Positions 1 to 64,000 of a stretch of 64,000 nucleotides of DNA are shown here, piece after piece. Positions within the stretch are counted from its first letter, which is position 1, and each line of letters begins with the position of its first letter. A program made the translations under genes and the position numbers. Below the pieces are notes generated by a model. That model saw only the letters and a program-made list of their open reading frames with translations. It had not been told where the DNA came from and searched no databases. The stretch is from an uncultured bacterium (lineage in GTDB: Bacteria > Verrucomicrobiota > Kiritimatiellia > RFP12 > UBA3636): assembly GCA_902761575.1 (NCBI GenBank), contig CACWKU010000001.1:22435-86434 (forward strand). Reading direction: 5' to 3'.

Positions 1-2975
1 TAGGAGACGGCGTAGGACGTCGCGTTCGCCCCCTCGTCGTCGGTGCCCATCACGATCCCGGAGAGGGAGATCGTCGCCGTCGTGCCGTTCACCTCGACGG
101 CCGCGGATCCGATCGACGGATCGACGACCGTCGCCCCGCCCGCGCCGAGCTCGCGGACCTGGATGGCGTTGATGCAGGCGTTCCCGGAATACTCGATCGT
201 GAATTCTTCCGAGGCGCCGCTTGCCGTGAAGACGCCGACGAGCGAACTTCCGTATTCCCAGCCCGTTCCGCCGAACTTGACGGTCGTCGTGCCGTCCGGC
301 GCGGTGGCGGACTGCGTCGTATAAGTCTGGTTGAACGCAATGATCTGGACCAGGTACCGCTTTCCGCTCTCAAGGTTGTTCAACTGGATCTTCCGGCCTT
401 TGGGGTTCGCCCACCAGCAGTGTCCCAGCATATTCTTATAGTCGACATCGTCGATGCCGGACGGAGGAGTCGGGGTGGCGGATTGCGCCCCCGTCGTGGC
501 CTCCCATACGACGCAGTCCGCGTTGTTGATGAGGCCACTACTAGCAATGAACGCGACACCGTTGACCGTGTAGTTCCCAGCCGCGTAGGCATACTTAAGC
601 GTGCCGTCGGTTCGTATCGCGGCGCTCGTCGCGCCCAGCGCCTCGCCGGTCCAGCCCTCCTCGGCGGAACCGCCGCCACCGCCGCCCGACGTGCTGATGG
701 CGAACGAGGCGGTCTTGGACGCCGTCTTGCCCTTGTCGGTCGTGATCGTGACTTCGCAGGTGTAGGAACCGTCGGCGAGATCGGCGATCTGGAACGAGGC
801 CGAGGCGGCGGTCTGGTTCGCGAGCACCGCCACCGCGGCCCCGCCGTTCAGCGCGTAGGAGACCGCGTAGGACGTCGCGGCCGCGCCCTCGTCGTCCGTG
901 CCGAGCACGATGTCGGAGAGCGAGATCGTCGCGTTCGAGCTGACGACGCTGGCTGCCGCCGACCCGATCGACGGCGCGACGACCGGCGGCGGCGGCGTGC
1001 CGATCCGGAAGGAGACGGTCTTTTCCGCCGAGGTCTTGTTCTTGTCGGTCGTGATCGAGACCGCGCACGTATACTCGCCGTCGGCGAGGTTCGCGATGTC
1101 GAACGAAGCCGTCGCGGCGGCCTGGCCCGTGAGCGCCTGCACCGCGGCCGCGTCGCCCAGGCGATAGGAGACGGCGTAGGACGTCGCGTTCGTCCCCTCG
1201 TCGTCGGTGCCCATCACGACGCCGGCGAGCGAGATCGTCGCGGTCGAGCCGTTCGTCGAGACGGAGACGGAGCCGATCTTCGGCAGGACGACGACCGGCA
1301 CGCCGCTCTCGCCGAGGTCGCGGACCTGGATGCCGTTGATGCCGTAGTTGCCGTCGGACGTGATGGTGAACGTCTTGGTGGTCTCGGTGGCCGTGAAGGT
1401 TCCCGTCAGCGTGCCGCCGCAGGACCAGCCGTCGCCATAGACCTTGATGAAGTTCGGATCCCAGTACGACTCCTTGATCCAGACATGAGCCTTGCTGTCG
1501 CCGTTGTAGTTGCGGTAGCCGAAGATCTGGACGAGATAGCTGCGTCCGACCGTGAGGTTCTTGAGCGTCACCGCCTTGTCGCCCTGGTTCGCCCACCAGC
1601 AGCGGTCCAGGAGTTCATGGTAGGCACCGGAGACGCTGCTCGGGGCCGACGCGCCCGAGGTCTGGCTGTACGGCCAGGCGATATCGCCCGAGATGTTCGC
1701 GTTGTTGTTCCCGGCGGCCGCGAACGCAACGCCGTTGACCGTGCACGCCGCGGGCGCATACGCATACTCGAGCGTGCCGTCCGTGCGGATGGCGCTGTCG
1801 TCGGTCGGCAGCGGGCTCGCGTACCACGGCTCGGTCATCGTGAAGTCGAGCAGCGTCACGAGCTCCTTGTCGTCGGCCGTCGTGACGGTCACCTTGCAGG
1901 TATGGTCGCCGAGGGCGACGTTCGGGATCGCGAACGAAGCCCGGGTGCCCGTCTGGCCGGAAAGCGCGCGCGTCTTCGCCCCGCCGTCGAGCTCGTAGTC
2001 GATTGCGTAGGACGTGACGGCGTTCGCGTTCGCGTCCGTTCCGAGGTTGACGCCGAAGACCGTGATCGTCGCCGAGCCCGCGCCGTCCGCGTTCGGGGCG
2101 GCCTTGGCGTAGCCGACGGAAGGATCCGCCACGTGCGCCTGGCCGGCGGGAACCGAGAGATACTTGTGCATCGCGTTGGTCAGCGCAGGCTTCCAGAAAT
2201 CCGAATAGGTGAAGAATTCCGGATGGAGGCAGAGTCCCACGGCGTCGTAGCCGCCGTGGCCGCCCTCGCGGTAGCAGACCTTGTCGGGCATCGAATTCTG
2301 CTGGAGGTACTGGCTGCGGAGGTCCACCCAGAACACGCGCTTGTTGTCGACGAACTGGAGGATGTAGTCGTTGACTGCCTCGCTCATGGCCGTCACTTCG
2401 GCCGCTTCGAAGTACCTGCTGTCGAAGCTGTAGGGGAGGATCGGCATCAGGAGGATCTTCGCGTCCGGATGCTTCGTCGCCATCTCGCAGAGCATGAGCC
2501 GGATCGACTCGGCGACATCCTCGGCGCGATCGGCGTGCTCGTTGTGGTCGATGCACTTCTGGTGGCCGTTGTTGATGCCGACCATCAGCGTGAAGTACTT
2601 CGTGGTATAGCCGTCGAGCGCGCCGTTCCGGAGGCGCCACAGGAGGTTCTGGACGCGGTCGCTGCCGATGCCCATGTTGAACGCCGCGGCGTAGTTGAGG
2701 GGATCCCCGTCGAGGGCCAGGCTGGGATTGTTCCAGAAGTCGGTGATGGAGTCGCCAAACAGGACCACGTCGAAGTCCTTGCCCTGGCTGCCGCTGATGT
2801 CGGCGCTGAAGTGGTTCTTGTGGTAGTCGTCCGTGCGCTCCTTCGGCGTGCACGGCTCCGAGCTGGGGTCGGATCCCGGCACCTGGGCGCCGATCACGAT
2901 CGGATCGGCGGACGCGACAGTCCAGGCCATCGCAAGGATCGCCGCCGACAGGAAGTGGAGGAGCTTGAGTTTCAT
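1..2975 (-). CDS. Secreted multidomain SGNH/GDSL-type esterase, partial (3' end lies beyond the window start). Order: signal peptide, SGNH domain, Ig-like repeat, 'QVR' beta-sandwich module, 2 Ig-like repeats, Gly linker, second 'QVR' module, partial Ig-like repeat.
   Basis: The minus-strand frame is open from the ATG (2975-2973) to position 1. It is not in the supplied track because it has no stop in the window. Hand translation gives MKLKLLHFLSAAILAMAWTVASA (signal peptide), VVLFGDSITDFW and GINNG (SGNH blocks), ~95-aa repeats (..ATISLSGIVMGTDDEG..SYAVSY..), and modules ending INGIQVRDLGE and INAIQVRELGAGG. It is a paralog of 10964..12616 and 5249..10795. Confidence 0.85.
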   Translation of the reverse strand, partial: MKLKLLHFLSAAILAMAWTVASADPIVIGAQVPGSDPSSEPCTPKERTDDYHKNHFSADISGSQGKDFDVVLFGDSITDFWNNPSLALDGDPLNYAAAFNMGIGSDRVQNLLWRLRNGALDGYTTKYFTLMVGINNGHQKCIDHNEHADRAEDVAESIRLMLCEMATKHPDAKILLMPILPYSFDSRYFEAAEVTAMSEAVNDYILQFVDNKRVFWVDLRSQYLQQNSMPDKVCYREGGHGGYDAVGLCLHPEFFTYSDFWKPALTNAMHKYLSVPAGQAHVADPSVGYAKAAPNADGAGSATITVFGVNLGTDANANAVTSYAIDYELDGGAKTRALSGQTGTRASFAIPNVALGDHTCKVTVTTADDKELVTLLDFTMTEPWYASPLPTDDSAIRTDGTLEYAYAPAACTVNGVAFAAAGNNNANISGDIAWPYSQTSGASAPSSVSGAYHELLDRCWWANQGDKAVTLKNLTVGRSYLVQIFGYRNYNGDSKAHVWIKESYWDPNFIKVYGDGWSCGGTLTGTFTATETTKTFTITSDGNYGINGIQVRDLGESGVPVVVLPKIGSVSVSTNGSTATISLAGVVMGTDDEGTNATSYAVSYRLGDAAAVQALTGQAAATASFDIANLADGEYTCAVSITTDKNKTSAEKTVSFRIGTPPPPVVAPSIGSAAASVVSSNATISLSDIVLGTDDEGAAATSYAVSYALNGGAAVAVLANQTAASASFQIADLADGSYTCEVTITTDKGKTASKTASFAISTSGGGGGGSAEEGWTGEALGATSAAIRTDGTLKYAYAAGNYTVNGVAFIASSGLINNADCVVWEATTGAQSATPTPPSGIDDVDYKNMLGHCWWANPKGRKIQLNNLESGKRYLVQIIAFNQTYTTQSATAPDGTTTVKFGGTGWEYGSSLVGVFTASGASEEFTIEYSGNACINAIQVRELGAGGATVVDPSIGSAAVEVNGTTATISLSGIVMGTDDEGANATSYAVS

Positions 2976-3066
2976 GGTGAACCTCGTGTTTGGATGAGCT
3001 GTTGTTTTCCTTGCGTAGTGCCGGTCCGGGCTCCGAGATGGCGGAGGTGCCGTTCGACAAGGCGGA

Positions 3067-3122
3067 ATTCTAGGCGTTGCCCCGTTTCGAAGATAGGGAC
3101 ACGGAACGCGGAAACAAGTAAA
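3067..3122 (-). promoter_or_regulatory. Tripartite upstream cassette copy 1 (putative promoter of 1..2975)
   Basis: Sense strand: TTTACT (3122-3117), N18, CCCTAT (3098-3093), N20, TAGAAT (3072-3067). The ATG is 92 nt downstream. Confidence 0.55.
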
Positions 3123-3203
3123 TTTCATTCATTCGCCCGAATCCAACCCGCGGCGCGAAGCGAACGGGTTGCCTCGCGTTCGGCCCGGTCTCCGCGTTCC
3201 CTA

Positions 3204-5243
3204 TCAAACGCGTGCGAGGTCCTTCTCGCGCAGGAGGCGCCAGGCGGCGTCGCGGACGTCCGTGACGTCGTCGCGCAGCCTGCCGCAGCGGCACGGGCGG
3301 AGGCGCACGAGGTGCGTCGCGTGGCCGGGGACGGAGGCCTCGTAGACGCCCATGAAGACGCCCTCGTCCTCCTGCCGCCACACGTCGCGCACGAGCCACT
3401 TGCAGAGCAGCCCGGCCTTCTTGAGGTCGAAGGGCACCATCCGCTCGAAGCCGGACTTGTTGTAGAGGCCGGCGGCGATGGAGCCGTCGGCGAGCGGGCG
3501 CGCCCAGACCTCCCAGCCGTCGCCCTCGGCGATGCAGCCCGCGGCCTTGCCGAGCTCGTCCTGGTCGATCTCGATCACCTCGTCGTTCGTGAGGAGCGAG
3601 CGCGTGAACGGGGAGAGCTTCGTAAGATCGCAACCGATCATGAGCGGCGCCGCGAGGAGCGCCCACATCGAGACGTGCGTGTACTGCTCGTTCGGCGCGA
3701 GGCGCGACTCCTTGCCGTCGTTCCAGCAGACCGCGCCGACGCAGAGCATGTCCGGGTCGTTCCACGCGCCGGGGCCGGCGTAGAGGAAGAGGCGCTTCTG
3801 CTTCTCGATGGCGGCGGAGACCGAGGACCAGGTGTCGAAGACGTCGCCCGTCGTGCGCCAGCTCTGCCCGCCGACGCATCGCCCCCACGCGCTCACGTTC
3901 TCCATGCCGTACTGGCAGAGCGAGAGGACGATGTCCCGCTTCTGGTGGCGCAGCGCGGCGCCCATCACGAGGTAGGGGTACATCGCGCGGAGCACGTCGG
4001 AGCCGAACGCGACGTCGTCGTAGAAGCACCAGTCGTGCTTGAGGTAGTCGAAGCCCCACTCGGCGAACGTCTTCGCGTCGAGCTCCTCGTGCTGCCAGCT
4101 CCCGGCGGCGCGGCCGCAGGTGAACGGACCGGGGCTCGAGTAGATGCCGGCCTTGAGGCCCTTCGCGTGGATGTGGTCCGCGAGCGCCTTCATGTCGGGG
4201 AAGCGCCGGTTCGCGGCGATGCGGCCGTCGGCGTCGCGCAGGGGCCCGTCGAGGTCGGGGTCCTCCTTCGCGCGCTCGGGGATGTTCTGCCAGAAGTCGT
4301 CGACGTTCACGTAGGCGTAGCCGTGGTCCGCGAGGCCCGTCGCGACGAGCGCGTCCGCGGCGGTGCGGACCTTCTCGTCCGAGACGCTTCCGGCGAACGC
4401 GTTCCAGCTGCTCCAGCCCATCGCGGGCGTGAGGCAGATCGTCTCGCCGACCCGGATCGTGAACGGCTTCTCGTCGCTGCCGAGGCGGTTCGTCGCGCGG
4501 ATCGCGAGCGCGTAGTCGCCGGGCTCGTCGATGCGGCCGGAGAGGATCCGCGTGGCGGGGTCGTAGGAGAGGCCCGCGAGCTTCGGACTGTCGAGCCCGA
4601 GGCCGATCACCTCGACGCGGAGCGGCGCGGCGCCGGTCGCGGGCACGCGGAAGAGGATGGGGCGGCCGGGCCGCACGCCGTAGACGCACGGGCCGTTCAC
4701 GCGCGGCTCGGGGCGCTCCGGCGGCGTGAGGATCCCGAGCTGGCGCGACGTGCGCCGGACGTCGTTCGGGAGCACCTTGCCGTCGGCGTAGAGCAGCTTC
4801 GCCCCGCCCCAGACGGCGCCGACGCCCTTCCCCGCCCCGCCGTCCGCCGGCTCGGCGACGAGCGTGAACGTCTGGGCGCCGCTCACGTCCGCGCGCGCCT
4901 TGAGGTCGGCCGTGTCGCCCGCCGCCACGACTCCCGACCAGACTTCGCGGCCGTCGGCGAGGACCTTCAGGGCGACCGTGCCCGGCGCGCCGGCGGCGTC
5001 GATGCCGCAGGACGCCTCGAACGCGGCCGCGTCGCCGCCGACCGGGATCTCCACGGCGAACGGCACGGGCGTGCGCAGCCCGAAGAAGTGCTTCTTCGCG
5101 GGGGTCGAGAAGCGCTTCTCGATCGCCGCGCAGGCGACCTCGCAGACGCCCTCGCCGCGCACGACCCTCGTGACGTCGAACATCTCGGCGGGGACGTAGT
5201 GGACGGCGGCGGGCGCCGTTGTGTGTTTCGTGGAACGTTTCAT
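3204..5243 (-). CDS. GH27-family alpha-galactosidase with an N-terminal NPCBM-like beta-sandwich
   Basis: Track ORF 3204..6602 trimmed to the internal ATG at 5243 (MKRSTKHTT..), 5 nt after the stop of the upstream gene. The rest of the track ORF is R/G-rich nonsense in an alternate frame of 5249..10795. GH27-like motifs: TPAMGWSSWNAF, YVNVDDFWQ, FDYLKHDWCF. No obvious signal peptide. Confidence 0.9.
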   Translation of the reverse strand: MKRSTKHTTAPAAVHYVPAEMFDVTRVVRGEGVCEVACAAIEKRFSTPAKKHFFGLRTPVPFAVEIPVGGDAAAFEASCGIDAAGAPGTVALKVLADGREVWSGVVAAGDTADLKARADVSGAQTFTLVAEPADGGAGKGVGAVWGGAKLLYADGKVLPNDVRRTSRQLGILTPPERPEPRVNGPCVYGVRPGRPILFRVPATGAAPLRVEVIGLGLDSPKLAGLSYDPATRILSGRIDEPGDYALAIRATNRLGSDEKPFTIRVGETICLTPAMGWSSWNAFAGSVSDEKVRTAADALVATGLADHGYAYVNVDDFWQNIPERAKEDPDLDGPLRDADGRIAANRRFPDMKALADHIHAKGLKAGIYSSPGPFTCGRAAGSWQHEELDAKTFAEWGFDYLKHDWCFYDDVAFGSDVLRAMYPYLVMGAALRHQKRDIVLSLCQYGMENVSAWGRCVGGQSWRTTGDVFDTWSSVSAAIEKQKRLFLYAGPGAWNDPDMLCVGAVCWNDGKESRLAPNEQYTHVSMWALLAAPLMIGCDLTKLSPFTRSLLTNDEVIEIDQDELGKAAGCIAEGDGWEVWARPLADGSIAAGLYNKSGFERMVPFDLKKAGLLCKWLVRDVWRQEDEGVFMGVYEASVPGHATHLVRLRPCRCGRLRDDVTDVRDAAWRLLREKDLARV

Positions 5244-5248
5244 GGGAT

Positions 5249-8200
5249 CTAGCGCGTCAGGATCGCCCGGTAGAAATGGTGCTGGTCCGTGGCGGGCTGC
5301 CACGGGCCGGAAAGCGCGTCGGCGCCGAAGACCGTCACGGTCCCGTTGTAGGTCCCGGCGATGGCCGGAACCGTGCCCGGATCGATTCCCGCGAAGCGGA
5401 ACGCGGACTTCGCCTCGTCGAGGCCGGCCACGGCGCAGTTCAGAAGGTAGGCCGCCGAAAGCGCGTTGTCGGGGTTCCCGTCCGCGTCGAAGGACATCGC
5501 GTTCACGTCCGCGCCGCCGAACGGCACGCCGTTCGCGCGCGCCCACTTCGAGAGCCTGCGCAGCTCCGCCGTCGTGGTGCCGGCCTCCGCGAAGGCGCCG
5601 CCCGTGAGGCCGAGGTCCGCCGGCGAGGTGGCGTCCGTGATCGCCGTGTCGGGGTCCTCGGGCCAGTCCTGGAAGCCGCCGCCGCCGGCCTCGCCGAGGT
5701 CTCGGACCTGGAGGGCGGCGACGTAGCGCGCGGCGCCCGATCCGCCCATCTTGAACGTGACCACATGCGACGATGATTCCGCCGTGAACGAACCGTACAC
5801 CGTCGCGCCGGACGAGCCGTTCCCGTTCTGGATGCTGACGGAGGGCAGATCGCCGATCGTGATGTAGGCGTTTCCATACGAGTTGCGGGCCAGGATCTGC
5901 AGGAGATACGCATGGCCGGCCGTCAATCCCGAAAGCGTCAGATGGATCTCGCCCATGCCCGTATCCACGCCGAAGTCCCAGACCGTACCGAGGAGCGAGC
6001 TGCTCCCGGCGCTCACGTCCGCGCCGACGAAGGTCGGAGCAAAGGAAATGCTCGCCCCGGACAGGTTGGCGCCGGCCTGGAACGTCACGCCGCCCAGGGT
6101 CCGGTCCGTCGAGGCCCCGCGATAGGCGTAGAGAAGCGTGCCGTCCGTCCGGAGCATCGTTTCGTCCGACGCGCTCAGCGTCGCGACGGTCCAGCCCTCC
6201 ACGACGGAACCGCCGCCGCCCGACGTGTTGACGGCGAACGAGACGGACTTCGTGGCCGTCTTGCCCTTGTCGGTCGTGACCGTGACTGCGCAGGCGTAGG
6301 AGCCGTCGGCGAGGTTCTCGATGGAGAACGAGGCGGTGTCGTCGGTCTGGTTCGCGAGCGCCGCGACGGCGGTCCCGCCGTTCAGCGCGTAGGAGACGGA
6401 GTAGGACGACGCGGCCGCGCCCGCGTCGTCCGTTCCGAGCACGATGCCGGAGAGCGTGACCGTCGCGTTCGAGCCTGCAACATTGGCGGTCGCCGCGGCG
6501 ATCGACGGCGCGATGACCGGCGGCGGAGGCGTGCCGATCCGGAAGGAGACCGACTTCGCCGCCGAGGTCTTGCCCTTGTCGGTCGCGATCGTGACGACGC
6601 AAGTGTAGTCGCCGTCGGCGAGGTTCTCGATGGCGAACGACGCCGTCGCGCCGGTCTGGTTCTGCAGCGCCGTGACGGCGGTCCCGCCGTTCAGCGCGTA
6701 GGAGACGGAATAGGAAGTGGCGTCAGTCCCGGCATCGTCCGTCCCCATCACGATGCCGGAGAGAAAAAGCGACGCGGTGCTCCCGTCCGGAGTCGCGGTC
6801 ACGCTGCCGATCGACGGCTCGACGACCGTCGCCCCGCCGCCGCCGCCACCCCCGCCGCCGCCGTCGAGCTCGCGGACCTGGACGGCGTTGAACGGCATCT
6901 TGCCGCTACCGCCCTGATAGGTGATCGTCACGTCCTTCGTCGCGCCGACGGCCGTGAAGACGCCCGTGACGAGCGCGCCGTACTTCCCGCTCGCCTCGTT
7001 GTCGCCGTGGATGTGCACGGGGTCGCACCCGTTCGCGGAGACGGTCGTCGTGTTGTTCCAGTAGTTGTGCGCCAGGAACTGGACGAGGTAGATCTTCCCG
7101 CCTTCGAGATTCGAGAGCGTCAGCGTGACCGTGTGCGTGCCTGATCCGTCGCTGTCCCAGTACCAGCCGTTGCCGAGGGAGAGGCCGAGGTTGCCGCCGA
7201 CGCTTTCGTTCATGAAGTCGCCGGTGAAGCCGTCGATGTTGGGTGTGAAGGAGATCTTCGGAGGATTCTCCGAGGACTGGAGGTTCACGGACCGCTCGAA
7301 CGGGATTCCGTTGATGGTCCCGCCGTTGCAGACATAGCCGTAGACGAACGTGCCCTCCGTGCTGAATGCGGTGCCGCCCGCGTCCATGTATCCGGAGGTC
7401 CAGACATCGGAGACGGCGCTCGTGTTGACGTAGAAGACGACGGACTTCGTCTTCGCTCGCCCCTTGTCCGTCGTCATCGTGACCTCGCACGTGTGGTTGC
7501 CGTCCGCGAGGCCCTCGAGCGTGAACGAGCAGTCTTCCGACGTCTGGTCGGAGAGCGCCGTCACGGCCGCCGCGCCGTCGAGCTTGTAGGCGACGGAATA
7601 CTTCGTCGCGGGAACGGAGTTGGCGTCCGTGCCGAGGACGACGCCCGTGAGCGAGATCGTCGCGTTCGAACCGCTCGGCGCCGCGGCGAGCTCCGCGATG
7701 CGGGGATACTTCGGCCGGTTGTTCGTCGCGCGGTTCTGCGCGAACATCCAGACGAATCGGTGGTTCGGCGCGCCCGCCGTGACGTCGTCCTCCGTGGCGT
7801 AGCACGTCGTCCAGGCGTCGTGGCTGTTGTTCTCGAGCTTCTCGAAGATCACGTCCGATCCGAGCGCCCGGAGCGCCGTGACGATGCCCTCGGTCTGCTC
7901 GACGGGAATGGTCGGGTCTCCGCGGTTGTGCACGGCCAGGACCGGGACGTGCGCGATGTCGGCCGCGCAGGCGGGATCGCCGCCGCCGCAGCACGGCATC
8001 GCCGCGGCGAAGAAGTCGGGCCGGCGGCAGATCGCGTCCCAGGTCCCGTGCCCGCCCATCGAGAGGCCGGTGACGTAGATGCGGTCGGCGTCGACGTCCG
8101 CCATCGCGGCGTAGGCGTCGAGAAGGTCGAACACCGCCTGGAGCGCCGCGGACGGCTTGTCCTGGAACGTGCAGGTGGTCGAGTTCATGGAGAACTCCGC

Positions 8201-10795
8201 CCACTTGACGTCGTTCGGGCACTGGGGGACGAGAAGCTTGTAGCCGCTTGGGCCGCCCGCGCCGTCGAGGTAGCGCTGAATGTTCGACATCTCGTTGATC
8301 GTGAACGAATTGTCGACGCCGCACTGGCCGTATCCGTGAAGGAACACGACGACGGGAACCTTGCCGCCGTTCGGATCGGCCTTCGCCGCGACGCGGTAGG
8401 GGAGCTGAAGCTTGTTGGACGCGATGAAGGTCTTCTTGACGAATTCGCCGGTCAGGTCGTCGCCGCCGCCACCACCGCCGCCGCCGCCACCGCCGAGCTC
8501 GCGGAGCTGAATGGCCTTGACGAGGCATTTGCTGCCGGAGGTGGCGAACGTGACGGTCACGGTCTCCTGCGCGCCCGTCGCCTCGAACACGCGCGAAATG
8601 ACGGCGCCGCACTTGTAGTCGTTCTGCTTGGTGGCCTCGAACGGAACGAGATCGCCGGCGGAGAGCGTCGTCGAGGAATTGTTCCAGTGGTTGGCGGCGA
8701 GAATCTGGACCAGGTACTTCTTCCCGGCCGTGAGCCCCTGGAGGGTGAAGGCAAGGTCCAGCGAGGAGTCGCTCTTCTCCCACACCCAGCCGCCGTTGAA
8801 CACCGGGTTGTTCTCCGTCCAGCCCGCGCCGGCGTACGACGAGGGCGAGACCGTCGCCTGGTCCGAGCCCGGGAAGCCCGCGGAGAACGAGACGCCGTTG
8901 ACAGTGTGCCCGGTGAAGCCGCGCGCGAAGACCTGCGTGCCGTCGCTGCGGAACGCCGAGCCCGTCGCGTCCATCGGCGCGACCTTCCAGCCGACGGCGT
9001 CGGCCTGGGAATCGATCTGGAACTTGACGCGCTTCACGGCGGACATCACGACGCCGTCCGACGAAACCCAGACCGCGCAGGTGTGCCAGCCGTCGGCGAG
9101 GTCCGCGAGCTCGAACGAGGCCGAGGAGCCCGTCTCCGCCGCGGGAAGCGCCGTCTCGGCGCCCGCGTCGAGCTTGTAGGAGACCGCGAAGGACGCAGCG
9201 GCCGCGCCGCTCGCGTCCGTGCCCTTCGTCACGTTCGAAAGCGAGATCGTCGCCGACGTGCCGCTGACCTGCGCGGCGGCGGAGCCGATCGTCGGAAGCA
9301 CGACGGGCGAGGCGCCGGCCGTCGCCATCGCGCTGGCGATCGCGGGCGCGAGGATCTCCTCGTAGGCCTTCGTGGTCAGGTGCAGGAACTGGTCGGGATA
9401 GTCGCCGTTGCCCTGGAGGTACATCTCGCCGCGGTACGTCCCGTCGGCGTTCAGGAACTGGCTGCGGACGTCGACGAGGATCACGCGCTCTCCGTCCGCG
9501 AACGTCCGGATGATCTCGTTCGCCGCCTCGTTGTTGGCGTAGTGCGCGGCGCCCTTCGCGCCGTTCTGCGCGTTCGTGTAGCCGTAGGGGATGATCGGCA
9601 TCAGGAGGACCTTCGACTCGGGATGCTTCGCGAGGATGAGGTCGAGCACGGCGCGCACGCCCGCGGCGATGTCCGCGGGATCCTCGCTCGGATTCTTCCC
9701 GATCGTGTTGTTCGTGCCGATCAGCAGGTTGAAGAACTTCGTCGTGTAGCCGTCGATGCAGCCGCTCTCGAGGCGCCACAGCAGGTTCTCCACGAAGTCG
9801 CCGGTCCGGCCGAGGTTCAGGACGTTGGCGGCGAGTCCGTTCATGGACGAGGCGCTGTTCCCCTCCATCCACTTCTGAGTGAGGGAGTCGCCGAGGAGGA
9901 CGAGATCGAAGCTCCGGCCGTTTTCGCCGATGAGCTTCAGGTCGTCCTCGAACTTCCGCCAGAAGGCGTCCTGCAGATCGGCGTTGACCGCCGTCGGGAA
10001 CGTCGCGATGCGGTCGATCTCGGGACGCGCCGTCGCCACGAGGTCGGCGGGCATCGCGGAGCCGCCCGCCGCGGCGGCGACGTAGGGCGCGACCGCCTGG
10101 GCCCAGACCTCGTAGCCGGCCGCGTTCAGCGTGACGCGGTCGGCATTGAAGAGCGAGGTCTTCAGCGTGTGGTGGTCGTTCTCGAGGAAGAGGTCCGACA
10201 TGTCCACCCAGGCGCATCCCTTCTTCTGCGCGTACGCGCGAACGTCGATGTTCAGGCGGTCGTTGCGCGGACGCACGGGATCGGACTCGTCGAGCCCGCG
10301 CGGAAGCACCGCCTGCACGACGACCTTGGACGCGCCAACGCTTGCGACGAGGTCGTCGATGATTTCGCGCACGCCCAGGTACGTCTTCCCCTCCGGCTCC
10401 TCCTTCTCGGTGTAGATCGCGGCGTTGTTGCCGCCGACCATCAGGAAGACGACCTTGGGGCTGCCGAGCTCGCCGTTCCGGATGCGCCAGAGGACGTTCT
10501 CCGTGCAGTCGCCGGCGAAGCCGAGGTTGAACATTGTCCTGTCGCCGGTGAAGTAGGTCGCGAGCGCGCCCGCGCCCGTCGTCTCCCAGTCCTGCGTCAG
10601 CTCGTCGCCGAGGAAGACGATGTCCTTCCTGATGGAACTGTCGGCCACCGCCGCGACCTTCTCGGCGTGGCGCGCCGTCCACCAGGCGTCGAGCCGCGAG
10701 GCGGGGGTGTTCGCGCGGATGGACACCGCGGGTGCGTTCACAGCGGCCATCGCGAGGATCGCCGCGGACAGGAACGTGAAGGAGTGGGGTTTCAT
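5249..10795 (-). CDS. Giant secreted multi-esterase (1848 aa): 2 SGNH domains, an alpha/beta (CE1/PHB-depolymerase-like) esterase, 4 Ig-like repeats, 3 'QVR' modules, poly-Gly linkers and a conserved C-terminal tail
   Basis: Track ORF 5249..10888 trimmed to the ATG at 10795 (MKPHSFTFLSAAILAMAAVNAPA signal peptide). Motifs: IVFLGDELTQDW and LVLLGDSLTQKW/GTNN (SGNH); VVVFLHGYGQCG and GLSMGGHGTW (Ser-hydrolase elbow). Gly runs of 9-11 residues. Modules end KAIQLRELG, NAVQVRELD and ALQVRDLGE. The tail ends HHFYRAILTR. Confidence 0.9.
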   Translation of the reverse strand: MKPHSFTFLSAAILAMAAVNAPAVSIRANTPASRLDAWWTARHAEKVAAVADSSIRKDIVFLGDELTQDWETTGAGALATYFTGDRTMFNLGFAGDCTENVLWRIRNGELGSPKVVFLMVGGNNAAIYTEKEEPEGKTYLGVREIIDDLVASVGASKVVVQAVLPRGLDESDPVRPRNDRLNIDVRAYAQKKGCAWVDMSDLFLENDHHTLKTSLFNADRVTLNAAGYEVWAQAVAPYVAAAAGGSAMPADLVATARPEIDRIATFPTAVNADLQDAFWRKFEDDLKLIGENGRSFDLVLLGDSLTQKWMEGNSASSMNGLAANVLNLGRTGDFVENLLWRLESGCIDGYTTKFFNLLIGTNNTIGKNPSEDPADIAAGVRAVLDLILAKHPESKVLLMPIIPYGYTNAQNGAKGAAHYANNEAANEIIRTFADGERVILVDVRSQFLNADGTYRGEMYLQGNGDYPDQFLHLTTKAYEEILAPAIASAMATAGASPVVLPTIGSAAAQVSGTSATISLSNVTKGTDASGAAAASFAVSYKLDAGAETALPAAETGSSASFELADLADGWHTCAVWVSSDGVVMSAVKRVKFQIDSQADAVGWKVAPMDATGSAFRSDGTQVFARGFTGHTVNGVSFSAGFPGSDQATVSPSSYAGAGWTENNPVFNGGWVWEKSDSSLDLAFTLQGLTAGKKYLVQILAANHWNNSSTTLSAGDLVPFEATKQNDYKCGAVISRVFEATGAQETVTVTFATSGSKCLVKAIQLRELGGGGGGGGGGGDDLTGEFVKKTFIASNKLQLPYRVAAKADPNGGKVPVVVFLHGYGQCGVDNSFTINEMSNIQRYLDGAGGPSGYKLLVPQCPNDVKWAEFSMNSTTCTFQDKPSAALQAVFDLLDAYAAMADVDADRIYVTGLSMGGHGTWDAICRRPDFFAAAMPCCGGGDPACAADIAHVPVLAVHNRGDPTIPVEQTEGIVTALRALGSDVIFEKLENNSHDAWTTCYATEDDVTAGAPNHRFVWMFAQNRATNNRPKYPRIAELAAAPSGSNATISLTGVVLGTDANSVPATKYSVAYKLDGAAAVTALSDQTSEDCSFTLEGLADGNHTCEVTMTTDKGRAKTKSVVFYVNTSAVSDVWTSGYMDAGGTAFSTEGTFVYGYVCNGGTINGIPFERSVNLQSSENPPKISFTPNIDGFTGDFMNESVGGNLGLSLGNGWYWDSDGSGTHTVTLTLSNLEGGKIYLVQFLAHNYWNNTTTVSANGCDPVHIHGDNEASGKYGALVTGVFTAVGATKDVTITYQGGSGKMPFNAVQVRELDGGGGGGGGGGATVVEPSIGSVTATPDGSTASLFLSGIVMGTDDAGTDATSYSVSYALNGGTAVTALQNQTGATASFAIENLADGDYTCVVTIATDKGKTSAAKSVSFRIGTPPPPVIAPSIAAATANVAGSNATVTLSGIVLGTDDAGAAASSYSVSYALNGGTAVAALANQTDDTASFSIENLADGSYACAVTVTTDKGKTATKSVSFAVNTSGGGGSVVEGWTVATLSASDETMLRTDGTLLYAYRGASTDRTLGGVTFQAGANLSGASISFAPTFVGADVSAGSSSLLGTVWDFGVDTGMGEIHLTLSGLTAGHAYLLQILARNSYGNAYITIGDLPSVSIQNGNGSSGATVYGSFTAESSSHVVTFKMGGSGAARYVAALQVRDLGEAGGGGFQDWPEDPDTAITDATSPADLGLTGGAFAEAGTTTAELRRLSKWARANGVPFGGADVNAMSFDADGNPDNALSAAYLLNCAVAGLDEAKSAFRFAGIDPGTVPAIAGTYNGTVTVFGADALSGPWQPATDQHHFYRAILTR

Positions 10796-10883
10796 CGTGA
10801 GCCTCGTGCTTTGGTTGCGTGCCCTTTCCGCACGCGTGCCGAATCCGGCCACGCGATGGCGATGGCTCCGTTCGACACCGCGA

Positions 10884-10940
10884 ATCATACCGCCGCGCCC
10901 GCCCGTTCGGCTAGGTAGATTCGCGGCGGATATCAGTAAA
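10884..10940 (-). promoter_or_regulatory. Tripartite upstream cassette copy 2 (putative promoter of 5249..10795 and the GH27 gene)
   Basis: TTTACT (10940-10935), N18, ACCTAG (10916-10911), N21, TATGAT (10889-10884). Confidence 0.55.
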
Positions 10941-10963
10941 GAGACGGCTATACGCGCACTCGC

Positions 10964-12616
10964 CTAGCGCGTCAGGTCGCGGACCTGGATGGCGTTGAGG
11001 GCGTAGTTGTTGTCGGCGCAGACGGTGATCGTCTTCGTGGGCGCGGTCGCCGTGAAGGTTCCCGTGAGCACGCCGCCGCGGGCCCAGCCGTCGCCGCAGA
11101 CCTTGATGTAGTTCGTGTCCCGGAACGACTCCTTGATCCAGACGTGCGACTTCTCGTAGCCGTTGAAGTCGCGGAAGCCGACGATCTGGACGAGGTAGCG
11201 GTGGCCGGGCACGAGGTTCCGGAGCGTCACCTCCTTCTCGCCCGCGTTCGCCCACCAGCAGTGGGCCAGCAGGTCGCGGAGCCCGCCGCCCACGACGTCC
11301 GCCGGGACCTGCGAGCCGGAGGTCGGCCCGTAGGGCCAGGCGATGTTCGCGTCGTCGATGGCGCCGTTCGCGGCGGCGAAGGGAACGGAATGGGCCGTGT
11401 AGGTGCCGCTCCCGACGGCGTACGCGCAGACGAGCGTCCCGTCCGTCCGAATCGCGCCGCCGTCGGCGGAGAGCGCCTCGCCCCGCCAGTCCTCGGTCAT
11501 CGTGAAGTCGACCGAGGTCGAGAGCTCCCTGCCGTCCGCGGTCGTGACGGTCACCTTGCAGGTGTGCGCGCCGAGCGCGACGTCCGGGATCGTGAACGAG
11601 TTGCGCGTCTTCGTCTGGTTCGAGAGGACCGGCTTCCTCGGCCCGCCGTCGAGCTCGTAGGCGACCGAGTAGGACGCGACGGGAACGGCCTTCGCGTCCG
11701 TCCCGAGGAAGATGCCGCGGACCGTGATCGTCGCGGTCCCCGGGCCGTCCGCGTTCGGCGCGGCCGACGCGTAGCCGAGCGAGGGGTCCGCCACGTGGGG
11801 CCGGCCCGCGGGGATCGCGCGGTACTTCTGCATCGCGGCCGTCAGGGCGGGCTTCCAGATGGCGGGATAGGCGGAGTCGGCCGGATGCAGGCAGTGCCCC
11901 TTCGAATCGTAGACGCCGGCCTTGTAGCAGCTCTCCTTGCAGGAGGCGTCGGGGTTGAGGAACGCGCCGCGCAGGTCCACCCAGAACACGCGACTGTTGT
12001 CGACGAACCCCAGGATGATGTCGTTGACGTCCTCGTTCACGTTGCGGACGTCGAGCGCCGCGTAGTACCGGCTCTCGAACCCGTAGGGCAGGATCGGCAT
12101 CAGGAGGATCTTCGACTCGGGGTGCTTCGCCACGATCTCGCGCAGGATGAGCCGGATCGACTCGGCGACGTCCTCCGCGCGGTCGCAGGGGTCGTCGTGG
12201 TTGTCGACGTGCTTCTGGTAGCCGTTGTTCACGCCGATCATCAGCGTGAAGTACTCCGCCTGGTAGCCGTCGAGCGCGCCGTTCCGGACGCGCCAGAGCA
12301 GGTTCTGCGCGCGGTCGCTGCCGATGCCCATGTTGATCGTCCTGCCGGCATCCCCGTCGAAGCTCAGGTTCGAGTAGACCCAGAAGTCGGTGATGGAGTC
12401 GCCGAAGAGGACGGCGTCGAACGACTTGCCCTGGCTCTGGCTGCGGTCGTCTTCGAAGTGGCGAACGCCGTACTCGTCCGTGCGACGCGCCGGCGTGCAC
12501 GGCTCCGAATCCGGGTTTGAGCCCGGCACGGGGACGTCGAGCGGTCCGCCGAACGCGGCGGTCGCGGCGACCGCGAGGATCGCCGAGGAGAGGAGCGGGA
12601 GGGCGTGGAGCTTCAT
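10964..12616 (-). CDS. Secreted SGNH/GDSL esterase with one Ig-like repeat and one 'QVR' module (550 aa)
   Basis: Track ORF. Signal peptide MKLHALPLLSSAILAVAATAAFG. Motifs AVLFGDSITDFW and GVNNG. Ends ..NYALNAIQVRDLTR. Collinear with the N-terminal 550 aa of the gene at 1..2975. Confidence 0.9.
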   Translation of the reverse strand: MKLHALPLLSSAILAVAATAAFGGPLDVPVPGSNPDSEPCTPARRTDEYGVRHFEDDRSQSQGKSFDAVLFGDSITDFWVYSNLSFDGDAGRTINMGIGSDRAQNLLWRVRNGALDGYQAEYFTLMIGVNNGYQKHVDNHDDPCDRAEDVAESIRLILREIVAKHPESKILLMPILPYGFESRYYAALDVRNVNEDVNDIILGFVDNSRVFWVDLRGAFLNPDASCKESCYKAGVYDSKGHCLHPADSAYPAIWKPALTAAMQKYRAIPAGRPHVADPSLGYASAAPNADGPGTATITVRGIFLGTDAKAVPVASYSVAYELDGGPRKPVLSNQTKTRNSFTIPDVALGAHTCKVTVTTADGRELSTSVDFTMTEDWRGEALSADGGAIRTDGTLVCAYAVGSGTYTAHSVPFAAANGAIDDANIAWPYGPTSGSQVPADVVGGGLRDLLAHCWWANAGEKEVTLRNLVPGHRYLVQIVGFRDFNGYEKSHVWIKESFRDTNYIKVCGDGWARGGVLTGTFTATAPTKTITVCADNNYALNAIQVRDLTR

Positions 12617-12690
12617 CGTGTGCCTCGTGTTGCTTGGGTTGTCGCCGCCGGGTCCGCCGCGATGGCGGGGACGCCGTCCGACAAGCCGGC

Positions 12691-12747
12691 ATTCTACCCG
12701 TACCGGCCTTTCGGCGGAAAGGGAGTCGCCCGGCGATATCGGGTAAA
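12691..12747 (-). promoter_or_regulatory. Tripartite upstream cassette copy 3 (putative promoter of 10964..12616)
   Basis: TTTACC (12747-12742), N18, CCCTTT (12723-12718), N21, TAGAAT (12696-12691). Confidence 0.55.
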
Positions 12748-12803
12748 TTTCGGCCAGTCCGCCGAAGCGGGCGCGGCGCGACGCCTCGGTTCGGGCGCCC
12801 CGG

Positions 12804-14384
12804 TCAGCGGGTCAGGATCGCCTGGAAGAAGCGGTGCTCGGCCGTGGCGGGCGCCCACGCGCCGCCGAGGTCGTCCGCGCCGAGGACCGTCACGCTGCCG
12901 TTGAGGCCGGAGGCGTCGATGGACGGCACCGTCCCGGGCGTGAACTCCGTGAAGCGGAACGCGGCCTTCCTCGCGTCCAGGTCGCCGACGCCGCAGCCGA
13001 GCAGGTACGCCGTCGTGAGATCGGTGTCCGGGTTGCCCGATTCGTCGAAGGCCATCGCGTTCACGTCCGCGCCGGCGTAGCGCACGCCGTTCGCGCTCGC
13101 CCACTTCGAGAGCCTGCGCAGCTCCGCCGTCGTGGTGGCGGACTCCGCGAAGCCGCCCGCGACGAGGCCCAGGTCGATCGGCCGCATCGCGTCCGTGATC
13201 TGCGCGTCGGGATCCTCGGGCCAGTCGAGAAACGGCGGAACGGTCGGACCGCCCTCGTCGGGAAGGCCCGTCAGCGTCAGCGCGCAGAGGCGGGGGACGG
13301 TCACCGCCCTAAAGGTCATGCCGTAGACCGTCTTCTCCTTGGTCTCGCCGCCGTCCGAGACGAGGAAGACGGCGCGAGTGCCGTCACCGAGGATCGGTCC
13401 GAGCGCGATGCCCTCGTAGACGATGATCTGCTCAAGCCCCCCGCCCCGAAACTCCAGCAGGGCGCTTCCCTTCGAGACCGCCTCGTAAGCGTCCGTCTCC
13501 GTCAGCGCGGCAATCTCCGAGACTTCCGTCGCCGCGGCAAGGGCGGCTGTCGTGATCCGGTAGACGCGACAGCGCCCGAAGGTCGTGGTGCTCACCTCGC
13601 GCTCGAGGGTCAACAGCGACCCGTCCGGCAGCGCGCACAGTCCGGAGAGGCCGCACTGGGAGAACTGGGCGAGCTGCGAGATGAGGACCGACGAGCACGG
13701 GTCGCACAGGTAGGCCCATTCGCCGGCCGACTCCCAGTCAGCCTCCGCCGACTCGCGCGTGAAGCGCGTCAGGCGTACGGCGGTGCTCACGGTGCTGTTG
13801 CCGCTCGAGGAATCGCCGTCGCACGTGAGCGCCTGCTCGTTGGCCGTCCACATCGTGAGCCCATCCGGCGAAACCGTGAGCGCCTCGAGCGAAAGGTTGG
13901 ACCGTTTGTAGTTGCGCTGGACGGCGGGAACCGGGGCGGTCCGCCCCGTGGCGACGCCGTCGAGGCCGTATTCGGCGATCGTCGGGGAGGCTTCGTCGCT
14001 GATCCACAGCGCTCCGGTCTGCGGGTCGAGGGCGATCCCCTCCGCGTCGGTGAGCGTCCCGGGCGTGAACTCCGCGCCGATCGACTGGGCGGCGATGGCG
14101 CCGGAGGCGGGATTGATCGCGAACGAAACCGGATAGACCTTCGACTTGTTGTCGCCCGCGTGGTCGCGCAGCACGTAGAAGACGCCGGCTCGCCCGGACC
14201 AGGCGATGCCGCCGCATCCGTCCTTCTCGAAGGAATACTCGGCGACCTTCTCGATCGAAAGCGAGTAGTCGGAGTCCGGACCGGCGACGATCTCTCGGCT
14301 CGCGGCGTGCGCGAGGGAGGCGCCCAGGACGATGGCGAGCGCGACGGCGGGAATGGCATGCATGGCGGGACTTGGGCTGGACAT
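12804..14384 (-). CDS. Secreted phytase-like/esterase-like beta-propeller protein with a conserved C-terminal tail (526 aa)
   Basis: Track ORF. Signal peptide ..AIPAVALAIVLGASLAHAAS. Propeller-style repeats (DAEGIALDPQTGALWISDE, LEALTVSPDGLTMWTANE, LSGLCALPDGSLLTLERE) resemble the 'esterase-like activity of phytase' family as I recall it. The last ~140 aa are homologous to the tail of 5249..10795 (..TTTAELRRLSKWA.ANGV..FFQAILTR). An alternative start exists at 14363. Confidence 0.75.
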   Translation of the reverse strand: MSSPSPAMHAIPAVALAIVLGASLAHAASREIVAGPDSDYSLSIEKVAEYSFEKDGCGGIAWSGRAGVFYVLRDHAGDNKSKVYPVSFAINPASGAIAAQSIGAEFTPGTLTDAEGIALDPQTGALWISDEASPTIAEYGLDGVATGRTAPVPAVQRNYKRSNLSLEALTVSPDGLTMWTANEQALTCDGDSSSGNSTVSTAVRLTRFTRESAEADWESAGEWAYLCDPCSSVLISQLAQFSQCGLSGLCALPDGSLLTLEREVSTTTFGRCRVYRITTAALAAATEVSEIAALTETDAYEAVSKGSALLEFRGGGLEQIIVYEGIALGPILGDGTRAVFLVSDGGETKEKTVYGMTFRAVTVPRLCALTLTGLPDEGGPTVPPFLDWPEDPDAQITDAMRPIDLGLVAGGFAESATTTAELRRLSKWASANGVRYAGADVNAMAFDESGNPDTDLTTAYLLGCGVGDLDARKAAFRFTEFTPGTVPSIDASGLNGSVTVLGADDLGGAWAPATAEHRFFQAILTR

Positions 14385-14444
14385 GGCTGTCGATTCGCGG
14401 CTTCTCCGGCGCGACCGCCGGGCGGTCGCGTCGAACGGAACCCG

Positions 14445-14473
14445 ATTTTACCCAAGCTCCGGCCGCAAGGCAA
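14445..14473 (-). promoter_or_regulatory. Sigma70-like promoter for 12804..14384
   Basis: Sense strand: TTGCCT, 17 nt, TAAAAT. The -10 lies ~60 nt upstream of the ATG at 14384. Confidence 0.45.
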
Positions 14474-14494
14474 ACGCGAGCGGCGGCGGCGCTG

Positions 14495-14523
14495 TTGCCG
14501 TGCGCGGGGCGGTCTGCTAGCAT
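14495..14523 (+). promoter_or_regulatory. Sigma70-like promoter for 14533..16236, with the -10 only 9 nt from the ATG (very short or absent leader)
   Basis: TTGCCG (14495-14500), 17 nt, TAGCAT (14518-14523), preceded by TGc (extended -10). Confidence 0.45.
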
Positions 14524-14532
14524 CCCCCCGCC

Positions 14533-16236
14533 ATGAGCACGATGAAACCCTTCGATCCCGCCGTCGCGGAGCGCCAGCCGGTCTGGCCCGCCGGAGAGAT
14601 GCCCGACCGCCAGCCCCACCAGATCGCCGCGATGACCGACGAGGCGGAAGCCCCCGGCTTCGACCCCGCCGCGCACACGGAGCCCTTCCTCGACTGGTAT
14701 CCGCCGCCCGCGAACCCCATCGGAGCCTGCGCGATCCTCGTCTCCGGCGGCGCCTACCAGAACTGCTGCGACGTGGGCCTGATCAAGGAGTGGCGCGAGC
14801 GCTTCGAGGCGCTCGGCTGCCAGTGCGTGAACTTCGTCTACCGCACGCCGTGGGCGCGCGGGATGGCGATCTACAAGACCGCGTGGGAGGACGCCCGCCG
14901 CGCCGTCCGCCTCGTGCGCTCGCAGGCCGCCGCGCGCGGCTTCGACCCGGAGCGCATCGTCACGGTCTCGATGTCCGCCGGCTCGCACCTCTCGCTGCTC
15001 CTCGCGACGGCGTCGCAGACGAAGGTCTACGAGCCCGTCGACGCGCTCGACGAGATTCCCTGCCACGTGAACGCCGCCGTCGCCTTCGCGCCGGCCGGGA
15101 TGCTCTCCGACGGCCCGATGTGCCCGAACGAGCGCGACGGCGACGGCCTCGACATCGAGCTCGACCCCGCCTTCGCGTTCGACGCGAAGACGCCGCCGGT
15201 CTTCCTCTCGCACGGCGGCGCCGACGCGTACTCGACGTTCAACTCGACGCGCATCTACCGCCGCCTGCGCGCGGCGGGCGTCCCGGCCGAGCTGCACATC
15301 CATCCCGACAAGCCGCACGGCATGTTCGGCCTCGAGCGCGGCGTCGAGTTCCTGCGCCAGATCGGCTTCCTCGGCCCGCTCGGGCCCGAGGTGCCGATCC
15401 TCGAGCGGTTCGCGTCCGACGACGCGCGCGACGGCGCCGCGGAGGCCGCGCCGATCTGGCCGGAGGGGCGCATGCCCCACCCGCAGGCGGACCAGTGCGA
15501 GCCGATCCTCGAGTGGCACCTCCCGAAGAAGCGCACGACCGACGCCATCCAGATCGTCTGGAGCGGCGGCGCCTACCTCGGCAACGACCCGGACGGCTTC
15601 GAGGTCGCGCCCGCGCGGCGCTACCTGAACGGGAAGGGCATGGCCGTCGTCACGGTCCGCTACCGCACGCCGCGCCCCTCCCCTCCCCTCGCCAAGCACG
15701 TCGCGGCGTGGCAGGACGTCCAGCGCGCGGTCCGGCTCGTCCGCGCCGGCGCCGCGGCGCGCGGCCTCGACCCGGACCGCATCGGCGTGATGGGCAGCTC
15801 CGCCGGCGGGCACCTGGCGCTGCTGGCCGCGACCGGCTCGCGCCACCGCACCTACCTTCCGGTCGACGAGACCGACGCCCTACCCTGCACCGTGCAGTGG
15901 TGCGTTGCGATCTACCCGGCCTACACGATCGAGGGCACCTACGACAACGGGACACCCGACGGCTCCAACGACCCGGCGCTGCGCCTCGCCCCGGAGCTGC
16001 CGTTCGACCCCGACACGCCGCCGATCCTCTTCGTGCACGGCGACGCGGACGAACACCCCGCCACGGCATCCGTCGCGACGTGGGAGCAGCTGCGCCGCAT
16101 GGGCGTCCAGGGCGCGGTGCACACGCTCGCCAGGCGCGGCCACTGCTTCTACTTCGCCGCCGCCCCCGGCACCGGCTCCTACACCTTCCTCGACCGGGTC
16201 TGGGAGTTCCTGACGGACAAAGGCTTCAACAAGTAG
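14533..16236 (+). CDS. Tandem-duplicated alpha/beta-hydrolase (two esterase/lipase-like halves in one 567-aa protein), apparently cytoplasmic
   Basis: Track ORF with no signal peptide. The two ~280-aa halves align to each other (TAWEDARRAVRLVRSQAAARGFDPERI vs AAWQDVQRAVRLVRAGAAARGLDPDRI). Each half carries a nucleophile elbow (SMSAGSH, GSSAGGH) and an HG(G/D)AD block. Confidence 0.85.
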   Translation: MSTMKPFDPAVAERQPVWPAGEMPDRQPHQIAAMTDEAEAPGFDPAAHTEPFLDWYPPPANPIGACAILVSGGAYQNCCDVGLIKEWRERFEALGCQCVNFVYRTPWARGMAIYKTAWEDARRAVRLVRSQAAARGFDPERIVTVSMSAGSHLSLLLATASQTKVYEPVDALDEIPCHVNAAVAFAPAGMLSDGPMCPNERDGDGLDIELDPAFAFDAKTPPVFLSHGGADAYSTFNSTRIYRRLRAAGVPAELHIHPDKPHGMFGLERGVEFLRQIGFLGPLGPEVPILERFASDDARDGAAEAAPIWPEGRMPHPQADQCEPILEWHLPKKRTTDAIQIVWSGGAYLGNDPDGFEVAPARRYLNGKGMAVVTVRYRTPRPSPPLAKHVAAWQDVQRAVRLVRAGAAARGLDPDRIGVMGSSAGGHLALLAATGSRHRTYLPVDETDALPCTVQWCVAIYPAYTIEGTYDNGTPDGSNDPALRLAPELPFDPDTPPILFVHGDADEHPATASVATWEQLRRMGVQGAVHTLARRGHCFYFAAAPGTGSYTFLDRVWEFLTDKGFNK

Positions 16237-17158
16237 CCCGAAGCGGGAACCCGGCCGACTCGCGCAGGAGCGCGGTGATGCGCGCGGAGACGGCGTCCTC
16301 CGGCGCGCGGAGGCGCAGGACGCGCGCGTTGCCCGCCGGATCGGGCGCGAAGGGCGTGGAGAGGTCCGGCGCCACGCGGACGCGCCCCGGCTCGCCAAGC
16401 CCGTAGCACTCGTTCTCGCCGTGGACCGCGAGGTCGACGGTGACCGGGTCCCAGCTCGGGCGCGTCATCCCGGGGCCGCAGTAGCGCCGGAACGCCTCGG
16501 CGAGCGGATGCGCGGCGCAGTCCGGCGGCAGGCCGGAGAGGTCGGTGACCACCTTCTCGCCGCTCTCGAACCCGACGAAGACGATCGGGCCGTCCCACGC
16601 GTCGAGGAAGCGGCGCGTGGCCTCCGGGCGTTCGCGGACGTTGGTCTCCGCGTAGCCCGCGCACCGTCCGAAGCCGCCCGCCATCGCCCAGACGGCGCGC
16701 ACCTTGCGTCGGAAGAGCGCGGGGTCCTCCGCGAGGACCTCGTCGAGCGTGTTGAAGAAGCCGATCGAGATCACGTCGACGGAGCCGTCCGCCGCCTCCG
16801 CGAAGACGCGGCGGTAGAGCTCGCGCGCGGCGCACGACGTGGCGGGGTGCGCACCCCGCCACAATGCCGCGAGCGCGGCGAGATACGGGGACTCGTTGCC
16901 GCTCGGCGGAGGCGGGTCGTCCGTGACGCCGACGGGGACGTCCTGCAGGCCCCACGCGGCGAGGACCGCCTTCACCGCGGGCGCGGCGAGCGGCGTCTCG
17001 ACGTTGCACGAGACGCCGCCGATGCGGAACGCGCCGGCGTGGCGGCGCGACTCGGCGCAAAGCAGCGCGAGCGCGGCGACGTCGTCGACGTCGCCGCAGA
17101 AGTCCGTCTCGAGAACGACGGTCGCGCCCGTGCGGGCGGCGAGGGGCTCGGGCGTCAT
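16226..17158 (-). CDS. Inosine-uridine-preferring nucleoside hydrolase (IUNH)-like protein (310 aa)
   Basis: C-terminal part of track ORF 16226..19435, trimmed to the ATG at 17158. That ATG overlaps the upstream stop as ATGA. The N-terminal Asp cluster VVLETDFCGDVDDVAAL is IUNH-like. No signal peptide. Contains the 24-nt palindrome at 16839-16862. Its 3' end overlaps the convergent gene 14533..16236 by 11 nt. Confidence 0.75.
   Translation of the reverse strand: MTPEPLAARTGATVVLETDFCGDVDDVAALALLCAESRRHAGAFRIGGVSCNVETPLAAPAVKAVLAAWGLQDVPVGVTDDPPPPSGNESPYLAALAALWRGAHPATSCAARELYRRVFAEAADGSVDVISIGFFNTLDEVLAEDPALFRRKVRAVWAMAGGFGRCAGYAETNVRERPEATRRFLDAWDGPIVFVGFESGEKVVTDLSGLPPDCAAHPLAEAFRRYCGPGMTRPSWDPVTVDLAVHGENECYGLGEPGRVRVAPDLSTPFAPDPAGNARVLRLRAPEDAVSARITALLRESAGFPLRATC
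16839..16862. repeat. Perfect 24-nt palindrome GTGGCGGGGTGCGCACCCCGCCAC inside the nucleoside-hydrolase-like CDS
   Basis: Read directly from the sequence. It encodes ..LWRGAHPATS.. in the gene frame. Confidence 0.9.
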
Positions 17159-19524
17159 CGCAGAACCAGGATGGTCGGGGGGTCGCCGTAGTGTTCGAAG
17201 CACCCGACGTCGGGGCCGCCGCCGAAGTCGCGTGGCCGCTTGCCGAGGAAGTCGCGCGCGCCGGCCATCCAGTCGCAGAGAACGCCGGCATCCCTCAGCG
17301 GCGACTTCGCGCGGGGAGACCAGTCTCCCTTGTCCGGCTTCGCGAAACGGACGCCCCTTTCGTCGCAGGCCGCCGTGATCCGCGCGGACGCGCCCGACGG
17401 ATCGCGCGCGAGGACCTCCGCGACGGCGTTGGCGCTTCCGCCCTCGACGACCGTGCTCGCGATCCGGACCACGTTGGTCAGGGACGGGCAGTTGTCGACG
17501 GGGGACTCGCACCAGTAGAGGCCGGGCGCGCCCCTGTACTTCCGGCCCCAGGGCCAGCCGTCGGTCTTCGGGAGGTTGTCCCAGAACACGCAGTTGGTGA
17601 TCGCGGGGACCGACGAGTCGTTCTGGAAGTAGACGAGGCCTCCGACGTTGCGGACGAAGGTGCAGTTCGCGAGGGCGGGGAAGCTGCCCAGCTTGAACGG
17701 GCACCGGTTGTCGACGAAGAGCGTGCTGGTGATCTTGGCGACGGACGCGTCCGGCGACCGGAAGAAGGACGGCAGTTGGCTTCCGCTCGACGAGGTGTTG
17801 ATCGTCGTCGCGGTGTCCGAAACCACGCATCGGTCGAGCCGGGCGCGGCCGTAGAAGAGCCCGGCGTTCGAGGAATCGAGCACGTTGCCGGCGATCGTGC
17901 AGGCAACGAGGCGGACGGCTCCGTTCGGGCAGTCGCCGTTGTTGGAGCCGAACGTCATTCCGGCCAGCCCGCCGCCGTCCGAGCGGAGCGTCTGGTTCCG
18001 GAAGACGCAGTTCGTAACGGTCGTGTGGCTCGTCGCGGCGACGGATGTCTGCCCCCGGCTGGCGGTCCGCTCGACGTAGCAGGCGTCGAACGCCGAATTC
18101 TCGATCCAGAGCGAACCGTAGATCGCGCCGCCTGCGTTCCACATATCGGTCCAGGACGTTCCGCACCGGACGAACTCGCATCCGTCGACGATGCCGTATT
18201 CGGACCGCGCGTCGAAGTCCGTGTGCGTTTCGTCGGGGGCGTAGATCGCGCCGCCGAAGCGCGCCGTGCAGTCGACGAAATCGCAGTCGCGGATGGTCGC
18301 CGTGTTGACCGCCGCCGAACCGTCGAGCCGGATCGCGCCGCCCTTGTCCGAGCTGCCGTTCTTGAAGGTGACGCCCCGGACGGTGAAGCCGGACGCGGAC
18401 ACCCGGAGCAGGTTGGCGGACGAATCGCCGTCGAGGATCGTCTTGCCCTTGCCCTCGCGCGAGACGACCGTCAGGTTCGCCGCGGTGACGTCGATCGCCG
18501 ACGTCGCCGTGTAGATGCCGCGGTTCACGACGACCGTCGCGCCGTTGGTCGCGCCCTCGATCTCCGCCTTGAGCCGGGCGAAGTCCCCGACCGTCGCGAA
18601 GATCTCGAAGGAAACGCCCGCCGGCAGAGAGGTCTTGCCCTTGTCGCTTTCGATCGTGACCGTGCAGACGTAGTCGCCGTCGGCGAGGTTCGGGATGGCG
18701 AACTCGGCCGTCTCGCCGGTCTGGTCGCGGAGGACAGTCACCGGATCGCCGCCGTTCAGGCTGTACGAGACGGAATACTTCGTCGCGGGGTTCCCGTCCA
18801 CGTCCGTGCCCATCCCGACGTCCGCGAGCGCGATGGTCGCCGTCCGGCGGAGCGTGGAGGCGGACAGGGAGCCGATCGTCGGATGGGAGCCCGAGATGAT
18901 CTTGCGGACCTGGACCGCGTTGAAGAAGGCGGGTGCGCCCTCGTATTCGAACGTGAACGACTCGGTCCCGTTCTCGGCCGTGAACGTTCCGACGAGGGAG
19001 CCTCCGTACTGGAAGAAATAGCCTTGCGGCCGGGCGGAACACGAATGGTCCGGAGCCCAGACTTCGGTGCCGGCGGCGCCGGTGTTGGAGACGTCCGTGC
19101 AGTGGAGAATCAACTGCACGGCGTAGGTGGCTCCCGGCGTGAGCTTCTTGAGCTGAAGTTCGTGGTCGCCGACGCTCGACCACCATCCGTGCGACAGCAG
19201 GTTGGAGTAGGCGCCCGAAACACCCGGGGGAGGGACGTTCTCGTCCCCGTGCCAATGCCACTCGCCCGAAAAGCCGAAATCGGGGCATCCGGCGACGTCC
19301 TGCCGCCCGACGAACGGAACGCCGTTGACCGCGTTGGTGACGGCGGCGCCGCCGTTCGCCTGGCACCAGGCGTACGCAAGCGTTCCGTTCGTGATGATCG
19401 AATTGCCGGACTGGCTCATCGTGACCTCCTGCCACGTGACGTACGTCGCGGCGCCGGCGACGGGAACGAACAGAGATCCCGAGAGGATGGCGATCAAAAG
19501 TGTCAGAAGGGTCTTGGATTTCAT
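17155..19524 (-). CDS. Secreted right-handed beta-helix (pectate-lyase-fold) protein with an N-terminal 'QVR' module and an Ig-like repeat (789 aa)
   Basis: Track ORF 17155..20343 trimmed to the ATG at 19524 (MKSKTLLTLLIAILSGSLFVPVAGA signal peptide). The module ends FFNAVQVRKI. Parallel beta-helix style repeats are present (..VRGVTFKNG.., ..IRDCDFVDC.., ..VTNCVFRN.., ..ITNCVFWDN..). The C-terminus ..DVGCFEH.. resembles the repeat ends in 27174..33467. Confidence 0.85.
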   Translation of the reverse strand: MKSKTLLTLLIAILSGSLFVPVAGAATYVTWQEVTMSQSGNSIITNGTLAYAWCQANGGAAVTNAVNGVPFVGRQDVAGCPDFGFSGEWHWHGDENVPPPGVSGAYSNLLSHGWWSSVGDHELQLKKLTPGATYAVQLILHCTDVSNTGAAGTEVWAPDHSCSARPQGYFFQYGGSLVGTFTAENGTESFTFEYEGAPAFFNAVQVRKIISGSHPTIGSLSASTLRRTATIALADVGMGTDVDGNPATKYSVSYSLNGGDPVTVLRDQTGETAEFAIPNLADGDYVCTVTIESDKGKTSLPAGVSFEIFATVGDFARLKAEIEGATNGATVVVNRGIYTATSAIDVTAANLTVVSREGKGKTILDGDSSANLLRVSASGFTVRGVTFKNGSSDKGGAIRLDGSAAVNTATIRDCDFVDCTARFGGAIYAPDETHTDFDARSEYGIVDGCEFVRCGTSWTDMWNAGGAIYGSLWIENSAFDACYVERTASRGQTSVAATSHTTVTNCVFRNQTLRSDGGGLAGMTFGSNNGDCPNGAVRLVACTIAGNVLDSSNAGLFYGRARLDRCVVSDTATTINTSSSGSQLPSFFRSPDASVAKITSTLFVDNRCPFKLGSFPALANCTFVRNVGGLVYFQNDSSVPAITNCVFWDNLPKTDGWPWGRKYRGAPGLYWCESPVDNCPSLTNVVRIASTVVEGGSANAVAEVLARDPSGASARITAACDERGVRFAKPDKGDWSPRAKSPLRDAGVLCDWMAGARDFLGKRPRDFGGGPDVGCFEHYGDPPTILVLR

Positions 19525-19591
19525 GGTTCGCTCCCGGCTACGGGTTGCCTGGTCGGGCGAACGCGACGACGTCCCCCGCCACGAGTCCGGA

Positions 19592-19647
19592 ATCATAGTG
19601 CATCCGGCCTTGCGACGGTAGGGACGGCGCGGCCAAAAATGGGTAAA
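19592..19647 (-). promoter_or_regulatory. Tripartite upstream cassette copy 4 (putative promoter of 17155..19524 and 16226..17158)
   Basis: TTTACC (19647-19642), N18, CCCTAC (19623-19618), N20, TATGAT (19597-19592). Confidence 0.55.
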
Positions 19648-19694
19648 TACGAGGGCGGCCCGGTTGCTCGCCCAGGCGTCATTTCCGACGATGC

Positions 19695-21764
19695 CTACTT
19701 GACGATGATGATCGTGCCAAGGACCGGGCCGAACGTGTATTTCCCGTTGCCCTTCGCGGCGAAGCTCCAAAGCCCCGACCCGGGCGGCACGTCGCCCTCG
19801 AACGCCAGCCGGGGCGTGCCGTCCACGCGACTGGCCGTGAACGCCGTGACGGCGGGGTTGTGCGAATACGTCGCCAGGTTCTCCGGATCCGTGATCGTGA
19901 ACGTCGCGCCGGGCGCGAACGTGAGTCCGGCGGGGAAATCCGCGTACCGGCCCGCGAACAGGTCCGCGCACGAGGCGCGCAGGGAGTTCGTCACCGTGAC
20001 CGCGATGTTGGTGGCCCCTGCCGGGTCCGTCACGGCGCCCGCGCCCGCGAACGAGGAGAGAACGATCGAGTCGGCGCCCTCCGGGAGCCGCAGCGTCGCG
20101 CCGTACTCCACGCGCACGGACGTGTTGCTCGGCACGACGCCGTCCGTCTCGGCATGGAGCGTCCCCGACTCGACCGCTATGCCGTAAAACGTGTTGGTGG
20201 CATAGAGGAAGAGATCGTGAGTCCCGCGCTTCACCAGTTCGCCGCCCAGCCCCGCGTTGTCGGAGAGCGTGAGCGCGCATTCGTAGCGCGTAGCGCGGTT
20301 GTAGCTCTCCACATACGCCTTCGCGTTGTCGCTGTAGTCGCATCCGCGCGAGGTGACAACGACCCGCGAATGCGTCTTCGTTTCGTAGTCGTATTCGACG
20401 TAGGCGCTCGCGCCCCAGCCGGTCTCGTCCTCGAACACGATGCGCGCGGGGCCGAAATATGGCTCCGTCGTGTAGTCCCCCTCGGTCGGCAGAGCGACGG
20501 ACGCGACGCCCTTTCCCGTCGGCGCGGCAAACGAAAAAGGCATATGACTCACGGGGTTGTTTCCGGTCAATTCCGACGTGTCGATGACGAGGCCTTTCTT
20601 CCAGACGACGAAATGGCTGGGATTGCCCTTGTAGAAGTCCGCATGAGTCGGCCCAACCCCCGTCCAGTCGCTCGCCATCGTCGGCATCAGCGTTCCGCCG
20701 TCGGCGTTGACGGTAATGAGCGAAGCCGCGCCGGCAGCCCGGTGCTTGAAGAAACGCGCGGCCTTTACCGTCGCGCCGTCCTTCACGTTGAACACGTTTG
20801 TGGAAATCGTTCCGTTCCCGCCGCCAAACCGAAGCGTCTCGGTCGTAAGCAGCGTCCCCTCGCCCGACACCGTGACGTCGGAACAGCCACCGTAATCGCT
20901 AAGAAGAAAGCGCTGGGTCTGTCCGCCTTGCGTAACGCACGTGTCGTTCGTGCCGCCGGCCAGGTGGAACACGGCCGTTCCGGCGCGACTGGCGTGCACG
21001 GCGCTCTTGCTCCCGCCCTCCAGTTTGAAGAGCCCGCCCGTCTGGATAAAGCTGCCAAAACTGCCGGCGGTATGCGCGACATGGACGTTGTTGCTCACGT
21101 ACGCTTCGCCGCCCGACATGGCCCAGTGCCCTATGTCCGTGGCATTCATGCCGACTGCCGTTTCACCCTTCGCGACAAGGATGCCGCCCGTCTGGTGGAA
21201 CACGCCATAGCCGTCGTTTCCAACGCGAACCTTGTTGAGAAGCGTGTGCCCGTCGCCCATCAGAGACCGGCTTCCGCCTTTCACGATGAACCAATCGCGG
21301 AACACGCGCGATGCCGTGCTGATCATTTGCATAAGACCTTGGTCGATTTGCACACCGCACGCGAGGTCGACATTGCCGTTTAGGTACAGTACGCCCGTCC
21401 CCCTCTTGCGGAACAAGATGTCCGACGTGGTGGTCGAGCCGCGGGTCAAGGTTCCGTTGAGACGCAATTCGTTTGATCCGGCGGTTTCGATGTAGAGAGC
21501 GCCTTCCTCGATCACCACGTCGCCCGAATACTCCGTCGTCGTCGTCCGCAGCACCACCGTTCCGGCACCCCTCTTCACGACCCGCGAGAAACCGTCAATC
21601 GCCGCAACGACCGTATACTCTTCGCCGGCGTCGGCCGTCACGACGTAGTCCGTACCTTCCGCACCCTCGCTGCCGGCCCGCGCCGAGAGCGGGGCGAACA
21701 ACGTGCACGATGCGATGGTCGCCGCGAGGGTGGCGGCGGCGTTTCTCCTTGCGATGCATTTCAT
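19695..21764 (-). CDS. Secreted protein with autotransporter-associated beta-strand-type repeats, and no translocator barrel in the ORF (689 aa)
   Basis: Track ORF. Signal peptide MKCIARRNAAATLAATIASCTLFAPLSARA. Repeated G-rich beta-strand segments (..KRGAGTVVL.., ..GALYIE.., ..GGTL..). Noticeably lower GC than its neighbours. Ends ..GPVLGTIIIVK. Confidence 0.75.
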   Translation of the reverse strand: MKCIARRNAAATLAATIASCTLFAPLSARAGSEGAEGTDYVVTADAGEEYTVVAAIDGFSRVVKRGAGTVVLRTTTTEYSGDVVIEEGALYIETAGSNELRLNGTLTRGSTTTSDILFRKRGTGVLYLNGNVDLACGVQIDQGLMQMISTASRVFRDWFIVKGGSRSLMGDGHTLLNKVRVGNDGYGVFHQTGGILVAKGETAVGMNATDIGHWAMSGGEAYVSNNVHVAHTAGSFGSFIQTGGLFKLEGGSKSAVHASRAGTAVFHLAGGTNDTCVTQGGQTQRFLLSDYGGCSDVTVSGEGTLLTTETLRFGGGNGTISTNVFNVKDGATVKAARFFKHRAAGAASLITVNADGGTLMPTMASDWTGVGPTHADFYKGNPSHFVVWKKGLVIDTSELTGNNPVSHMPFSFAAPTGKGVASVALPTEGDYTTEPYFGPARIVFEDETGWGASAYVEYDYETKTHSRVVVTSRGCDYSDNAKAYVESYNRATRYECALTLSDNAGLGGELVKRGTHDLFLYATNTFYGIAVESGTLHAETDGVVPSNTSVRVEYGATLRLPEGADSIVLSSFAGAGAVTDPAGATNIAVTVTNSLRASCADLFAGRYADFPAGLTFAPGATFTITDPENLATYSHNPAVTAFTASRVDGTPRLAFEGDVPPGSGLWSFAAKGNGKYTFGPVLGTIIIVK

Positions 21765-21833
21765 GGGGAGTCTCCTGGCTGGGTCGGGTTTTCTGTCGTC
21801 CGCCGCGGACGATGCCCGCGCCGGACGCCCCCG

Positions 21834-21890
21834 ATTCTACGCCCACACGCTCGCGGAAGGATAGGTACAAGATGCGCAAAATCTGGTAAA
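21834..21890 (-). promoter_or_regulatory. Tripartite upstream cassette copy 5 (putative promoter of 19695..21764)
   Basis: TTTACC (21890-21885), N18, ACCTAT (21866-21861), N21, TAGAAT (21839-21834). Confidence 0.55.
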
Positions 21891-21947
21891 TATGAGACCA
21901 GGCCACCGCCCGCGACGAAGTCGCGTGGCGGCATTCTCGGTTCGCGG

Positions 21948-23765
21948 TCAGGTTCTTTCGACGGTAATCCGCGCGGAGAACGCGAGGCCGGCGCGGAGGG
22001 GCGCCGTCAGGTAGGCGTAGAGGAATCCCGCGATCGGGGAAAAGGCGCGGTCGCCGCGGTCGGTCTTCGCAAGTTCGAACGGCAGGTCGGATTCGACCGT
22101 GACGACCGCGTCGCCCCGCCGGATTCGGACGCGCCCGTCCGCGAGTTCGACGCGGTCGGCGGCCGTCGCGACGAGCGGAAGCACGAAGCGCGCGTCCGCC
22201 TCGCACATGCCGACGATCGAGAACGCGTTCCCGTCCACGCGCGAAACCAGTTCGTAGGCCGCGCCGCGCGTCCCGTCGCGCCCCGTCAGACGGCCGCGCG
22301 CGCGGCATTCGACGGCGCCCGCGGCGGATGTTGACTCCATCTCGGCGTCCGCGTCCCGCGCGGAGCTCGAAGAATCGTTCGCCTCGATGCGCGGCATCAT
22401 CGAAAGCACCGTCCGCTCGTGGCGGAGGTCCTGCAGGTTGCGGGCCTCGACGATCGCGTAGTCCGCCATCGTGCCGACGACGAGCGGCCCGACCGCTTCG
22501 TGCCAGACCATCGACGGACCGCCGCCGGAAACCCGGAGCCCGGTCATGCCCTGCGCGAAGGAGTCTCCGCCCGCGAACGTGACGCGCCAGGGACCGACGG
22601 CGGCGAGCGCCACGCCGATCGAGGGGAAGGACTTGAGTCCGTAGGCGCGTTCGCGCGGCAGGGGCGCATCGGCGCCCCGCTCGGGGATCGAATCGTCCAG
22701 GAGGACGTCGACGACGGACTTCGCGTGCGTGAACGAATGGTGGATGCATGCCGGCTCGCCGGCCGCCTCGTACTGCACGCCGCCCGCCAGAAGGCCGGAG
22801 GCGTTCGTGCAGCGCTCGTACAGGGCGAGGTGGAGCCCCATCGCCCTCGCGGCCCAGGGCACGCCCGACTTGGCGAGGGCGCCGAGGATCGGCAGGAGGC
22901 CGTCCGACGTGCGGCTGCCGTAGTACGTCCACTTCGCGCTCCGGCTCCCGAAGGAGTCGTCCACGCCGCCGTCGGGTAGGAGGAACTCGGCATGCACGGC
23001 CGCCGAGGCGAGGACGGCGTCCTTCATCCGCCCGTCGCCGCAGAGTTCGGCATACGCGAACAGAGACGGCAGCGACTCCTCCAGATTGTAGCCGAGGTCG
23101 ACGTACGCGTGCCCGCGCGGCGAGCGGTGCGACATCGGCGCGCCTTCGCCCGTGAAAAGTCCGTCCGGAAGGAACGACTTCATCACGCGGTCGGCCATCG
23201 ACCGGGCCAGAGCCGTCCTGCCGGCGTCGCCCAGTACGCGCCCGGCGAGCGCCATCGCCTCGCAGAAGGACGCCGGATAGTTCACGTTGGTGGACTCCAC
23301 GAACGACTCGTCGAACCGCTCGACGACGAAGTCCGTGTCCCGCTCGAAGAGCGCGCTCCAGCGCACGCGCAGGTCCCGCGGCAGCCGGTCGCCGAAACGG
23401 AGAAGCGTCTTGCCGAGGGCGATCTGCGCGAACACGGTGATGGCCCACCACTGGCTCTGGAAGTCGTTGTAGAGGCCGCCGTCCTCCCGGCGCATCGCGG
23501 CCTCCGTCCAGTCGACGGCCCGCTCCGCCGCCGCGAGGTACTTCTCGTCCCCCGTGCGCGTCCAGCGGTAGGCCAGCGGATAGGCGAGGTCGCCGACGCG
23601 CCCGTGGAGGACGCCGCACGCGGGGCACGCGATCGCGCCGTCGAGCATTGGGTCGCCCGTTCCCGCGATCTGCCGCGCGAGGAGGGCGTCGCACCACCGG
23701 GCGACGAGCCCCTCGGCGGCCTCCCGGCTCCAGGACGAAGACGTTGAAAGCGTGTTGGATTCCAT
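21948..23765 (-). CDS. Hypothetical enzyme, probably an alpha/alpha-toroid plus C-terminal beta-sandwich (polysaccharide lyase/hydrolase-like); function uncertain (605 aa)
   Basis: C-terminal part of track ORF 21948..27086, trimmed to the ATG at 23765 (MESNTLSTSSSW..), 20 nt downstream of the previous gene's stop. Sensible amino-acid composition with W/Y/F-rich helical repeats (..YLAAAERAVDWTEAAMR.., ..WWAITVFAQIALGKT..). No signal peptide seen. Confidence 0.7.
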   Translation of the reverse strand: MESNTLSTSSSWSREAAEGLVARWCDALLARQIAGTGDPMLDGAIACPACGVLHGRVGDLAYPLAYRWTRTGDEKYLAAAERAVDWTEAAMRREDGGLYNDFQSQWWAITVFAQIALGKTLLRFGDRLPRDLRVRWSALFERDTDFVVERFDESFVESTNVNYPASFCEAMALAGRVLGDAGRTALARSMADRVMKSFLPDGLFTGEGAPMSHRSPRGHAYVDLGYNLEESLPSLFAYAELCGDGRMKDAVLASAAVHAEFLLPDGGVDDSFGSRSAKWTYYGSRTSDGLLPILGALAKSGVPWAARAMGLHLALYERCTNASGLLAGGVQYEAAGEPACIHHSFTHAKSVVDVLLDDSIPERGADAPLPRERAYGLKSFPSIGVALAAVGPWRVTFAGGDSFAQGMTGLRVSGGGPSMVWHEAVGPLVVGTMADYAIVEARNLQDLRHERTVLSMMPRIEANDSSSSARDADAEMESTSAAGAVECRARGRLTGRDGTRGAAYELVSRVDGNAFSIVGMCEADARFVLPLVATAADRVELADGRVRIRRGDAVVTVESDLPFELAKTDRGDRAFSPIAGFLYAYLTAPLRAGLAFSARITVERT

Positions 23766-23785
23766 GGTTCCGATTCGTCGGGAGG

Positions 23786-26700
23786 CTACCGGAGGAACTC
23801 CTCCGCGTCGTCGCCGTAGTAGAACAGATGCGTCGAGTGGAGGGCGGCGTCGAACGAGAACACGTCCGTGTCGCGGGCGACGACGCGGCGGCCGACCAGG
23901 TCGACGACGGTCGTCCTGCGCGGCAGGCGGACGGTCTTCGCGCCCGCCGTGCGCGCATGCAGCGTGAACAGCGCGTCGTTCGCCTCGATCGGATCGTCCG
24001 AGTCGCACCAGACGTGCACGCCGGCCTTCGCGGCGAGCGACCGGATGAAGGGGATGTCGAGCTGCCACGCGCCCGAGAAGTACGACGGCGAGCCGTCGAC
24101 CGTCGAGACCGTCAGACCCGGCTTGCCGTTCGCGTAGACGCCCAGCACCTCGTCGGCCGCGACCGGGGCGAACGCCTGCGCGACCTGTGCGTCCGGCATG
24201 CCCATCCAGCGGCCGTCGCTCTCCATCTTCACGCCGGCCACGGTCGGCTCCGCGATGCGCTCGAACCCGATGCCCGTGAGGGCCTTCATGTCCGCGAGCG
24301 AATTCCCCCTGCTCCACCCGGGCGCGTAGAGCCAGAGGATCGTCGCGCCGCGCGCGCGGATCCGCTCCACCGCCTCGCGGACGGAGTCGTCGAAGGTCAG
24401 CTGGTTCAGGAAGACGTACAGCCTGTAGTCGCCGGCGTACCGGCCGAGGTCCTCCGCCAGCAGGAAGTCGACGGGCGTTCCGGAGCGCGCGAACTTCGTG
24501 TGCAGGGCGCCGAAGATCTCGCCGTTGTAGACCGCGAGCCTCTCCTCGGCGCGCTTCACGGTGCCGTCGGGGGCGTACTCCTGCGTCCAGCGGCCCGTCC
24601 GGGCGAACGGGCGCCGGTTGAGCGACGGCGTCGCCACGATCGACCGCTCGCTCGCGACGAGCGCCACCTCGGCATGGCGGCCGACCCGGCGCCCGAGGCA
24701 GAAGCGCATCGCGTCGAGCACGTCGCGTCCGACCTTCGCGCATTCGGGGGAATCGCAGTCGACGCCCGTCGCGAGCGCGTAGAAGTACGGCCAGCCGCCG
24801 CGGCACATCGTGGCGGCCGCGTCGCGCAGCAGCACCGCGGCGGTCTGCTCGGGGGTCAGGGTCTGCTTGAAGCCGTAGAAGTTCGGCCGGATCCGGTTGT
24901 GCGTGCGCGTGTCGTCCTCGTTGACGGCCAGGATGCCGGCGGCGTTCAGCGTGGCGGACGGCTTCATGTCGCCGCAGGCGTCGCCGATCCGGCGCTCGCC
25001 GTAGCTCTGGGGCGAAAGCAGGAAGTCGATCCGCCCGTCGTTCCCGTCCAGCAGCGTCTTGAGGGCGAAGTGCCCGCGCCACTGGTCGAACCCGTTCGCG
25101 TTCAGGTAGAACGTGTAGCCGTAGTAGGTCCCCACGAGCTTGGTGCGCCCGAGCGACCGCAGCACGTCCTTCGCGTGCCCGCACGCCTCCAGCGCGTCCT
25201 TCGCGATGATCCACGAGTTGTAGTCCATGTAGGCGATCGCGTTCCGATGCCGCTCCCCGTCCCAGAGGACGTCCAGGGGCGAATCGAGCGCCTGCCGCTC
25301 GGCGAGGTCGGGGACGTGCGGGTCCGCGAGCCCGGGATACCGTTCGGCGGCGAACGCCGCGAAGGCCTTCTTGTTGACGTCCGAGAAGTCGCGCACGTGG
25401 CCGGGCTTCGCGTCCCATCCCAGCCATTCCACCGTCACGCCCGAGTTCACGCGGTAGCCGATGATCCGGTTGGCGTAGGGGGACGATTCCAGGCGGCGGA
25501 TCGCCCGCTCCGTCATCTCCTTGATCTCGTCGAGCCCGAGGCGGGAGGCATAGCTCCAGCTGAAGCGGCTGGCCGGGACGATGTCCCCGGTTTCGTCGGC
25601 GGACATCTCTTGCGGGTACTTCTGCGCGAAGTCCGCCGGCGGATAGACCGAGAGGTCCCAGACGAAATACGCGTCGGGATTCGCCCGGCGGTATTTCTCG
25701 GCGATGCGGTCGAACGAGGAGAAGTCGTACGTACCGAGCCGCGGATGCCAGTCCACGCAATTGTTGTAGACCGTGACCGCGGTGAGCGGCATGTCGCTGT
25801 GGCGCGGCAGGCGGTCCGGGCGCCGCAGGTACTGGACGCCGCCCCACAGGAGCGGGAACGGCTTGTCGTCCAGATGGACCGTGGGGACGCCCGACACCGG
25901 CTTCACCTCGGCCCGGACGGGACGGTCGAATCCCGGAATCTCGGACGCCTTGCGCGCGGAGATCCGCAGGCGCCCTCCGGGCCATCCTCCCCCGTCGCAG
26001 CAGACGCCGGAGGACGAGAGCCGGATCTCGTATTCGCCCGAATGGCAGTAGAGGGGCGTCTCGAACGGAATCTCCAGCCGCCAGCGGCCGTCCGCGAGGC
26101 GGACGACGTTCGAGCTCCCCAGCGACAGCGTCTCGTCCCACCACGTGGCGTCGTTGCGGCGCAGCGCGAGGTCGGCCTCGAAGTCTCCTTCCGGCGGCGT
26201 CCCCTCGAACTCGTAGCGGAGCGTCGCCGTCTCGCCCGCCCGGACGCGCGGCGACTCGGGCCCGCCGCCGAGGAAGCGCTGCGGGCGGGCGAAGTCGCGG
26301 TAGACGAGGCGCGTGCAGCGCGGCGGCGCCGGCGGCGGGTCGGAGCAGACGACCCCCGTCCAGGCCCTTCCGTCCACGGACGACTCGAACGAGTCGTCGG
26401 TGTCGATGCGCTCCGTCGTTCCGTCGGCGTAGGCGACGAAGAGCTCCGCCAGCACGCCGCCGGGGTAGGGCCTGCGCACGCCGTACTCCATCCGGGCGTT
26501 GATCGTGTACTCCACGTCCAGCACGTTCTCCCCTTCGCGGAGCAGGGAGCGGACGTTCGCGGACGCCGGCACGCCGTCCGCCGCGCTGCGATCGTAGGCG
26601 GAGCGCATGGCGACGCTCCCGTTGAGGCTGAACGTGGCCATCGTGTCGCCGACGCCCTGGAGCCAGGCGTCCGCGGGCGCGGCCTTCAGCGCGAAGCGCC

Positions 26701-26947
26701 GGCGAAGCCGGTACTTCGGCTCGGGGTCGGCGCCGCCGGCGCGTCCTTCGGCGTCGGCGGCCGCGGAGACGAAGCGGCCCCCGAAGTACGGGCCCCGGAC
26801 GCTGCACGCCGGGTCGTTCGCGGCGTCGTAGAAGTGCGGCGTCACGTCGGGCCATTCGGGGGCGTCCAGTTTTCCCTCCCACGCCGGCCCGGCCATCGCC
26901 GCCGCCGCCGCGAAGACCGCCGCCATCGCCATTCTGTGAACGAACAT
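23786..26947 (-). CDS. Secreted putative TIM-barrel glycoside hydrolase (GH42/GH35-like organisation) with an N-terminal galactose-binding-like sandwich (1053 aa)
   Basis: Track ORF 23786..27076 trimmed to the ATG at 26947 (MFVHRMAMAAVFAAAAAMAGPA signal peptide). Segments are typical of GH-A-type barrels plus a GH42-like trimerisation/GATase-like domain (..YRLYVFLNQLTFDDSVREAVERIRARGATILWLYAPGW..). Family assignment is unverified. Confidence 0.75.
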   Translation of the reverse strand: MFVHRMAMAAVFAAAAAMAGPAWEGKLDAPEWPDVTPHFYDAANDPACSVRGPYFGGRFVSAAADAEGRAGGADPEPKYRLRRRFALKAAPADAWLQGVGDTMATFSLNGSVAMRSAYDRSAADGVPASANVRSLLREGENVLDVEYTINARMEYGVRRPYPGGVLAELFVAYADGTTERIDTDDSFESSVDGRAWTGVVCSDPPPAPPRCTRLVYRDFARPQRFLGGGPESPRVRAGETATLRYEFEGTPPEGDFEADLALRRNDATWWDETLSLGSSNVVRLADGRWRLEIPFETPLYCHSGEYEIRLSSSGVCCDGGGWPGGRLRISARKASEIPGFDRPVRAEVKPVSGVPTVHLDDKPFPLLWGGVQYLRRPDRLPRHSDMPLTAVTVYNNCVDWHPRLGTYDFSSFDRIAEKYRRANPDAYFVWDLSVYPPADFAQKYPQEMSADETGDIVPASRFSWSYASRLGLDEIKEMTERAIRRLESSPYANRIIGYRVNSGVTVEWLGWDAKPGHVRDFSDVNKKAFAAFAAERYPGLADPHVPDLAERQALDSPLDVLWDGERHRNAIAYMDYNSWIIAKDALEACGHAKDVLRSLGRTKLVGTYYGYTFYLNANGFDQWRGHFALKTLLDGNDGRIDFLLSPQSYGERRIGDACGDMKPSATLNAAGILAVNEDDTRTHNRIRPNFYGFKQTLTPEQTAAVLLRDAAATMCRGGWPYFYALATGVDCDSPECAKVGRDVLDAMRFCLGRRVGRHAEVALVASERSIVATPSLNRRPFARTGRWTQEYAPDGTVKRAEERLAVYNGEIFGALHTKFARSGTPVDFLLAEDLGRYAGDYRLYVFLNQLTFDDSVREAVERIRARGATILWLYAPGWSRGNSLADMKALTGIGFERIAEPTVAGVKMESDGRWMGMPDAQVAQAFAPVAADEVLGVYANGKPGLTVSTVDGSPSYFSGAWQLDIPFIRSLAAKAGVHVWCDSDDPIEANDALFTLHARTAGAKTVRLPRRTTVVDLVGRRVVARDTDVFSFDAALHSTHLFYYGDDAEEFLR

Positions 26948-27035
26948 GACTTGACTTCTCCTTCTCGCCGCCGTTCGGGCGTCGCACGGACGGTCTCGCG
27001 GAACGGTCGCCCCCGCCCGCGCGCCACGAACCAGA

Positions 27036-27091
27036 ATGATAGAGGATTCCGGACGGCGGGACAAGGGATGAATCACGCAGATTCAAGTAAA
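27036..27091 (-). promoter_or_regulatory. Tripartite upstream cassette copy 6 (putative promoter of 23786..26947 and 21948..23765)
   Basis: TTTACT (27091-27086), N18, CCCTTG (27067-27062), N20, TATCAT (27041-27036). Confidence 0.55.
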
Positions 27092-27105
27092 ACCGCGAGA
27101 CATCT

Positions 27106-27142
27106 CCCTCGCGTGTCGTGGTGGCACCCCGCCACGCGAGGG
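27106..27142 (-). terminator. Hairpin after the stop of the giant gene; its loop carries a degenerate half of the palindrome
   Basis: CCCTCGCGTG-N17-CACGCGAGGG (10-bp stem). The loop and right arm contain GCACCCCGCCAC (27125-27136). It lies between the stop at 27174 and cassette copy 6. Confidence 0.4.
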
Positions 27143-27173
27143 AGGCGCGCGGCTCGCTTCGTCGGTCGCGCGG

Positions 27174-30100
27174 CTATTCCGGCATGCGCACCCAGACCCG
27201 GAAGAAGCGGCTGTCGGCGTTCGGCGCGGTCCAGACCTCGTTCGTGAGGAAGGGCTTGCCCTCTATGGTGTAGACGCGCTTGGCGCCGAGGTCCGGATGC
27301 CAGGAGATCTCCGGCTCGTCGCCGGGCACGAGGATGTCCGCGAGGAAGCGCGAGAGCGCATCGAGCGGGTTCAGGCCCGCGACGAACTCCTCCCAGAGCG
27401 TGTCGCCCTTGCCCGACGGCAGCGGCTTCAGCGCCTCGTAGCCGCTGGTCGACCCGATGCCGTGGAAGTCGATCCACGCCTCCCATTCGCCCTTCGTCGC
27501 CTCCGGAATCCACTGCACGCAGTCGAGGAAGCCGCGGTCTTCGCCGTCGGCCATTCCGGAGTCCTTCGCGTAGGTCCAGCGCAGCGTGTGCGCCCCCTCC
27601 CCCTCGACGGCGAACGACGCCCGCTCCCACTTCGTCCGCCCGTCGAGACGCGCCTTCTCGACGCCGTCGACGAGAAACGCAAGGTGGTCCCAGTCGCGAT
27701 AGCCGCTGTCGTCGCGCTCGCACGAGGCGCGCCAGCGGAAATCGATCTGTCCCGGTCCTTCGACCGTCGTCTCGATCCAGCTTTCGCCGTTGTCGCCGGG
27801 CGACGCGGAGGTCGCGCGGTGGACGCCGTCCGCCGAGTCCTCGGTCGCCTCGGGAACCCACGGATCGTCGTCCCCGGTCGTGAAGGCGAGCTGCGGCATG
27901 TTGACCGCCGTCGCGAGCCCGAGCGTCGAGCCGAGCGCCGGAACGCCCGCCCCCGAACGGCCCGCGAGGTTCTCCGAGACAACGAAGTAGTAGTAGGTCT
28001 TCCCGGGCTCGACCGTCACGTCGGTCCACGAAAGGCCCTCCGTCGTCCCGAGCTCCTCCGCCGCCGCGAGGTCGGGCGACGTCCCGCGGCAGACGCGGTA
28101 GGAGTCCGCCGTCTCCACGGCGTCCCACGAGAGCGCGATGCCCGCGCCTTCCTGCGCCGCCGCGAGGCCGTCCGGCGCCTGCGCCACGTAGACATGGACG
28201 ATCGTCGCGGTCGCGACCTCGCTCGCCCAATCGCCGCGCACCACGGCGATCGCCTTCACCGTCGTCGTCTCAAGGATCGAAAACTTGACGGAAGTCGCGC
28301 TGTTCGTCGCCGGGTCGGAACCGTCCACCGTGTGGTAGATCTTCGCGTCCGGATCGGTGCACGTGAGCATCACCGACTGCGAGTTCTTGTTCGCGAACTG
28401 CGTTCCGTCCGGCGGATCGATGACGGGCGTCGCCGGTACGCCGTATTCGTAGCAGCCCATGTCCACCGCCGCGTGCGCGACGCGCGGATTGCCGGCGAGG
28501 TCCGTCTTCCCCGCCGCCCACGACGTGTCGCCCGCGTCGACGCACGGCGCCACCGCGCGCACGCGGTAGTCGCCGTTCGCCGCGTCGAAGAAGAGGTCCG
28601 CCGCCGACGCGACGATATTGCTAGTCCCGACGGTTTCCGTGTCGAGGCAGGAATAGTCGACGTTGCACGTCGCGGCATGGACTTCGGTTCCGACCGGTAC
28701 ATTCTCGACGAAATTGCCGACAATGACGCAGTTTGTCGCGACGCATTTTCCGATGGCGCATGCCCCCAGACTAATGGCGTTCGTATTCGCGGCAACGGTG
28801 CAGTTCGCAAGCGAACATTTGTAGGCGGCACTGGGTGCACAACCGCTGTGATCGTCGTTCCAGACGACATTGCCGGCAATCAGGCAGTTCTCCATGTCGG
28901 CTTCGTACGCCGCGCCCCATTTCCGGCTGACATTACCGGTCAAAATGCAGTTCTTCAATGTCGCAGTCAGAACGGCCGACCCCCCACCCGAACAGTATCC
29001 ATTACGGAACATGAATCCTTCCATTGTCACGAGCCCGCGGAGGGTTTCGTAGTAATAGGCGCTCGGATCCGTCGGCTGATACGCCGCCATCTGGATACAG
29101 CGCCGGAGCCCTTGACCGTCGATGATCGTCGTCGCGGGACCGTTTGCGCTTCGAATGCGCAGGTGTGCGCTTTTCCAGTTCACGATGGAACTGGAAGCCT
29201 GCGCATCGCCCGTATAGACGCCGTCCGCCACGACGATTTCGTCGCCGTCCGCCGCCCAGTCGATGGCATTCTGGATGGTCGCCTTCGCCGTTTCCCAGGA
29301 GAGGCCGTCGTTCGCATCGTCGCCCGTCGCCTGCGCGACGTATTGCGTCGCCGCCGCGTAGTGGGTGGCCCATTCGTAGCAACCCATGTCGGTCCCGACG
29401 CCGATCCACCGCGAGTGGCCATCGAGGTCGGTTCCAAGCTTGGCCTCGGTTGTCAGTCCGCCCGCGTCGATGCACGGCGAGCCCGCCGTGAGCCGGTAGT
29501 CGCCGTTCGCCGCGTCGACGAAGAGCGGATCGGCGTCGATGTTGCCCGAGCCGGAGACGGCCGAACCGAAGCAGGAATAGGTCGCGGTGGAATTGTAGAT
29601 ATCGTTTGCGGCTCCGCTCGTGTAGGCGTTTCCGTAGACGATGCAGGATTCGAGCGTGCAGAAGTCGCAACCGCCGCCGCCGGGCTTGCTGGAAGAACCG
29701 TAGACGGCCCGGTTGTCCACAATCGTGCACCGGACCGCATCGCAGCTGCCAAGTCCGCCGCCCGTCGTGGCGGCGACGATGTTGTTCGCCAGATTGTCCG
29801 CAATCAAGCAATCTTCCAGCCGGGAATTCATGGCGCCGCCCCCGCCGGCGGACGAAACGTTGTTGGAAACGATGCATCGAAAGGCAATGCTGCATTGAAG
29901 TCCCCCGCCGTAGCCGCGGAACGAAGGGTCGTCGTCTTTCCCGGCGTAGTTCCCCGTCACGATGCACGCTTCCAGAATTCCGCCGCGAACGCCGGCTCCG
30001 TGGTCGTTCCGGCCGTTCCGCAACGTAAAGCCGACAAGCGTCGTTTTCACGGCATCGGTCCTTTCGGCACCTAGCGTCGCGCAGCGGTTCGTGCCGCCGC

Positions 30101-33100
30101 CGTCGACGATGGTCTTCTCCGCGCCTTCGACGCTGCGGATGACGATGTCCTTGTTCCTTGCGACGAACGGTTCGTAGACGCCGTTCGTGACGAGGACCGT
30201 GTTGCCCGCGACGGTGCGGTCCGCCGCGTTCTGGATCGTCCGCAGCGCGTCGTCCCACGAACGCCCCGTGTTCTCGTCATCGCCGCGTTCCGCGTCGACG
30301 TACCAGACCGTTTCCGCGGGTTCCGGATCTTCGCAGACAAGACGGAAGCCGACGTCGCTGTATTTGGTAGAAGCGCCGTCTTGGATGCGAAAGGCCGAAC
30401 GGCAACGATTGGCCGCGAACTTCCATCCGCCGCCGCGCCTCGAACGATGCGTTCCGGAACCGGCCCCCGCGGGATTGACCGCGGGTCCGCCGTCCAATTC
30501 GGCATACCAGTCGAGGCACCATTCGTAAACGTTGCCGTGCATGTCGAAAAGGCCCCATCGGTTCGGAAGATAGGACCCGACCGCTGCATGGTGGTCGTTC
30601 CCCCGGTTGTCGACGTATCGTCCGAGTTCCGCCAGATTGGCGCTGTAGCCCTCCGCTGATTCCAGATTCTTTCCAGAGTTCAAGGAGGATTCTGTCCCCG
30701 CGCGGCAGGCATATTCCCACTGCGCTTCGGTCGGGAGGTCGAAGCCGTCCAGGCCCGTCTTCGCGCGGAGGACGCCGAGGAAGCTCGAAGCGTCCACGGC
30801 GCTGCTCGCCGGGAAGTTCGTTCCCGCGTCGTCGCCGCGGATCATGTCGTAGGAAACCGTCTCGATCGGGTGGGTTCCTCCGAGATTCTGCGCCACGTTC
30901 GTTCCCATCACGAGTTCCCATTGCTTCTGCGTCACCTCGAAAACGCCGGCGTAGAAGCCGCGCGAGAGCGTGACGCGGTGGAGCGTCTCGTTGTCCTGAC
31001 GGCCTAGCTCGTCCTCCGGGCTGCCCATCCAGAACGAGCCCTCCGGCACATTGCGGAGGACGAGTTTCGTCGTCTTGTATTCCTCGGTCCAGCCGCCCGC
31101 GGGAACGTCGGAGAGGTAGGAGACCGGATAGGAGGTCGCGTTCGTTCCACCCGAGAGGTCGACGACGAGGAAGCGGGTCTCGTCGACCGGATCGATGCCG
31201 AACGGATAGACGAACGTGCCCTCGTAGTTGTTCTTGCCGGTCACGCGGACGCCCGCCGTGCCGACGTCCACGTTGTCGACGTATTCGACGTCGTAGTTCT
31301 CCGCGCCGAGGATGTCCGGCCAGCCGTCGCGGATGTGGACCTCGGGCGTCTTCGGCGTTCCGTCCCACACCTGGTCCGGAACGACGCACATCATCGAGGG
31401 GTCGATCCGCTTCTTCCGGACGGTGAGCGTCGCGGCGTTCGTGACGGCGGGATAGCCCGGCGCCGTCGCGACGACCCAGACCGGATGCTCGCCCGCGTCC
31501 GTGAACGACGGCGCCTCCGCCGTGAACGGGCCTTCCGCGGAAAGACCGTAGAGAATCGTCGCCTCCGCGCCGGGGAAGTCCGCCGTCACGGAGAGCGCGT
31601 TCGGGCCGCCGTTGTAGACGACATCCGTCCCCTCGACCTTGAGCCACGACTCCGGTCCCGCCTCGTAGGCGCCGATGTCCACGTGCGCGCCCTGCACGCG
31701 CGCGTTGCCCCAGAGGTCGGAGTCGCTCACCGCGTTCGCGTCGCTTCCCGCGTCGATGCAGGGCGACGAACCGAGCAGGCGGAAGTCGCCGGCAGCCTCG
31801 TCCGCGAACTTCGGGAACGCGACGATGTTCCCTTCGCCCTCCTTCAGCGACGTGAGGCAGCAGTGGTCGAGCGTGCACGCCGCCACGTCCGCTGCGATGC
31901 CGCCCACCGTGTTCCCCGTCACGATGCAGTTGTAGACCTTGCAGTCGTAGAGCCCTCCGGCGGGAGCCCCGGCAACGGCCTCGTTCCCGATGACCGTGCA
32001 GTTATAGAGGTCGCACTGGTAGGCACCTCCCGCGGCGGCGGTTCCGTCGGACGACAAAGACGCGTTTCCGAGAATCAGGCAGTTTACGAGTTTACAGCCG
32101 CCCGCGCCGCCGACCGTTTTCTCCGCATTCAGGCATTTCGTGGTCGTGCAATCCTGGATGACGCAGTTTTCCACGATACCGTGCGAAACTCCTCCTAGGT
32201 TCGTGAACAAGCCGTTTGTAATCGTAAAACCGACGAGCGTCGCAACGCGATCCGCCGTCCTTCCGTCGAGAGAAGCCGAAAGTTTTGCGCAACGGTATTT
32301 GCCTTCTCCGTCGAGAATCGTCTTTTCCGGTCCGTTCACACTTTTGATCAGGAGCTTGCCGCTGGTAGCATGGCAGTCGAGAACCATGTTTCCCGAGACC
32401 CTTTTGTATGTTCCGTCGTTCACGAGAACCGTGTCCCCGTCGATCGCCTCGTCCACCGTGGATTGGATGGACTTCTTCGCCGCGCTCCAGGAGAGACCGT
32501 CGTTCGAGTCGTTTCCGGAGGCGGCGTCCACGTGCCACGTCACGGGTTCACGGTATTCGTAGCAGCCGGCGTCCACGATTCCGTTCACGATGCGCCGACT
32601 TCCGCGAAGATCGTAATTCGTCGGAACCAATTCGTTCGTACCCGCGTCGACGCACGGCGATTCCGGGCGGAGACGGTAGACGCCGGCCGCGGCGTCGACG
32701 AACGGCGATTCGGAAAGGACGCCGTTGTTCGAGCCAGGAAGAACAACTTCGGCAAACGAGTTTGTGGCGGAAAAACTGGAGGAAACAAGCGATGCGGATC
32801 CTGTTTCGTTGCCGAACACGACGCAGTTGGCCAGGACGGAATCCGAAAACACGGCGCCAGATCCGTCAAAACCGCCATTGTTCGAAAACGTGCAATTGAA
32901 AGCGGTCGAATTCCGGACGAGGCATTGCAAAGCCCTGTTTCCGACGACCAGGCAATTGTCCATTCGGACTGTGTGGAGGACGACTTTGGAGTTCAAAGAC
33001 GTTCCCTTCACAATGCACTTCCTCAGTTTGGTCCAAGCTACTCCTCCGGTGTCTTGATGCAATCCGTTCTGCAACGTGAATCCGTCGAAAAGCAGGCAAT

Positions 33101-33467
33101 GGTCCATCCAGTCATTTTGATGGGCCGTGTTCGTTCCCTTGGCGACGCGGCGCTGACCATCGGCGTCGATGATCGTGACGAGAGGGCCGTCCGTGCTGCG
33201 GACCGTAGCAGAACGCCCATTGGAATTATAGACGGCACCAACGGAGTCCGCCGTCTCCTTGTAGGTTCCCGGGCCGACGAGGATCAAGTCGCCGTCGGAG
33301 CAGGAAGTCACCGCCTTTTGGATCGTTTTGAAGGGCTTTGCGGAAGTGCCTTCGTTCGAGTCGGAACCCGAAGAGGCGGAAACGTACCAGTTCTTCGCGA
33401 ACCCGGAGGGCGCGAAACCGGCGAGAAGAAGAAGGAACGAGACTGCGGGGAGGCGCGAGCGGAGCAT
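27174..33467 (-). CDS. Giant secreted protein (2097 aa): several parallel beta-helix units, an embedded FGE-sulfatase (SUMF1-type) domain, a chitobiase-C-like domain, an FN3-like domain, and a C-terminal 'FFR' tail
   Basis: Track ORF. Signal peptide MLRSRLPAVSFLLLLAGFAPSGFA. Beta-helix units each end ..SPC(I/V)DAG..D(A/I/M)G(C/A)YE(Y/A/W). FGE-sulfatase motifs: HRVTLSRGFYAGVFEVTQKQW, WEYACRAG, DMHGNVYEWCLDWY, RGGGW. The tail is ..WEEFVAGLNPLDALSRF..RFFRVWVRMPE. The 5' third (about 32000-33400) is visibly less GC-rich. Confidence 0.9.
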   Translation of the reverse strand: MLRSRLPAVSFLLLLAGFAPSGFAKNWYVSASSGSDSNEGTSAKPFKTIQKAVTSCSDGDLILVGPGTYKETADSVGAVYNSNGRSATVRSTDGPLVTIIDADGQRRVAKGTNTAHQNDWMDHCLLFDGFTLQNGLHQDTGGVAWTKLRKCIVKGTSLNSKVVLHTVRMDNCLVVGNRALQCLVRNSTAFNCTFSNNGGFDGSGAVFSDSVLANCVVFGNETGSASLVSSSFSATNSFAEVVLPGSNNGVLSESPFVDAAAGVYRLRPESPCVDAGTNELVPTNYDLRGSRRIVNGIVDAGCYEYREPVTWHVDAASGNDSNDGLSWSAAKKSIQSTVDEAIDGDTVLVNDGTYKRVSGNMVLDCHATSGKLLIKSVNGPEKTILDGEGKYRCAKLSASLDGRTADRVATLVGFTITNGLFTNLGGVSHGIVENCVIQDCTTTKCLNAEKTVGGAGGCKLVNCLILGNASLSSDGTAAAGGAYQCDLYNCTVIGNEAVAGAPAGGLYDCKVYNCIVTGNTVGGIAADVAACTLDHCCLTSLKEGEGNIVAFPKFADEAAGDFRLLGSSPCIDAGSDANAVSDSDLWGNARVQGAHVDIGAYEAGPESWLKVEGTDVVYNGGPNALSVTADFPGAEATILYGLSAEGPFTAEAPSFTDAGEHPVWVVATAPGYPAVTNAATLTVRKKRIDPSMMCVVPDQVWDGTPKTPEVHIRDGWPDILGAENYDVEYVDNVDVGTAGVRVTGKNNYEGTFVYPFGIDPVDETRFLVVDLSGGTNATSYPVSYLSDVPAGGWTEEYKTTKLVLRNVPEGSFWMGSPEDELGRQDNETLHRVTLSRGFYAGVFEVTQKQWELVMGTNVAQNLGGTHPIETVSYDMIRGDDAGTNFPASSAVDASSFLGVLRAKTGLDGFDLPTEAQWEYACRAGTESSLNSGKNLESAEGYSANLAELGRYVDNRGNDHHAAVGSYLPNRWGLFDMHGNVYEWCLDWYAELDGGPAVNPAGAGSGTHRSRRGGGWKFAANRCRSAFRIQDGASTKYSDVGFRLVCEDPEPAETVWYVDAERGDDENTGRSWDDALRTIQNAADRTVAGNTVLVTNGVYEPFVARNKDIVIRSVEGAEKTIVDGGGTNRCATLGAERTDAVKTTLVGFTLRNGRNDHGAGVRGGILEACIVTGNYAGKDDDPSFRGYGGGLQCSIAFRCIVSNNVSSAGGGGAMNSRLEDCLIADNLANNIVAATTGGGLGSCDAVRCTIVDNRAVYGSSSKPGGGGCDFCTLESCIVYGNAYTSGAANDIYNSTATYSCFGSAVSGSGNIDADPLFVDAANGDYRLTAGSPCIDAGGLTTEAKLGTDLDGHSRWIGVGTDMGCYEWATHYAAATQYVAQATGDDANDGLSWETAKATIQNAIDWAADGDEIVVADGVYTGDAQASSSIVNWKSAHLRIRSANGPATTIIDGQGLRRCIQMAAYQPTDPSAYYYETLRGLVTMEGFMFRNGYCSGGGSAVLTATLKNCILTGNVSRKWGAAYEADMENCLIAGNVVWNDDHSGCAPSAAYKCSLANCTVAANTNAISLGACAIGKCVATNCVIVGNFVENVPVGTEVHAATCNVDYSCLDTETVGTSNIVASAADLFFDAANGDYRVRAVAPCVDAGDTSWAAGKTDLAGNPRVAHAAVDMGCYEYGVPATPVIDPPDGTQFANKNSQSVMLTCTDPDAKIYHTVDGSDPATNSATSVKFSILETTTVKAIAVVRGDWASEVATATIVHVYVAQAPDGLAAAQEGAGIALSWDAVETADSYRVCRGTSPDLAAAEELGTTEGLSWTDVTVEPGKTYYYFVVSENLAGRSGAGVPALGSTLGLATAVNMPQLAFTTGDDDPWVPEATEDSADGVHRATSASPGDNGESWIETTVEGPGQIDFRWRASCERDDSGYRDWDHLAFLVDGVEKARLDGRTKWERASFAVEGEGAHTLRWTYAKDSGMADGEDRGFLDCVQWIPEATKGEWEAWIDFHGIGSTSGYEALKPLPSGKGDTLWEEFVAGLNPLDALSRFLADILVPGDEPEISWHPDLGAKRVYTIEGKPFLTNEVWTAPNADSRFFRVWVRMPE

Positions 33468-33603
33468 GGCGGAATCCTTGCCCCGGGGTGTAGAGCCGAA
33501 GGCGGGTTCGGGGCGAAAGAGCCTACCTTCGGTGTCTGCCGTCCGTATGAAACGGCAGGTGCCGAGGCGGGGATGTTTGCCCCGTCACGGCGCGACGGGG
33601 CGT

Positions 33604-33632
33604 AGGATACCAGAACCGCCCCATGAATACAA
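33604..33632 (-). promoter_or_regulatory. Sigma70-like promoter for the giant gene 27174..33467
   Basis: Sense strand: TTGTAT (33632-33627), 17 nt, TATCCT (33609-33604). Predicts a ~130-nt structured leader. Confidence 0.35.
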
Positions 33633-33681
33633 GCGCAGTTTGCGGCAAAGCGGGCGCGCGCGAAGGTCCTGGCGGAGCCCG

Positions 33682-33990
33682 CTAGTCCGCGAGCCATTCA
33701 TGGGCCGGGACGACGCGGATGGCTCGGCCGTCCTCGCGGGCGAAGTCGCGCTGCCTCAGCGTGACGATCGTCCCTTCGCGCAGGCCGAACTGCCGCAGGG
33801 CGCCGAGAATCCCGGCCAGTTCGCGCTCGCGGTTCTCGGACACAAGCTCGTAGCAGACCTGCTCCGCGGAGAACGCGCCGGAGGCGTCGGCGAAGACGAA
33901 GTCGCACTCGGAGGCGTCGTCCGCCCAGTAGAAGCGCCGCGCGCTCCGGCGGCGGATCCGCGCCCAGGCGCAACGGAGACGACCATTATT
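33682..33990 (-). pseudogene. Remnant (C-terminal ~100 codons) of a DUF4143-type AAA+ ATPase gene
   Basis: Frame open from the TAA at 33993-33991 to the TAG at 33684-33682, with no Met. Hand translation: ..RRFYWADDASECDFVFADASG..QVCYELVSENRERELAGILGALRQFGLREGTIVTLRQRDFAREDGRAIRVVPAHEWLAD*. This matches the usual C-terminal style of AAA_14/DUF4143 proteins (YWR..E(V/C)DFV .. I.V(I/V)P...WL). It is preceded by an AT-rich patch at 33985-34040. Track ORF 33698..33973 is a different, nonsense frame. Confidence 0.55.
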
Positions 33991-34096
33991 TTACCACGAT
34001 TGCAATATTTTTTTTCTATTGTTGAAATATCTGCCGCGCGTCCAGTTGCTTTCCGAATCAAGGGCGAATCGGACGCGAAGGGCGCGAGGGCGCGTC

Positions 34097-34121
34097 GTGG
34101 CGGGGTGCGACACCCCGCCAC
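34097..34121 (-). terminator. GC palindrome hairpin 8 nt after the stop of the GH36-like gene (REP-like element copy; possible terminator or mRNA stabiliser)
   Basis: GTGGCGGGGTG-cga-CACCCCGCCAC (11-bp stem). No U tract follows. Confidence 0.4.
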
Positions 34122-34128
34122 GGCATCC

Positions 34129-35724
34129 TCAACGAGGCGCGATCTTGACCCAGACGAAGTCGAGCTTGTCGCGGACGGCGACCGTGAGGACGCCGCCTTC
34201 GATCCGCGCTTCGCCGCGACCGCCGATGACGGTCGGCTCCAGGCCGTCCGAGGGCAGGTAGTCGGCGAGGGGCAGGGAGAACTCCTCGCGCGCGTCCAGC
34301 TCGCGGAAGAGAAGCGCCGTTCCCGCCGTTCCGTCGCGGGACGCCGACACGAAGCCCGTCCAGGAGAGGCCGTCCGGCGCGCTCCCGACGGGATGGACGT
34401 AGCCCTCGTGGATCGCGTCGCGCTCCCGCTTCCATCGGGCGATGAGGGGCTTCCACGCCTCGACCGTCTCCCGCGAGAGGTTCTGGATCTCGAACCATCC
34501 GAGCGGCGAGGAGTACATCGCGATCGCGAAGATCGCGTCGCGCGGCCAGCGCAGGGGCGCGAGCGAGTCGCCATCGGGATACAGTTCCGGCTGGCGCTCG
34601 GGGTTCAGGACCTCCATCCGCAGACGCACGGGATCGACGGCGTGCGCGAGGCCCCAGAGGTTCCGCAGCGTGCGGTGCGGCCACCAGAGGCGGCCGTCGC
34701 CCTCGCGGACGTAGCGGTTTTCCACGAAAACGGGGCCGATGCGCGGGAACGCGAAGTAGCCGGGGCGCCGCCCCGCCGTGACGTCGAGGTCGACGGTGAT
34801 GCGGCCGCCCGACCCGTCCATCAGCCGGTCCATCAGCATCCCCTGGCGCGCGAATGCGAGAGGGGTCGGCGTGTCCATCGAGTCGAACTTGAAGTAGTCG
34901 ATGCCGAAAGAGCGGTGGAGGGACAGGAGGAAGTCGGCGTCCCGCCGCCAGTTCGCCGCCTCGTCGGAGGAGTCCGGCCCGAACCACAGCCCGAACTTCA
35001 GGCCCTTCGCGCGCGCCTCCGCGATGAGCGGCGCGAGCCCGCCCGGGAACCGGACGGGGTCGACGTCCCAGAACCCCGCCTCCTCCCACCAGGAGCCCCA
35101 GCGCCCCTTTTCGCCCCTCGCGACGCGGACGGAATTGGCCGTGTAGCCCTTCTCCCAGCCGTCGTCGATCTGGATCACGTCCACGCCGAGCTCGGCCCCC
35201 GCCGCGATCTCGCCCCGCAGGAAGCGCTCGTTGACGCAGGCGTCCTGGTGCCCGTCGCCCCAGGTGTTGGAGAGGAAGAGCCCGTCGCGCCCCGCGACGT
35301 ACGGGCGGAACGACCGGTGGAAGTCCGTGGCCGCGCGGACGCGCCCCGCCCTCCCGCCGCGATAGCCGACGCGGAAGCACCGGTAGGGACTGGAAAGGAT
35401 GCGCAGCATCTGCCGCCCGGGATCCACGTGCCAGTCGGGCGAATCGTCCGCCCGCGCGTGCGGCAGCGGCGCCTGGCGGAAGAAGGCGACGCCCTCCCCG
35501 CCGAGCGAATCCTCGAGGAAGAGCGCCGGTCCGGCAACGTCGAACGGCCTCTCGCAGCGGGAAAGCAGGCGCTCCTTCTCGAAGTAGAGGTCATCGTGCC
35601 GGTCCGTGTCGTCCACCAGCTGGACCTCGACCAGCCGCGGATGCTCCCACGTGTAGCGGAACTCGCCGCCCTCCTCCGCTCCGTACGGAAGCGCACGGAC
35701 CTCGGGCACGACGGAATCGGGCAT
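34129..35724 (-). CDS. GH36-like alpha-galactosidase/melibiase-family enzyme (531 aa), no signal peptide
   Basis: Track ORF. Motifs VIQIDDGWE and IDYFKFDSMD (GH36-type K-x-D), plus GLKFGLWFGP. Its start lies 13 nt after the stop of 35738..36388. Confidence 0.85.
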   Translation of the reverse strand: MPDSVVPEVRALPYGAEEGGEFRYTWEHPRLVEVQLVDDTDRHDDLYFEKERLLSRCERPFDVAGPALFLEDSLGGEGVAFFRQAPLPHARADDSPDWHVDPGRQMLRILSSPYRCFRVGYRGGRAGRVRAATDFHRSFRPYVAGRDGLFLSNTWGDGHQDACVNERFLRGEIAAGAELGVDVIQIDDGWEKGYTANSVRVARGEKGRWGSWWEEAGFWDVDPVRFPGGLAPLIAEARAKGLKFGLWFGPDSSDEAANWRRDADFLLSLHRSFGIDYFKFDSMDTPTPLAFARQGMLMDRLMDGSGGRITVDLDVTAGRRPGYFAFPRIGPVFVENRYVREGDGRLWWPHRTLRNLWGLAHAVDPVRLRMEVLNPERQPELYPDGDSLAPLRWPRDAIFAIAMYSSPLGWFEIQNLSRETVEAWKPLIARWKRERDAIHEGYVHPVGSAPDGLSWTGFVSASRDGTAGTALLFRELDAREEFSLPLADYLPSDGLEPTVIGGRGEARIEGGVLTVAVRDKLDFVWVKIAPR

Positions 35725-35737
35725 GGAAGGAAGGCCC

Positions 35738-36388
35738 TTACTTGACGGTAATGACCGCCGGCTTCCCCGCCGGTTCGTCCGACGGAAGCTCGCGCACCTG
35801 GATGGCGTTGATCAAAGCCTGGCCGCTGTACGAGATCGTGAACTCCTCCGTCGTGGCTTCGGCGGTGAACTGGCAGATCAGCGAACCGCCGTATTCCCAT
35901 CCGGTTCCGGCGAACTTGGCAACCGTCGTTCGGTCCGGCGCGGTCGCCGACTGCGTCGTGTAGTCGTTGCGGAAGGCGACCATCTGGACCAGATACCGCT
36001 TCCCGGATTCCAGATTCTTCAACGCGATCGGCCGGTCCTTGCCGTTTGCCCACCAGCCATTCGACAGCAGATCCTTGTAATCGCCCGACTCGGTGTCGGA
36101 GGGAGGCGACGAAACGGCGTTGCCGGCTCCGCCCGAGGCTTCCCAGACGACGCAGTCCGCCGTATTGACGATTTTGTCGCCGACACCGGCGAACGAAACG
36201 CCGTTGACCGTGTAGTTTCCGCGGGCGTAGGCGTACTTGAGCGTTCCGTCCGTGCGGATCGACGTGCTGCTCGCCGTCAGTGGCGTAGCAGACCACGTGA
36301 CGTCCGTTGCCGCCCCGGCGGGGGCGGCGACGAGCGCGGCGGCGGCCGCGAGGGCGAGGGCGGCGGTTTTCCTGACGATGCGATTCAT
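35738..36388 (-). CDS. Free-standing secreted 'QVR' module protein (216 aa)
   Basis: C-terminal part of track ORF 35738..40231, trimmed to the ATG at 36388 (MNRIVRKTAALALAAAAALVAAPAGA signal peptide). The whole mature protein is one copy of the recurrent module (..SSTSIRTDGTLKYAYARGNYTVNGVSF..GKRYLVQMVAF..LINAIQVRELPS). Confidence 0.85.
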   Translation of the reverse strand: MNRIVRKTAALALAAAAALVAAPAGAATDVTWSATPLTASSTSIRTDGTLKYAYARGNYTVNGVSFAGVGDKIVNTADCVVWEASGGAGNAVSSPPSDTESGDYKDLLSNGWWANGKDRPIALKNLESGKRYLVQMVAFRNDYTTQSATAPDRTTVAKFAGTGWEYGGSLICQFTAEATTEEFTISYSGQALINAIQVRELPSDEPAGKPAVITVK

Positions 36389-36476
36389 GGGACGTCTCCT
36401 TGTCCGGGACGGGGTTGTCGTCGGCCGGTTCTCCCGGCCGCCTCCGACGGAGGCCGTGGCGGTGCCGACGTCCCGT

Positions 36477-36533
36477 ATCATACCCCCGCGCCCCAGCGGG
36501 CGAGTAGGTTCAAATCGGGCAAAAACGGGTAAA
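36477..36533 (-). promoter_or_regulatory. Tripartite upstream cassette copy 7 (putative promoter of 35738..36388 and the GH36-like gene)
   Basis: TTTACC (36533-36528), N18, ACCTAC (36509-36504), N21, TATGAT (36482-36477). Confidence 0.55.
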
Positions 36534-36549
36534 GCGCCCAGCCCTTCGC

Positions 36550-36573
36550 GTGGCGGGGTGCGGACCCCGCCAC
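36550..36573 (-). terminator. GC palindrome hairpin 24 nt after the stop of 36598..39927, immediately upstream of cassette copy 7
   Basis: GTGGCGGGGT-gcgg-ACCCCGCCAC (10-bp stem). No U tract follows. Confidence 0.4.
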
Positions 36574-36597
36574 GGCGGCGAACGCCACAAGGGGCGG

Positions 36598-39500
36598 CTA
36601 CTTGATCCGGTAGACGTGCCGGCTGAAGCCGTCGAAGGCGTCGGAGAAGACGCCGCCCTTCGCCTGGAGGGTGCGGTTCTCGTAGAGGACCTCGACCGTG
36701 GTGTCCTGCGGGACGTCGTCCGGGAGGCGGAACGAGACCCGGGCGTTCGGGTGCGGGTTGACGTTGGCCGTGTAGATGCGGCGCTCGCTCCCGTGCCGGC
36801 GCGTGAGGCAGCGGATGTAGTTCTCGGTCTCGCTCGCGATGGCGCCGCCGCAGAGCTCGTCGGAGCAGAGGAAGTCGACGTTGTCCAGCAGCTCGCGGTT
36901 GATGTCCACGAGCGCGTCGTAGCAGCAGCGCGAGGTGGGCATGTTGACGAACCAGGAGAGGCCCGTCGCGCCGGCGGCGACACAGCCCCAGCACTGCGCG
37001 ACCTGCTCCTTGTAGGTCGGGATCCGCGGATGGAGCGAGTTCTCGCTCTCCATGAAGTACCAGCACGGCTTGCCGGGCGCGATGGAGCGCAGGACGTCGA
37101 CCTTCGAGACGACCATGTCGAGCGTGGTGCCGTCGACGGTCAGGTAGTAGTCGACCATCAGGATGTCGGTCGGGAGCCCCGCGAAGCGCCCGGAGATGCC
37201 GAGCCAGCAGTTGTTCATCTGCACGGGGTTGTAGGGGAAGAGGGCCTTCGTCCGCTTCATGAACGCCTTGCAGTCGTCGGCGTTGCGGTACTCGGGCTCG
37301 TCGAGGACGAGCCAGTTGATCACGTTCGGGCTGTCGAGCATGCCGTACATCTTCCGGCGCGACCAGTCGGTGACGGAGTTGTCCTCCCAGCGCCGGATCT
37401 CGCCCACGTCGTCGAGGGTCTGGCCCTCGCCGGTCCAGATCGTGAACTTCATGCCTTTCTGTGCCGCGTACGCGAGCGTCTTGCGGTTCATCTCGATGTC
37501 GCGGACGTTGAGGTTGTTCTGCAGGTTCAGGTACTTGAACCCGGCGTCGGCGAGGATGTCGACCGGACGCGAGGTGCCGTCGTCCATCGGCCCGTTCTCG
37601 CGGCCGATGAGGCACGGCGAGCTCATGAACACCTTCTCGCCGTCGTGGACGAGCGTGCGGGACCACTGGTTGATCTGCGTCGCGCCCTTCTTGAAGGGCA
37701 GCTTGCGGACCTCGGCCTTCCACTCGCGGCCGAGCGCGCGGACCGTGACGGCGTTGGTGCCGCAGGGCATCCCGGAGATGTCGATCGAGACCTGCTCGAA
37801 GCCGCCCTTGCCGTCCCACGCGCGGAAGTCGGCGGTCCTCTCCTCCATGTAGAAGTCGTAGTGGCCGAGGAGGAGCCCCTCGGGCGGGAGCGGATAGCCG
37901 CAGAGCGCGTTCTCGGCGGGCGTGAGCGGCGCCGTGCGCTCGGGCTTCGCGTGCGGGGTCGGCTTGCCGAGCGCGAAGTTCTCCGCGTCGCCGGACTTCG
38001 GCTTGTACTCCGTCGCGTAGGTCTTCGCGGGGTCGAAGCCGCCGGCCGGCGGGTCGACCATCTCGAGCTGCAGGTCGTCGAGCCAGATCGAGGCCTCGGT
38101 CGTGCGGTCGCGAAGGCCGGGGACGTCGAACCAGACGGGGCTGAAGATGCCGGGCGCGGGCAGGTTGGTCGTCGTGACCTCGTAGCGCGTCCATTCGGTC
38201 GTGAGGTCCACGATCCGGGCGTTGTCGGAGAGCTTCGCCTTGAACTGGACGCCGGGCTCGGACGCCTTCGCCCAGAAGGAGAGGACCGCGCTGCGGCCCT
38301 TCTGCGTGGGCGTGTTCCAGGCGAAGAAGTCGAAGCTGCGGACGAACGGCCCGATGCGCAGCCGGAGCGACTGCTTCCCGGAGTGCCTCTCGGCCGTGTC
38401 GACCATGAAGCACTTGAGGTACTTCTCCTTGTAGTCCTCGATCGAGACCTTCGACATCTCGCAGGAATTGCGGTTGCAGTAGTGCAGCGGCACGCCGTCG
38501 CCGTCGAACTCGAAGCCGGAGTTCGAGATCAGGTTCGGGCTGTCCTCGCCCTTGAGCGCGTAGATCGTGACGCGGCGCACCTCGAAGGGGCACTTGAAGT
38601 TCTCGATGCCGAGCGGGGCCCAGTGCGCGACGCCGTCGAAGCCGACGGTCTTCCTCGGCGTGGGCGCCGTGTAGTAGTTGCCCAGGACGCCGTTGAGGAA
38701 GAAGGCGTAGCCCATCATCGTCTCGCCGATCTTGCGACGCTCGAAGCGGACCGTGACCGGCTCGCCCTCCTTGAAGTTGGCGATCCAGGGGTAGGCGCTG
38801 CGCGTCGGCTGGTCGGCCACCGGCTGGTAGAGGGTCACCCCGTAGCCGTCGCTGCGGACGCCGAACGTGCCGTAGTCGCCGGTCATGACCGCCCAGTGGT
38901 AGTCGCCGTCCTTCGGGTCCTTGATCTCGCTCCACGCGGGGTAGACCGCGATCTCGGCCTCGGCCGCGAACTCGTCCGGCAGCTCGCCCTTCCACTGGAT
39001 GCCGTCGCCGGTGCCGCCGCTCGGGATGCGCACCGCGCCGTCCTTCACCTCGATGTCCTTCTGCGCGTGCCCGCGGAAGCTCCAGCGCTCGGCGAAGACC
39101 TTGGGCTCGGAGAAGTCGTCCTCGAAGATCGGGACCGAGAAGTCGGAGACCGGCCCGCCCGGCGCGCGGGCGGCCCCGGCGGCGTTCGCGGGCTCCTTCT
39201 TCTCGTAGCGCGGCCCCGCCTCGAGCGGCACGTCCGTCGCGCTTGCGTAGAACTTCCCCGTGACCTCCTCGTAGAGGCCGGCGACGCCGCCCTTCACGAC
39301 CGGGACGAAGCGCGCGAGCGGCTTTCCGTCCCGGTAGAACTCCGCCCCGTAGAGCGCGAGGTCGTAGCAGGCGTAGGACTTCACCGACCCGTCGTCGCAG
39401 GTCATCCCGAAGAACGAGACCGGGACCTTGCCGGCCGCGGTGCGCTCGCCCTCGAGCTTCATGTCGAAGCTGCCCCAGGTGACGTGCCGGCCGTCGTAGA

Positions 39501-39927
39501 CGATCGACACGCGGGTTCCGATGGCGGAGTCGTTCACCTCCTGGAGGCCGCAGTGGATCCACTTCTCGCGGCTCTTGCGGCCCAGGCTCGCGAACGTCTG
39601 GTAGGCCTGCGCCTCGTGCCCGCCGAGCGCGAGCTGGAAGAGGTCGCGGAAGCCCTCCGCGTCCTGCGCGTCCTCCTGGCCGAAGAAGACCGTCGTGTTC
39701 TTCGCGTGGTCGAACTTCCCGCCGAAGATCTGGTTGAACGGGCCGTCGAACCGGACGTCCATCCGGAACGTCGTCCCGGGCTGCGGCACGAGGTCGGTCT
39801 TCACGCAGCTGCCGTGCGTGGACTTGACGTATTCGACGCGGTAGTCGAAGTCCGCGGCGGCGGCGGACACGGCGGCGGCGGCGAGGCAGGCCGCGACGGC
39901 GCGGGCGTTTCGTTCGATGGCGTTCAT
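36598..39927 (-). CDS. Large secreted multidomain putative glycoside hydrolase (1109 aa): two LamG/DUF1080-like sandwiches, a CBM4/9-like domain and a TIM-barrel-like catalytic region. Paralog of 43645..46467.
   Basis: Track ORF. Signal peptide ..AVAACLAAAAVSAAAA. Shared blocks with the paralog include SNSGFEFDGDGVPLHYCNR, HSGKQSLRL, IWLDDLQLE, GMPCGTNAVTVRA, LVLDEPE, PYNPVQMNN, and the C-terminus EVLYENRTL..HVYRIK. The family is not recognised by me. Confidence 0.85.
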   Translation of the reverse strand: MNAIERNARAVAACLAAAAVSAAAADFDYRVEYVKSTHGSCVKTDLVPQPGTTFRMDVRFDGPFNQIFGGKFDHAKNTTVFFGQEDAQDAEGFRDLFQLALGGHEAQAYQTFASLGRKSREKWIHCGLQEVNDSAIGTRVSIVYDGRHVTWGSFDMKLEGERTAAGKVPVSFFGMTCDDGSVKSYACYDLALYGAEFYRDGKPLARFVPVVKGGVAGLYEEVTGKFYASATDVPLEAGPRYEKKEPANAAGAARAPGGPVSDFSVPIFEDDFSEPKVFAERWSFRGHAQKDIEVKDGAVRIPSGGTGDGIQWKGELPDEFAAEAEIAVYPAWSEIKDPKDGDYHWAVMTGDYGTFGVRSDGYGVTLYQPVADQPTRSAYPWIANFKEGEPVTVRFERRKIGETMMGYAFFLNGVLGNYYTAPTPRKTVGFDGVAHWAPLGIENFKCPFEVRRVTIYALKGEDSPNLISNSGFEFDGDGVPLHYCNRNSCEMSKVSIEDYKEKYLKCFMVDTAERHSGKQSLRLRIGPFVRSFDFFAWNTPTQKGRSAVLSFWAKASEPGVQFKAKLSDNARIVDLTTEWTRYEVTTTNLPAPGIFSPVWFDVPGLRDRTTEASIWLDDLQLEMVDPPAGGFDPAKTYATEYKPKSGDAENFALGKPTPHAKPERTAPLTPAENALCGYPLPPEGLLLGHYDFYMEERTADFRAWDGKGGFEQVSIDISGMPCGTNAVTVRALGREWKAEVRKLPFKKGATQINQWSRTLVHDGEKVFMSSPCLIGRENGPMDDGTSRPVDILADAGFKYLNLQNNLNVRDIEMNRKTLAYAAQKGMKFTIWTGEGQTLDDVGEIRRWEDNSVTDWSRRKMYGMLDSPNVINWLVLDEPEYRNADDCKAFMKRTKALFPYNPVQMNNCWLGISGRFAGLPTDILMVDYYLTVDGTTLDMVVSKVDVLRSIAPGKPCWYFMESENSLHPRIPTYKEQVAQCWGCVAAGATGLSWFVNMPTSRCCYDALVDINRELLDNVDFLCSDELCGGAIASETENYIRCLTRRHGSERRIYTANVNPHPNARVSFRLPDDVPQDTTVEVLYENRTLQAKGGVFSDAFDGFSRHVYRIK

Positions 39928-39966
39928 GGTCGTTTTCCCCTGGATGGTTCCGGTCGGACTTGCGGG

Positions 39967-41121
39967 CTAGAGCCCGAGCTCCTTCGCCTGCTTGGAGGCG
40001 ACGCGCTCGGATTCGGCGGCGGCCTTCACGCGGTCGATCTGGAGGCCGAAGTCGCCGCTCTCCGCGTGGTCGCGGTCGGCGATCGGCTCGTCGCCGAAGC
40101 TCGTCGCCATGATCGAGAAGATGCGCGCGAAGTTGCCGTCGCAGGAGCTGAAGTGCGTGTCGTTCTCGTTGAGGCGGTTGGTGAGCACCACCTCGACGGC
40201 GTCGAGGCCCGGGTCGATCAGGAGGAAGCACCCCGTGGCGCCGGCGTGGCCGACGGCCTCCATCGTGTTCACCTCGCCGAAGTACTGGCCGAAGCCGACG
40301 TAGCCGGACTTGATGAAGAACGCCGGCGTGCGGTTGAACTCGGGCCTGAGGCAGCGGCGGAAGAGCGCGTCGGCACCCTGCGGCGTGAGGATGCCGGCCT
40401 TGCGCGTGCGGCGGATGTCGAGCAGGTGCCGGCCGAACTTCACGAGGTCCGGCGCGGTGATGTGAAGCCCCGACTGCCCCTGGTGCGCGGCGAAGGCGGA
40501 GTGCTCCATGCCGAGCGGGCGGAAGATGCGGTCGCGCGCGAGGTCGGCGACGTCCGCGGCGCCGGTGACCTTCTCGCAGATCTCGGCGAGGATGTCGTAG
40601 CCCTGCGACATGTAGCGGAACTTCTCGTTCACCTCGAAGTCCTGGTACATCGTGGCGTAGAACTCGTCGTGGCGCTTCTCATCCACGGCCTTCGCGACGT
40701 GCCCGGTGCGGTTGCGCCAGCCCGAGGTGTGCGTCATCAGGTTGATGATCGGCACGTTCTCGCCGGGGAACTCCGGAATGTACTTCCTCACGTAGTCGTT
40801 GAGGGAGAGCTTGCCCTCCTCCGAGAGCTGCATCAGCAGCGTCGCGGTGAAGACCTTGGTGATCGAGGCGACGTGGAGGGGCGTGTTCTCGTCGAACCCC
40901 TCCCAGCCCTTCTGCGCGACGAACCGGTAGCGCGTCTCGCCGTGCTGCTCGTAGACGCAGCTCATGCACTTGAGGGCGCCGCCCTCGAACTCGCTGGCGA
41001 GGAACGCGTCCACGCGGGACTTGGCGTCGGCGCCGTCCGCCGCGAACAGCGATCCGGCGAGCAGGGAGGTCGTTCCGACCGCGATGGCGCGGACGGCGTG
41101 GTTCCGAACGATGCGTTTCAT
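39967..41121 (-). CDS. Secreted serine hydrolase of the beta-lactamase/transpeptidase-like (class C/esterase) family (384 aa)
   Basis: Track ORF. Signal peptide ..AIAVGTTSLLAGSLFA. S-x-x-K motif in LHVASITKVFTATLLMQL. Lies 39 nt upstream of 36598..39927, so they are a likely operon. Confidence 0.9.
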   Translation of the reverse strand: MKRIVRNHAVRAIAVGTTSLLAGSLFAADGADAKSRVDAFLASEFEGGALKCMSCVYEQHGETRYRFVAQKGWEGFDENTPLHVASITKVFTATLLMQLSEEGKLSLNDYVRKYIPEFPGENVPIINLMTHTSGWRNRTGHVAKAVDEKRHDEFYATMYQDFEVNEKFRYMSQGYDILAEICEKVTGAADVADLARDRIFRPLGMEHSAFAAHQGQSGLHITAPDLVKFGRHLLDIRRTRKAGILTPQGADALFRRCLRPEFNRTPAFFIKSGYVGFGQYFGEVNTMEAVGHAGATGCFLLIDPGLDAVEVVLTNRLNENDTHFSSCDGNFARIFSIMATSFGDEPIADRDHAESGDFGLQIDRVKAAAESERVASKQAKELGL

Positions 41122-41203
41122 GGGAGGGCTCCGGACGATGGGGATGTCGTTCCTTCGGCGCGCCGCCCCCCCCGGGGGACGGCACCCGCGCCGAACGCCG
41201 CCG

Positions 41204-41260
41204 AGTATACCCCACGGACCGCTCGCGAAGAAAGGGCGAAATCGGGCAAAGACGGGTAAA
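41204..41260 (-). promoter_or_regulatory. Tripartite upstream cassette copy 8 (putative promoter of 39967..41121 and 36598..39927)
   Basis: TTTACC (41260-41255), N18, CCCTTT (41236-41231), N21, TATACT (41209-41204). Confidence 0.55.
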
Positions 41261-41316
41261 TCAATGTCACCCCCGTCTTTTCCCGTTCCTCGCCGGTCGG
41301 GCAGTGGAGGCGCGGG

Positions 41317-43515
41317 CTACTCTTCCGCGAAATCGATCTTCCAGCGGAAGAAGAGCCGGGGCGGGCTGCCGCCGGCGGCGGGCTTCCAGGTGCCGTCGCC
41401 GCCGTCGTACGCCATCGGAACCAGATTCTCGTCGGACCAGTCCGCAAGGTCTTCGGTGGCTTGCACCGTCAACGCCGCCCCCTCGGTGTTCACCGGCTCC
41501 GGAATCGTGACGGACGGATTGCCGTCCTCATCGAAGCCGATGTCGAGCAGCGGCTCGGTTAGGTCTGCGGGGCCGATCGAGGGGTCGATGTCGAAGACAT
41601 ACCGCACGCCGGCCGGGATTCCGTTCACCATATCTTCCGGTTTCGGCATGTCTTCCGGTTTCGGTTCGTCGGTAATGCCAACGTCATTCAGCCAGAGCTC
41701 GTACGCGCTGAAGAACGTCCGCAGGTACGGATACGTCTCTTCGTCGATCTTCCAGACGTCGACGAAGTCGAGGGCTGTGAAGGACTCTTTCCGCTGCATC
41801 TCCTCGTCGCCGAGCGGCGTGATGCCGGCGTAGTCGTCGGAGCCGCTACTCGTGCCGGCGGCCTTCAGGCCGTTCTCGGTGTCTTCATAGTAGGAACCCG
41901 TGACGAGACCGGAACTGGCCAGGCCGACGAACGCGCCGCGATAGTGCCCACCATCGCTCGAGACGTAGCTGTAGCACCAGGAGGTGTCGATTCGGGCCGC
42001 CTTCGACACGCCGCCCGCGAAGCCGCCGACATTGTCGCCACCATTGCCGCCGTAGCCGTCGCTGCTATCCACTGACGATTGGGCGCTGGAGTCCGCGATG
42101 AAGCCGCCGCCGTGGTTGCCGACGAAGCCGCCCGTGTACGACTTGCCGGACTCGTTCGCCACATAACTTTCCACGCAGCAGCGGAGAATGACGGGCGCGT
42201 CTGCGGTGTAGCCGACGAAACCGCCGGCGTTGACGCTGTTTGTATTCCAGACTTCTCCGACGAACCAGCAGCCGTCCACTAGCGACTTGGAGTCGATCTT
42301 GCCCGCGAGACCGCCGACGCCGACGTCCTCCAATCCGGAGTCGGCCGGACCGCCGGTGACATAACCCTCCTCCACTTGCACGCCGCTCACGCGGCCGCCG
42401 TTGATCTTGCCGAAGAGTCCCGCATACTTGTCCGTGGTGTCGATGTAGAAGTTGCTGATCTTGTGGTTCTGTCCGTAGAACTCGCCTTTGAACGGGGTTC
42501 TGTAGTTGCCGATGGGCTCGATGGTCTCGCCGTCGAAGTCGATGTCCGCCGTCAGCACATAGCTGCCCGAGAGGTTGTTCGTGACGGCGAGCAGTTCCTC
42601 GGGAGTCGAAATCGGAATCATCGCGCTGGACTTGGCGCGTTTCGGCGCTTCCGGCCACTTGGCGGAGCGTGCCTTTATGTCCGCCTGCGTGAGCCTGCCG
42701 CCCGTGATGGCCGGGTCGTTCCCGCAGAACGGACGCGGCCCGTTGGCGTAGGCCGAAACCGCGCAGTTGACATTCGTTCCTCTCACGTGGTGGCCGATGA
42801 ACGACCCAATGTCGCCGCCCGTGCCCCACACGGCGCCGGAGCACCAGCAGTCGCTGATCGTCGCATCGTCGTGGGCGAGCCGCCCGACGAAGCCGCCGTA
42901 GTAGCTGGCGGCGGAGCGCACGTCGCCGCGCGCCACGCAGTTGGAGATCACGGCTGGCGCATAAACGTAGCCGATGAATCCGCCCGCCATGCCGGAACCG
43001 CTGACGAAGCCGTCCGCACGGCAGTCGACGATTCGATTGGTCGCGCTGCCGCCGGCGCAGGCCCCGACCAGACCTCCGGCGTAGGAGTTGGTCGCCGCGA
43101 TCTCGACCGTCGCGATGCAGTTGCTGATGACCGTTCCGCCCGTGATGCATCCGACGAGACCGCCGACGTACTGCTTGCCCGCGACCGTTCCCGAGACGGA
43201 AACACGCTTGATCGTCGCATTGCTCGCGCAGCCGAAGAGCCCGCGATAGTCGCTGCCCGACAGGCTGTTCGTGCAGAAGAGGTTGCGGATGGCGCGGTCG
43301 TTGCCGTTGAACGTGCCGGTGAACGGCGCCGAATCGGTGCCGATGGGCGTCCAGTCCGCCCCGCCGAGGTCGATGTCCGAGCCAAGCTCGTAGGAGCCGG
43401 CGAGGTTCTCCGCGATCGCCGCGAACCCCTCGCGGGTGGTGACGAGCGTGGGCTCGGCGACCGCGTGCGCTGCCGCGAAGGCGAAGAGCAGGGGAAGAAG
43501 GGGACGGTGCTTCAT
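41317..43515 (-). CDS. Secreted GLUG-motif repeat protein with a C-terminal 'FFR'-type tail (732 aa)
   Basis: Track ORF. Signal peptide MKHRPLLPLLFAFAAAHAVA. Many GLUG-style repeats are present (..YVGGLVGC.., ..YAGGLVGA.., ..MAGGFIGY.., ..YGGFVGR.., ..NAGGFVGY.., ..YTGGFVGN..). The tail ends ..PPRLFFRWKIDFAEE. Confidence 0.85.
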   Translation of the reverse strand: MKHRPLLPLLFAFAAAHAVAEPTLVTTREGFAAIAENLAGSYELGSDIDLGGADWTPIGTDSAPFTGTFNGNDRAIRNLFCTNSLSGSDYRGLFGCASNATIKRVSVSGTVAGKQYVGGLVGCITGGTVISNCIATVEIAATNSYAGGLVGACAGGSATNRIVDCRADGFVSGSGMAGGFIGYVYAPAVISNCVARGDVRSAASYYGGFVGRLAHDDATISDCWCSGAVWGTGGDIGSFIGHHVRGTNVNCAVSAYANGPRPFCGNDPAITGGRLTQADIKARSAKWPEAPKRAKSSAMIPISTPEELLAVTNNLSGSYVLTADIDFDGETIEPIGNYRTPFKGEFYGQNHKISNFYIDTTDKYAGLFGKINGGRVSGVQVEEGYVTGGPADSGLEDVGVGGLAGKIDSKSLVDGCWFVGEVWNTNSVNAGGFVGYTADAPVILRCCVESYVANESGKSYTGGFVGNHGGGFIADSSAQSSVDSSDGYGGNGGDNVGGFAGGVSKAARIDTSWCYSYVSSDGGHYRGAFVGLASSGLVTGSYYEDTENGLKAAGTSSGSDDYAGITPLGDEEMQRKESFTALDFVDVWKIDEETYPYLRTFFSAYELWLNDVGITDEPKPEDMPKPEDMVNGIPAGVRYVFDIDPSIGPADLTEPLLDIGFDEDGNPSVTIPEPVNTEGAALTVQATEDLADWSDENLVPMAYDGGDGTWKPAAGGSPPRLFFRWKIDFAEE

Positions 43516-43533
43516 GGCGGGGAACGGCGCCGC

Positions 43534-43562
43534 ATTCTACCAGATTCCCGCGTGCGCGCAAA
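43534..43562 (-). promoter_or_regulatory. Sigma70-like promoter for the GLUG gene 41317..43515
   Basis: Sense strand: TTTGCG (43562-43557), 17 nt, TAGAAT (43539-43534). The -10 is 18 nt from the ATG. Confidence 0.4.
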
Positions 43563-43644
43563 CGCCCCCGCCTCCCGGCGGCACGGGGACCGGAATGGAG
43601 CCCGCACGCGGCCGCCGAGGAGGCGATGCCCGGCCCGGCGCGCG

Positions 43645-46467
43645 CTATGGCGCCGGATGGATGCGGTAGAGGTGGCGGTAGTGCCCGGGATAGAAGTCGG
43701 CGAAGGAGCCGTCCGCGAGCGGGAGGGTGCGGTTCTCGTAGAGGACCTCGACGGTGCCGGCGCGCGGGGCGTCGGGCGGGAGCGTGAAGGTCACGGCCTC
43801 GAGCGGGTCGGCGTCGATGTTGCACGAGAAGATATACCAGTCGTCGCCGCACTTCGAGGTGCGGTGGCGGAGGAGGTCCGGCCCGACAGAGGCGCGCGCG
43901 GGCTCGCAGACCTCCTCGCTCAGGATCTTGTCCTTGAGCTCCTGTGCCTCGCGGTTGAAGTCGACCATCGCGCGCCAGTTCGCCTCGGAGCCGACCATGT
44001 TCACGAACCACGTGACGCCGGAGCAGCCGGCGCAGATCGCGCCCCAGCACTGCGCGGTCTGCTCGGCGTAGGAGGGCTGCTTGTAGTGGATCGAGTTCAT
44101 CCCCGCGAGGAAGAACCAGCACGGGACGCCCTCGCGCGCCTTGAGCATCTCGTCGACGTTGCGCAGGATCTGGTCGACGGTGCCGAACTCGGCGGCGGTG
44201 AGATAGGCGTCGAGCATGAAGACGTCGGTCCGCAGGTCGGCGAACCGGCTCGGGAAGCCGAACGTCGTGTTGTTCATCTGCACCGGCGTGTAGGGATAGT
44301 GCCTCTTCTCCTCGATCATGAAGTCGCGCACCTCGTCGCTCGGGCGGGAGAGCTCGGGCTCGTCGGTCGCGACGCGGCTCACGATGTTGTCGAAGTCCTT
44401 CAGCCGCTCGCGCGTCTCGGCGCGCGTCTCGGTGGCGCCGTCGCGGTCGCCCGTCCAGAGGATGAAGTCCATCCCGATCTTCCGCCCGTACTCGAGCATC
44501 GCGATCGTCCGGTCGGTGCCCGCCTTGTCGGAGAAGGTGCAGACGTGCGCGTAGCGGAAGCCGCGCGCCTTCATCGCGTCGAGCATCGCGAAGCGGCCGT
44601 CCTCGCGGGGCGGGTTCTCGCGGACGACGAGGCAGTTGGCCGCCATCAGGACCTTCTCCCCTCCCCTCTCGAGGCAGCGCGCGAAGCGGTTGATCTGCGT
44701 GGCGCCCCTCCAGTACGGGAGCTTCACGACCTCGACGGGCCAGTCGCGGCCGTGCGCGCGGACCGTGACGGCGTTCGTGCCGCAGGGCATGCCGCGGATG
44801 TCGAGCGCGACCTCCTCGAGGCGGCCCTCCTCGTCCCAGATGCGCCAGCGCGCCTCGGGCTCGCGCATGTAGAAGTCGAGGCGGCCGAGGACGACCGGCT
44901 CCGGCGCGGCCTTCTTCGCGGCGGCGGCGCGCGCCCACTTCGCGTGGACCTCGGGCGGCAGGTCGAGCGAGGCCCAGAAGGCGTCGTCGCGGAAGTCGCC
45001 GTTCTTGGAGTAGGAGGTCCCGGGGCACTGCGGGTTCTCCCCGTGGCGGTCGTTGCGGCCGAGGTTGAAGAGCCAGTGCGCGTCCATGCCGCGCTCCGCG
45101 AGGTCCGCGAAGGGGACGGTGACGAGGTACTCGACCGCGCCGCCCGCGTCGCGCGCCTGCACGGTCCAGGAGCCGTCCCAGGTCTTGTCCTCGCCGTAGG
45201 CGTCGGCGCGGCAGCCGTTCGGCGCGCAGAAGAGGTGGTAGTTCTTCTTCTCCTCCGTCGGGCGCAGCAGCACCTCCACGGAGTCGCGGATGCAGATCTC
45301 GGTCGCGTCCTTGAAGTAGGGCGCGTGGCCGATCTCCGCGGGATCCTCGCCGAAGTTGCGGAAGCCGATGTAGAGGCGGTCGTCGTCGCACGCGAGGAAG
45401 GCCTGCGTGCGCTGGACCGGCTCCTCGCGCTTCACGTAGAACCGGCCGGCGTCGGCCGCGTGAGCCTCCCACGAGGAAAGATCGACGGTGGGCCGCACGC
45501 CCGCGGGGAGCTTTTTCACCCGAACGGTCGGCGGGCGCTCCGCCTTCTCCTGCCGCCCGAAGCGCGTGGCGTCGAGGTCGCTCGGACGCCACTGCGTCGC
45601 CGCGTCGCCGAACTCGAGCTGGAGGTCGTCGAGCCAGATGCAGCCGTCGTAGCGCGACGGATTTCGCACCTCGAACTGGACGGGGCTGAAGAGGCCTGGC
45701 GCCGGCATGTTCGTCGTCGCGAGCTCGTAGCGGGCCCACTCGGTCGAGAGCGCGAACGTGCGCCGCTCGGGGCCGAGCGACACGGTGATCTCCATCCCGG
45801 GCCTCTCCGCCTTCATCCAGCCCGAGAACACCCCGTGGGCACCCTTGCGCGTCGCCGTGCGCCACGGGTAGAACGACACGTTCGCGCAGTACGGCCGCAC
45901 CGCGAGGCGGAACGACTGCCTGCCCGAGTGCTTCTCCGCGGTGTCCACCGCGAAGCCCTTCGTCCACTCCTCGTACTCCGCGCCGCCGTAGTGGCGCCAG
46001 TCGAACGCGCCGCGGTTGCAGAAATAGGGCGGGACGCCGTCCTCGTCGAACTCGAAGCCGGAGTTCACGATGAGGTTCGGCGAGGCGTCGGCGTCCTCCG
46101 GGAGCGAGACCACGACGTCGTCGATCAGGCGCGGGGCCGCGCCCCGCGCCTCGAAGACGACGGCCGGGCTCTTCGCCCGCTCGCGCTCCTCGCGGCGAGG
46201 CGCGCGCTCCTCGCCCTCGACCCACTCCAGGACGTATTTCTCGGGCACGGCGCCGCGCCACGTCGCCTTCGCGCCGGGCGAGACGACGAGCCGGCCGCCC
46301 TCGCTGCGGATCTCGCCGTCCGCGCGCCAGTGCTCGGCGAGCGTCTGGCTCGTGGCGAAGTCGTCGGAGAAGACGGAGATCCCGGCCGCCGGAGCGGACG
46401 GCGCGGCCGCGGCCGCGAGCAGGACGAGGGCCGCCGGGAGGCGGGCGTTCCGGAAAGTCGCTTTCAT
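43645..46467 (-). CDS. Large secreted putative glycoside hydrolase (940 aa), paralog of 36598..39927 lacking the first N-terminal sandwich
   Basis: Track ORF. Signal peptide MKATFRNARLPAALVLLAAAAAPSAPAAG. Shares VNSGFEFDEDGVPPYFCNR, HSGRQSFRL, IWLDDLQLE, GMPCGTNAVTVRA, VATDEPE, PYTPVQMNN and EVLYENRTL with its paralog. Confidence 0.85.
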   Translation of the reverse strand: MKATFRNARLPAALVLLAAAAAPSAPAAGISVFSDDFATSQTLAEHWRADGEIRSEGGRLVVSPGAKATWRGAVPEKYVLEWVEGEERAPRREERERAKSPAVVFEARGAAPRLIDDVVVSLPEDADASPNLIVNSGFEFDEDGVPPYFCNRGAFDWRHYGGAEYEEWTKGFAVDTAEKHSGRQSFRLAVRPYCANVSFYPWRTATRKGAHGVFSGWMKAERPGMEITVSLGPERRTFALSTEWARYELATTNMPAPGLFSPVQFEVRNPSRYDGCIWLDDLQLEFGDAATQWRPSDLDATRFGRQEKAERPPTVRVKKLPAGVRPTVDLSSWEAHAADAGRFYVKREEPVQRTQAFLACDDDRLYIGFRNFGEDPAEIGHAPYFKDATEICIRDSVEVLLRPTEEKKNYHLFCAPNGCRADAYGEDKTWDGSWTVQARDAGGAVEYLVTVPFADLAERGMDAHWLFNLGRNDRHGENPQCPGTSYSKNGDFRDDAFWASLDLPPEVHAKWARAAAAKKAAPEPVVLGRLDFYMREPEARWRIWDEEGRLEEVALDIRGMPCGTNAVTVRAHGRDWPVEVVKLPYWRGATQINRFARCLERGGEKVLMAANCLVVRENPPREDGRFAMLDAMKARGFRYAHVCTFSDKAGTDRTIAMLEYGRKIGMDFILWTGDRDGATETRAETRERLKDFDNIVSRVATDEPELSRPSDEVRDFMIEEKRHYPYTPVQMNNTTFGFPSRFADLRTDVFMLDAYLTAAEFGTVDQILRNVDEMLKAREGVPCWFFLAGMNSIHYKQPSYAEQTAQCWGAICAGCSGVTWFVNMVGSEANWRAMVDFNREAQELKDKILSEEVCEPARASVGPDLLRHRTSKCGDDWYIFSCNIDADPLEAVTFTLPPDAPRAGTVEVLYENRTLPLADGSFADFYPGHYRHLYRIHPAP

Positions 46468-46497
46468 CGGGTGCGTTCCATCGGTTGTCTGCGGAAC

Positions 46498-46554
46498 ATC
46501 CTACCACACCGTCCCGAGGGGCGGCTAGGTACGCCGGGGCCTGAAAGCGGTAAA
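46498..46554 (-). promoter_or_regulatory. Tripartite upstream cassette copy 9 (putative promoter of 43645..46467)
   Basis: TTTACC (46554-46549), N18, ACCTAG (46530-46525), N21, TAGGAT (46503-46498). Confidence 0.55.
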
Positions 46555-46566
46555 ACCCCGCCGGCG

Positions 46567-47484
46567 TCAGACGACGAACGCCTTCTCCCAGCGGCGCGCG
46601 GTGTGGTCGCGGAAGAAGACGCCGTAGGACGCGCCGCCGTACCACTCGACGACCGCCGAGCGGATCGCGTTGCCGCGGCGGTTCTCGAGCGAGGCGACGT
46701 CGAACTGCGTGACCGCGGAGCCGTCGATCCCGGAGATCTGGCGCAGGCAGTCCTTGCCGCCCCACTGGAAGTCTCCGACGTGGCAGTGGCCGTAGAAGTG
46801 CGCGACGACGTTCTCCGGCAGCGGCAGCAGCGTCCCCATCAGGTCCGAGGCGCGGTTGCCGCCCGGGAAGGCGTAGTGGCTCATCGTGAAGACGGGCTTG
46901 CCGAGCGCGGCGATCGCCGCTCGCGCCCGCTCCGCGGCTCCGGGGTCGGGGTAGTCGATCCGGTTCTCGCCGTCGGTCGCGCCGCCGTGGACGCAGAACC
47001 ACGAGCCGTCCGGCGCGGCGTGGTCGGAGAAGATCGCGAGCGCCAGGTCGCCGAAGTCCGCGACGAGCAGCCAGTCGCGGACGGAGGGCGTCGTGTGCCA
47101 CTGCGTCTCCCGCAGGACGCGCTCCCGCATCGGGATCGTGACGCGCCCGCTTCCGCGGCCGCCGCCCCACCGGTGGTAGTCGAACTCGTGGTTGCCCATC
47201 GCGTACCAGACCGGCGCGTCGACCCGCGCGAGGGCCTCGACCTGCATGTCGGCCATCTCGCGCAGGTGCGCCGGATCGGTCCCCTCGGTCGTGTCGCCGA
47301 GGTAGCACACGGCGTCCACGGGAAGGCGCAGCGAGAGGAAGTCCTCCACGCCCGCGTGCATGCAGCGGCGGGCGTTCGCCGGATCGCGCTGCTGCAGGTC
47401 GGAGATGACCCAGAGGCGCCGGCGCGCGGGACGGAGCAGGCCCGCGCGGAAGTCCGCGGGCGGCGTGGCGGGGTGCGCGCTCAT
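46567..47484 (-). CDS. Calcineurin-like metallophosphoesterase (305 aa)
   Basis: C-terminal part of track ORF 46567..47955, trimmed to the ATG at 47484, which overlaps the upstream stop as ATGA. Motifs: ISDLQ, YLGDTTEG, MGNHEF, GHCHVGD. Confidence 0.8.
   Translation of the reverse strand: MSAHPATPPADFRAGLLRPARRRLWVISDLQQRDPANARRCMHAGVEDFLSLRLPVDAVCYLGDTTEGTDPAHLREMADMQVEALARVDAPVWYAMGNHEFDYHRWGGGRGSGRVTIPMRERVLRETQWHTTPSVRDWLLVADFGDLALAIFSDHAAPDGSWFCVHGGATDGENRIDYPDPGAAERARAAIAALGKPVFTMSHYAFPGGNRASDLMGTLLPLPENVVAHFYGHCHVGDFQWGGKDCLRQISGIDGSAVTQFDVASLENRRGNAIRSAVVEWYGGASYGVFFRDHTARRWEKAFVV
47465..47476. repeat. Half-copy of the palindrome (GTGGCGGGGTGC) at the 5' end of the metallophosphoesterase CDS
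   Basis: The sense strand reads ATG AGC GCG CAC CCC GCC ACG (MSAHPAT), echoing the GAHPAT peptide of the full intragenic copy. Confidence 0.6.
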
Positions 47485-48212
47485 TTCGACTTCCTCCGGT
47501 AGAGCGCGGCCGGACGGTGCCCCGCGCCGCCGCGCACGCCGCCCGCCGGCTCGACGAACGGTCGGATCTTGCGGCGGAAGTTCGCGGGGTCGTCGGCCGA
47601 GAGCCCGAACGCCAGGAAGACCTCGCGCAGCTCGGCGAGCGTGAAGGTCCGTGGCACGAACGCGAAGGCCAGGTCGCGCGCGGCGTCCGGCCCGCGCAGC
47701 CGCGCGAGCGCGCCGGCGAGGATCTCGTCGTGGTCGAAGGCGAGCCGGCGCCCCGGCTCCGCGAGCTCGCGCCATTCGGCGGCCGCGGCGTCGTCGCCGC
47801 CGCGCACGCCCTCGGCGCCCGCCGTGACGATGCACAGATACGGGCAGGAGAGGATCCACCCGCGCGGGTCGCGCCCGGGCTTGCTCCGCGGCGCGAGCGG
47901 AACGAGCGCGCTCGCCTCGAGGCCCGTCTCCTCGCGCAGCTCGCGCCGCGCGCACTCCTCCAGCGACTCGCCGGGCTGGAGGAACCCGCCCGGCAGCGCC
48001 CAGCGCCCCTTGAAGGGATGCCCGCCGCGCCTCACGAGCAGGATCGCGGCGCGGCGGCGCTCCGGCGCGCGCCAGTTGCCCGTCGGCTCGCAGCGCAGCG
48101 TGAGCGCGACGATGTCCGCCGCGACCGACGGCCGCGGGTACTTCTCGAGACTGTAGTGGGCGAGGAAGCTCGCCTCGTCGTCCAACGCGGATGGCTTGTC
48201 GTTCTTCTTCAT
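47481..48212 (-). CDS. Nudix hydrolase fused to a C-terminal winged-helix-like domain (NrtR-like ADP-ribose-responsive regulator/ADPR pyrophosphatase candidate, 243 aa)
   Basis: Track ORF. A perfect Nudix box is present (GGFLQPGESLEECARRELREETGL), followed by a ~90-aa C-terminal extension. Lies directly downstream of the pncA-like gene. The NrtR assignment is inferred from architecture and context. Confidence 0.8.
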   Translation of the reverse strand: MKKNDKPSALDDEASFLAHYSLEKYPRPSVAADIVALTLRCEPTGNWRAPERRRAAILLVRRGGHPFKGRWALPGGFLQPGESLEECARRELREETGLEASALVPLAPRSKPGRDPRGWILSCPYLCIVTAGAEGVRGGDDAAAAEWRELAEPGRRLAFDHDEILAGALARLRGPDAARDLAFAFVPRTFTLAELREVFLAFGLSADDPANFRRKIRPFVEPAGGVRGGAGHRPAALYRRKSK

Positions 48213-48228
48213 CGGCGCAGGGCCTCCG

Positions 48229-48756
48229 CTAGACGATGTCGCACTGGATCGAGCCGAGGACCGCCAGCGCGTGGACCTTCAGCTCCGGCGTCACGTCCGC
48301 CGTGGCGTCCGCGTGGACGACGATCGTCGCGTCCGGGAACCGCGCGCGCAGGATCGCCGCGTTGGAGAGGACGCAGATCGACGTGCATACGCCGCAGAGG
48401 TGCAGCTCCGCCGGCTCGTCGCCGATCCGCGCCGCGAGCGCGTCCGCGAGCGCGAAGCTGCCGAACGTGGGCTTGTCCACGACGATCGCGCCCGGCGCCT
48501 CCGCGAAGGACCGCAGCGCCGGCGCGATCTGCCAGCCGTCCGTCCCCTCGAGGCAGTGCGGGACCGGGAGCTTGCGCCCCTCGAGCGTGGAGGTGTAGTT
48601 TTCGTGGTGCGTGTCGCGCGTGAACGCGACGGCGTCCCACCCGCCCTGCGCGAGCAGCGCGCGGACGGGCTCCGCCGACGCCGCGCATTCGGCGTTCCCG
48701 AGGCTTCCCGTGAGGAAGTCGTTCTGCATGTCGATGACGACGAGGATCTTTTTCAT
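48229..48756 (-). CDS. pncA: Nicotinamidase/isochorismatase-family cysteine hydrolase (175 aa)
   Basis: Track ORF 48229..48822 trimmed to the ATG at 48756 (MKKILVVIDMQNDF..). D/K/C triad context: VIDMQNDF, VDKPTFGSF, LHLCGVCTSICVL. The metal-site style TRDTHHENY..PHC..GTDG resembles Gram-positive-type PncA as I recall it. Confidence 0.7.
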   Translation of the reverse strand: MKKILVVIDMQNDFLTGSLGNAECAASAEPVRALLAQGGWDAVAFTRDTHHENYTSTLEGRKLPVPHCLEGTDGWQIAPALRSFAEAPGAIVVDKPTFGSFALADALAARIGDEPAELHLCGVCTSICVLSNAAILRARFPDATIVVHADATADVTPELKVHALAVLGSIQCDIV

Positions 48757-48810
48757 GGGTTGAAGGGGCTGTCCTTTCGTGGTTCGGGGTGGTTTGTGTT
48801 CAACGCGTAC

Positions 48811-48835
48811 TGATACTATCAAAAATGAATTATCA
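48811..48835. promoter_or_regulatory. Inverted repeat TGATA-N15-TATCA spanning the spacer and -10 of the pncA-operon promoter (candidate operator, for example for the Nudix-wHTH protein)
   Basis: Plus strand: TGATActatcaaaaatgaatTATCA. Its position overlaps the predicted RNA polymerase contact region. Confidence 0.35.
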
Positions 48836-48841
48836 GGTCAA
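48813..48841 (-). promoter_or_regulatory. Sigma70-like promoter of the pncA / Nudix-regulator / metallophosphoesterase operon
   Basis: Sense strand: TTGACC (48841-48836), 17 nt, TAGTAT (48818-48813). Confidence 0.55.
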
Positions 48842-48943
48842 GCAAGAAATTGTACCATCCGCTCCGTGCCCTCCCCGTGCCCCTCGCTCGCCCCGCGCCG
48901 GGTCGGCGGTGGTCGTAGCTCGCATCGCTCGGTCCCGAAAACC

Positions 48944-49027
48944 AACAAACTCCCGAGTGTTTATTCAACAAACTCCCGAACGATTCTTCAACAAACTCCC
49001 GGACGAAATTTCAACAAACTCCCGAAC
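48944..49027 (+). repeat. Four direct repeats of CAACAAACTCCCGR (iteron/operator-like), period 22-23 bp, ending 3 nt before the -35 of the ATPase promoter
   Basis: Repeat starts at 48944, 48966, 48989 and 49012. The 14-nt core is identical except for R. The spacers are AT-rich and not conserved. Confidence 0.8.
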
Positions 49028-49030
49028 AAC

Positions 49031-49059
49031 TTGACATTTCCTTAGATTTCTCATAGAAT
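49031..49059 (+). promoter_or_regulatory. Near-consensus sigma70 promoter of the DUF4143 ATPase gene; the -10 ends 8 nt before the ATG (leaderless-type)
   Basis: TTGACA (49031-49036), 17 nt, TAGAAT (49054-49059), ATG at 49068. Confidence 0.6.
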
Positions 49060-49067
49060 TCGCCACC

Positions 49068-50348
49068 ATGAAACGGTACGCGAAGAGAGTGGCGGATAGT
49101 TTGCTCGCCCGAAAGCTCCAAGGGCTAGGCGCCGTTCTCGTCCAAGGGGCCAAATGGTGCGGCAAGACAACGACCTGCGAACAGGTCGCCAAGAGCGTTC
49201 TGTACATGGGCGACCCGAAGAAGCGCAAGGAGAATCTGGAGATGGCGTCGATCGACGTCACATCGCTTCTGGAGGGTGCGAAGCCAAGGCTCATCGACGA
49301 ATGGCAGGTCGCACCCGTGTTTTGGGACGCGATCCGCCACGCGGTGGACCACGCCGACGGTCCGGGGCAGTTCATCCTGACCGGCAGCGTGGTTCCCCCG
49401 AAGACCGAGGAGAAGACCCATAGCGGGACGGGGCGGATCGCCCGTCTCACCATGCGCCCGATGACGCTCTGGGAAAGCGGTGAGTCGAGCGGAACGATCT
49501 CCCTCGCCGAACTGTTTTCGGGAACGGCCCCGGATAGCGCCCGCGCCATGGGGCGCGAACTGGAGGAGATCGCGTTCCTCGCCTGCCGGGGCGGATGGCC
49601 CCAGGCGGTCCTTCGGAAGGGCGACGTCGCCCTCGACCTCGCCTTCGACTACGTGGACTCGGTCGCGGACGAGGACATCTCGCGCGTGGACGATGTGAGG
49701 CGCGACCCCGCGCGCGCCCGACGCCTTCTGCGCTCCTACGCGCGGCTCCAGGGCTCTCAGGCGAACCTCAAGGCCATCAAGCTTGACATGGCGGGCGGCG
49801 GGATCGACGCCCCGGACGAGGACACCGTCGCCTCCTACCGCGGCGCCCTCGAAAAGCTCTTCGTCGTGGAAGACGTGCCGGCCTGGTGTCCGAACCTTCG
49901 GTGCCGGACCCCTATCCGCACGAGCGGCACGCGCTGCTTCGTCGACCCGTCCATCGCTGCGGCGTCCCTCGGTCTCGGCCCGGGCGGCCTGATGTCCGAC
50001 CTGACGACGTTCGGCTTTTTCTTCGAAACGCTGGCCGTCCGCGACCTTCGCGTCTACGCAGAAGCCCTGTCCGGGAGCGTCGCCCACTACCGTGACGCCT
50101 CCGGGCTCGAATGCGACGCCGTCATCCATCTCCGCAATGGCGCCTACGGTCTCGTCGAGGTCAAGCTCGGCGGCGACCGACTCGTTGCCGAAGGCGTGGA
50201 AACCCTCCTGGCCTTCTCAGGCAAGATCGACACCGACGCAATGAAGGCGCCGGCGTTCCGTATGGTCCTTACGGCCGTCGGCGACTATGCCTACCGTCGT
50301 CCGGCCGATGGCGTCTACGTCTGTCCCCTCTCCGCTCTCTGTCCCTGA
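49068..50348 (+). CDS. AAA+ ATPase of the AAA_14/DUF4143 type (426 aa)
   Basis: Track ORF. Walker A GAKWCGKTT. The C-terminal ..HYRDASGLECDAVIHLRNGAYGLVEVKLGG.. is typical of DUF4143 proteins. Preceded by a low-GC region with a near-consensus promoter and four direct repeats. Confidence 0.85.
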   Translation: MKRYAKRVADSLLARKLQGLGAVLVQGAKWCGKTTTCEQVAKSVLYMGDPKKRKENLEMASIDVTSLLEGAKPRLIDEWQVAPVFWDAIRHAVDHADGPGQFILTGSVVPPKTEEKTHSGTGRIARLTMRPMTLWESGESSGTISLAELFSGTAPDSARAMGRELEEIAFLACRGGWPQAVLRKGDVALDLAFDYVDSVADEDISRVDDVRRDPARARRLLRSYARLQGSQANLKAIKLDMAGGGIDAPDEDTVASYRGALEKLFVVEDVPAWCPNLRCRTPIRTSGTRCFVDPSIAAASLGLGPGGLMSDLTTFGFFFETLAVRDLRVYAEALSGSVAHYRDASGLECDAVIHLRNGAYGLVEVKLGGDRLVAEGVETLLAFSGKIDTDAMKAPAFRMVLTAVGDYAYRRPADGVYVCPLSALCP

Positions 50349-50362
50349 TCCTAGCTCCGCGC

Positions 50363-50389
50363 CCGCCCCGTCGCTTCGCGCCGGGGCGG
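50363..50389. terminator. Hairpin between the convergent ATPase and SBP-permease genes
   Basis: CCGCCCCG-N11-CGGGGCGG (8-bp GC stem). No clear U tract. Confidence 0.3.
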
Positions 50390-50409
50390 AGACGGTCGGA
50401 CGCGGCGCG

Positions 50410-53025
50410 CTAGTTCTTCGCGGGCGTGCCGGCGCCGGCGCCGGCCTTGAACTCCATCCTGCTCAGGCGCTGGAGCTGAAGGACGGTGAAGCCGATCAGC
50501 ATGGAGCCGAGCACCCAGGCCATCGCCGTGGCGGGACCGAAGCGCAGGTAGCCGAACGCCTCCCAGAAGATGTGCAGCCCGACGACCTCCGTCGCGCCGT
50601 ACGGCGTGTAGGGGCCGCCGCCCGTCATCGCGAGCACGAACTCGCCGCCGCTCTTCATCGCGCCGATCGCGGCGCCGACGAAGTTGATCAGGATCAGCGA
50701 CCGGATGCCCGGCAGCGCCACGTGGCGGATCTTGCCGAAGAGGCCCGAGCCCTCGAGCTCGGCCGCCTCGTAGAGGTCGTCCGGGACGGTCTTGAGGGCC
50801 GCGAGGTACACGAGGCAGCCCGGCCCCATGCCGGCCCAGATCGTCGGCAGGAGGCACAGCAGGAGCGCCGCCTTCGGCTCGGAGAGCCAGGCCTTCGCGA
50901 GGTCCGGATAGGAGGTGCCGAACACGTAGTTCACGGCGTGGACGCAGCCGTTGATCATCTGGTTGAGGGCGCCGTAGGGACCGTAGAAGCCCTTCCAGAG
51001 GAAGATCACGACAACGCCCGAGAGCACGGCGGGGAGGTAGTAGATCGTGCGGTAGAGGATCTTGCCGCGCGGCACCTCGGAGAGGAGCAGGGCGAGGACG
51101 ATCGGCGCGACGAACCCGAGCCCGAGGTAGAGCGCGGCGTATTCCGCGGAGACGAGCATCGCGTGCCAGAACTCGCCGCTGAAGAGGACGTTGGCGAAGT
51201 TGTCGAGCCCGACCCACTGCGAGTAGCCGCGGACGTTGTAGTCCTGGAACGCCATCGCCGTGCCGCGCGCGAGCGGCCAGTAGGACCAGACCGCGAGCGA
51301 GAGCAGCGCGGGGAGCAGCAGCAGGTAGGCGGCGCCGCGCCCGGAGTCGTTGCGGCGCGAGCCGCCCGCCGGGTCGCGCGGGACCGCGGCGGCGAAGGTG
51401 CGCATCACGCGGCGGAAGACGAAGAAGAACGCGAGCGCCATGCCGACGACGACGACCGCCGCGACGCGGCGGCGGAAGCGCATCTTCTCCGGCGGCACGC
51501 GCCCGATCATCTTCTCGTCGGCGAGCGCGACGCGCTCGCGCAGGATCGCGCCGATGCGCTCGCGCGCGGCGGGGACGTCGCCGCGGCGGATGGCGTCGCG
51601 CACGGCGCCGTCGTTGCGCGCCTGGTCGATGGCGCGGGACATGTAGGTGTAGACGAGCTGGCAGTTGCGGCCGTAGGGCTCGGGGACGCCGTTCTCGCGC
51701 GCGACGGCGGCGGCCTCGTCCCAGCCCTCGGGGCAGGCGAAGGCCTCCGGGTCGAAGCCCGCCTCGCGCAGCGCGGAGGGCGGGACGAAGCGGCCGAGGC
51801 CGTTCTCGACGTAGGTGCGCGTCCGGATCTTGCGCGCCTCGCGCCCGCCCATGAACCACGCCCACTCCCACGCGAGCTCCGGCACGCGCGGGTCGCGGTC
51901 GCCGCTGCCGGCGTAGACGCCGAGCATGCCGCAGTTGTACTCGCTGCCGCGGCGGCCGGACGGGCCGCGGGGCACCGGGCCGAAGCCGATCAGGTTCGGG
52001 TCGATCTGCTGGAAGGTGTCCTGGTCGAGGTAGGAGAACCACATCGCGGAGCGCTGGCCGGGCGTGAAGGCCTCGCCCGTGTCGACGCACGTCGGGAGCG
52101 TGCCGCAGGCGTTGGTGAAGGGCTCCAGGTAGAGGCGGCAGACGAACGCGTAGGCGTCCGCCGCCTCGGGCGAGTCGAACGCGCAGCGCCAGGCGCCGTC
52201 CGCGTCGCGCTTCACGGCTCGGCCGCCCCACGAGTAGAGGAACGAGAGCGTGCTCCAGCCCGTCTCGCCGGTCGGGAGCGAGAGGCCCCAGGTCTTGTCC
52301 GCCGGGTTCGTGACGCGGCGCGCCCAGTCGAGGAGCTCGTCCGCCGTCTCCGGCACGCGGTCCGGGAGCCCCGCCTCCGAGAAGACGTCGCGCCGGTAGA
52401 AGAGCGCCATCACGAGCTGCTTGTGCGGGACGGCGAAGGTGTGGAAGTGCTCCGCGCACGGCTCGCGGCCCCATTCGCGCAGGTAGGGGCAGTCCTCGCC
52501 CCACGGGCACTCGCGGCGGATGACGTCCCACAGCACGGGCGGGAGGCGGTCGCGCAGCTCCTCCTCGAAGCGCGGGCCGGTCCGGAGCAGGTCGAGATAC
52601 TCCGGGTTGGGGAGCCGGTGCGCCTCGCGCGTCGCCTCCGGCGAGAGGCCGTCCTCCCGCTCGAGCCAGGCGTCGAGCGGCATCAGGAAGCGGTTGCGGA
52701 CGTAGGTGTCGGACTGGCGGAAGTTCACGTACATCGCGTCCGGCGCGACGTCGCCCGCAATCTGCATGAGCGGGGTCGTGTCCATCGCGCGACCGCCGGG
52801 CAGGACGAGCCCGCCGGAGGACTCGAGCCGCGCCTCGGGGTGCAGCGCGCGGAAGGCGTCCGCGACGCGGACGGAGCATTCGCCCTCGACGCCCTGCGGC
52901 TCGCCGCTGGGGACGCCCCACGAGCGCACGACGGGCGGGCCGTCCTCCGCCGCCGCGAACGCGGCGCACGCGAGGAGGACGGCGATCGCCGGCAGGCGAC
53001 GGAAGGGACGGATCGTTGCGTTCAT
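50410..53025 (-). CDS. Fusion of a sugar-type ABC extracellular solute-binding protein and a MalF-like ABC permease in one 871-aa polypeptide
   Basis: Track ORF 50410..53115 trimmed to the ATG at 53025 (MNATIRPFRRLPAIAVLLACAAFAAA signal peptide). The N-terminal ~530 aa are SBP-like. A TM segment follows (RVAAVVVVGMALAFFFVF), then a permease core with an EAA loop (DLYEAAELEGSGLFGKIRHVALPGIR). Confidence 0.85.
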   Translation of the reverse strand: MNATIRPFRRLPAIAVLLACAAFAAAEDGPPVVRSWGVPSGEPQGVEGECSVRVADAFRALHPEARLESSGGLVLPGGRAMDTTPLMQIAGDVAPDAMYVNFRQSDTYVRNRFLMPLDAWLEREDGLSPEATREAHRLPNPEYLDLLRTGPRFEEELRDRLPPVLWDVIRRECPWGEDCPYLREWGREPCAEHFHTFAVPHKQLVMALFYRRDVFSEAGLPDRVPETADELLDWARRVTNPADKTWGLSLPTGETGWSTLSFLYSWGGRAVKRDADGAWRCAFDSPEAADAYAFVCRLYLEPFTNACGTLPTCVDTGEAFTPGQRSAMWFSYLDQDTFQQIDPNLIGFGPVPRGPSGRRGSEYNCGMLGVYAGSGDRDPRVPELAWEWAWFMGGREARKIRTRTYVENGLGRFVPPSALREAGFDPEAFACPEGWDEAAAVARENGVPEPYGRNCQLVYTYMSRAIDQARNDGAVRDAIRRGDVPAARERIGAILRERVALADEKMIGRVPPEKMRFRRRVAAVVVVGMALAFFFVFRRVMRTFAAAVPRDPAGGSRRNDSGRGAAYLLLLPALLSLAVWSYWPLARGTAMAFQDYNVRGYSQWVGLDNFANVLFSGEFWHAMLVSAEYAALYLGLGFVAPIVLALLLSEVPRGKILYRTIYYLPAVLSGVVVIFLWKGFYGPYGALNQMINGCVHAVNYVFGTSYPDLAKAWLSEPKAALLLCLLPTIWAGMGPGCLVYLAALKTVPDDLYEAAELEGSGLFGKIRHVALPGIRSLILINFVGAAIGAMKSGGEFVLAMTGGGPYTPYGATEVVGLHIFWEAFGYLRFGPATAMAWVLGSMLIGFTVLQLQRLSRMEFKAGAGAGTPAKN

Positions 53026-53105
53026 CGAAAGGGGTTCCAAGGGTTGTGTCGCGGTCCCGCGGCCGGCCCGGATCCGATCGCCCCGACCCGCCGAAGACGG
53101 AACCG

Positions 53106-53161
53106 ATGCTATCACCTCGCGCGCGTTGCGGGTAGGGACGGACCGCCCAAAAAGCGGTAAA
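53106..53161 (-). promoter_or_regulatory. Tripartite upstream cassette copy 10 (putative promoter of the SBP-permease fusion gene)
   Basis: TTTACC (53161-53156), N18, CCCTAC (53137-53132), N20, TAGCAT (53111-53106). Confidence 0.55.
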
Positions 53162-53231
53162 TCCGAGCAATGCCCGCCATTCTACCACAACTCCCCCGTC
53201 CCGCGCCAACCCGCCCCTGCGGCGGCGTGGC

Positions 53232-54626
53232 TCAGGCGAAGTGCGAGAGCGGCGCCTTGCCGATGGCGCGGACGTGGAACCCGAGCTCGAAGAGCTCGCG
53301 GCGGTCGAGGCAGTTGCGGCCGTCGAAGACGAAGGCCGGCTTGCGCATCCTCGCGAAGATCCGCGCCCAGTCGAGCTCCGGGAACTGGCGCCAGTCCGTG
53401 AGGACCGCGACGGCGTCCGCGCCCTCGACGGCCGTGTAGGGATCCTCCTCGAACGAGACGAGGTCGCCGTGGCGCGCGAGCTCCTTCCGCGCGTTCGGGA
53501 GCGCGTAGGGGTCGCACACGACGAGCTGCGCGCGCTCCTCGGCGAGCAGGTCCGCGACGACCTTCGCGGGCGTCTCGCGCGTGTCGGACGTGTCCGCCTT
53601 GAACGCGTAGCCGAGGATCGCGATGCGCTTGCCCGCGACGGTGTTGAACATCGCGTGGACCATCTCGGCGACGAAGCGCGTCTCCTGGTGCTCGTTCATC
53701 TCGACGACGGAGTTCCAGTAGGCCGCGGCCTCCGTCAGGCCCCGCTGCTCGCAGAGGTAGACGAGGTTGAGGATGTCCTTCTTGAAGCACGAGCCGCCGA
53801 AGCCCACGCCGGCGCGGAGGAACTTCGGCCCGATGCGCGAGTCGCGGCCGATGGCGCGCGCGACCTCGTCGACGTCGGCGCCCGTCTTCTCGCACAGCTC
53901 CGTGAGCGCGTTCACGCTCGAGATGCGCTGGGCGAGGAAGGCGTTGGCGGCGAGCTTCGAGAGCTCGGAGGACCAGACGTTGGTGGTGAGGATGCGGTCG
54001 CGCGGCACCCACTCGGCGTAGATGTCGACGACCGCCTCGCGCGCGGCGGCGCCGGTCGGGGTCTCGTCGGAGCCGACGAGCACGCGGTCGGGCTTCTCGA
54101 GGTCGGCGATCGCGGTGCCCTCGGCGAGGAACTCGGGGTTGGAGAGCACCTCGAAGCGGTGCGCGCCGCCGGACTCGAGCACGCGCTTCATCGCCGTCGC
54201 GGTGCGGACGGGGAGCGTGCTCTTCTCGACCACGATCAGGTCGTGCGTCGCGCACTCGCGGATCTCGTGCGCGGTCTTCTCCCAGTACTGCAGGTCGGCC
54301 GCGCGCCCGGCGCCCTGGCCGAAGGTCTTGGTGGGCGTGTTGACCGCGACGAACACGACGTCCGCCTCCGCGATCGCGGCGGGGATGTCGGTCGAGAAGA
54401 AGAGGTTGCGCCCGAGCGTCTCCGCGACGACCTCCTTGAGGCCGGGCTCGTAGAACGGGAGCGCGTCGGACTGCCACGCGGCGATGCGCTTCGCGTCGAT
54501 GTCGACGACCGTGACCTTGCGGTCCGGGCACTTTTTGGCGATCATCGCCATCGTGGGGCCGCCGACGTAGCCGGCGCCGATGCACAGGATGTTCGTGAGC
54601 TTTTTCGGGGTCTTGACGGTCTTCAT
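53232..54626 (-). CDS. ugd: UDP-glucose 6-dehydrogenase (464 aa)
   Basis: C-terminal part of track ORF 53232..55364, trimmed to the ATG at 54626 (MKTVKTPKKLTNILCIGAGYVGGPT, Rossmann fold). Catalytic-Cys block GFGGSCFKKD. Overall similarity to long (eukaryote-like) UGDH. Confidence 0.95.
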   Translation of the reverse strand: MKTVKTPKKLTNILCIGAGYVGGPTMAMIAKKCPDRKVTVVDIDAKRIAAWQSDALPFYEPGLKEVVAETLGRNLFFSTDIPAAIAEADVVFVAVNTPTKTFGQGAGRAADLQYWEKTAHEIRECATHDLIVVEKSTLPVRTATAMKRVLESGGAHRFEVLSNPEFLAEGTAIADLEKPDRVLVGSDETPTGAAAREAVVDIYAEWVPRDRILTTNVWSSELSKLAANAFLAQRISSVNALTELCEKTGADVDEVARAIGRDSRIGPKFLRAGVGFGGSCFKKDILNLVYLCEQRGLTEAAAYWNSVVEMNEHQETRFVAEMVHAMFNTVAGKRIAILGYAFKADTSDTRETPAKVVADLLAEERAQLVVCDPYALPNARKELARHGDLVSFEEDPYTAVEGADAVAVLTDWRQFPELDWARIFARMRKPAFVFDGRNCLDRRELFELGFHVRAIGKAPLSHFA

Positions 54627-54706
54627 GGTCTGGATGGTCTGGATGGTCGGGATGGTCGGGATGGTCAGAGGGTCAGAGGGTCGGGATGGTCCTGATGGTC
54701 GGGAGG
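54627..54706 (-). repeat. Tandem 8-9-nt GACCATCS-type repeats filling the whole fcl-ugd intergenic region and abutting the ugd ATG
   Basis: Sense strand: TGA cctcc CGACCATCA GGACCATCC CGACCCTCT GACCCTCT GACCATCC CGACCATCC CGACCATCC AGACCATCC AGACC ATG. Confidence 0.9.
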
Positions 54707-55648
54707 TCACCGCTCCACGCGCATCGGGTTCTCGAGGAAGTCCCTGTAGGCGAGCTTGAGGCCGTCCTCGAGGGAGGTCTTCGGCCTCCAGCCGAGGGCG
54801 ATGGAGCGGGAGAGGTCGAGCAGCTTGCGCGGCGTGCCGTTCGGGCGGGTGCGGTCCCAGCGGATCTCGCCCTCGTAGCCGACGGTGCGCGCGACGAGCT
54901 CGGAGAGCGCCTTGATCGTGATCTCGCGCCCGGAGCCGGCGTTGATCGGGTCGTCGCCGTGGTAGCGCTCCATCACGAGGAGGCAGAGGTCGGCCAGGTC
55001 GTCCACGTAGAGGAACTCGCGAAGCGGCGAGCCGTCGCCCCAGCAGGTCACGAAGGGCGCCTTCGCCTCCTTCGCCTCGTGGAAGCGGCGGATCAGCGCG
55101 GGCAGGACGTGGCTGTGCTCCGGGTGGTAGTTGTCGTTCGGGCCGTAGAGGTTCGTCGGCATCACGGAGACGTAGTCCGCGCCGTGCTGGCGGTTGAGGT
55201 AGGCGCAGTACTTGAGGCCCGCGATCTTCGCGAGCGCGTAGCCCTCGTTCGTCGGCTCGAGCGCGCTCGTGAGCAGGCAGGACTCCGGCATCGGCTGCGG
55301 CGCGAACTTCGGGTAGATGCACGACGAACCGAGGAAGAGGAGCTTCCGGCAGCCGTTCCTCCACGCGGCGTGGATCGCGTTCATCTCCAGCATCGCGTTG
55401 TCGTAGAGGAAGTCCGCCGGCGCGGCGGCGTTCGCCGCGATGCCGCCGACCTTCGACGCGGCGAGGAAGACGTAGTCCGGCCTCTCCTCCGCGAAGAAGG
55501 CGTCCGTGGCGCGCTGGTCGCGCAGGTCGAGCTCCGCGTGCGAGCGGACGACGATGTTCTCGAAGCCGCGGCGCTTCAGCGCGCGGATGATGGCGGAGCC
55601 GACCATCCCGCGATGGCCTGCGACGTAGATCTTGGCGTTTGGTTCCAT
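54707..55648 (-). CDS. fcl: GDP-L-fucose synthase (GDP-4-keto-6-deoxymannose 3,5-epimerase/4-reductase, 313 aa)
   Basis: Track ORF. Motifs [30 protein letters not shown] (Y-x-x-x-K), [11 protein letters not shown]. Confidence 0.95.
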
Positions 55649-55688
55649 GGTCTGGATGGTCCGATGGTCCGGATGGTCCGATGGTCAG
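55649..55688 (-). repeat. Tandem GACCATCS repeats abutting the fcl ATG
   Basis: Sense strand: CT GACCATCG GACCATCCG GACCATCG GACCATCCA GACC ATG (a 17-nt unit, twice). Confidence 0.9.
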
Positions 55689-55824
55689 AAGTGGCGCGCG
55701 GCATCATGAATTCGACATGGCGCGTTGCGATGGGCGCGGAGTCTAGCAGAGGGGTCGGCGGGAACGGAAGGGACGGAGTTGACCGTTTCTAGCACGATTT
55801 TGACTTGCTTTCCGGGCGGGCCGA

Positions 55825-55833
55825 TGATAGCAT
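55825..55833 (+). promoter_or_regulatory. Extended -10 element (TGaTAGCAT) 6 nt upstream of the AraC-regulator ATG (leaderless-type)
   Basis: TGATAGCAT at 55825-55833. TTGACT at 55800-55805 is 22 nt upstream of TAGCAT (17 nt from an alternative GATGAT). Confidence 0.3.
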
Positions 55834-55839
55834 GGACCC

Positions 55840-56691
55840 ATGAAACGTGCGCAGAACGAGGAGTCCGCCCCCCGGCGGCGGCTCTGCACACCGGACGGTT
55901 TTGCACGGTCGTCTCTCCTCCACGTGCAGGAGATCGGCGAGCTTGCTCCGTCACGTCCGATGACGAGCCGGCGCGCGGGATTCCCGTCGCTTCTCTTCCT
56001 GCTCGCCGAGTGGGGCGAAGGCGTGGTCCGCGAGGGCGCCGAGGAGCGTCCGCTGCGCGCCGGGGAGTGCGCGCTGCTGGACTGCCGCCGCGGGTGCGGA
56101 CACGCGACGGGCGAGCCGCCGTGGCGGCTCAAGTGGATCCACTTCGACGGACCCGGCGCGGCGGCGTTCGGCGAGAGATGGCGTGAGCGCGCCGGCGGAC
56201 CGGTCCTGCGCGCGACGTCGCCGGAGCGCTACCGGCGCGCGTGGGAGGAGGTCTGGGCCGCGGTCTCGTCGGAGGACGACCCGATCCGCGACCTCCGCGC
56301 GAACGAGGGGCTCGCCTCGCTCTGCACGCTGCTGATGCAGGACGCTCTCGGGACGGAGCCCGACCGGCGCGCGGAGCGCCTCGCGGCGGTGCGCTCCTGG
56401 ATCGATGCGCACTGCGCGGAGGAGGTCGCGCTCGACCGTCTCGCGGCGGTGGCGCACCTCAACAAGTACACGCTCGTGCGCGAGTTCCGCGCGCGGTACG
56501 GCGTGCCGCCGATGCGCGCCCTGGCGCAGGCTCGCGTCTCGAGGGCCAAGCGCCTGCTCCGCTTCACGGACGACACCGTCGAGACGATCGGCGCGGCGGT
56601 CGGAGTCCCCGACCCGAACTACTTCGCGCGCCTCTTCCGCCGCGTCGAGGGCCTCTCGCCGCGCGCCTTCCGCGAACGCTGGCGGGAATGA
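55840..56691 (+). CDS. AraC-family transcriptional regulator (283 aa)
   Basis: Track ORF. N-terminal cupin-like sensor. C-terminal double HTH (..LNKYTLVREFRARYGVPPMRALAQARVSRAKRLL..IGAAVGVPDPNYFARLFRRVEGLSPRAFR). Confidence 0.85.
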   Translation: MKRAQNEESAPRRRLCTPDGFARSSLLHVQEIGELAPSRPMTSRRAGFPSLLFLLAEWGEGVVREGAEERPLRAGECALLDCRRGCGHATGEPPWRLKWIHFDGPGAAAFGERWRERAGGPVLRATSPERYRRAWEEVWAAVSSEDDPIRDLRANEGLASLCTLLMQDALGTEPDRRAERLAAVRSWIDAHCAEEVALDRLAAVAHLNKYTLVREFRARYGVPPMRALAQARVSRAKRLLRFTDDTVETIGAAVGVPDPNYFARLFRRVEGLSPRAFRERWRE

Positions 56692-56713
56692 CGCCCGCCC
56701 TTCCCCTGGTAGA

Positions 56714-57556
56714 ATGACGGACTTAGTTCCCAGACTCTCCTTCTCGACCCTCGGCTGCCCCGGATGGGACGCTTCGCGCATCGTCGAGACCGCCGTCGCC
56801 TCCGGCTACGGCGCCATCGACTTCCGAGGCTATCTCGACGACGTCGAGCTTCCCGAAAGCCCTGCCTTCCGCTCCGGCGCGCTCCGGGAGCTCGCCGCGC
56901 GCGTCCGCGACGCAGGTCTCGCGGTCTCGTGCCTCGGCAGCGGCGCGAAGATGACTGCCCCCGACGCCGCCGCCCGCGCGCGAGAGCTCGACACGATGCG
57001 CCGCTACGCCGACCTGTGCGCACCGCTCGGGTGCCGGCAGGTCCGCATCTTCGGCGGAGCGGCGGAGGAGATCGCGGACCCCGTCCAGAACGCGGCCGAA
57101 ACGCTCGTCGCGGCATCGGAGATCGCGCGGAACGCGGGGATCGAGTTCGCCGTCGAGACCCACGACTCCTGGACCGATACGGGGAAGCTGCGCGCGGCGT
57201 TCGACGCCGCGGGCCGTCCGGACGGCATCACGCTGCTCTGGGACGTCCACCATCCGTGGGCGGCGAAGGGCGAAGCGCCGGAGGTCTCGGCGCGGAATCT
57301 CGCGCCGTTCATCGGCAACACGCACTGGAAGGACTCCCGCCCGATGCCCGGCGGAAAGCGTCGGCTCTGCCTGCCGGGCGAGGGAGACGCGCCCCTGGGC
57401 TCGATCCTCGAAGCGCTCTCCTCCACCGGATACGACGGCTGGCTCACGTTCGAATGGGAGAAGCGCTGGCACCCCGAGATCGAGGAGCCCGAAGTCGCAA
57501 TCCCCGCGTTCGCGCGCTTCATGCGAGGCCTCTTCGCAAAGGCACTCGAGCCGTAG
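56714..57556 (+). CDS. Xylose-isomerase-like TIM-barrel protein (sugar phosphate isomerase/epimerase family, 280 aa)
   Basis: C-terminal part of track ORF 56405..57556, trimmed to the ATG at 56714 (MTDLVPRLSFSTLGCPGW..). This is the only in-frame start after the araC stop, 22 nt upstream. The family style ..IDFRG.., ..VRIFGG.., ..FAVETHD.., ..LTFEWE.. is present. Confidence 0.85.
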   Translation: MTDLVPRLSFSTLGCPGWDASRIVETAVASGYGAIDFRGYLDDVELPESPAFRSGALRELAARVRDAGLAVSCLGSGAKMTAPDAAARARELDTMRRYADLCAPLGCRQVRIFGGAAEEIADPVQNAAETLVAASEIARNAGIEFAVETHDSWTDTGKLRAAFDAAGRPDGITLLWDVHHPWAAKGEAPEVSARNLAPFIGNTHWKDSRPMPGGKRRLCLPGEGDAPLGSILEALSSTGYDGWLTFEWEKRWHPEIEEPEVAIPAFARFMRGLFAKALEP

Positions 57557-57573
57557 GGGCGCGCCGGAGTCCG

Positions 57574-59790
57574 TCAGCGAACGTCGATCCGCGCGGAGGC
57601 GCGGAGGGAGGCGGAGAGCTCGAATTCGCCCGCCTCGAAGCGGCGGGTGCCGTCGGGCTGCATCGCGGCGAGATCCTTGCGCGAGAGCGACAGCTTCACC
57701 GTCTTCGTCTCGCCCGGCTTCAGCGAGACCTTCTCGAATCCGACGACGCGCCGCACCGGCTGGGTGCTCGTGCTCTCGAGGTCCGAGAGATACCAGATCA
57801 CGGTCTCCGCGCCGGCGCGCCTGCCGGCGTTCCTCACCGTCACGGACGCCTCGACGCGCCCGCCGCGGCGCACGGCGGCCTTCGCCTTCCCGTATTCGAA
57901 CGTCGTGTAGGAGAGGCCGTAGCCGAACGGCAGCCACGGGTCGTTCTCGTGCGGACAGTCGAGGTAGTCGAAGAGGTTCTCGCGGCTGCGCGGCTGGGCG
58001 TTGTAGAACACCGGGATCTGCCCGACGGCGCGCGGGAAGGTCATCGCGAGGCGGCCGGAGGGGTTCGCGGCGCCGGTGACGAGCTCCCACGCGGCCTGGG
58101 CGGCGCGCGAGCCGCCCTGCCAGAGGTAGAGGATCGCGTCGAGCTTCGCGGCGGTCTCGGAAAACGCGAGCGGACGTCCCGCGGCGACGAGGCCGACGAG
58201 CGGCCGGCCGGTCTCCGCGAGGGCGTCGACGAGCGCCTCCTGCGCGGGCGAGAGGCGGATGTCGCGGCGCGACTTGTATTCGCCCGAGAGCCAGCCCGGC
58301 TCGCCGAGCGCGACGACGACGACGTCCGCGGCGCGCGCGGCGCGGACCGCCTTCGCGATCGCGGCGCGGTCCGGCGGCAGGCCCGGATCGAGGATCGAGC
58401 CCTCGACGAAGTCGACCGTACGCAGCCGCGGCGCGCCCTCGGGCGGCAGCGCGCAGCCCGGCGCGTAGTCGATCCTCGCGTTCGGGAAGAAGCGCGCGGC
58501 CTCGTCCCGGAGCGACGGCGTCTCCTCGTGGTTCTTCGCGCACATCGCCGCCCACGTGCCGACGAGCGCGGGGCAGTCGTCCGCCGCCGGGCCGACGAGC
58601 GCGAGGCGCTTCACCTTCCTCGGATCGAGCGGGAGCAGCCCCCCCTCGTTCTTGAGCAGGACGGCGCAGCCGCGCGCGCACTCGGCCGCGAGGTCGAGGT
58701 CGGCGGGCAGGCGGCAGGTCCTCTCGCGCGGGAGCTCGGGGACGTAGGGATGCTCGAAGAGGCCGCACTCGAACTTGACGCGCAGCACGCGCTCCACGGC
58801 GCGGTCGAGCACGTGCATCGGAAGGCGGCCGGCCTTGACGAGGGCCGGGATGTTGCGGAAGACGTCGTCCGACATGTCCATGTCGTTGCCGGCCGTGAGC
58901 GCGGCGAGCGTCTGGACGGCCGGGTCGGAGCTGTAATGCTGGATGCGCAGCTGCGAGACGGCGCCCCAGTCGGAGACGACGAAGCCGTCGAAGCCCCATT
59001 CGCCGCGGAGGATGTCCGTCAGCGTCTCCCGGTTCGCGACGGCGGGCGTGCCGTCGATGCAGTTGAAGGAGCTCATGAGCGTCCGCGCGCCGGCGCGCAC
59101 GCCCGCCTCGAACGGCGGCAGATACCACTCGCGCAGCGCCCGCGCCGAGATCTCCGTGTAGGAGTAGTCGCGCCCGCCCTCGCTCGCGCTGTAGCCGACG
59201 AAGTGCTTGAGGCAGGCGACGACGCGGCCCGGCTTCCGCAGGTCCGCGCGGCGGCGCCCCTGGTAGCCGCGGACGGCGGCCGCGGCGAAGACGCCGTTCG
59301 TGAACGGGTCCTCGCCGTAGCCCTCGACGTTGCGGCCCCAGCGCGGATCGTGCCCGACCTCGACCATCGGGGAGAAGGTCCAGTCGACGCCGCCGTCCGT
59401 CCAGCACTCGCGCGCCGCGACTCGGCACGCCCTCTCCGTGAGCGACGGGTCGAACGAGCAGGACTGCGCGAGCGGGACGGGGAAGCCCGTGCGCCAGCCG
59501 TGGATGACGTCGTAGCCCCAGAGGATCGGGATGCCGAGGCGCGTCCCCTCGACGGCCATGCGCTGGAACGCGTTGCGCGCGGCGGCGCCGCCGGTGAAGG
59601 AGAGGACGGAGCCGATCGTCGGGTCGAACGGATGGTCGGGCCCGACGTTGTTCGGATTGGTGTCGCGGCCGATCGGGTTCTGGATCAGCTGCGCGGCCTT
59701 CTCCTCGAGCGTCATGCGGCGGAGCAGGTCGCGCACGCGCGCCTCGGCGGGCTTCTTCGGATCCTTGTACGGGGGGAGTTTCGTTTTCAT
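57574..59790 (-). CDS. bglX: GH3 beta-glucosidase/beta-hexosidase (BglX-like, 738 aa)
   Basis: C-terminal part of track ORF 57574..61119, trimmed to the ATG at 59790 (MKTKLPPYKDPKKPAEARVRDLLRRMTLEEKAAQL). Motifs GYDVIHG, KHFVGY, GFVVSDWGA (nucleophile Asp context). Its start overlaps the upstream stop as ATGA. The symbol is a family-level guess. Confidence 0.9.
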   Translation of the reverse strand: MKTKLPPYKDPKKPAEARVRDLLRRMTLEEKAAQLIQNPIGRDTNPNNVGPDHPFDPTIGSVLSFTGGAAARNAFQRMAVEGTRLGIPILWGYDVIHGWRTGFPVPLAQSCSFDPSLTERACRVAARECWTDGGVDWTFSPMVEVGHDPRWGRNVEGYGEDPFTNGVFAAAAVRGYQGRRRADLRKPGRVVACLKHFVGYSASEGGRDYSYTEISARALREWYLPPFEAGVRAGARTLMSSFNCIDGTPAVANRETLTDILRGEWGFDGFVVSDWGAVSQLRIQHYSSDPAVQTLAALTAGNDMDMSDDVFRNIPALVKAGRLPMHVLDRAVERVLRVKFECGLFEHPYVPELPRERTCRLPADLDLAAECARGCAVLLKNEGGLLPLDPRKVKRLALVGPAADDCPALVGTWAAMCAKNHEETPSLRDEAARFFPNARIDYAPGCALPPEGAPRLRTVDFVEGSILDPGLPPDRAAIAKAVRAARAADVVVVALGEPGWLSGEYKSRRDIRLSPAQEALVDALAETGRPLVGLVAAGRPLAFSETAAKLDAILYLWQGGSRAAQAAWELVTGAANPSGRLAMTFPRAVGQIPVFYNAQPRSRENLFDYLDCPHENDPWLPFGYGLSYTTFEYGKAKAAVRRGGRVEASVTVRNAGRRAGAETVIWYLSDLESTSTQPVRRVVGFEKVSLKPGETKTVKLSLSRKDLAAMQPDGTRRFEAGEFELSASLRASARIDVR

Positions 59791-61496
59791 GGTGTGGTGT
59801 ACCGGGAACTTGATGAGCGGGAAGCGGAAACATCCGGCGTGGCGCCGTCGGCGCGGAGGCGCAGGGCGAGCCCGCCCTCCGGGGGCTCCTCGACGATCGC
59901 CTCGACGCGACCGAGCCCGGCCGCGGCGTGGAAGGCGAGGACGGCCGCGTCGAGAATCCCGGAGACCTCGGGGTCGAGGCGCAGCCCGAACTTCGCCGCA
60001 AAGCCCGCGAGCGCGTTCGCCGTGCGGACCTGCGCCGCGAGGCGCGGCATGTCCGCGCGCAGCGCGAGGAGCGCGGCGGGGTGCGCACCCCGCCACGCCG
60101 CCACGACCTGGCCGACGGTCTCGCCGCTCCCCTCCCCCGCCCCGCCGGTCAGCGCGTTCCACGCGCCCCGGCCGAGGCCGAGGTCGAGCCGACCCGCGGT
60201 AGCGTCCTCGGAGACGAACGCGCAGTCCGCCTCCGGCGTCTGGCCGAGCAGCTCGAACTTCTTCGCGCGGACGAGCCGCGTGGCGGGGTCCGGCGCCGAG
60301 TCGCGAAGGCGCAGGTCCACGTCCGCCTTGAGCGCCTCGAACCACGGCGGCCACCACTGCGCGAGCGGCGCCGCGGGATCGGCGGGAAGCGAAAGCGCGA
60401 GCGACGGCACCTCGAGGATCGCCAGGTGCGTCGCGTTCGGACGGTCCGCCGCCCACGCGACCGCCGTGCCTTCGCCGAAGGGCGGCAGGCCCGAGTCGGC
60501 CGGGATCCACCCCTTCGCGACCGGCGCGGCGACGAGGAGGAACGCCGCGTCCGCCGGCGCACGCGCCGCGGCGCCCGCGAGGGGCGCGGCGGCGCCGAGC
60601 GACGGGTCGGGGAGGCTGGACCGTATCCCGGAGCCGACCATGGCGTCGAGCTCGATGCCCGGGCGCCTGAACGACGCGAGGTCGAGCGTGAAGGGATTGC
60701 AGTCGAACGCGTAGGGACCGAGGTCGTAGGGCTGCACCCAGATGCGGTGGCGCTTGCGGATCTCGCGCCAGGGCTCCGGTTCGCGGTCGGCCTGGACCGG
60801 GCCGCCTGCCTTGAAGCATCCGGCGAGACGCTGCCAGGAGTCCGTCTTCCCCGCGACGCGCGCCGCGAGCTCGGCTACGCGGTCCGGGTCCTGCGCGAGG
60901 ACGGCGACGAGGACGCCGTCGACGATATCGAGGCCGAGGACGATGCCATTGTCGCGCAGCTCGCGGGCGTGCGGGAACTCCATGTAGCGCGTGCCCTTCG
61001 CGGTGGTGCGCAGCGGCCCGAGGCCGGGCACCCACCTGATGCGCCAGAGCAGCTCCAGCGCGCGCGCCTTCCAGCCGACGTAGCTCGCGCCCGCGAGGTA
61101 GCCGCCGAGCCCGGCGCATTCGCCCTCCTCCGGGACGACGCCGACGACCGAGTTCTCGCCCGTGAGCCAGAAGAGCGTCCAGAAGACGCCGGCGTTGTCG
61201 TCGATCGCGTCCTCCGGATCGCCGCCGAGCGCGCGCAGCGCGTACTGGAACGACGGGTTGCGCAGGAGTGCGCGGTCCTCCATCGCGAGGTTGCGCACGT
61301 AGGCCGCGGCGGCGGTCCGCTCCGGCAGCGCATAGAAGAGCTCCGCCCGGTCCATCGGATACCAGAAGAACCAGAGCGCGACGGCGGCGATCGCGCAGCG
61401 ACGCAGCGCCTTGCGGCGCCGCCGCGCCCAGGCGCGCGGCCCCGTGGCGGGGTCCGCCCCCGCGGCGAGAAATTCGTCGTCGTCCATGTCGCCCAT
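59787..61496 (-). CDS. Hypothetical membrane-anchored protein (569 aa), translationally coupled to the GH3 gene
   Basis: Track ORF. N-terminal R-rich segment, then a TM helix (CAIAAVALWFFWY). Balanced composition with many W/F/Y, and no family recognised. Carries a near-perfect copy of the 24-nt palindrome (60073-60096, WRGAHPA). The alternative start ATG at 61487 may be the real (leaderless) start. Confidence 0.6.
   Translation of the reverse strand: MGDMDDDEFLAAGADPATGPRAWARRRRKALRRCAIAAVALWFFWYPMDRAELFYALPERTAAAAYVRNLAMEDRALLRNPSFQYALRALGGDPEDAIDDNAGVFWTLFWLTGENSVVGVVPEEGECAGLGGYLAGASYVGWKARALELLWRIRWVPGLGPLRTTAKGTRYMEFPHARELRDNGIVLGLDIVDGVLVAVLAQDPDRVAELAARVAGKTDSWQRLAGCFKAGGPVQADREPEPWREIRKRHRIWVQPYDLGPYAFDCNPFTLDLASFRRPGIELDAMVGSGIRSSLPDPSLGAAAPLAGAAARAPADAAFLLVAAPVAKGWIPADSGLPPFGEGTAVAWAADRPNATHLAILEVPSLALSLPADPAAPLAQWWPPWFEALKADVDLRLRDSAPDPATRLVRAKKFELLGQTPEADCAFVSEDATAGRLDLGLGRGAWNALTGGAGEGSGETVGQVVAAWRGAHPAALLALRADMPRLAAQVRTANALAGFAAKFGLRLDPEVSGILDAAVLAFHAAAGLGRVEAIVEEPPEGGLALRLRADGATPDVSASRSSSSRYTTP
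60073..60096. repeat. Near-perfect (23/24) copy of the same palindrome inside hypothetical CDS 59787..61496
   Basis: GCGGCGGGGTGCGCACCCCGCCAC. It encodes ..AWRGAHPAAL.. in the same relative frame as the copy at 16839. Confidence 0.9.
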
Positions 61497-61528
61497 TCTA
61501 GCAGAACGGGCGCCGGACTTCCACCCGC

Positions 61529-61557
61529 TTGCGTTTGCATGCCCTTTTCGCTAGTAT
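61529..61557 (+). promoter_or_regulatory. Sigma70-like promoter for rdgB(-galE-cdd)
   Basis: TTGCGT (61529-61534), 17 nt, TAGTAT (61552-61557). The ATG is 30 nt downstream. Confidence 0.45.
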
Positions 61558-61587
61558 TCCGGCCCCGCACGCCACCCCCGCCCCTCC

Positions 61588-62205
61588 ATGCGCCTCGTCC
61601 TCGCCTCCCGCAACTCCAACAAGCTCGTCGAGCTCCGCGCCCTCTGCGGCCTGCCGGCGGACTTCCTCGTCTCCGCCGCCGAATGCCCCGGCGCGCCCGA
61701 CCCCGAGGAGGATGCCGACACGTTCGTCGGCAACGCGCTCATCAAGGCGCGCGCGCTGCGCGACTTCTCGGGCGAGTGGGCGCTCGCCGACGACTCCGGG
61801 CTCGAGGTCGACGCCCTCGGCGGCGCGCCCGGCGTCCATTCCGCGCGCTACGCCGGCGTCCACGGCGAGGACGGCGCGAACAACGCGCTCCTCCTGCGCA
61901 ACCTCGACGCGCTCGGCCCGAAGGCCCCGCGCACATGCCACTTCTCCTGCGCGCTCGCCCTCGTCGCGCCCGACGGCCGCGAGTTCGTCGCGCTCGGCCA
62001 GTGCCCCGGCACGCTCCTGCGCGAGGGCCGCGGCACCAACGGCTTCGGCTACGACCCCCTCTTCCTCCCCGACGGCCGGGACAAGACCTTCGCCGAGCTT
62101 CCGCGCGAGGTGAAGTGCACCTTCTCCCACCGCGCCCGCGCCGCCGAACGCATGCGCCCCCTCCTCCGCTCCCTCTTCCCGACCCTCCCCCCTCCCCAAC
62201 CATAG
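61588..62205 (+). CDS. rdgB: Non-canonical purine NTP pyrophosphatase (RdgB/HAM1 family, 205 aa)
   Basis: Track ORF. Motifs LASRNSNKLVE, ADDSGLEVDALGGAPGVHSARY, GFGYDPLF, FSHRARA. Confidence 0.9.
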   Translation: MRLVLASRNSNKLVELRALCGLPADFLVSAAECPGAPDPEEDADTFVGNALIKARALRDFSGEWALADDSGLEVDALGGAPGVHSARYAGVHGEDGANNALLLRNLDALGPKAPRTCHFSCALALVAPDGREFVALGQCPGTLLREGRGTNGFGYDPLFLPDGRDKTFAELPREVKCTFSHRARAAERMRPLLRSLFPTLPPPQP

Positions 62206-62242
62206 ACCATCGGACCATCCCGACCATCGGACCATCCCGACC
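62206..62242 (+). repeat. Tandem GACCATCS repeats filling the rdgB-galE intergenic region and abutting the galE ATG
   Basis: TAG ACCATCG GACCATCCC GACCATCG GACCATCCC GACC ATG (a 17-nt unit, twice). Confidence 0.9.
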
Positions 62243-63265
62243 ATGCACATCCTCGTCACCGGCGGCGCCGGCTACATCGGCAGCCACACCTGCGTCGCGG
62301 CCTATGCCGCGGGCCATACGATCACGATCCTCGACAACCTGTCGAACAGCTCGCCCGAGTCCCTGAACCGCGTCGAGAAGATCAGCGGGAGGCGCCCGCG
62401 CCTCGTCGTGGGCGACATCGGCGACCGCTCCGTCGTCCGCTCCGTCCTCGACTCGGAGAAGTTCGACGCCGTCATCCACTTCGCCGGCTACAAGGCCGTC
62501 GGCGAGTCCGTCGCGAAGCCCTGGGAGTACTACCAGAACAACGTCGCGGGGACGCTCGTCCTCCTGGACGAGCTCCGGAGGCACGGGGTGCGCAACTTCA
62601 TCTTCTCCTCCTCGGCGACGGTCTACGGCAACCCCGACCCGAAGGACCTCCCGCTGAAGGAGACCGCGCCCCTTTCCGCCCTCAACCCCTACGGCGCGAC
62701 GAAGCTCTGGCTCGAGGAGATCATGCGCGCGATGGCCGCCGCCGATCCGGCGTGGCACTTCCTGCTGCTGCGCTACTTCAATCCCGTCGGCGCGCACGAG
62801 AGCGGCCTCATGGGCGAGGATCCCGCCGGCATCCCGAACAACCTGATGCCCTACATCACGCAGGTGGCGGTCGGCCGCCTGAAGGAGCTCACGATCTTCG
62901 GGAACGACTACCCGACGCCCGACGGCACCGGCGTCCGCGACTACATCCACGTGTGCGACCTGGCGGAGGGGCACGTCGCCGCGCTCGCAAAGGTCGCGGA
63001 CCTCCCCGGCTGCACCGCGATCAACCTCGGCTCCGGCTCGGGCGTATCCGTCGCGCAGCTCGTCGCCTCGTTCGAGAAGGCGATCGGCCGCCCGCTCCCG
63101 CACCGGTTCGGCCCGCGCCGCCCCGGCGACGCCGCGGCCTGCTACGCGGACGCCTCGAAGGCGCTGCAGCTCCTCGGCTGGAAGACGAAGCGCAACTCCG
63201 ACGACATGTGCCGCGACGCCTGGAACTGGCAGTCGAAGAACCCCAACGGCTACAAGAATGCGTAG
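62243..63265 (+). CDS. galE: UDP-glucose 4-epimerase (340 aa)
   Basis: Track ORF. Motifs MHILVTGGAGYIGSHT, SSSATVYG, NPYGATKLWLE (Y-x-x-x-K), RYFNPVGAH. Confidence 0.95.
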   Translation: MHILVTGGAGYIGSHTCVAAYAAGHTITILDNLSNSSPESLNRVEKISGRRPRLVVGDIGDRSVVRSVLDSEKFDAVIHFAGYKAVGESVAKPWEYYQNNVAGTLVLLDELRRHGVRNFIFSSSATVYGNPDPKDLPLKETAPLSALNPYGATKLWLEEIMRAMAAADPAWHFLLLRYFNPVGAHESGLMGEDPAGIPNNLMPYITQVAVGRLKELTIFGNDYPTPDGTGVRDYIHVCDLAEGHVAALAKVADLPGCTAINLGSGSGVSVAQLVASFEKAIGRPLPHRFGPRRPGDAAACYADASKALQLLGWKTKRNSDDMCRDAWNWQSKNPNGYKNA

Positions 63266-63770
63266 GCCCGCCGCCCGCTCCCGCGCAATCGGCGGCCGCG
63301 CTTCGCCCCGCCCTTCCGGAGACCGCCCGTCGGAGTTCCGTTCCGCGGGCGGGCATACTTGCCCGCCGGTCGACTGGCCCGCGCTCGTCGCCGCGGCGCG
63401 CGCCGCGGCCGCGCGCTCGTACTCGCCGTACTCGCGCTACGCCGTCGGCGCGGCGCTCCTCGCGGAGGACGGCCGCGTCTTCGCCGGCTGCAACGTCGAG
63501 AACGCCTCCTACGGCCTCACGAACTGCGCCGAGCGCACCGCGCTCTTCAAGGCCGTCTCCGAGGGCGCGCGGCGCTTCCGCGCGCTCGCCATCGCGGGCG
63601 GGACGGCGCGCTCCCCCGCCCTGCCCTGCGGCGCGTGCCGGCAGGTCCTCGCGGAATTCTGCGCGCCGTCGACGCCGGTCGCCGTCGCGCCGCTGCGCCG
63701 CGGCGCGCCCGTCGTCCGCGCCCTCGGCGACTACCTTCCCTTCTCGTTCGGCCTCGACGGGGCGCGCTAG
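63258..63770 (+). CDS. cdd: Cytidine deaminase; start uncertain (R/P-rich ~38-aa N-terminal extension if the ATG at 63258 is used)
   Basis: Track ORF. Core motifs SPYSRYAVGAALL, NCAERTALF (C-A-E zinc site), LPCGACRQVL. The only in-frame ATG overlaps the galE 3' end by 8 nt. I saw no in-frame GTG or TTG in the checked stretch just upstream of the conserved core (about 63330-63377). Confidence 0.8.
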   Translation: MRRPAARSRAIGGRASPRPSGDRPSEFRSAGGHTCPPVDWPALVAAARAAAARSYSPYSRYAVGAALLAEDGRVFAGCNVENASYGLTNCAERTALFKAVSEGARRFRALAIAGGTARSPALPCGACRQVLAEFCAPSTPVAVAPLRRGAPVVRALGDYLPFSFGLDGAR

Positions 63771-64000
63771 AAGAGCCCGCCCTTCTCGGTGGCGAGGGAG
63801 TCGTCCCAGAAGCGGGGCGGCTTGTCGCCGCCCGCGATGGCGGAGATCGGCTTGGTGGTGATCTGCTTGCCGCGCGCGCGCACGCCTTTCACCGCAACCT
63901 CCTGCGAGGGGTCGAACTTCTTCTGCAGGATGCGCTGGCCCTTCGCCGGACGGAACTTGATCCAGATCGTCGGCGGCGTCCCCTCCTCCAGGAGCCGGAT
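63767..64000 (-). CDS. 3'-terminal fragment of a CDS whose 5' part lies beyond the window end; function unknown (possibly the C-terminus of a type IIA topoisomerase A-subunit-like protein, low confidence)
   Basis: The minus-strand frame is open from the window edge to the TAG (63769-63767). It is not in the track. Hand translation: IRLLEEGTPPTIWIKFRPAKGQRILQKKFDPSQEVAVKGVRARGKQITTKPISAIAGGDKPPRFWDDSLATEKGGLF*. Its stop overlaps the cdd stop (CTAG). Confidence 0.5.
   Translation of the reverse strand: MRLLEEGTPPTIWIKFRPAKGQRILQKKFDPSQEVAVKGVRARGKQITTKPISAIAGGDKPPRFWDDSLATEKGGLF

Follow-up and report, generated by a model that had tools for sequence, protein, structure and literature searches.

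In the glycoside hydrolases of clan GH-A, the residue beside the catalytic acid/base contacts C2 of the sugar bound in subsite -1. Members such as the GH164 beta-mannosidase (Bs164, 6t5o) carry the canonical catalytic pair, Glu160 and Glu297, on barrel strands 4 and 7. In families GH20, GH18 and GH84, a pair of adjacent Asp and Glu residues orients the 2-acetamido group for attack on C1. Unsaturated-uronyl hydrolases act on oligosaccharide substrates and carry no carbohydrate-binding modules (CBMs). The substrate-assisted mechanism of GH20 and GH84 has been described (PMC7014002), as has family GH185 (PMC10570127). When the GH112 phosphorylase GLNBP is overlaid on GH42, its phosphate site coincides with the nucleophile and its catalytic acid with the acid/base (PMC8106489).

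Here we describe two genes, A and B, found in a window of 64,000 nucleotides (the whole stretch of DNA that was analysed), the host of both being a rumen Kiritimatiellae bacterium. An earlier note had presented them as paralogous CBM-bearing TIM-barrel enzymes of a family that it could not place. Sequence comparison and structure prediction lead us to favour, as reasonably probable when taken as a whole, the explanation that A and B encode secreted enzymes of several domains each, which degrade glycans, belong to an uncharacterised family derived from GH42/GH2-like (clan GH-A) barrels and work by a nucleophile-free, possibly substrate-assisted mechanism. No mention of this family was found in the literature on the CAZymes of rumen Kiritimatiellae or on substrate-assisted mechanisms in clan GH-A, nor was a paper found on such a change of mechanism within the clan.

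Two paralogous genes at one locus

Genes A and B enclose the genes of a serine hydrolase and of a GLUG-repeat protein. All four are minus-strand genes, located where the earlier note had placed them, and their coding signal is strong (GC3 0.86-0.99):

36598..39927, minus strand: gene A, 1109 aa, GC3 of the open reading frame 0.99
39967..41121, minus strand: bla-like S12 serine hydrolase (PF00144, E=6.9e-43)
41317..43515, minus strand: GLUG-repeat protein (Pfam Glug, E=4.9e-11)
43645..46467, minus strand: gene B, 940 aa, GC3 of the open reading frame 0.97

The intergenic gaps measure 129 nt (B to the GLUG gene), 195 nt (GLUG gene to S12 gene) and 39 nt (S12 gene to A), and the S12 gene, 39 nt upstream of A, is probably co-transcribed with it. 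Promoter-like sites were absent from a scan of 35500..48500, in which terminator-like sites were also less numerous than in shuffled sequence. The bracketing of the serine hydrolase and the GLUG gene by the two paralogues is present at this locus but peculiar to one species group; in related genomes 25-32 kb separates A-type from B-type genes, and among the family loci a GLUG gene follows B only in L020.

A and B are indeed paralogues, sharing two collinear blocks at a significance far past chance (best BLASTP match 6e-105). The first block pairs A463-651 with B129-303 at 47% identity (E=3e-45), and the second pairs A682-1108 with B522-936 at 42% identity (E=6e-105). The alignment comprises about 620 residues, the span of about 800 residues in B including a CBM9-like insert of about 220 aa. 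Each of the shared motifs that had been quoted was found in both proteins, among them DEPE (A876-879, B702-705) and QMNN (A903-906, B730-733). A 1096-aa neighbour with a weak GH42 match (23786..27076) was considered as a third paralogue and rejected because its BLASTP E-value was 0.28.

The protein between the paralogues that had been read as an S-x-x-K hydrolase has the PF00144 beta-lactamase fold, a signal peptide and the S12 motifs S86-I-T-K89, Y170 and H292-A-G; it scores far under every NCBIfam equivalog cut-off. The GLUG assignment is likewise sound, PF07581 reaching 42.7 bits (cut-off 20.5) in three stretches. The GLUG protein also contains two Peptidase_M26_N-like regions (a weaker Pfam match, E=1.2e-5) and matches the IgA1 protease structures 7uvk/7uvl in the PDB (E=7e-5); no recognisable catalytic domain was found in it.

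Domain architecture

Both A and B begin with a signal peptide, by which we judge them to be secreted proteins. In A, this is followed by an N-terminal domain, a DUF1080/LamG-like domain, a CBM4-type module and a catalytic-type module:

39178..39852, minus strand: N-terminal domain (residues 26-250), no Pfam match, aligns with the N-terminus of protein P0004
38563..39138, minus strand: DUF1080 / 3-keto-disaccharide-hydrolase-like domain of LamG type (about 264-455), aligns with protein P0060
38053..38541, minus strand: CBM4-type module (463-625), with the motifs NSGFEFD, HSGKQSLRL and IWLDDLQLE
36601..37884, minus strand: catalytic-type module (682-1109), made up of a beta-sandwich (682-742), a (beta/alpha)8 barrel (about 750-1021) and a second beta-sandwich (1031-1109)
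37291..37302, minus strand: D876-E877-P878-E879, at the C-terminal end of barrel strand 4
37051..37053, minus strand: M959, in the column of the GH42 strand-7 nucleophile (alignment on 3tts)

In B, the signal peptide is followed by a degenerate DUF1080-like stub, a CBM4-type module, a CBM9-like domain and the catalytic-type module:

45598..46083, minus strand: CBM4-type module (129-290)
45058..45498, minus strand: CBM9-like domain (about 324-470), by alignment to P0060, not in A
43648..44904, minus strand: catalytic-type module (522-940), 42% identical to A682-1108
44356..44364, minus strand: D702-E703-P704, the nucleophile column being L787

The N-terminal domain is common only to A and the N-terminus of P0004. 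The accessory domains were traced through P0060, which has PF06439 and whose residues 24-324 align with A264-588 and residues 116-540 with B47-471. Residues 393-539 of P0060 are a CBM9_1 domain (PF06452, E=1.1e-7), and B324-470 aligns with this stretch, B itself giving no direct CBM9_1 match in Pfam. A Pfam scan of 40 family members detected PF06439 in nine and CBM9_1 in 24.

The claim that A and B contain a real CBM is borne out, and the module is of CBM4 type. It has a CBM4-type beta-jelly-roll fold and is homologous to PF02018-positive domains of a Bacteroidota clade of relatives: a profile of 97 blocks from the PVC clade (Planctomycetes-Verrucomicrobia-Chlamydiae relatives) matches the C-terminal domain of the Bacteroidota proteins at E 1e-15 to 1e-17, and this domain scores 26-29 bits on PF02018 (cut-off 25.9), on which A and B have no match. 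The module always accompanies the catalytic module, lying N-terminal to it in the PVC clade and C-terminal in the Bacteroidota. This permuted order came to light when a whole-protein MAFFT alignment of the CBM block failed, and the homology of the block between the two clades was settled by aligning the domains alone. The CBMs would anchor A and B on a polymer.

Family size and database status

The family comprises 2212 cluster representatives at E<=1e-3, of which 521 remain at E<=1e-10 and 91 at E<=1e-30. Its members come from Kiritimatiellia, Lentisphaerae, Phycisphaerae and one Bacteroidota clade, the last related at E 1e-45 to 1e-61, and the 57 genome loci with family genes belong to Kiritimatiellia, Victivallales/Lentisphaerae and Phycisphaeraceae. 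The PVC and Bacteroidota clades are only 20-28% identical to each other. A protein identical to A is present in public data, where it carries no name, and one member of the 90% cluster of B bears the name 'hypothetical protein [Kiritimatiellae bacterium]'. This is not a rare family, and the automatic name 'beta-galactosidase' has already been given to the Bacteroidota relatives.

That the family cannot be placed proved correct, in that no Pfam, NCBIfam or solved-structure family covers A or B: neither has a sequence match in Pfam, NCBIfam or the PDB, and single-sequence PDB searches with either returned noise only. The comparison covered these three collections, and the family may equal a recent CAZy family without a structure. 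Two candidate identities were rejected, namely GH185/DUF4838, as Pfam scans of A, B and relatives gave no DUF4838 match, and GH173, which is described as GH30/GH5-like.

A clan GH-A-like barrel with a modified active site

Prediction with AlphaFold2 (pLDDT 84.5, pTM 0.85) gave the (beta/alpha)8 barrel that had been proposed, with its closest structural relatives within clan GH-A. A profile of the Bacteroidota clade matched GH2 (1bhg, E=1.1e-6), GH158 (9oro, 4.9e-6) and GH42 (3tts, 2.3e-4) in the PDB, and in these alignments the 'DEP' of the family falls on 'NEP'. Pfam Glyco_hydro_42 exceeds its gathering score in P0165, P0173 and P0232, the matches being partial (profile positions 220-335) and confined to distant Bacteroidota members; A and B give no match to this profile (PF02449) even at E<=1. 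Weak Glyco_hydro_2_C matches occur in seven of 40 relatives (best 2e-7), and in neither A nor B, both of which lack the GH2 series Glyco_hydro_2_N / Glyco_hydro_2 / Glyco_hydro_2_C. Pfam detects no GH42 trimerisation domain (Glyco_hydro_42M), and in the model a beta-sandwich directly follows the barrel. Homology of A and B to the PF00728 / GH20 fold was not found, none of the 60 best structural matches comes from GH20, GH18 or GH84, and GH112 likewise gave no sign of homology.

The DEPE motif, previously suspected of holding the acid/base, does lie at that position, where strand 4 ends, and the alignment places it on the NEP of GH2; its D-E-P is also matched to the N-E of GH158. In the model the Glu of the pair (E196) follows strand 188-194 (module numbering, as for D195, D245, Y247, R/K287, E293 and E331 below). 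The Asp is present in 113/113 PVC and 105/105 Bacteroidota sequences, and the Glu in 113/113 and 104/105, the sole exception having Lys. In all sequences the residue before the acid/base Glu is Asp, never Asn. E877 of A and E703 of B are the predicted general acid/base.

The catalytic Glu pair that the earlier note had proposed to inspect is not there. The GH42 motif 'PFMLMEQ' of 3tts aligns on the family motif 'PvWivPQ', and the strand-7 nucleophile column is hydrophobic or Pro throughout the family: L/I/V/M in the PVC clade (M959 in A, L787 in B) and Pro in the Bacteroidota. The following column holds V/A/S/Q/E or Gln. In the sequence of 4uoq/4uoz the nucleophile column is Ala at index 324, which we take to be the E324A nucleophile mutant. 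Because the GH42 nucleophile column holds no Glu, the canonical clan GH-A pair is absent, so that A and B do not encode GH-A hydrolases of the classical kind. Glycosidase activity is what we infer for them. D195 and E331 are invariant in both clades, and Y247, D245, R/K287 and E293 are conserved at 96-100% in both. The strand-6 Asp-x-Tyr of GH42 persists (D926/Y928 in A), and the loop after strand 7 carries a family-specific Arg/Lys and Glu (R968/E974 in A, K796/E802 in B); GH42 has Val and Ser in these two columns, so that R/K287 and E293 are gains of the A/B family. As for the 'NN' block, which had been likened to a motif neighbouring the acid/base, it lies on strand 5, and its first Asn is conserved in the PVC clade only whereas the second is not conserved.

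Genomic context

In several lineages, family genes have as neighbours enzymes that act on complex, decorated glycans, in agreement with the substrate that had been suggested. The link to the S-x-x-K hydrolase also recurs elsewhere: S12 orthologues adjoin family genes in loci L004, L024 and L047, adjacency having been seen in three lineages, and lie near them in seven further loci. The commonest neighbour is a beta-helix/DUF5123 gene of pectate-lyase fold (19 Kiritimatiellia loci, often directly adjacent). One homologue lies within the window (17155..20343), and a beta-helix gene is also present upstream of P0256; no PDB sequence relative was found for this neighbour. The Bacteroidota contexts comprise GH2-GH20-family operons (P0173), a SusC/D locus in which two GH18 genes and one GH38 gene accompany P0175, and GH29 plus a sulfatase, and a GH127-like gene, paired for instance with P0220, is present in 7/7 loci of one Bacteroidota subclade.

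A target that contains HexNAc would be in keeping with the GH20, GH18 and GH2 contexts. No HexNAc catabolic genes occur near A or B, and the window, like other Kiritimatiellia loci, is rich in plant-wall-type functions (SGNH esterases, GH27, BD-FAE and beta-helix proteins); these neighbours and the GH127-like pairing do not point to HexNAc.

Proposed mechanism and alternatives

In the explanation that we favour, E877/E703 would protonate the glycosidic oxygen. Because the nucleophile site holds no enzyme carboxylate, the second catalytic function would have to come from elsewhere. Neighbouring-group (substrate-assisted) catalysis is our preferred, though tentative, proposal for its source: D876-E877 of A and D702-E703 of B form an Asp-Glu pair of hexosaminidase type next to a non-acidic nucleophile column, and by analogy the Asp beside the acid/base could position a 2-acetamido group for attack on C1. 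The substrate would be a complex decorated glycan or glycoconjugate, from which the S12 hydrolase would most likely strip a peptide or acyl decoration. It is conceivable, if doubtful in its entirety, that a GH42/GH2-like barrel dropped its nucleophile and exchanged Asn for Asp to arrive at nucleophile-free catalysis, and that, with an inseparable CBM4 module and, in Kiritimatiellia and Victivallales, an S12 partner, it is directed against a peptide- or acyl-decorated glycan.

Rather unlikely, in our estimate, is a relocated second carboxylate, with E974/E802 or the strand-6 D926 acting as nucleophile (retaining) or as general base (inverting); the substrate would not participate, and any sugar would be a possible target. 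Such a role would suit E293 and R/K287, which are conserved at 97-100% in both clades, were gained relative to GH42 and, in the modelled barrel, come after strand 7 on the catalytic side, and the plant-wall-type neighbours fit non-HexNAc substrates. However, in the model E293 belongs to the opening turn of helix 7, a site from which C1 is usually out of reach; D245 comes from GH42, whose nucleophile is another residue; and the universal Asn-to-Asp change beside the acid/base is left unexplained.

We regard it as improbable that A and B are dead, glycan-binding pseudo-enzymes in which the former active site serves as a lectin pocket. The family-wide loss of the nucleophile and the CBM-rich architectures would suit this idea, but the acid/base Glu, the Asp beside it and a number of residues in the pocket show strict invariance between clades of 20-28% identity, which exceeds expectation for binding alone, and the genes lie within operon-like runs of single-function glycosidases.

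Little credence can be given to an acid-only chemistry in which the beta-helix neighbour is a polysaccharide lyase and A and B hydrate the resulting 4,5-unsaturated uronate by a GH88/GH105-like vinyl-ether hydration, for which a proton donor is needed and a nucleophile is not. The missing nucleophile and the frequency of the beta-helix gene, in the window and elsewhere, speak for it; yet the lyase role of these proteins, which have no PDB sequence relative, is putative, no lyase occurs in the GH2/GH20 and GH18/GH38 contexts of the Bacteroidota, and A and B carry the CBMs that unsaturated-uronyl hydrolases do not.

Highly improbable is a glycoside phosphorylase in which, as in GH112, a phosphate site replaces the nucleophile and inorganic phosphate attacks C1, even though the invariant Arg/Lys that follows strand 7 might serve as an anion site and the GLNBP phosphate site and catalytic acid fall on the GH42 nucleophile and acid/base (PMC8106489). 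Finally, the reading of A and B as ordinary GH42 beta-galactosidases, after the automatic naming of some relatives, is refuted on defining features, since PF02449 does not match at E<=1, Asp-Glu replaces Asn-Glu, nucleophile and trimerisation domain are absent, and identity to GH42 structures is 11-15%.

Significance

Thousands of secreted proteins from rumen and gut Kiritimatiellia, Lentisphaerae, Phycisphaerae and environmental Bacteroidota belong to this family, all of them annotated as 'hypothetical' or, wrongly, as 'beta-galactosidase'. If active, they would supply a missing step in the breakdown of complex glycans by poorly cultured bacteria, and an example of a classical retaining scaffold that switched mechanism. 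A and B are well-defined candidates for cloning, with the D-E pair and the family-specific Arg/Glu as evident sites to mutate, and the recurring pairings with the S12 hydrolase, beta-helix proteins, GH127-like enzymes and GH20/GH18 loci provide substrate leads.

Comparison with known systems

The S12 protein shares fold and motifs with S12, family VIII esterase and PBP-type hydrolases (FmtA, R61 DD-peptidase, alkaline D-peptidase, EstB), from whose structures it is distant, the best PDB matches (E~1e-11 to 1e-13) covering mainly the N-terminal half. Compared with CBM4 / CBM_4_9 (PF02018; CBM4-2 4bj0, Lam16A CBM4 1gui), the modules of A and B score nothing on PF02018 and have a signature of their own, N..GFE..G.P..C...HSxR...W..D.

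Among the closest known systems for the catalytic module, which include the GH140 apiosidase (8t9w), the GH2 beta-glucuronidases (1bhg, 4jkm) and GH158 (9oro) give the best profile links (E 1.1e-6 to 2.9e-5, over strands 3-6), with the acid/base motif aligned residue by residue; they have N-E-P where the family has D-E-P, the matches end before strand 7, and the family lacks the sugar-binding and Ig domains of GH2. Identity to the GH42 structures (3tts, 1kwk) is as low as stated above, and the family differs from GH42 in having Asp-Glu for Asn-Glu and L/I/V/M or Pro for the nucleophile Glu, in lacking the trimerisation domain, and in carrying an additional beta-sandwich at the N-terminal side together with an obligatory CBM4-type module. 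In contrast to GH164, it has no strand-7 Glu. The GH112 galacto-N-biose/lacto-N-biose phosphorylase offers the parallel of a GH42-like barrel without a nucleophile and with altered chemistry (PMC8106489), but GH112 is cytoplasmic, without CBMs and uses an Asp acid, whereas A and B are predicted to be secreted. With GH20, GH18, GH84, GH123 and GH185 the family shares the adjacent Asp-Glu at the end of strand 4, the absence of a nucleophile and the conserved strand-6 Tyr. No sequence or top-ranking fold relation accompanies these features, and the resemblance to substrate-assisted hexosaminidases may be a likeness in working and not in descent, the A/B family probably descending from clan GH-A.

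Genes A and B and their surroundings

The window has a G+C content of 64-75%, and its real genes can be distinguished by third-position GC, which supports the following four:

36598..39927, minus strand: gene A, 1109 aa
39967..41121, minus strand: S12 hydrolase gene with a beta-lactamase fold (bla-like gene), 384 aa
41317..43515, minus strand: GLUG gene, 732 aa
43645..46467, minus strand: gene B, 940 aa

BLASTP aligned A and B in two collinear blocks, A463-651 with B129-303 (47% identity, E=3e-45) and A682-1108 with B522-936 (42% identity, E=6e-105). B carries about 220 residues between the blocks that are absent from A, and the N-terminus of A is longer by about 460 residues. The four genes and the paralogy proposed in the earlier note are thus confirmed, and every motif quoted there is present in both proteins.

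The bla-like protein matches PF00144 (E=6.9e-43), carries a signal peptide and shows the motifs S86ITK89, Y170 and H292AG; its gene ends 39 nt before A. It scores far under all NCBIfam cut-offs, and its nearest solved relatives, all weak PDB matches (E 1e-8 to 1e-13), are an unnamed putative beta-lactamase, FmtA, alkaline D-peptidase and R61 DD-peptidase. The GLUG-motif protein includes Peptidase_M26_N-like regions. In the 195-nt spacer between the two genes (41122..41316) an inverted repeat, AAGACGGG ... CCCGTCTT, precedes a T-rich stretch; the consensus scan left the repeat unreported because its loop is long. This element could end the GLUG transcript and leave the bla-like gene and A as their own unit.

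A, B and their neighbours share one orientation within an extended series of genes for secreted glycan-active proteins, including SGNH/GDSL esterases, a GH27 alpha-galactosidase, a BD-FAE esterase, beta-helix proteins and the 2097-aa giant listed below. Further genes of the window are:

23786..27076, minus strand: 1096 aa, sole Pfam signal a sub-threshold GH42 match (E=0.0098)
27174..33467, minus strand: giant of 2097 aa with beta-helix regions (DUF1565/Pel9A-like and Chondroitinase_B-like), an FGE-sulfatase (formylglycine-generating-enzyme-like) domain (E=3e-35), NosD/DUF5123 and CHB_HEX_C
34129..35724, minus strand: 531 aa, weak Melibiase match only (E=4e-7)
46567..47955, minus strand: Metallophos ORF as listed
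47481..48212, minus strand: NUDIX/NrtR-type regulator
48229..48822: isochorismatase-family gene
50410..53115, minus strand: 901 aa, SBP_bac_1 solute-binding and BPD_transp_1 ABC permease domains fused

The 23786..27076 product was ruled out as a relative of A and B (BLASTP E=0.28); it may be another unassigned glycosidase-like protein, and its 93% ortholog lies downstream of an A ortholog at locus L001. The domain fusion in the giant is unusual. Orthologs of 34129..35724 adjoin family genes at L002 and L018, and in Victivallales at L047 with 31% identity. The listed Metallophos ORF, downstream of the regulator and the isochorismatase-family gene, overlaps the former by about 470 nt; since conservation in L020, a 98% relative, begins at residue 102, its true start probably lies near 47650. 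The fused transporter protein is 96-97% conserved in L020.

An unrecognised family

Neither A nor B has a credible Pfam or NCBIfam match, even at E<=1, and single-sequence searches found no PDB sequence relatives. Both exact proteins occur in public data, on a 92-kb contig, and within their 90% clusters the only name given is 'hypothetical protein [Kiritimatiellae bacterium]'. The closest genome is the rumen MAG RUG13889 (98% identity), and the literature searched holds no description of the family. A and B fall outside every Pfam and NCBIfam model and solved structure, and may belong to a newly created CAZy family for which no structure exists.

The family is large. Searching with a C-terminal-module profile retrieved 2212 cluster representatives at E<=1e-3 (91 at <=1e-30), and the same profile gave 57 clear genome loci in Kiritimatiellia (from rumen, goat gut and human gut), Victivallales/Lentisphaerae and Phycisphaeraceae, many with tandem family copies. 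A broader profile, used in a second, word-indexed search, added a tight Bacteroidota clade of proteins of about 670 aa (E 1e-45 to 1e-61), beside the PVC clade (Planctomycetes-Verrucomicrobia-Chlamydiae relatives).

Domain architecture, fold and descent

A682-1109 was modelled by AlphaFold2 with ten homologues. In the model (pLDDT 84.5, pTM 0.85) an eight-stranded beta/alpha barrel lies between a small beta-sandwich and a C-terminal one; its structural matches are GH-A and not GH20-like families, with GH5, GH2 and GH30 further down the list. Sequence profiles agree with these matches in pointing to GH2/GH42/GH158-type relatives. The PVC profile matches the GH2 beta-glucuronidase 4jkk weakly (E=0.019), and the Bacteroidota profile matches human GH2 beta-glucuronidase (E=1.1e-6), GH158 (E=4.9e-6) and the GH42 enzyme 3tts (E=2.3e-4). 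Several Bacteroidota members exceed the Pfam GH42 threshold, over profile positions 220-335 only, and weak Glyco_hydro_2_C and Glyco_hydro_42 matches occur in 7/40 and 4/40 PVC members. The family descends from GH42/GH2-like barrels.

The N-terminal block shared by A and B is a CBM4-type module that accompanies the barrel. Pfam detects CBM_4_9 in 11 and CBM9_1 in 24 of 40 relatives. Among Bacteroidota members the PF02018-positive domain lies at the C-terminus (about residues 485-650); a profile made from 97 PVC blocks matches precisely this domain (E 1e-15 to 1e-17), the domain-only alignment has a common signature (N, GFE, G.P, D, G..S.R, W, W.D), and the Bacteroidota profile also matches solved CBM4 modules (1gui, E=5e-4). 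Bacteroidota proteins (P0163-P0267; e.g. P0176 residues 533-640) thus carry the module after the barrel and PVC proteins before it; the clades share one two-domain unit with its domains in permuted order, and this suggests that module and barrel function as a unit. The CBM, the barrel and the clan GH-A relation proposed from sequence were all upheld by these profiles and the model.

The extra 220 residues of B correspond to a CBM9_1-positive stretch in the relative P0060; at L073 a gene of its own encodes the CBM9 part and overlaps the family-gene start by 4 nt. A264-455 corresponds to a DUF1080/LamG-like domain. Residues 26-250 of A (39178..39852) form an N-terminal domain without a Pfam match, whose only counterpart seen elsewhere is the N-terminus of P0004.

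Active-site residues

Residues were compared across 113 PVC and 105 Bacteroidota domain sequences, with module numbers obtained by subtracting 681 from the residue number in A. Fully or almost fully conserved in both clades are D195, E196 (Lys in one Bacteroidota sequence), P197, D240, D245, Y247, R/K287, E293 and E331, together with N374, E402, R404, D415 and Y425 of the C-terminal sandwich. D195-E196 follows barrel strand 4 (188-194), and HMMER places it exactly over the acid/base Asn-Glu-Pro of GH2 glucuronidases and likewise over Asn-Glu in GH158, which bears out the reading of DEPE as an acid/base-like motif. The residue preceding the acid/base Glu is Asp in all sequences compared, whereas clan GH-A has Asn.

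The defining feature of clan GH-A is that its catalytic residues lie on strands 4 and 7. Strands 5-8 of the family align with GH42 3tts (E=2.8e-4), with GH42 'DVVSWDNYP' on family 'D....D.YP', so that D245 and Y247 are inherited, and 'PFMLMEQTPG' on 'PvWivPQafGG'. The Glu of 'MEQ' is replaced by Pro in Bacteroidota and L/I/V/M in the PVC clade (M959 in A, L787 in B). In 4uoq/4uoz the same column holds Ala at index 324, which we take to be the E324A nucleophile mutant of Bifidobacterium GH42 and which supports this column as the nucleophile position. The column that follows has Gln in Bacteroidota and varies among V/A/S/Q/E in the PVC clade; E960 of A is not retained even among 60-67% identical A orthologs. 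On this alignment the strand-7 catalytic residue is absent, and the catalytic Glu pair that had been expected is not found. R/K287 and E293 face Ser and Val of GH42 and are therefore family-specific gains; E331 has its counterpart in a Glu on helix 8 of GH42 and probably plays a structural part. We rate the family as clan GH-A-derived with a non-canonical active site. Its public names are 'hypothetical' or 'beta-galactosidase', the latter misleading: the Bacteroidota member P0232, so named by NCBI, has Pro in the GH42 nucleophile column.

Genomic context in other genomes

In three lineages the bla-like gene is again a neighbour of family genes, and Bacteroidota loci have neighbours of their own:

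L004, goat-abomasum Kiritimatiellae MAG: bla-like gene immediately upstream of an A-type gene
L024, distant Kiritimatiellia MAG: bla-like gene 66 nt upstream of a family gene (50% identity)
L047, Victivallales MAG: bla-like gene 16 nt downstream of a family gene (35% identity)
L015, L016, L032: run of bla-like, beta-helix and family genes with 61-71-nt gaps
Bacteroidota, twice: GH2, then GH20, then family gene
Bacteroidota: SusC/D locus with two GH18 and one GH38, where a separately encoded CBM9 protein abuts the family gene
Bacteroidota: cluster with GH29, a sulfatase and two metallophosphoesterases
Bacteroidota main subclade, 7/7 (among L070-L079): GH127-like (DUF1680) gene directly after the family gene

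All seven main-subclade loci also have an ECF sigma/anti-sigma pair before the family gene and prolyl peptidases nearby. The commonest neighbour in Kiritimatiellia is a beta-helix/DUF5123 (pectate-lyase-fold) protein, often directly adjacent (19 loci, namely L015:6668-8431, L057:11306-13573 and 17 others; the window has a copy at 17155..20343 on the minus strand), for which no PDB sequence relative was found. All of these contexts represent machinery for handling decorated, complex glycans or glycoconjugates; they do not converge on one substrate.

The suggested partnership with an esterase or peptidase-type enzyme is supported, and the S12 hydrolase would most likely strip a peptide or acyl substituent off the substrate of A and B. 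The bracket of A and B around two genes is not conserved, A-type and B-type genes lying about 25-32 kb apart on three contigs of related species, and the GLUG gene follows B only in L020; both arrangements are local accidents. The earlier note is partly supported: it holds for the family, CBM, barrel, GH-A relation and partnership, but not for the bracket and GLUG, and the expected Glu pair is absent.

Possible mechanisms

The comparisons show a family that keeps the acid/base Glu, has exchanged the Asn beside it for Asp and has lost the strand-7 nucleophile, with secretion signals, CBMs and enzyme-rich neighbourhoods. E877 of A (E703 of B) would protonate the glycosidic oxygen, and the second catalytic function would be supplied without a strand-7 carboxylate. 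In clan GH-A, the residue preceding the acid/base touches the C2 substituent of the -1 sugar. Our preferred, though tentative and rather doubtful, mechanism is that the 2-acetamido group of the substrate attacks, with the Asp beside the acid/base assisting. The Bacteroidota GH20/GH18/GH2 operons fit substrate assistance; the GH-A rather than GH20-like structural matches and the plant-wall-like Kiritimatiellia neighbourhoods count against it.

Alternatively, the nucleophile or base may have been relocated, to E974/E802 (module E293, a conserved position with Val in GH42) or to D926/D753 (module D245, a conserved position shared with GH42). Acid-only hydration of lyase products is another alternative, for which the pectate-lyase-fold neighbours of the Kiritimatiellia loci speak and against which the glycosidase-rich Bacteroidota loci speak. 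Phosphorolysis could proceed as in GH112, a GH42-like barrel with a phosphate site in place of the nucleophile (PMC8106489). A dead lectin-like protein is a further alternative, in line with the lost nucleophile and the CBMs but at odds with an acid/base Glu kept in all but one sequence.

For substrate-assisted catalysis, the literature searched contains no paper pairing it with clan GH-A. Attack by the 2-acetamido group is the mechanism class of GH20, GH18 and GH84 (PMC7014002), of which GH185 is a recent variant (PMC10570127). The family resembles GH20, GH18 and GH84 in having an Asp at the strand-4 position and no nucleophile.

What the first reader, a model, noticed from the sequence alone, without database searches (positions are those of the whole stretch)
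46567..48841. pncA / Nudix-wHTH / metallophosphoesterase operon: a compact NAD-salvage and ADP-ribose module with a promoter-embedded palindrome
Three genes are tightly linked: 17 nt between the first two, then an ATGA overlap at 47481-47484. They lie behind TTGACC-17-TAGTAT. The first gene is a nicotinamidase-like cysteine hydrolase. The second is a Nudix protein with a perfect Nudix box plus a C-terminal extension, which is the NrtR architecture (NrtR proteins are ADP-ribose-sensing repressors of NAD genes). The third is a calcineurin-type metallophosphoesterase; some members of that superfamily are Mn-dependent ADP-ribose pyrophosphatases. The inverted repeat TGATA-N15-TATCA (48811-48835) overlaps the -10 and spacer and is a plausible operator. 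Inclusion of a metallophosphoesterase in an NrtR-type unit is not something I know to be described.
Basis: partly seen in the sequence, partly recalled or inferred. Interest (0 to 1): 0.5.

Follow-up and report, generated by a model that had tools for sequence, protein, structure and literature searches.

The report
NrtR-controlled nicotinamide salvage operon, plus passenger phosphoesterase
This is an ordinary, self-repressing NAD-salvage unit (nicotinamidase plus the ADP-ribose-sensing repressor NrtR) in a rumen Kiritimatiellae-like bacterium, into whose tail a phosphoesterase gene of unknown substrate was recently inserted.

Summary
Three co-directional minus-strand genes follow TTGACC-17-TAGTAT: pncA (48756-48229), nrtR (48212-47481) and a metallophosphoesterase, MPE (47484-46567). 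The pncA-nrtR gap is 16 nt, not 17, and nrtR-MPE overlap by ATGA.

The NAD reading of the first two genes is well supported. Gene 2 passes Pfam's NrtR wHTH model. nrtR-pncA adjacency recurs in about 50 of 80 homologous loci.

The operator needs redefining. The conserved element is the 11-bp palindrome TGATAgTATCA (48821-48811) over the extended -10. The same motif lies upstream of nrtR in 50 of 67 homologous loci, about 55-fold enriched.

The MPE is not a conserved member of the unit. Of 90 loci carrying this MPE family, only four near-identical ones have nrtR upstream, and no neighbour family recurs. Relatives show an ancestral ARH-pncA-nrtR operon (ARH = ADP-ribosylglycohydrolase). The MPE entered it as a precise gene-sized insertion of about 930 bp.

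The MPE shares the unusual D-x-Q metal motif of ADP-ribose diphosphatases (ADPRibase-Mn). It lacks that family's specific structural elements and any significant sequence similarity to it.

Verdict: a new member of a known kind. An ADP-ribose role for the MPE remains possible but unsupported.

The parts
48836..48841 (-). -35 hexamer TTGACC
   Evidence: TTGAC is conserved in the relatives L010, L094, L096, L097, L099 and L011, while sequence further upstream is unrelated.
48813..48821 (-). Extended -10 element: TG at 48821-48820 and TAGTAT at 48818-48813
   Evidence: 17-nt spacer, TG before the hexamer. Conserved in relatives.
48811..48821 (.). Core NrtR operator, the 11-bp palindrome TGATAgTATCA, overlapping the -10
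   Evidence: Unique in the window. It was the top palindrome in a de novo count upstream of nrtR homologues. It is present at up to 1 mismatch in 50 of 67 loci, 5.3 per kb against 0.096 per kb elsewhere. It is conserved in close relatives.
48831..48835 (-). Upstream half-site TGATA abutting the -35, 14 bp upstream of the core's TGATA.
   Evidence: TGATA (TCATA in L097) is kept in L010, L094, L096, L097 and L099 while the 9-nt spacer varies. The same 14-bp phasing of tandem sites occurs in Clostridia loci.
48794..48804 (-). Conserved 5'-UTR element GTTGAACACAA, role unknown
   Evidence: Invariant in window, L010, L094, L096, L099 and in L011 (nrtR protein only 71% identical, and nrtR rather than pncA is the downstream gene there). 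L097 has a diverged form, GTCGAACGCAA. No Rfam match.
48229..48756 (-). pncA, nicotinamidase (175 aa)
   Evidence: Pfam Isochorismatase 2.8e-25. Best solved relatives include nicotinamidases and pyrazinamidases 1ilw, 3o90 and 3pl1. By sequence: D9/K95/C128 triad and the D48-x-H50...H67 metal site. Adjacent to nrtR in about 50 of 80 homologous loci.
47481..48212 (-). nrtR, Nudix-wHTH repressor (243 aa) with an intact Nudix box
   Evidence: NUDIX plus NrtR_WHD (PF21906, 38.8 bits against gathering score 27). PDB relatives 2fml, 5bs6 and 3gz5. Alignment A1 invariants.
47493..47497 (-). GGAGG Shine-Dalgarno for the MPE, formed by the family-conserved R-R-K codons at the nrtR 3' end
   Evidence: Read from the sequence. 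RRK conservation is seen in A1.
46567..47484 (-). Metallophosphoesterase (305 aa), D-L-Q type, substrate unknown
46556..47489 (-). Gene-sized insertion carrying the MPE. It replaces the last two codons, the stop and about 10 nt after nrtR.
   Evidence: L094, L095 and L096 lack it while both flanks align. Other MPE loci share only the coding sequence.

Best explanation
An NrtR-autoregulated nicotinamide-salvage operon with a recently acquired passenger gene.

Shown:
- A sigma-70-type promoter with an extended -10 precedes pncA-nrtR-MPE, with no room for another promoter before the MPE (ATGA overlap).
- Gene 2 has the NrtR domain architecture.
- An 11-bp palindrome, TGATAgTATCA, lies exactly over the -10. 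A phased half-site lies next to the -35. The same motif is conserved upstream of nrtR homologues across Clostridia and relatives in the PVC group (the Planctomycetes-Verrucomicrobia-Chlamydiae superphylum).

Inferred from the characterised family (PMC2330246, PMC6800001):
- An NrtR dimer occupies the palindrome and blocks RNA polymerase.
- ADP-ribose released by NAD-consuming enzymes binds the Nudix domain and releases NrtR.
- The operon is then derepressed, and PncA converts the co-released nicotinamide to nicotinate for Preiss-Handler salvage.
- Because the Nudix box is intact, this NrtR may itself hydrolyse ADP-ribose and reset the signal.

The MPE:
- It is expressed from this promoter only because a gene-sized segment of about 930 bp was inserted at the 3' end of nrtR in one narrow clade. 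The ancestral operon was ARH-pncA-nrtR.
- It is an apparently active dinuclear phosphoesterase (all metal ligands invariant) of unknown substrate.
- It is most likely not an obligate part of NAD or ADP-ribose metabolism.
For: - Domains.
- Promoter.
- Operator. Fifty of 67 loci carry it, about 55-fold enriched.
- Phylogenetic footprint in close relatives.
- nrtR-pncA adjacency in about 50 of 80 genome loci.
- Known arrangements of this kind (C. acetobutylicum nrtR-pncA, V. parahaemolyticus pncA-nrtR, Blastopirellula pncB-nrtR-pncA, Streptomyces nrtR-draG) and the ADPR anti-repressor mechanism: PMC2330246.
- MPE insertion.
- By nrtR nucleotide identity the MPE-bearing loci form the tightest group (93-97%), with the MPE-less L094 (91%) and L096 (87%) outside it.
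- MPE family elsewhere: nine look-ups of individual MPE homologues, down to 90% identity, found no NAD genes nearby.
- Only 4 of 90 loci have nrtR upstream.
- No recurrent same-strand neighbour family.
Against: - No experiment supports any step: DNA binding, the effector and co-transcription are all inferred.
- pncB and other NAD genes are not in the window, so the regulon is undefined.
- The nrtR-MPE junction has survived three different upstream configurations (ARH-pncA-, pncA- and none). The MPE also shares the D-x-Q motif with ADP-ribose diphosphatases. Both could mean it is more than a passenger.
- NCBIfam's NrtR equivalog model scores only 94.6 bits against a cutoff of 400.
Confidence: 0.8

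Rival explanations
1. One reading: the MPE is a functionally integrated member of the module. It would be a Mn-dependent hydrolase of ADP-ribose or a related NAD-derived nucleotide, recruited into the NrtR regulon to clear the ADP-ribose that ARH and NAD-consuming enzymes release.
For: - The ATGA overlap gives obligatory co-expression with nrtR.
- Motif I is an invariant D-L-Q. D[V/I]Q is the hallmark of the ADPRibase-Mn family (PMC4334965).
- In L099 and L100 the operon is ARH-pncA-nrtR-MPE, which is fully ADP-ribose themed.
- The junction persists across four operon variants.
- One distant homologue (L161) sits beside a plain Nudix hydrolase.
Against: - Eighty-six of 90 family loci have no nrtR or pncA nearby, and no NAD-related neighbour family recurs.
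- Homologues 88-90% identical sit in unrelated contexts.
- Several neighbours are glycosidases or sugar transporters.
- The model has no s2s3 hairpin between strand 1 and helix 1 and no h7h8 helical insert. These are the elements that carry the ADP-ribose-preference residues (PMC3407115, PMC4334965).
- NrtR's own intact Nudix box could already hydrolyse ADP-ribose.
Confidence: 0.17
2. The operator is the reader's 25-bp inverted repeat TGATA-N15-TATCA, bound as one unit by a single NrtR dimer.
For: Both arms are conserved in close relatives while the spacer varies. The repeat is unique in the window.
Against: - Across 67 homologous loci the conserved spacing is N1, not N15. TGATA-N1-TATCA was the top palindrome, and N15 appeared only for a different half-site, TGTTA.
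- The inner TGATA that completes the 11-bp palindrome is equally conserved.
- L011 keeps the core but not the upstream arm.
- Tandem sites with a 14-bp period are common in Clostridia.
Confidence: 0.08
3. The Nudix-wHTH protein is a sugar-responsive regulator of the AraR/XylR-like branch that controls the neighbouring glycan-degradation genes rather than NAD metabolism.
For: - 5bs6 (Bacteroides AraR) is a good PDB hit (3.1e-18).
- There is a weak AraR_C Pfam hit.
- The window is rich in carbohydrate genes.
Against: - AraR_C scores 16.7 bits, below its 23.8 cutoff, whereas NrtR_WHD passes.
- The conserved partner across about 50 loci is pncA, and in close relatives an ADP-ribosylglycohydrolase.
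- The only operator copy in 64 kb is in front of pncA.
Confidence: 0.03

Closest known systems
NrtR regulons with pncA (Rodionov et al. [quoted passage not shown]
   Same: - A Nudix-wHTH regulator sits next to a nicotinamidase.
- A palindromic operator overlaps the promoter.
- The unit is autoregulated.
- The predicted ADP-ribose derepression logic is the same.
   Different: - The host lineage is a rumen Kiritimatiellae-like bacterium.
- The operator core is TG-N7-CA (TGATAnTATCA), not the common GT-N7-AC, the mycobacterial GTTTTCGA-N7-TCGAAAAC, or the streptococcal motif (PMC6800001).
- The Nudix box is fully intact.
- An extra 3' MPE gene is present.
Streptomyces nrtR1-draG locus (PMC2330246)
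   Same: Close relatives of this window (L094, L095, L096, L099, L100) place an ADP-ribosylglycohydrolase under the same NrtR promoter.
   Different: The window itself has lost the ARH gene. In the relatives the ARH is the first gene of the operon, and pncA is present as well.
[quoted passage not shown]
   Same: - Dinuclear metallophosphoesterase fold.
- Motif I has Gln in place of His (D-L-Q here, D[V/I]Q there).
- 2NXF is the best, though weak, profile hit in the PDB.
   Different: - No significant sequence similarity (E = 0.024 over 52 residues).
- The predicted structure lacks the family-specific s2s3 hairpin and h7h8 insert that shape the ADP-ribose site.
- Fold scores are equal to those for purple acid phosphatase, Rv0805, GpdQ and Lmo2642.

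Membership tests
NrtR (Nudix-related transcriptional regulator) | N-terminal Nudix-fold effector domain | tested here: met
   PF00293 at 9.6e-21, residues 54-163. PDB hits 2fml and 3gz5.
NrtR (Nudix-related transcriptional regulator) | C-terminal NrtR-type winged-helix DNA-binding domain | tested here: met
   PF21906 NrtR_WHD at 38.8 bits against a gathering score of 27, residues 182-239. The motifs LAFDH, FTL and NFRRK are invariant in A1.
NrtR (Nudix-related transcriptional regulator) | Chromosomal linkage to NAD metabolism genes | tested here: met
   pncA is adjacent here and in about 50 of 80 homologous genome loci. An ADP-ribosylglycohydrolase is present in close relatives.
NrtR (Nudix-related transcriptional regulator) | Conserved palindromic operator at the promoter of the regulated or own operon | tested here: met
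   TGATAnTATCA lies over the -10. It is found in 50 of 67 loci upstream of nrtR, about 55-fold enriched.
NrtR (Nudix-related transcriptional regulator) | ADP-ribose-dependent release from DNA | not testable with these tools
   Needs EMSA or SPR with purified protein.
NrtR (Nudix-related transcriptional regulator) | Equivalog of the NCBIfam-curated NrtR (NF050029) | tested here: not met
   94.6 bits against a cutoff of 400. It is a member at the family level, not of that curated orthologous group.
Nicotinamidase PncA (isochorismatase superfamily) | Isochorismatase-like fold with the Asp-Lys-Cys catalytic triad | tested here: met
   PF00857 at 2.8e-25. D9, K95 and C128 align with the corresponding positions of 6a8l and 5zn8.
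Nicotinamidase PncA (isochorismatase superfamily) | Metal-binding D-x-H...H site that distinguishes nicotinamidases | tested here: met
   D48-T-H50 and H67 (within PVPHC) are read from the sequence and align to the DSH...PPH region of 6a8l. That this pattern defines nicotinamidases is my own knowledge.
Nicotinamidase PncA (isochorismatase superfamily) | Nicotinamide deamidase activity | not testable with these tools
   Needs an enzyme assay.
ADPRibase-Mn-like metallophosphoesterases | Dinuclear MPE fold with the five metal-binding motifs | tested here: met
ADPRibase-Mn-like metallophosphoesterases | Motif I is D[V/I]Q instead of D-x-H (PMC4334965) | tested here: met
   D29-L30-Q31 is invariant in 52 homologues. 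The middle residue is Leu rather than Val or Ile.
ADPRibase-Mn-like metallophosphoesterases | Family-unique elements s2s3 hairpin, h2 and the h7h8 helical insert around the active-site entrance (PMC3407115) | tested here: not met
   In the model, strand 22-27 is followed directly by helix 35-51 with no hairpin. The 107-197 region is mostly short strands rather than a large helical insert. This was judged from secondary structure only, not from a residue-level superposition.
ADPRibase-Mn-like metallophosphoesterases | Significant sequence similarity to family members | tested here: not met
   phmmer found no PDB hit at E<10. The profile gave E = 0.024, 16.8 bits, over 52 residues only.
ADPRibase-Mn-like metallophosphoesterases | Mn2+-dependent ADP-ribose or CDP-alcohol hydrolysis | not testable with these tools
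   Needs an enzyme assay.

The most novel reading that the evidence does not exclude
The MPE would represent an uncharacterised bacterial family of D-x-Q dinuclear phosphoesterases acting on ADP-ribose or another NAD-breakdown nucleotide. One rumen Kiritimatiellae clade would have captured it into the NrtR regulon. That would create (in L099 and L100) a four-gene ARH-PncA-NrtR-MPE operon that senses ADP-ribose and disposes of both NAD cleavage products.
Probability: 0.15. Interest if true: 0.5.

Novelty: new member of a known kind. Interest (0 to 1): 0.3.

Why it matters
- It extends the NrtR/PncA salvage paradigm to a poorly studied rumen PVC lineage.
- It gives a concrete, testable operator (TGATAnTATCA, with 14-bp phased sites) shared with a large clade of rumen Clostridia NrtRs. 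This could seed regulon reconstruction in those genomes.
- The strain-level mosaic (ARH present or absent, pncA present or absent, MPE present or absent, all behind one conserved NrtR promoter) shows how a regulated operon gains and loses cargo.
- If the MPE does act on ADP-ribose, it would assign a function to a family of at least 100 unannotated proteins. On present evidence that is unlikely.

Tried and rejected
- Sequence search of the MPE against the PDB found nothing at E<10. The profile search gave only a marginal 2nxf hit.
- NCBIfam and PADLOC found no family for the MPE.
- Rfam found no riboswitch or RNA in the leader or intergenic region.
- No supplementary tables of Rodionov 2008 were held. 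I therefore could not compare the motif directly with the catalogued Firmicutes-2a/2b NrtR profiles or with RegPrecise.
- I looked for a canonical intrinsic terminator after the MPE and found none on the minus strand. There is only a bulged GC hairpin without a T-run at about 46530-46566, which is inherited from the ancestral nrtR-downstream spacer.
- I rejected the AraR-like reading and the single 25-bp operator reading (see the rival explanations).
- The Pfam survey of same-strand neighbours used crude ORF calls, so some neighbours in high-GC contigs may be spurious. Its negative result agrees with the nine precomputed MPE gene contexts.
Full report
**1. What is there**

On the minus strand, three ORFs with coding-type GC3 (0.84-0.95) follow an AT-rich island (49-55% GC against 70-79% around it).

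- pncA runs 48756-48229, nrtR 48212-47481 and a metallophosphoesterase (MPE) 47484-46567.
- The nrtR stop and the MPE start overlap as ATGA at 47484-47481.
- The promoter is TTGACC-17-TAGTAT (48841-48813) with a TG extended -10. It is one of two sigma-70-like sites in 2.9 kb, against 0.1 expected. The other drives the divergent gene at 49068.

**2. The proteins**

Gene 1:
- It is an isochorismatase-fold protein (2.8e-25).
- Its solved relatives include nicotinamidases and pyrazinamidases (1ilw, 3o90, 3pl1).
- It carries D9/K95/C128 and the D48-x-H50...H67 metal site.

Gene 2:
- It has NUDIX plus the NrtR winged-helix domain (PF21906, 38.8 bits against gathering score 27).
- It matches 2fml, AraR 5bs6 and Shewanella NrtR 3gz5.
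- Its Nudix box is perfect and invariant among homologues.
- It falls far below NCBIfam's equivalog cutoff (94.6 against 400). It is therefore a family member, not an ortholog of the curated NrtR.

Gene 3:
- It matches only the generic Metallophos model.
- It has no PDB sequence relative.

**3. The operator**

I counted all 5- and 6-mer inverted repeats with 0-21 nt spacers in the 300 nt upstream of nrtR homologues. The loci came from 80 genome contigs, mostly rumen Clostridia plus a few PVC bacteria.

- The clear winner was TGATA-N1-TATCA.
- Allowing one mismatch, 50 of 67 loci have it within about 120 nt of the nrtR start. That is 5.3 per kb, against 0.096 per kb elsewhere in the same loci.
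- The extended consensus is TTATTa.c.tT.TGATATTATCAta.Tg.AAATAA.
- Tandem copies with a 14-bp period are frequent.

The window carries an exact copy, TGATAgTATCA, at 48821-48811. It sits squarely over the TG and -10 and is the only copy in 64 kb.

One is this palindrome's right arm. The other is a second TGATA at 48835-48831, 14 bp upstream of the core's TGATA and abutting the -35.

Alignment of the promoter with close relatives supports both elements (L010, L094, L096, L097, L099).
- Everything upstream of the -35 is unrelated.
- The -35, the upstream TGATA, the core palindrome and the leader are conserved.
- The 9-nt spacer between the two TGATA differs in every lineage.
- L011 (nrtR protein 71% identical) keeps the core (TGTTAgTATCA over TAGTAT) but not the upstream half-site.

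The operator idea is therefore right, but its anatomy is a core palindrome plus a phased half-site. Published NrtR motifs differ between lineages (21-bp palindromes with core GT-N7-AC, PMC2330246; GTTTTCGA-N7-TCGAAAAC in mycobacteria, PMC6800001). I could not access the catalogued Clostridial profiles.

**4. pncA-nrtR is a conserved pair**

tblastn of the window's PncA against the 80 nrtR loci finds a 40-46% identical PncA next to nrtR in about 50 of them. It usually lies immediately downstream. Arrangements of this type were described in 2008 (PMC2330246).

**5. The MPE is a recent insertion**

- Nine look-ups of individual MPE homologues (90% down to 44% identity) showed unrelated neighbourhoods. 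These included DUF386 with GH42, a radical-SAM gene, a methyltransferase, an alpha-fucosidase, and AraR/GH2/sugar ABC genes.
- In 90 loci carrying the family, only four also have nrtR upstream. All four have an MPE at least 94% identical to the window's.
- A Pfam survey of 119 same-strand neighbours found no family present more than four times.

Close relatives of the window reveal a mosaic behind the same promoter:

| Locus | Gene order |
|---|---|
| L094, L095 | ARH-pncA-nrtR |
| L096 | ARH-nrtR |
| L099, L100 | ARH-pncA-nrtR-MPE |
| window, L010 | pncA-nrtR-MPE |
| L097 | nrtR-MPE |

- ARH here is a DraG/Tri1-like ADP-ribosylglycohydrolase.
- By nrtR nucleotide identity the MPE-bearing loci form the tightest group (93-97%). 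The MPE-less L094 (91%) and L096 (87%) lie outside it. This indicates a single insertion into an ancestral ARH-pncA-nrtR operon, followed by loss of ARH, or of ARH and pncA.
- The junctions are precise. Window 47489-46556 replaces about 20 nt of L094, namely the last two codons, the stop and about 10 nt. The ancestral spacer (TTTTACCGC...) resumes right after the insertion.
- Other MPE loci share only the coding sequence.
- The MPE's Shine-Dalgarno GGAGG is supplied by the conserved R-R-K codons of nrtR.

**6. What the MPE might do**

- All canonical metal ligands are invariant, with Gln replacing the first His (D29-L-Q31).
- The AlphaFold model is confident (pLDDT 93.7).
- The best profile-sequence hit is 2nxf, but only at E = 0.024 over 52 residues.
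- D[V/I]Q is a hallmark of the ADPRibase-Mn family (PMC4334965). This is a real resemblance.
- However, the family's unique s2s3 hairpin and h7h8 insert carry the ADP-ribose-preference residues (PMC3407115, PMC4334965). They have no counterpart in the model's secondary structure.
- Membership is therefore not met. An ADP-ribose-type activity is neither shown nor excluded.

**7. Mechanism**

Best explanation (confidence about 0.8 for the pncA-nrtR part):
- NrtR binds the -10 palindrome and represses its own operon.
- ADP-ribose from NAD consumption relieves the repression.
- PncA recycles nicotinamide.
- NrtR's intact Nudix box may hydrolyse the inducer.
- The MPE rides along as inserted cargo.

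The rival view, that the MPE is an integrated ADP-ribose hydrolase, gets about 0.17.

**8. Novelty and score**

The pncA-NrtR unit is a new member of a known kind. The operator consensus for this Clostridia/PVC clade and the cargo-swapping mosaic are useful but unsurprising. Interest is 0.3.

Noticed in passing
window 49068-50348 (+), with 48943-49027: A divergent AAA_14/DUF4143 ATPase gene matches the PADLOC candidate defence family PDC-S01 (2.5e-57). It has its own near-consensus promoter (TTGACA-17-TAGAAT, 49031-49059). Four 23-bp-period direct repeats of CAACAAACTCCCG precede that promoter. The whole segment of about 1.5 kb (48852-50409) is absent from the closest relative, L010, where the SBP-permease gene abuts the pncA promoter.
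   Followed up: partly
window 48794-48804 (-): The leader element GTTGAACACAA, just downstream of the operator, is invariant in most relatives. This includes L011, where nrtR rather than pncA is the downstream gene. L097 has the diverged form GTCGAACGCAA. There is no Rfam match and the role is unknown.
   Followed up: partly
L094 2519-3391; L099 1793-2662; L096 3073-3945: A DraG/Tri1-like ADP-ribosylglycohydrolase is the first gene of the NrtR operon in close relatives but is missing from the window. In L096 the gene caller split it into two ORFs, so it may be disrupted there.
   Followed up: partly
window 43645-46467 (-) and 36598-39927 (-): A 940-aa protein with an N-terminus that looks like a signal peptide lies immediately downstream of the MPE. 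It has no Pfam, NCBIfam or PADLOC match, and it has a 42-47% identical paralogue 6 kb away. In L094 and L095 its orthologue directly follows nrtR.
   Followed up: partly
window 50410-53115 (-): A single 901-aa ORF combines an extracellular solute-binding domain (SBP_bac_1) with an ABC permease domain (BPD_transp_1). This is an unusual fusion.
   Followed up: no
L161 1417-1977: A distant MPE homologue (39% identity) lies directly downstream of a plain 186-aa Nudix hydrolase. This is the only other Nudix-MPE adjacency among about 85 independent contexts.
   Followed up: no
L001 4516-8061; L090 4001-6193; L091 1-8379: Several MPE homologues sit next to glycoside hydrolases (GH42 with DUF386, GH29 alpha-fucosidase, GH2) or sugar ABC transporters. 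This hints at a carbohydrate-related role for the family.
   Followed up: partly

Follow-up and report, generated by a model that had tools for sequence, protein, structure and literature searches.

A four-unit direct-repeat array at the promoter of a PDC-S01 ATPase-nuclease gene in Kiritimatiellia: a candidate cognate operator found across phyla

In this study, we investigated a window of 64,000 nucleotides from an uncultured Kiritimatiellia bacterium, centring on a gene for an AAA_14/DUF4143 protein and the region upstream of it (Table 1). The gene sits between NAD-salvage genes and a transporter, outside any defence island, with pncA, nrtR, a metallophosphoesterase gene and an SBP-permease fusion as its neighbours, and the gene for the NrtR-type (Nudix-wHTH) regulator belongs to the divergent operon, at a distance of 0.7 kb. 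The intergenic region has a GC content of 51.8% against 69% for the window, in agreement with the low-GC divergent region described in the initial annotation, and it really consists of two AT-rich patches, one at 48790-48860 with 37% GC and one made up of the array (43%) and the promoter (38%), divided by a spacer of 76% GC. The ATPase gene displays a GC3 of 0.83, compared with 0.96-0.97 in the neighbouring genes, and in each of the 23 contigs of the Kiritimatiellia species that were read, its locus occupies an unchanged position. A separate palindrome at 48810-48836 overlies the pncA promoter. The truncated DUF4143 gene noticed earlier at 33682-33990 exists on the minus strand, where it represents only the C-terminal end of a member of a different subfamily and carries no array; nothing was found in favour of the suggestion that the ATPase gene occupies the slot of missing transporter partners.

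The 14-mer CAACAAACTCCCGR was observed exactly four times in the 64-kb window, always on the plus strand, with starts at 48943, 48966, 48989 and 49012. A fifth copy was absent from the window even at two mismatches, and the count of four was matched in none of 100 dinucleotide shuffles. The four direct copies reported by the initial annotation are thus real, with the first start corrected from 48944 to 48943; the period given as 22-23 bp is exactly 23, 23 and 23 bp, and the 3-nt gap to the -35 hexamer becomes one of 5 nt (ACAAC), as the last 14-mer ends at 49025. With the register of the units set against the family consensus CGCCAA-WYNN-CSGAA, each unit divides into a core of 15 nt that is conserved (CAACAA-ACTC-CCGRA) and an AT-rich spacer of 8 nt that varies, the spacer of the fourth unit extending into the -35 hexamer, which begins at unit position 20. 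The unit cores are unchanged in 9 of 10 strains of the Kiritimatiellia species, and only the spacers and the -35 hexamer vary among them. An Rfam scan of 48600-49300 at E<=1 gave zero matches.

The promoter that follows matches the consensus at 11 of 12 positions, and the arrangement TTGACA-17-TAGAAT with an ATG 8 nt after the -10 hexamer was found as first described. Since no Shine-Dalgarno sequence lies in this 8-nt gap, a leaderless or nearly leaderless ATPase mRNA is predicted, and the same layout, with 6-10 nt from the -10 hexamer to the start codon, is also seen in PVC-group and spirochaete homologues. The description of a phased, operator- or iteron-like array adjoining a strong promoter holds.

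Table 1. Coordinates of the repeat array, the promoter and the ATPase-nuclease gene in the window
Feature	Position	Strand	Basis or remark
Repeat array, four 23-bp units	48943..49034	+	Exact copies, 23-bp period, family-consensus register
Unit 1 core	48943..48957	+	Half-sites at positions 2-6 (AACAA) and positions 11-15 (CCGAG)
Unit 2 core	48966..48980	+	
Unit 3 core	48989..49003	+	Carries G at the position given as R in the initial annotation
Unit 4 core	49012..49026	+	Closest to the promoter; ends 4-5 nt 5' of the -35 hexamer
-35 hexamer TTGACA	49031..49036	+	TTGACT in some strains
-10 hexamer TAGAAT	49054..49059	+	17-nt spacer from the -35 hexamer
8-nt gap without Shine-Dalgarno sequence, then ATG at 49068	49060..49070	+	
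Gene for the 426-aa AAA_14/DUF4143 protein (PADLOC candidate PDC-S01)	49068..50348	+	Pfam, PADLOC, AlphaFold2
P-loop NTPase domain and helical lid, residues 1-210	49068..49697	+	Invariant columns, fold matches
Winged-helix domain, residues ~211-300	49698..49967	+	Model secondary structure, covariation
PD-(D/E)xK nuclease domain, residues ~301-426	49968..50345	+	Invariant residues, model, covariation

The encoded protein belongs to the AAA_14 and DUF4143 (COG1373) family, both Pfam matches exceeding their gathering cut-offs (AAA_14, E=4e-13, 49.8 bits against 27; DUF4143, E=1e-26, 93.8 bits against 28.1), and the PADLOC model PDLC04790 (PDC-S01) matches residues 1-368 with E=2.5e-57. NCBIfam gave no match, and no solved relatives were found by sequence. 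An AlphaFold2 model built from a 125-sequence alignment reached a pLDDT of 91.8 and a pTM of 0.92, while a 20-sequence alignment had given an unusable pLDDT of 57. As modelled, the protein would be a STAND/ORC-like ATPase with a winged helix and an intact PD-(D/E)xK nuclease domain, and its fold matches include SSO1545, PABY2304, NB-ARC/CED-4, MalT and Orc1/Cdc6. Across the 125 sequences, invariant columns mark Walker A (G27-x4-G32-K33-T34), Walker B (D77-E78) and a sensor motif (T105-G-S107), with arginines R123 and R130 also conserved in the NTPase part. The winged helix follows with helices at 214-226, 234-242 and 251-263 and then a beta wing, which completes the nucleotide-binding domain, helical domain and winged-helix module that characterize STAND proteins. 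No C-terminal sensor repeat domain (TPR, WD40 or LRR) was detected, the protein ending in the nuclease domain. There the catalytic-type residues E320, D350, E364 and K366, invariant in the 125 sequences, lie on an alpha-beta-beta-beta-alpha-beta core of the model, in line with the classification of DUF4143 as PD-(D/E)XK (PMC3424549).

The array is not peculiar to this locus. Among about 190 homologous loci, with proteins of 31-88% identity, nearly all carry 2-11 direct repeats in gene orientation, and the taxa involved include Kiritimatiellia, Lentisphaerae, Spirochaetes, Clostridia, Bacilli, Bacteroidales, Fibrobacter, Chlorobi and Coriobacteriia; at 31-40% identity, arrays are still present in Chlorobi, Lactobacillales, Coriobacteriia and others. 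A second homologue search with a 39%-identical query recovered only relatives at least 89% identical to that query and added almost no diversity. Neighbouring units are spaced by exactly 23 bp in 372 of 389 pairs. When lags of 12-40 nt were compared, the best self-similarity fell at 22-23 nt in 169 of 180 homologous upstream regions and in 0 of 503 control windows from the same loci. The motif matches on the gene strand are concentrated upstream, 240 of about 290 falling between -300 and -1, and the few minus-strand matches at 1.6-1.9 kb past the gene start are taken as chance occurrences, since they fall within coding sequence and are unlike the cognate units.

The units also keep a fixed relation to the promoter. 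Of 64 distinct homologous loci with a sigma70-type promoter, 55 have the first base of the -35 hexamer at unit position 20-22. In Bacteroidetes, the TAnnTTTG (-7) element begins at 32-33, 54-56 or 76-78, successive positions being one unit apart; in spirochaete homologues the -35 hexamer is supplied by the last unit itself. The promoter type varies with the host while the array is kept, and its register at the promoter of its own gene is conserved. Within arrays, the mismatch rate is 13% for the core and 45% for the spacer. At positions 9-10, mismatch between arrays is near the random level (73%) but falls to 18-24% within an array. As unit registers were assigned with a motif model, the conserved positions may be subject to bias. 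Unit sequences vary among loci and are conserved inside each array.

Tandem repeats do arise by replication slippage, and copy number does vary among close relatives (L020/L031, L058/L059 and L207/L208), so that a functionless slippage product in an AT-rich spacer deserves mention. However, the 23-bp period, the orientation and the promoter register hold throughout the range of protein identity, 31% to 100%, in many phyla, and the cores are conserved while the spacers drift. The comparative data effectively refute slippage already, and we give it almost no credence.

Protein-DNA covariation was examined in 145 non-redundant array-protein pairs. Lysine at residue 344 pairs with G2C3 in 96 of 105 cases, and serine, alanine or glycine at this residue pairs with nA; residue 252 pairs with positions 11-12 as D252-CC, E252-CG and K252-GG. 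These pairings are chemically sensible (Lys with G, Asp or Glu with C), and exceptions to the rules were noticed at loci L053 and L147. A pairwise-contrast test was confounded by divergence and was therefore replaced by a test of branch co-occurrence on a neighbour-joining tree, in which 15 of the 22 changes at residue 344 share their branch with one at bases 2-3 (z=7.1, p<=5e-5, the top of 3344 tests). The next pairs were 252 with 11-12 (z=4.1), 233 with 7-8 (z=3.8) and 281 with 2-3 (z=3.7); at p of about 2.5e-4 to 1e-3 over 3344 tests these three may be regarded as individually suggestive, the pairing of 344 alone clearly surviving correction for multiple tests. In arrays outside the derivation set, the rule for residue 344 applied in 10 of 10 cases with K344 and in four further non-K cases. 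The winged-helix residues that co-vary with repeat bases are 233, 250, 252 (codon 49821-49823), 255 and 281, and the co-varying residues fall on canonical winged-helix reading elements of the high-confidence model; residue 344 (codon 50097-50099, Ala in the window protein) belongs to the beta1-beta2 hairpin of the nuclease domain.

Cross-phylum conservation of the arrays and this covariation both back the suggestion in the initial annotation that the ATPase itself autoregulates its gene. The same annotation had offered a partner such as the Nudix-wHTH protein as an alternative binder, and the nearby NrtR gene does invite a reading in which NrtR, or a host transcription factor, binds the repeats instead of the ATPase. 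Against this, dozens of unrelated neighbourhoods that lack NrtR contain homologous arrays, and the sole constant companion of the arrays, the only gene common to all their contexts, is that of the ATPase. Paralogues in a single MAG (L032 and L075) carry different array sequences, and the arrays co-vary with residues of the ATPase. NrtR would more plausibly use the palindrome at the pncA promoter, which suits it better, and we consider another binder of the array very improbable.

With respect to mobility, relatives of 57-64% identity occur in unrelated gut phyla, and where near-identical cassettes lie in different contexts, their homology is confined to a stretch that begins at or within the array and ends 0-350 bp after the stop codon. 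The view of the initial annotation that this is accessory or mobile cargo is therefore borne out at the level of the family, but not as a recent insertion here, the locus being fixed in all the contigs read. Conservation among distant relatives, which had been held to count against mobility, proved to be divided: the module of array, promoter and gene is conserved, whereas the genomic neighbourhood is not. A phage-gene reading was rejected, as the family appears in only 4 of 50,697 phage records, all of them unannotated metagenomic fragments, besides 24 IMG/VR matches.

These features, and the presence of many family members on contigs of 1.3-3 kb, also raise the question of whether the array is a protein-binding end or recombination site of a minimal mobile element, with the ATPase-nuclease acting like TnsA/TnsC or a homing-type enzyme. 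The variation in unit copy number between close relatives agrees with such a role, as do the exact direct repeats of 14-96 bp that flank the cassette in about 14 of 170 loci and the tracking of unit bases 2-3 by nuclease-domain residue 344, which may reflect a placement of that domain on the array. As target-site duplications, however, the flanking repeats were rejected, since their lengths vary, several belong to local repetitive DNA and two are diverged duplications (91-95% identical). No second or inverted array was found on the 3' side, so that the inverted sites at the far end and the fixed-length target duplication of a transposon end are both missing; the position within the Kiritimatiellia species is stable, and a role in transposition alone leaves the promoter register unexplained. 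Taken together, we regard this reading as unlikely.

A further possibility is that the units are origin iterons, and that the ORC/Cdc6-like ATPase initiates a cryptic or integrated replicon after the model of P1 oriR-repA or of archaeal oriC/orc1. In P1 oriR-repA, the iterons overlap the rep promoter and are bound by its own product, which brings about autoregulation and private specificities (incompatibility). The array shares with such systems direct repeats that recur about every 22-23 bp in AT-rich surroundings and lie directly 5' of the gene for their presumed binder or overlap its promoter, a layout typical of iteron plasmids and of many archaeal origins; iteron-type arrays have at least three direct repeats spaced by about 22 bp close to a rep gene, and four units at 23 bp are seen here. 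The fold, too, resembles Orc1/Cdc6, including the DNA-bound complex 2qby, though at an identity of only about 12% and with an additional PD-(D/E)xK domain. Iteron replicons, on the other hand, use a Rep_3/RepA WH1-WH2 initiator, and no initiator of this family was detected in the window protein, where only AAA_14 and DUF4143 were found; the STAND/ORC-fold ATPase-nuclease family is, moreover, rare on plasmids. It was present on 8 of 72,556 plasmids, of 23-125 kb plus one 900-kb record, which carry other functions, and none of the eight is a small replicon dependent on the gene; a plasmid replicon was rejected as the main explanation on these counts. The chromosomal cassettes occur singly, one even within a kynurenine operon, no DnaA box lies near the array, and no GC-skew switch was seen. 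ORB elements mostly stand in opposite orientations about an unwinding element; the units here, in contrast, all point in the same direction, flank no such element and abut the promoter, and no conserved helicase or loader partner accompanies them. The quantised register with the -35 and -7 elements points to transcription, and an origin function is accordingly viewed as quite improbable, rather more so than a mobile-element end.

The reading that we prefer, and hold to be probable from the comparative sequence data, is that the array is a cognate operator or assembly array, bound cooperatively by its own ATPase-nuclease for autoregulation, within one horizontally transferred cassette. One protomer would read one bipartite 15-bp core, the recognition helix of the winged helix (residues ~250-255) contacting half-site 2 (positions 11-15), and the wing (residue 281) together with the PD-(D/E)xK hairpin (residue 344) contacting half-site 1 (positions 2-6). 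Since the 23-bp units stand head to tail in a fixed promoter register, adjacent STAND/ORC-like protomers could touch and load cooperatively, possibly under nucleotide control, forming a short nucleoprotein filament that would end at the -35 element. The outcome would be autoregulation of the strong near-consensus promoter. We infer binding by the ATPase, its cooperativity and the sign of the regulation alike; repression of its own promoter appears more likely than activation, yet the fixed helical phasing (last-unit start at about -44, -55 or -66) would fit activation equally well. Array, promoter and gene would make up a self-contained cassette moving horizontally, and a private core for each cassette would prevent cross-talk among paralogues of one genome. 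Two points count against this account or lie beyond it: a STAND winged helix is normally no DNA reader, and a purely regulatory role leaves the intact nuclease domain unexplained.

Known systems offer partial likenesses to the proposed operator. For MalT and SARP/AfsR, the DNA sites are several direct repeats next to the -35 element, at which binding is cooperative. MalT (8bob) is a fold match to the window protein with a probability of 1.0, and MalT-like STAND factors resemble the proposal in their STAND-like NTPase and in oligomerisation-driven cooperative binding at repeats beside the -35 element. MalT, however, possesses a separate LuxR-type HTH reader and a sensor domain and activates weak promoters of other genes, whereas in the window protein the winged helix of the NTPase module itself appears to be the reader, the promoter is near-consensus and belongs to its own gene, and a nuclease domain is present. 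In ParR-parC and TubR-tubC, phased direct repeats at the promoter of the binder's operon are covered by an autoregulating nucleoprotein filament. In those systems the binder, a small RHH or wHTH protein, cooperates with a separate NTPase in plasmid segregation, unlike the single polypeptide and chromosomal cassettes of this family. Of the remaining fold relatives, SSO1545 (2fna) and PABY2304 (2qen) are 'archaeal ATPase' proteins of structural genomics without assigned function, and Avs/NLR (NB-ARC) proteins have large sensor repeat domains and no known cognate DNA arrays.

A more speculative idea, possible but considerably less probable than plain autoregulation, is that the array is a private DNA key which templates polymerisation of the ATPase and so assembles the nuclease, making a self-addressed single-gene system of a new kind. 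The array could then keep a dangerous nuclease parked and silent until it is freed or activated by infection or DNA stress; alternatively, the nuclease could act at the array and drive cassette exchange and horizontal spread, as a new minimal mobile element. The covariation of residue 344 with half-site 1 and the invariant catalytic residues are compatible with a DNA key. So are the breaks of homology at arrays, the variation in unit copy number and the flanking direct repeats.

With reference to the literature, PDC-S01 (DUF4143) is reported to rank fourth by frequency among the 'defence' items of prokaryotes and first among single loci of rumen genomes (PMC12988326, PMC13356809). The window protein shares the ATPase and PD-(D/E)xK architecture of PDC-S01 (PMC12988326), an untested candidate defined by its embedding in BREX, DISARM or type I RM loci (bioRxiv 10.1101/2024.01.29.577857), and differs in that its own neighbours are not those of such a defence locus. 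AbiE-type genes do occur near some of its relatives. In the PDC-S01/DUF4143 literature searched, no cis-element, DNA specificity, regulation or array was reported, and the repeat arrays are a previously undescribed cross-phylum signature of this ATPase-nuclease family. Through the conserved, sequence-specific cis-partner, a molecular activity of the family can be tested for the first time, that of binding a defined core of 15 bp, and the arrays supply a candidate recognition code (residues 344 and 252) along with a regulatory logic. Cultured carriers are at hand in Bacteroides ovatus 3725, Collinsella aerofaciens ATCC 25986, Prosthecochloris aestuarii DSM 271 and Lentilactobacillus hilgardii. 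The family also represents a natural collection of protein-operator pairs, hundreds in number, potentially orthogonal and fixed in geometry, which could serve synthetic circuits. For annotation, a PADLOC call of PDC-S01 may flag an autoregulated cassette for a DNA-binding ATPase-nuclease and not a proven defence gene.

In the window, CAACAAACTCCCGR occurs as four exact copies at 48943, 48966, 48989 and 49012, 5' of the gene of an AAA_14/DUF4143 protein (hereafter the ATPase), with a period of exactly 23 bp; the four repeats of the initial annotation are thus present, with its first coordinate off by one base and its period of 22-23 bp narrowed. No further copies were found within the 64-kb window, even at two mismatches, and four matches were reached in 0 of 100 dinucleotide shuffles. 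The final 14-mer ends at 49025 and is followed by five bases and then by TTGACA, while the ATG lies 8 nt past the -10 element, with no Shine-Dalgarno sequence before it. The AT-richness of this intergenic region was likewise borne out (51.8% GC vs 69% in the window), and it consists of two AT-rich patches split by a stretch of 76% GC.

Features of the window locus, predicted domains of the ATPase and DNA shared by near-identical cassettes
Feature	Position	Strand	Remarks
NrtR regulator gene (Nudix + NrtR_WHD)	47481-48212		same operon as pncA
Predicted pncA promoter, TTGACC	48841-48836	-	
Predicted pncA promoter, TAGTAT	48818-48813	-	
ATPase promoter, -35 TTGACA	49031-49036	+	then 17-nt spacer
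ATPase promoter, -10 TAGAAT	49054-49059	+	TTGACA-17-TAGAAT, 11/12 consensus match
ATPase gene, AAA_14 + DUF4143	49068-50348	+	426 aa; Pfam domain matches
Fusion gene, SBP_bac_1 + ABC permease domain BPD_transp_1	50410-53115	-	901 aa
P-loop domain	residues 1-140		predicted by AlphaFold2 model
Helical lid	after P-loop domain		predicted by AlphaFold2 model
Winged helix	helices 214-226, 234-242, 251-263 + wing		predicted by AlphaFold2 model
PD-(D/E)xK domain	C-terminal		predicted by AlphaFold2 model
Shared homology, L004/L006	-145 to +1645 from gene start		
Shared homology, L020/L031	-136 to +1439 from gene start		
Shared homology, L033/L061	-104 to +1281 from gene start		
Shared homology, L017/L038	starts -113 from gene start		

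The homologous loci collected (80 genomic, 80 metagenomic and 24 on viral contigs, with plasmid and other loci added later) originated from gut or rumen samples in nearly all cases, and their hosts include Kiritimatiellia, Lentisphaerae, Verrucomicrobia and Victivallales as well as Treponema, Sphaerochaetaceae, Clostridia, Negativicutes, Erysipelotrichales, Bacteroidales and Fibrobacter. The collected ATPases share 57-64% protein identity with that of the window, and almost every locus carries 2-11 direct repeats immediately 5' of the gene. The best self-match fell at a lag of 22-23 nt in 169 of 180 homologous upstream regions vs 0 of 503 control windows, neighbouring units were spaced by 23 bp in 372 of 389 cases (22 bp in 13, 24 bp in 1), and 240 of about 290 gene-strand motif matches lay between -300 and -1. 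The family consensus unit reads C-G-C-C-A-A-W-Y-N-N-C-S-G-A-A, with an AT-rich spacer after it; the window unit aligns to this consensus as CAACAA-ACTC-CCGAA. In L002, an 81%-identical relative in another context, four 23-bp-phased repeats precede TTGACA-17-CATAAT and an ATG 7 nt on, and the core, CRACAAAGTGCCGRA, differs from that of the window. Relatives of 31-55% identity keep the period with quite different cores; their cultured strains and plasmids include Bacteroides ovatus, B. uniformis, Collinsella aerofaciens ATCC 25986, Prosthecochloris aestuarii DSM 271 and Lentilactobacillus hilgardii. About 891 clusters (50% identity, E<=1e-30) make up the clade. No array was found at the second gene of L013, the divergent gene of L002 or the window remnant at 33682-33990, all of other DUF4143 subfamilies; the 23-bp-phased array is a hallmark of this ATPase family, absent from the other DUF4143 subfamilies examined.

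Some of these loci merit description. The array-bearing gene of L013 stands in tandem with the array-less one (2367-3650, 3724-4998), and a single MAG (Bacteroidaceae MAG156) harbors two paralogues, L032 and L075, with entirely different array cores. The window remnant (- strand) codes for no more than the C-terminal ~100 aa, the nuclease end, and after it comes an AT-rich patch of 42% GC (33951-34090); an older cassette has probably decayed here.

Within arrays, units mismatch at 13% of core positions vs 45% of spacer positions, and positions 9-10, nearly uninformative between arrays (73% mismatch), are conserved within an array (18-24% mismatch). Among ten contigs of the window species, the cores were invariant in nine, with polymorphism confined to the spacers and the -35, and the tenth displayed a 7-nt deletion in unit 1. 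That the array is a neutral product of slippage is excluded by this conservation. The unit copy number varies among close relatives, and arrays grow and shrink over short time scales, as suggested by near-identical loci with 3 vs 4 (L207, L208), 6.4 vs 4.4 (L058, L059) and 5.8 vs 2.9 units (L020, L031); L202 and L193 differ by a 7-nt unit-1 deletion in one strain. In L046, a lone two-unit remnant with no attached gene lies ~800 bp 3' of the stop codon, and its core, CCAAACTGCCGA, is identical to that of the cognate upstream array.

The window ATPase has no NCBIfam name and no PDB relatives were found for it by sequence; it matched PDLC04790, the PADLOC model of the phage-defence candidate PDC-S01, at E=2.5e-57. 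PDC-S01 was defined via 'guilt-by-embedding' (bioRxiv 10.1101/2024.01.29.577857) and has been counted as the fourth commonest defence item in prokaryotes and the top locus in rumen genomes (PMC12988326, PMC13356809). An AlphaFold2 model built on an alignment of 125 homologues was confident (pLDDT 91.8, pTM 0.92). Walker A, Walker B, the sensor motif and conserved arginines are invariant in the family alignment, as are E320, D350, E364 and K366 of the PD-(D/E)xK domain. A replication origin is suggested by the ORC-like fold together with the iteron-like layout of the array, but this is highly unlikely, as the family is very rare on plasmids and never the sole replicon, the cassette (array, promoter and ATPase gene) is found inside ordinary operons, and neither a DnaA box near the array nor a GC-skew switch was observed.

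The ATPase is the sole gene common to all array contexts. When 145 non-redundant proteins were paired with their own array consensus, the top mutual information linked residue 344 with bases 2-3 of the core (K with GC in 96 of 105; S/A/G with nA) and residue 252 with bases 11-12 (D with CC, E with CG, K with GG). A sister-pair test was set aside, being confounded by divergence, and replaced by branch co-occurrence on a neighbour-joining tree that left out the candidate regions. Over 3344 tests, this supported residue 344 with bases 2-3 (z=7.1, p<=5e-5, the permutation floor), 252 with bases 11-12 (z=4.1, p=2.5e-4), 233 with bases 7-8 (z=3.8, p=2.5e-4), 281 with bases 2-3 (z=3.7, p=1e-3) and 255 with base 1 (z=3.3, p=1e-3); 15 of 22 changes at residue 344 share their branch with a change at bases 2-3. 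In an independent set of arrays missed by the motif model and unused in deriving the rule, K344 went with [G/T]CC in 10 of 10 distinct arrays and other residues with TAC, TAT, CAC or AAT, and the residue 252 rule was kept in most arrays, with two exceptions. The Lys/G and Asp/Glu/C pairings make chemical sense. In the model, residues 233, 250-255 and 281 map to helix-turn-helix N-termini and wing, the usual reading elements of winged helices, and residue 344 to a nuclease-domain hairpin (beta1-beta2). There is good though indirect evidence, from covariation and predicted fold, that each protomer would read one unit via two modules. Binding by another protein, such as the Nudix-wHTH protein NrtR, is barely credible, being at odds with the varied gene contexts and with this covariation.

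The promoter type varies with the host: PVC bacteria and spirochaetes have sigma70-like, leaderless promoters, Firmicutes have sigma70-like ones with a long Shine-Dalgarno leader, and Bacteroidales have the TAnnTTTG type, while the array position is unchanged. In 55 of 64 distinct sigma70-type loci, the -35 begins at position 20-22 of the final unit. The start of the Bacteroidetes -7 element moves in one-unit steps (positions 32-33, 54-56 or 76-78), and spirochaetes obtain their -35 (TTGCCA) from the last unit itself. This fixed register points to a putative role of the array in transcription. Repression is favoured as its sign, given the near-consensus promoters and a last unit that directly adjoins or overlaps the -35 or -33 region; an activator site, for which constant helical phasing is likewise expected, also fits.

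Near-identical genes (~1.28 kb) in different contexts share DNA limited to the cassette. Of 170 homologous loci, about 14 have it flanked by direct repeats of host sequence, ranging from exact matches of 14-20 bp to longer, imperfect ones of 232 bp (95% identity) and 355 bp (91% identity) (L049, -438..-207 and +185..+414 past the stop; L150, -717..-363 and +85..+439; also L020, L080, L039, L013/L090 and L082), and in other loci (L067, L133, L148 and L162) the repeats are members of local repeat families. Classical target-site duplications were rejected since the lengths vary. That the array is a transposon end is unlikely, as no second end and no target duplication of fixed length were found, although some cassettes have flanking direct repeats that are hard to account for. 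In L002, a second, truncated copy of the array, promoter and first ~100 nt of the gene (638-838 vs 2900-3100) precedes the intact cassette by 2.3 kb. Downstream of this copy lie a DUF2459 gene and a 341-aa ORF, and therefore these two passenger genes are bracketed by direct array-promoter copies; they could be under trans control by the ATPase. For many family members, the only records are contigs of 1.3-3 kb, close to the size of the cassette, which could reflect assembly breaks at flanks of multi-copy or strain-variable context, or the short median contigs of the collection.

In the window species, a Kiritimatiellia MAG lineage, the cassette position is fixed. The GC3 of the ATPase gene (0.83 vs 0.96-0.97 in its neighbours) fits an old, partly ameliorated acquisition whose array is still AT-rich. 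The sole within-species variation is a four-gene NAD-salvage indel on the pncA side, owing to which L001 departs from the window at 48766. At this breakpoint, strains of the species (L194-L196, L199, L200 and L202) have pncA separated from the shared promoter region by genes for two ADP-ribosylglycohydrolases, a PnuC-like NMN transporter and an AAA_28 NadR-like kinase, presumed to fall inside a putative NrtR regulon. A 27-nt palindrome, CTGATAcTAT-N7-ATtATCAG (48810-48836), lying inside the predicted pncA promoter between its -35 and -10, is kept in L001, is distinct from the array and is a plausible candidate operator of NrtR. The fusion gene is convergent with the ATPase gene and kept in all strains.

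In its apparent mode of working, the array most resembles autoregulatory iterons (P1 repA), the centromere-operator arrays ParR-parC and TubR-tubC and the boxes of the STAND regulator MalT, and by predicted fold the ATPase is closest to Orc1/Cdc6 and STAND modules; it probably stands outside the iteron, partition, MalT, Orc1/Cdc6 and STAND families because defining features of these fail. No prior description of the repeats was found in the full-text literature on DUF4143, COG1373, PDC-S01, AAA_14 or 23-bp repeats with AAA+. There is a possibility that the array also serves as the nuclease's parking place or substrate. We rate the array as a cognate, hypervariable, 23-bp-phased putative operator/assembly array of a very abundant, uncharacterised ATPase-nuclease cassette.
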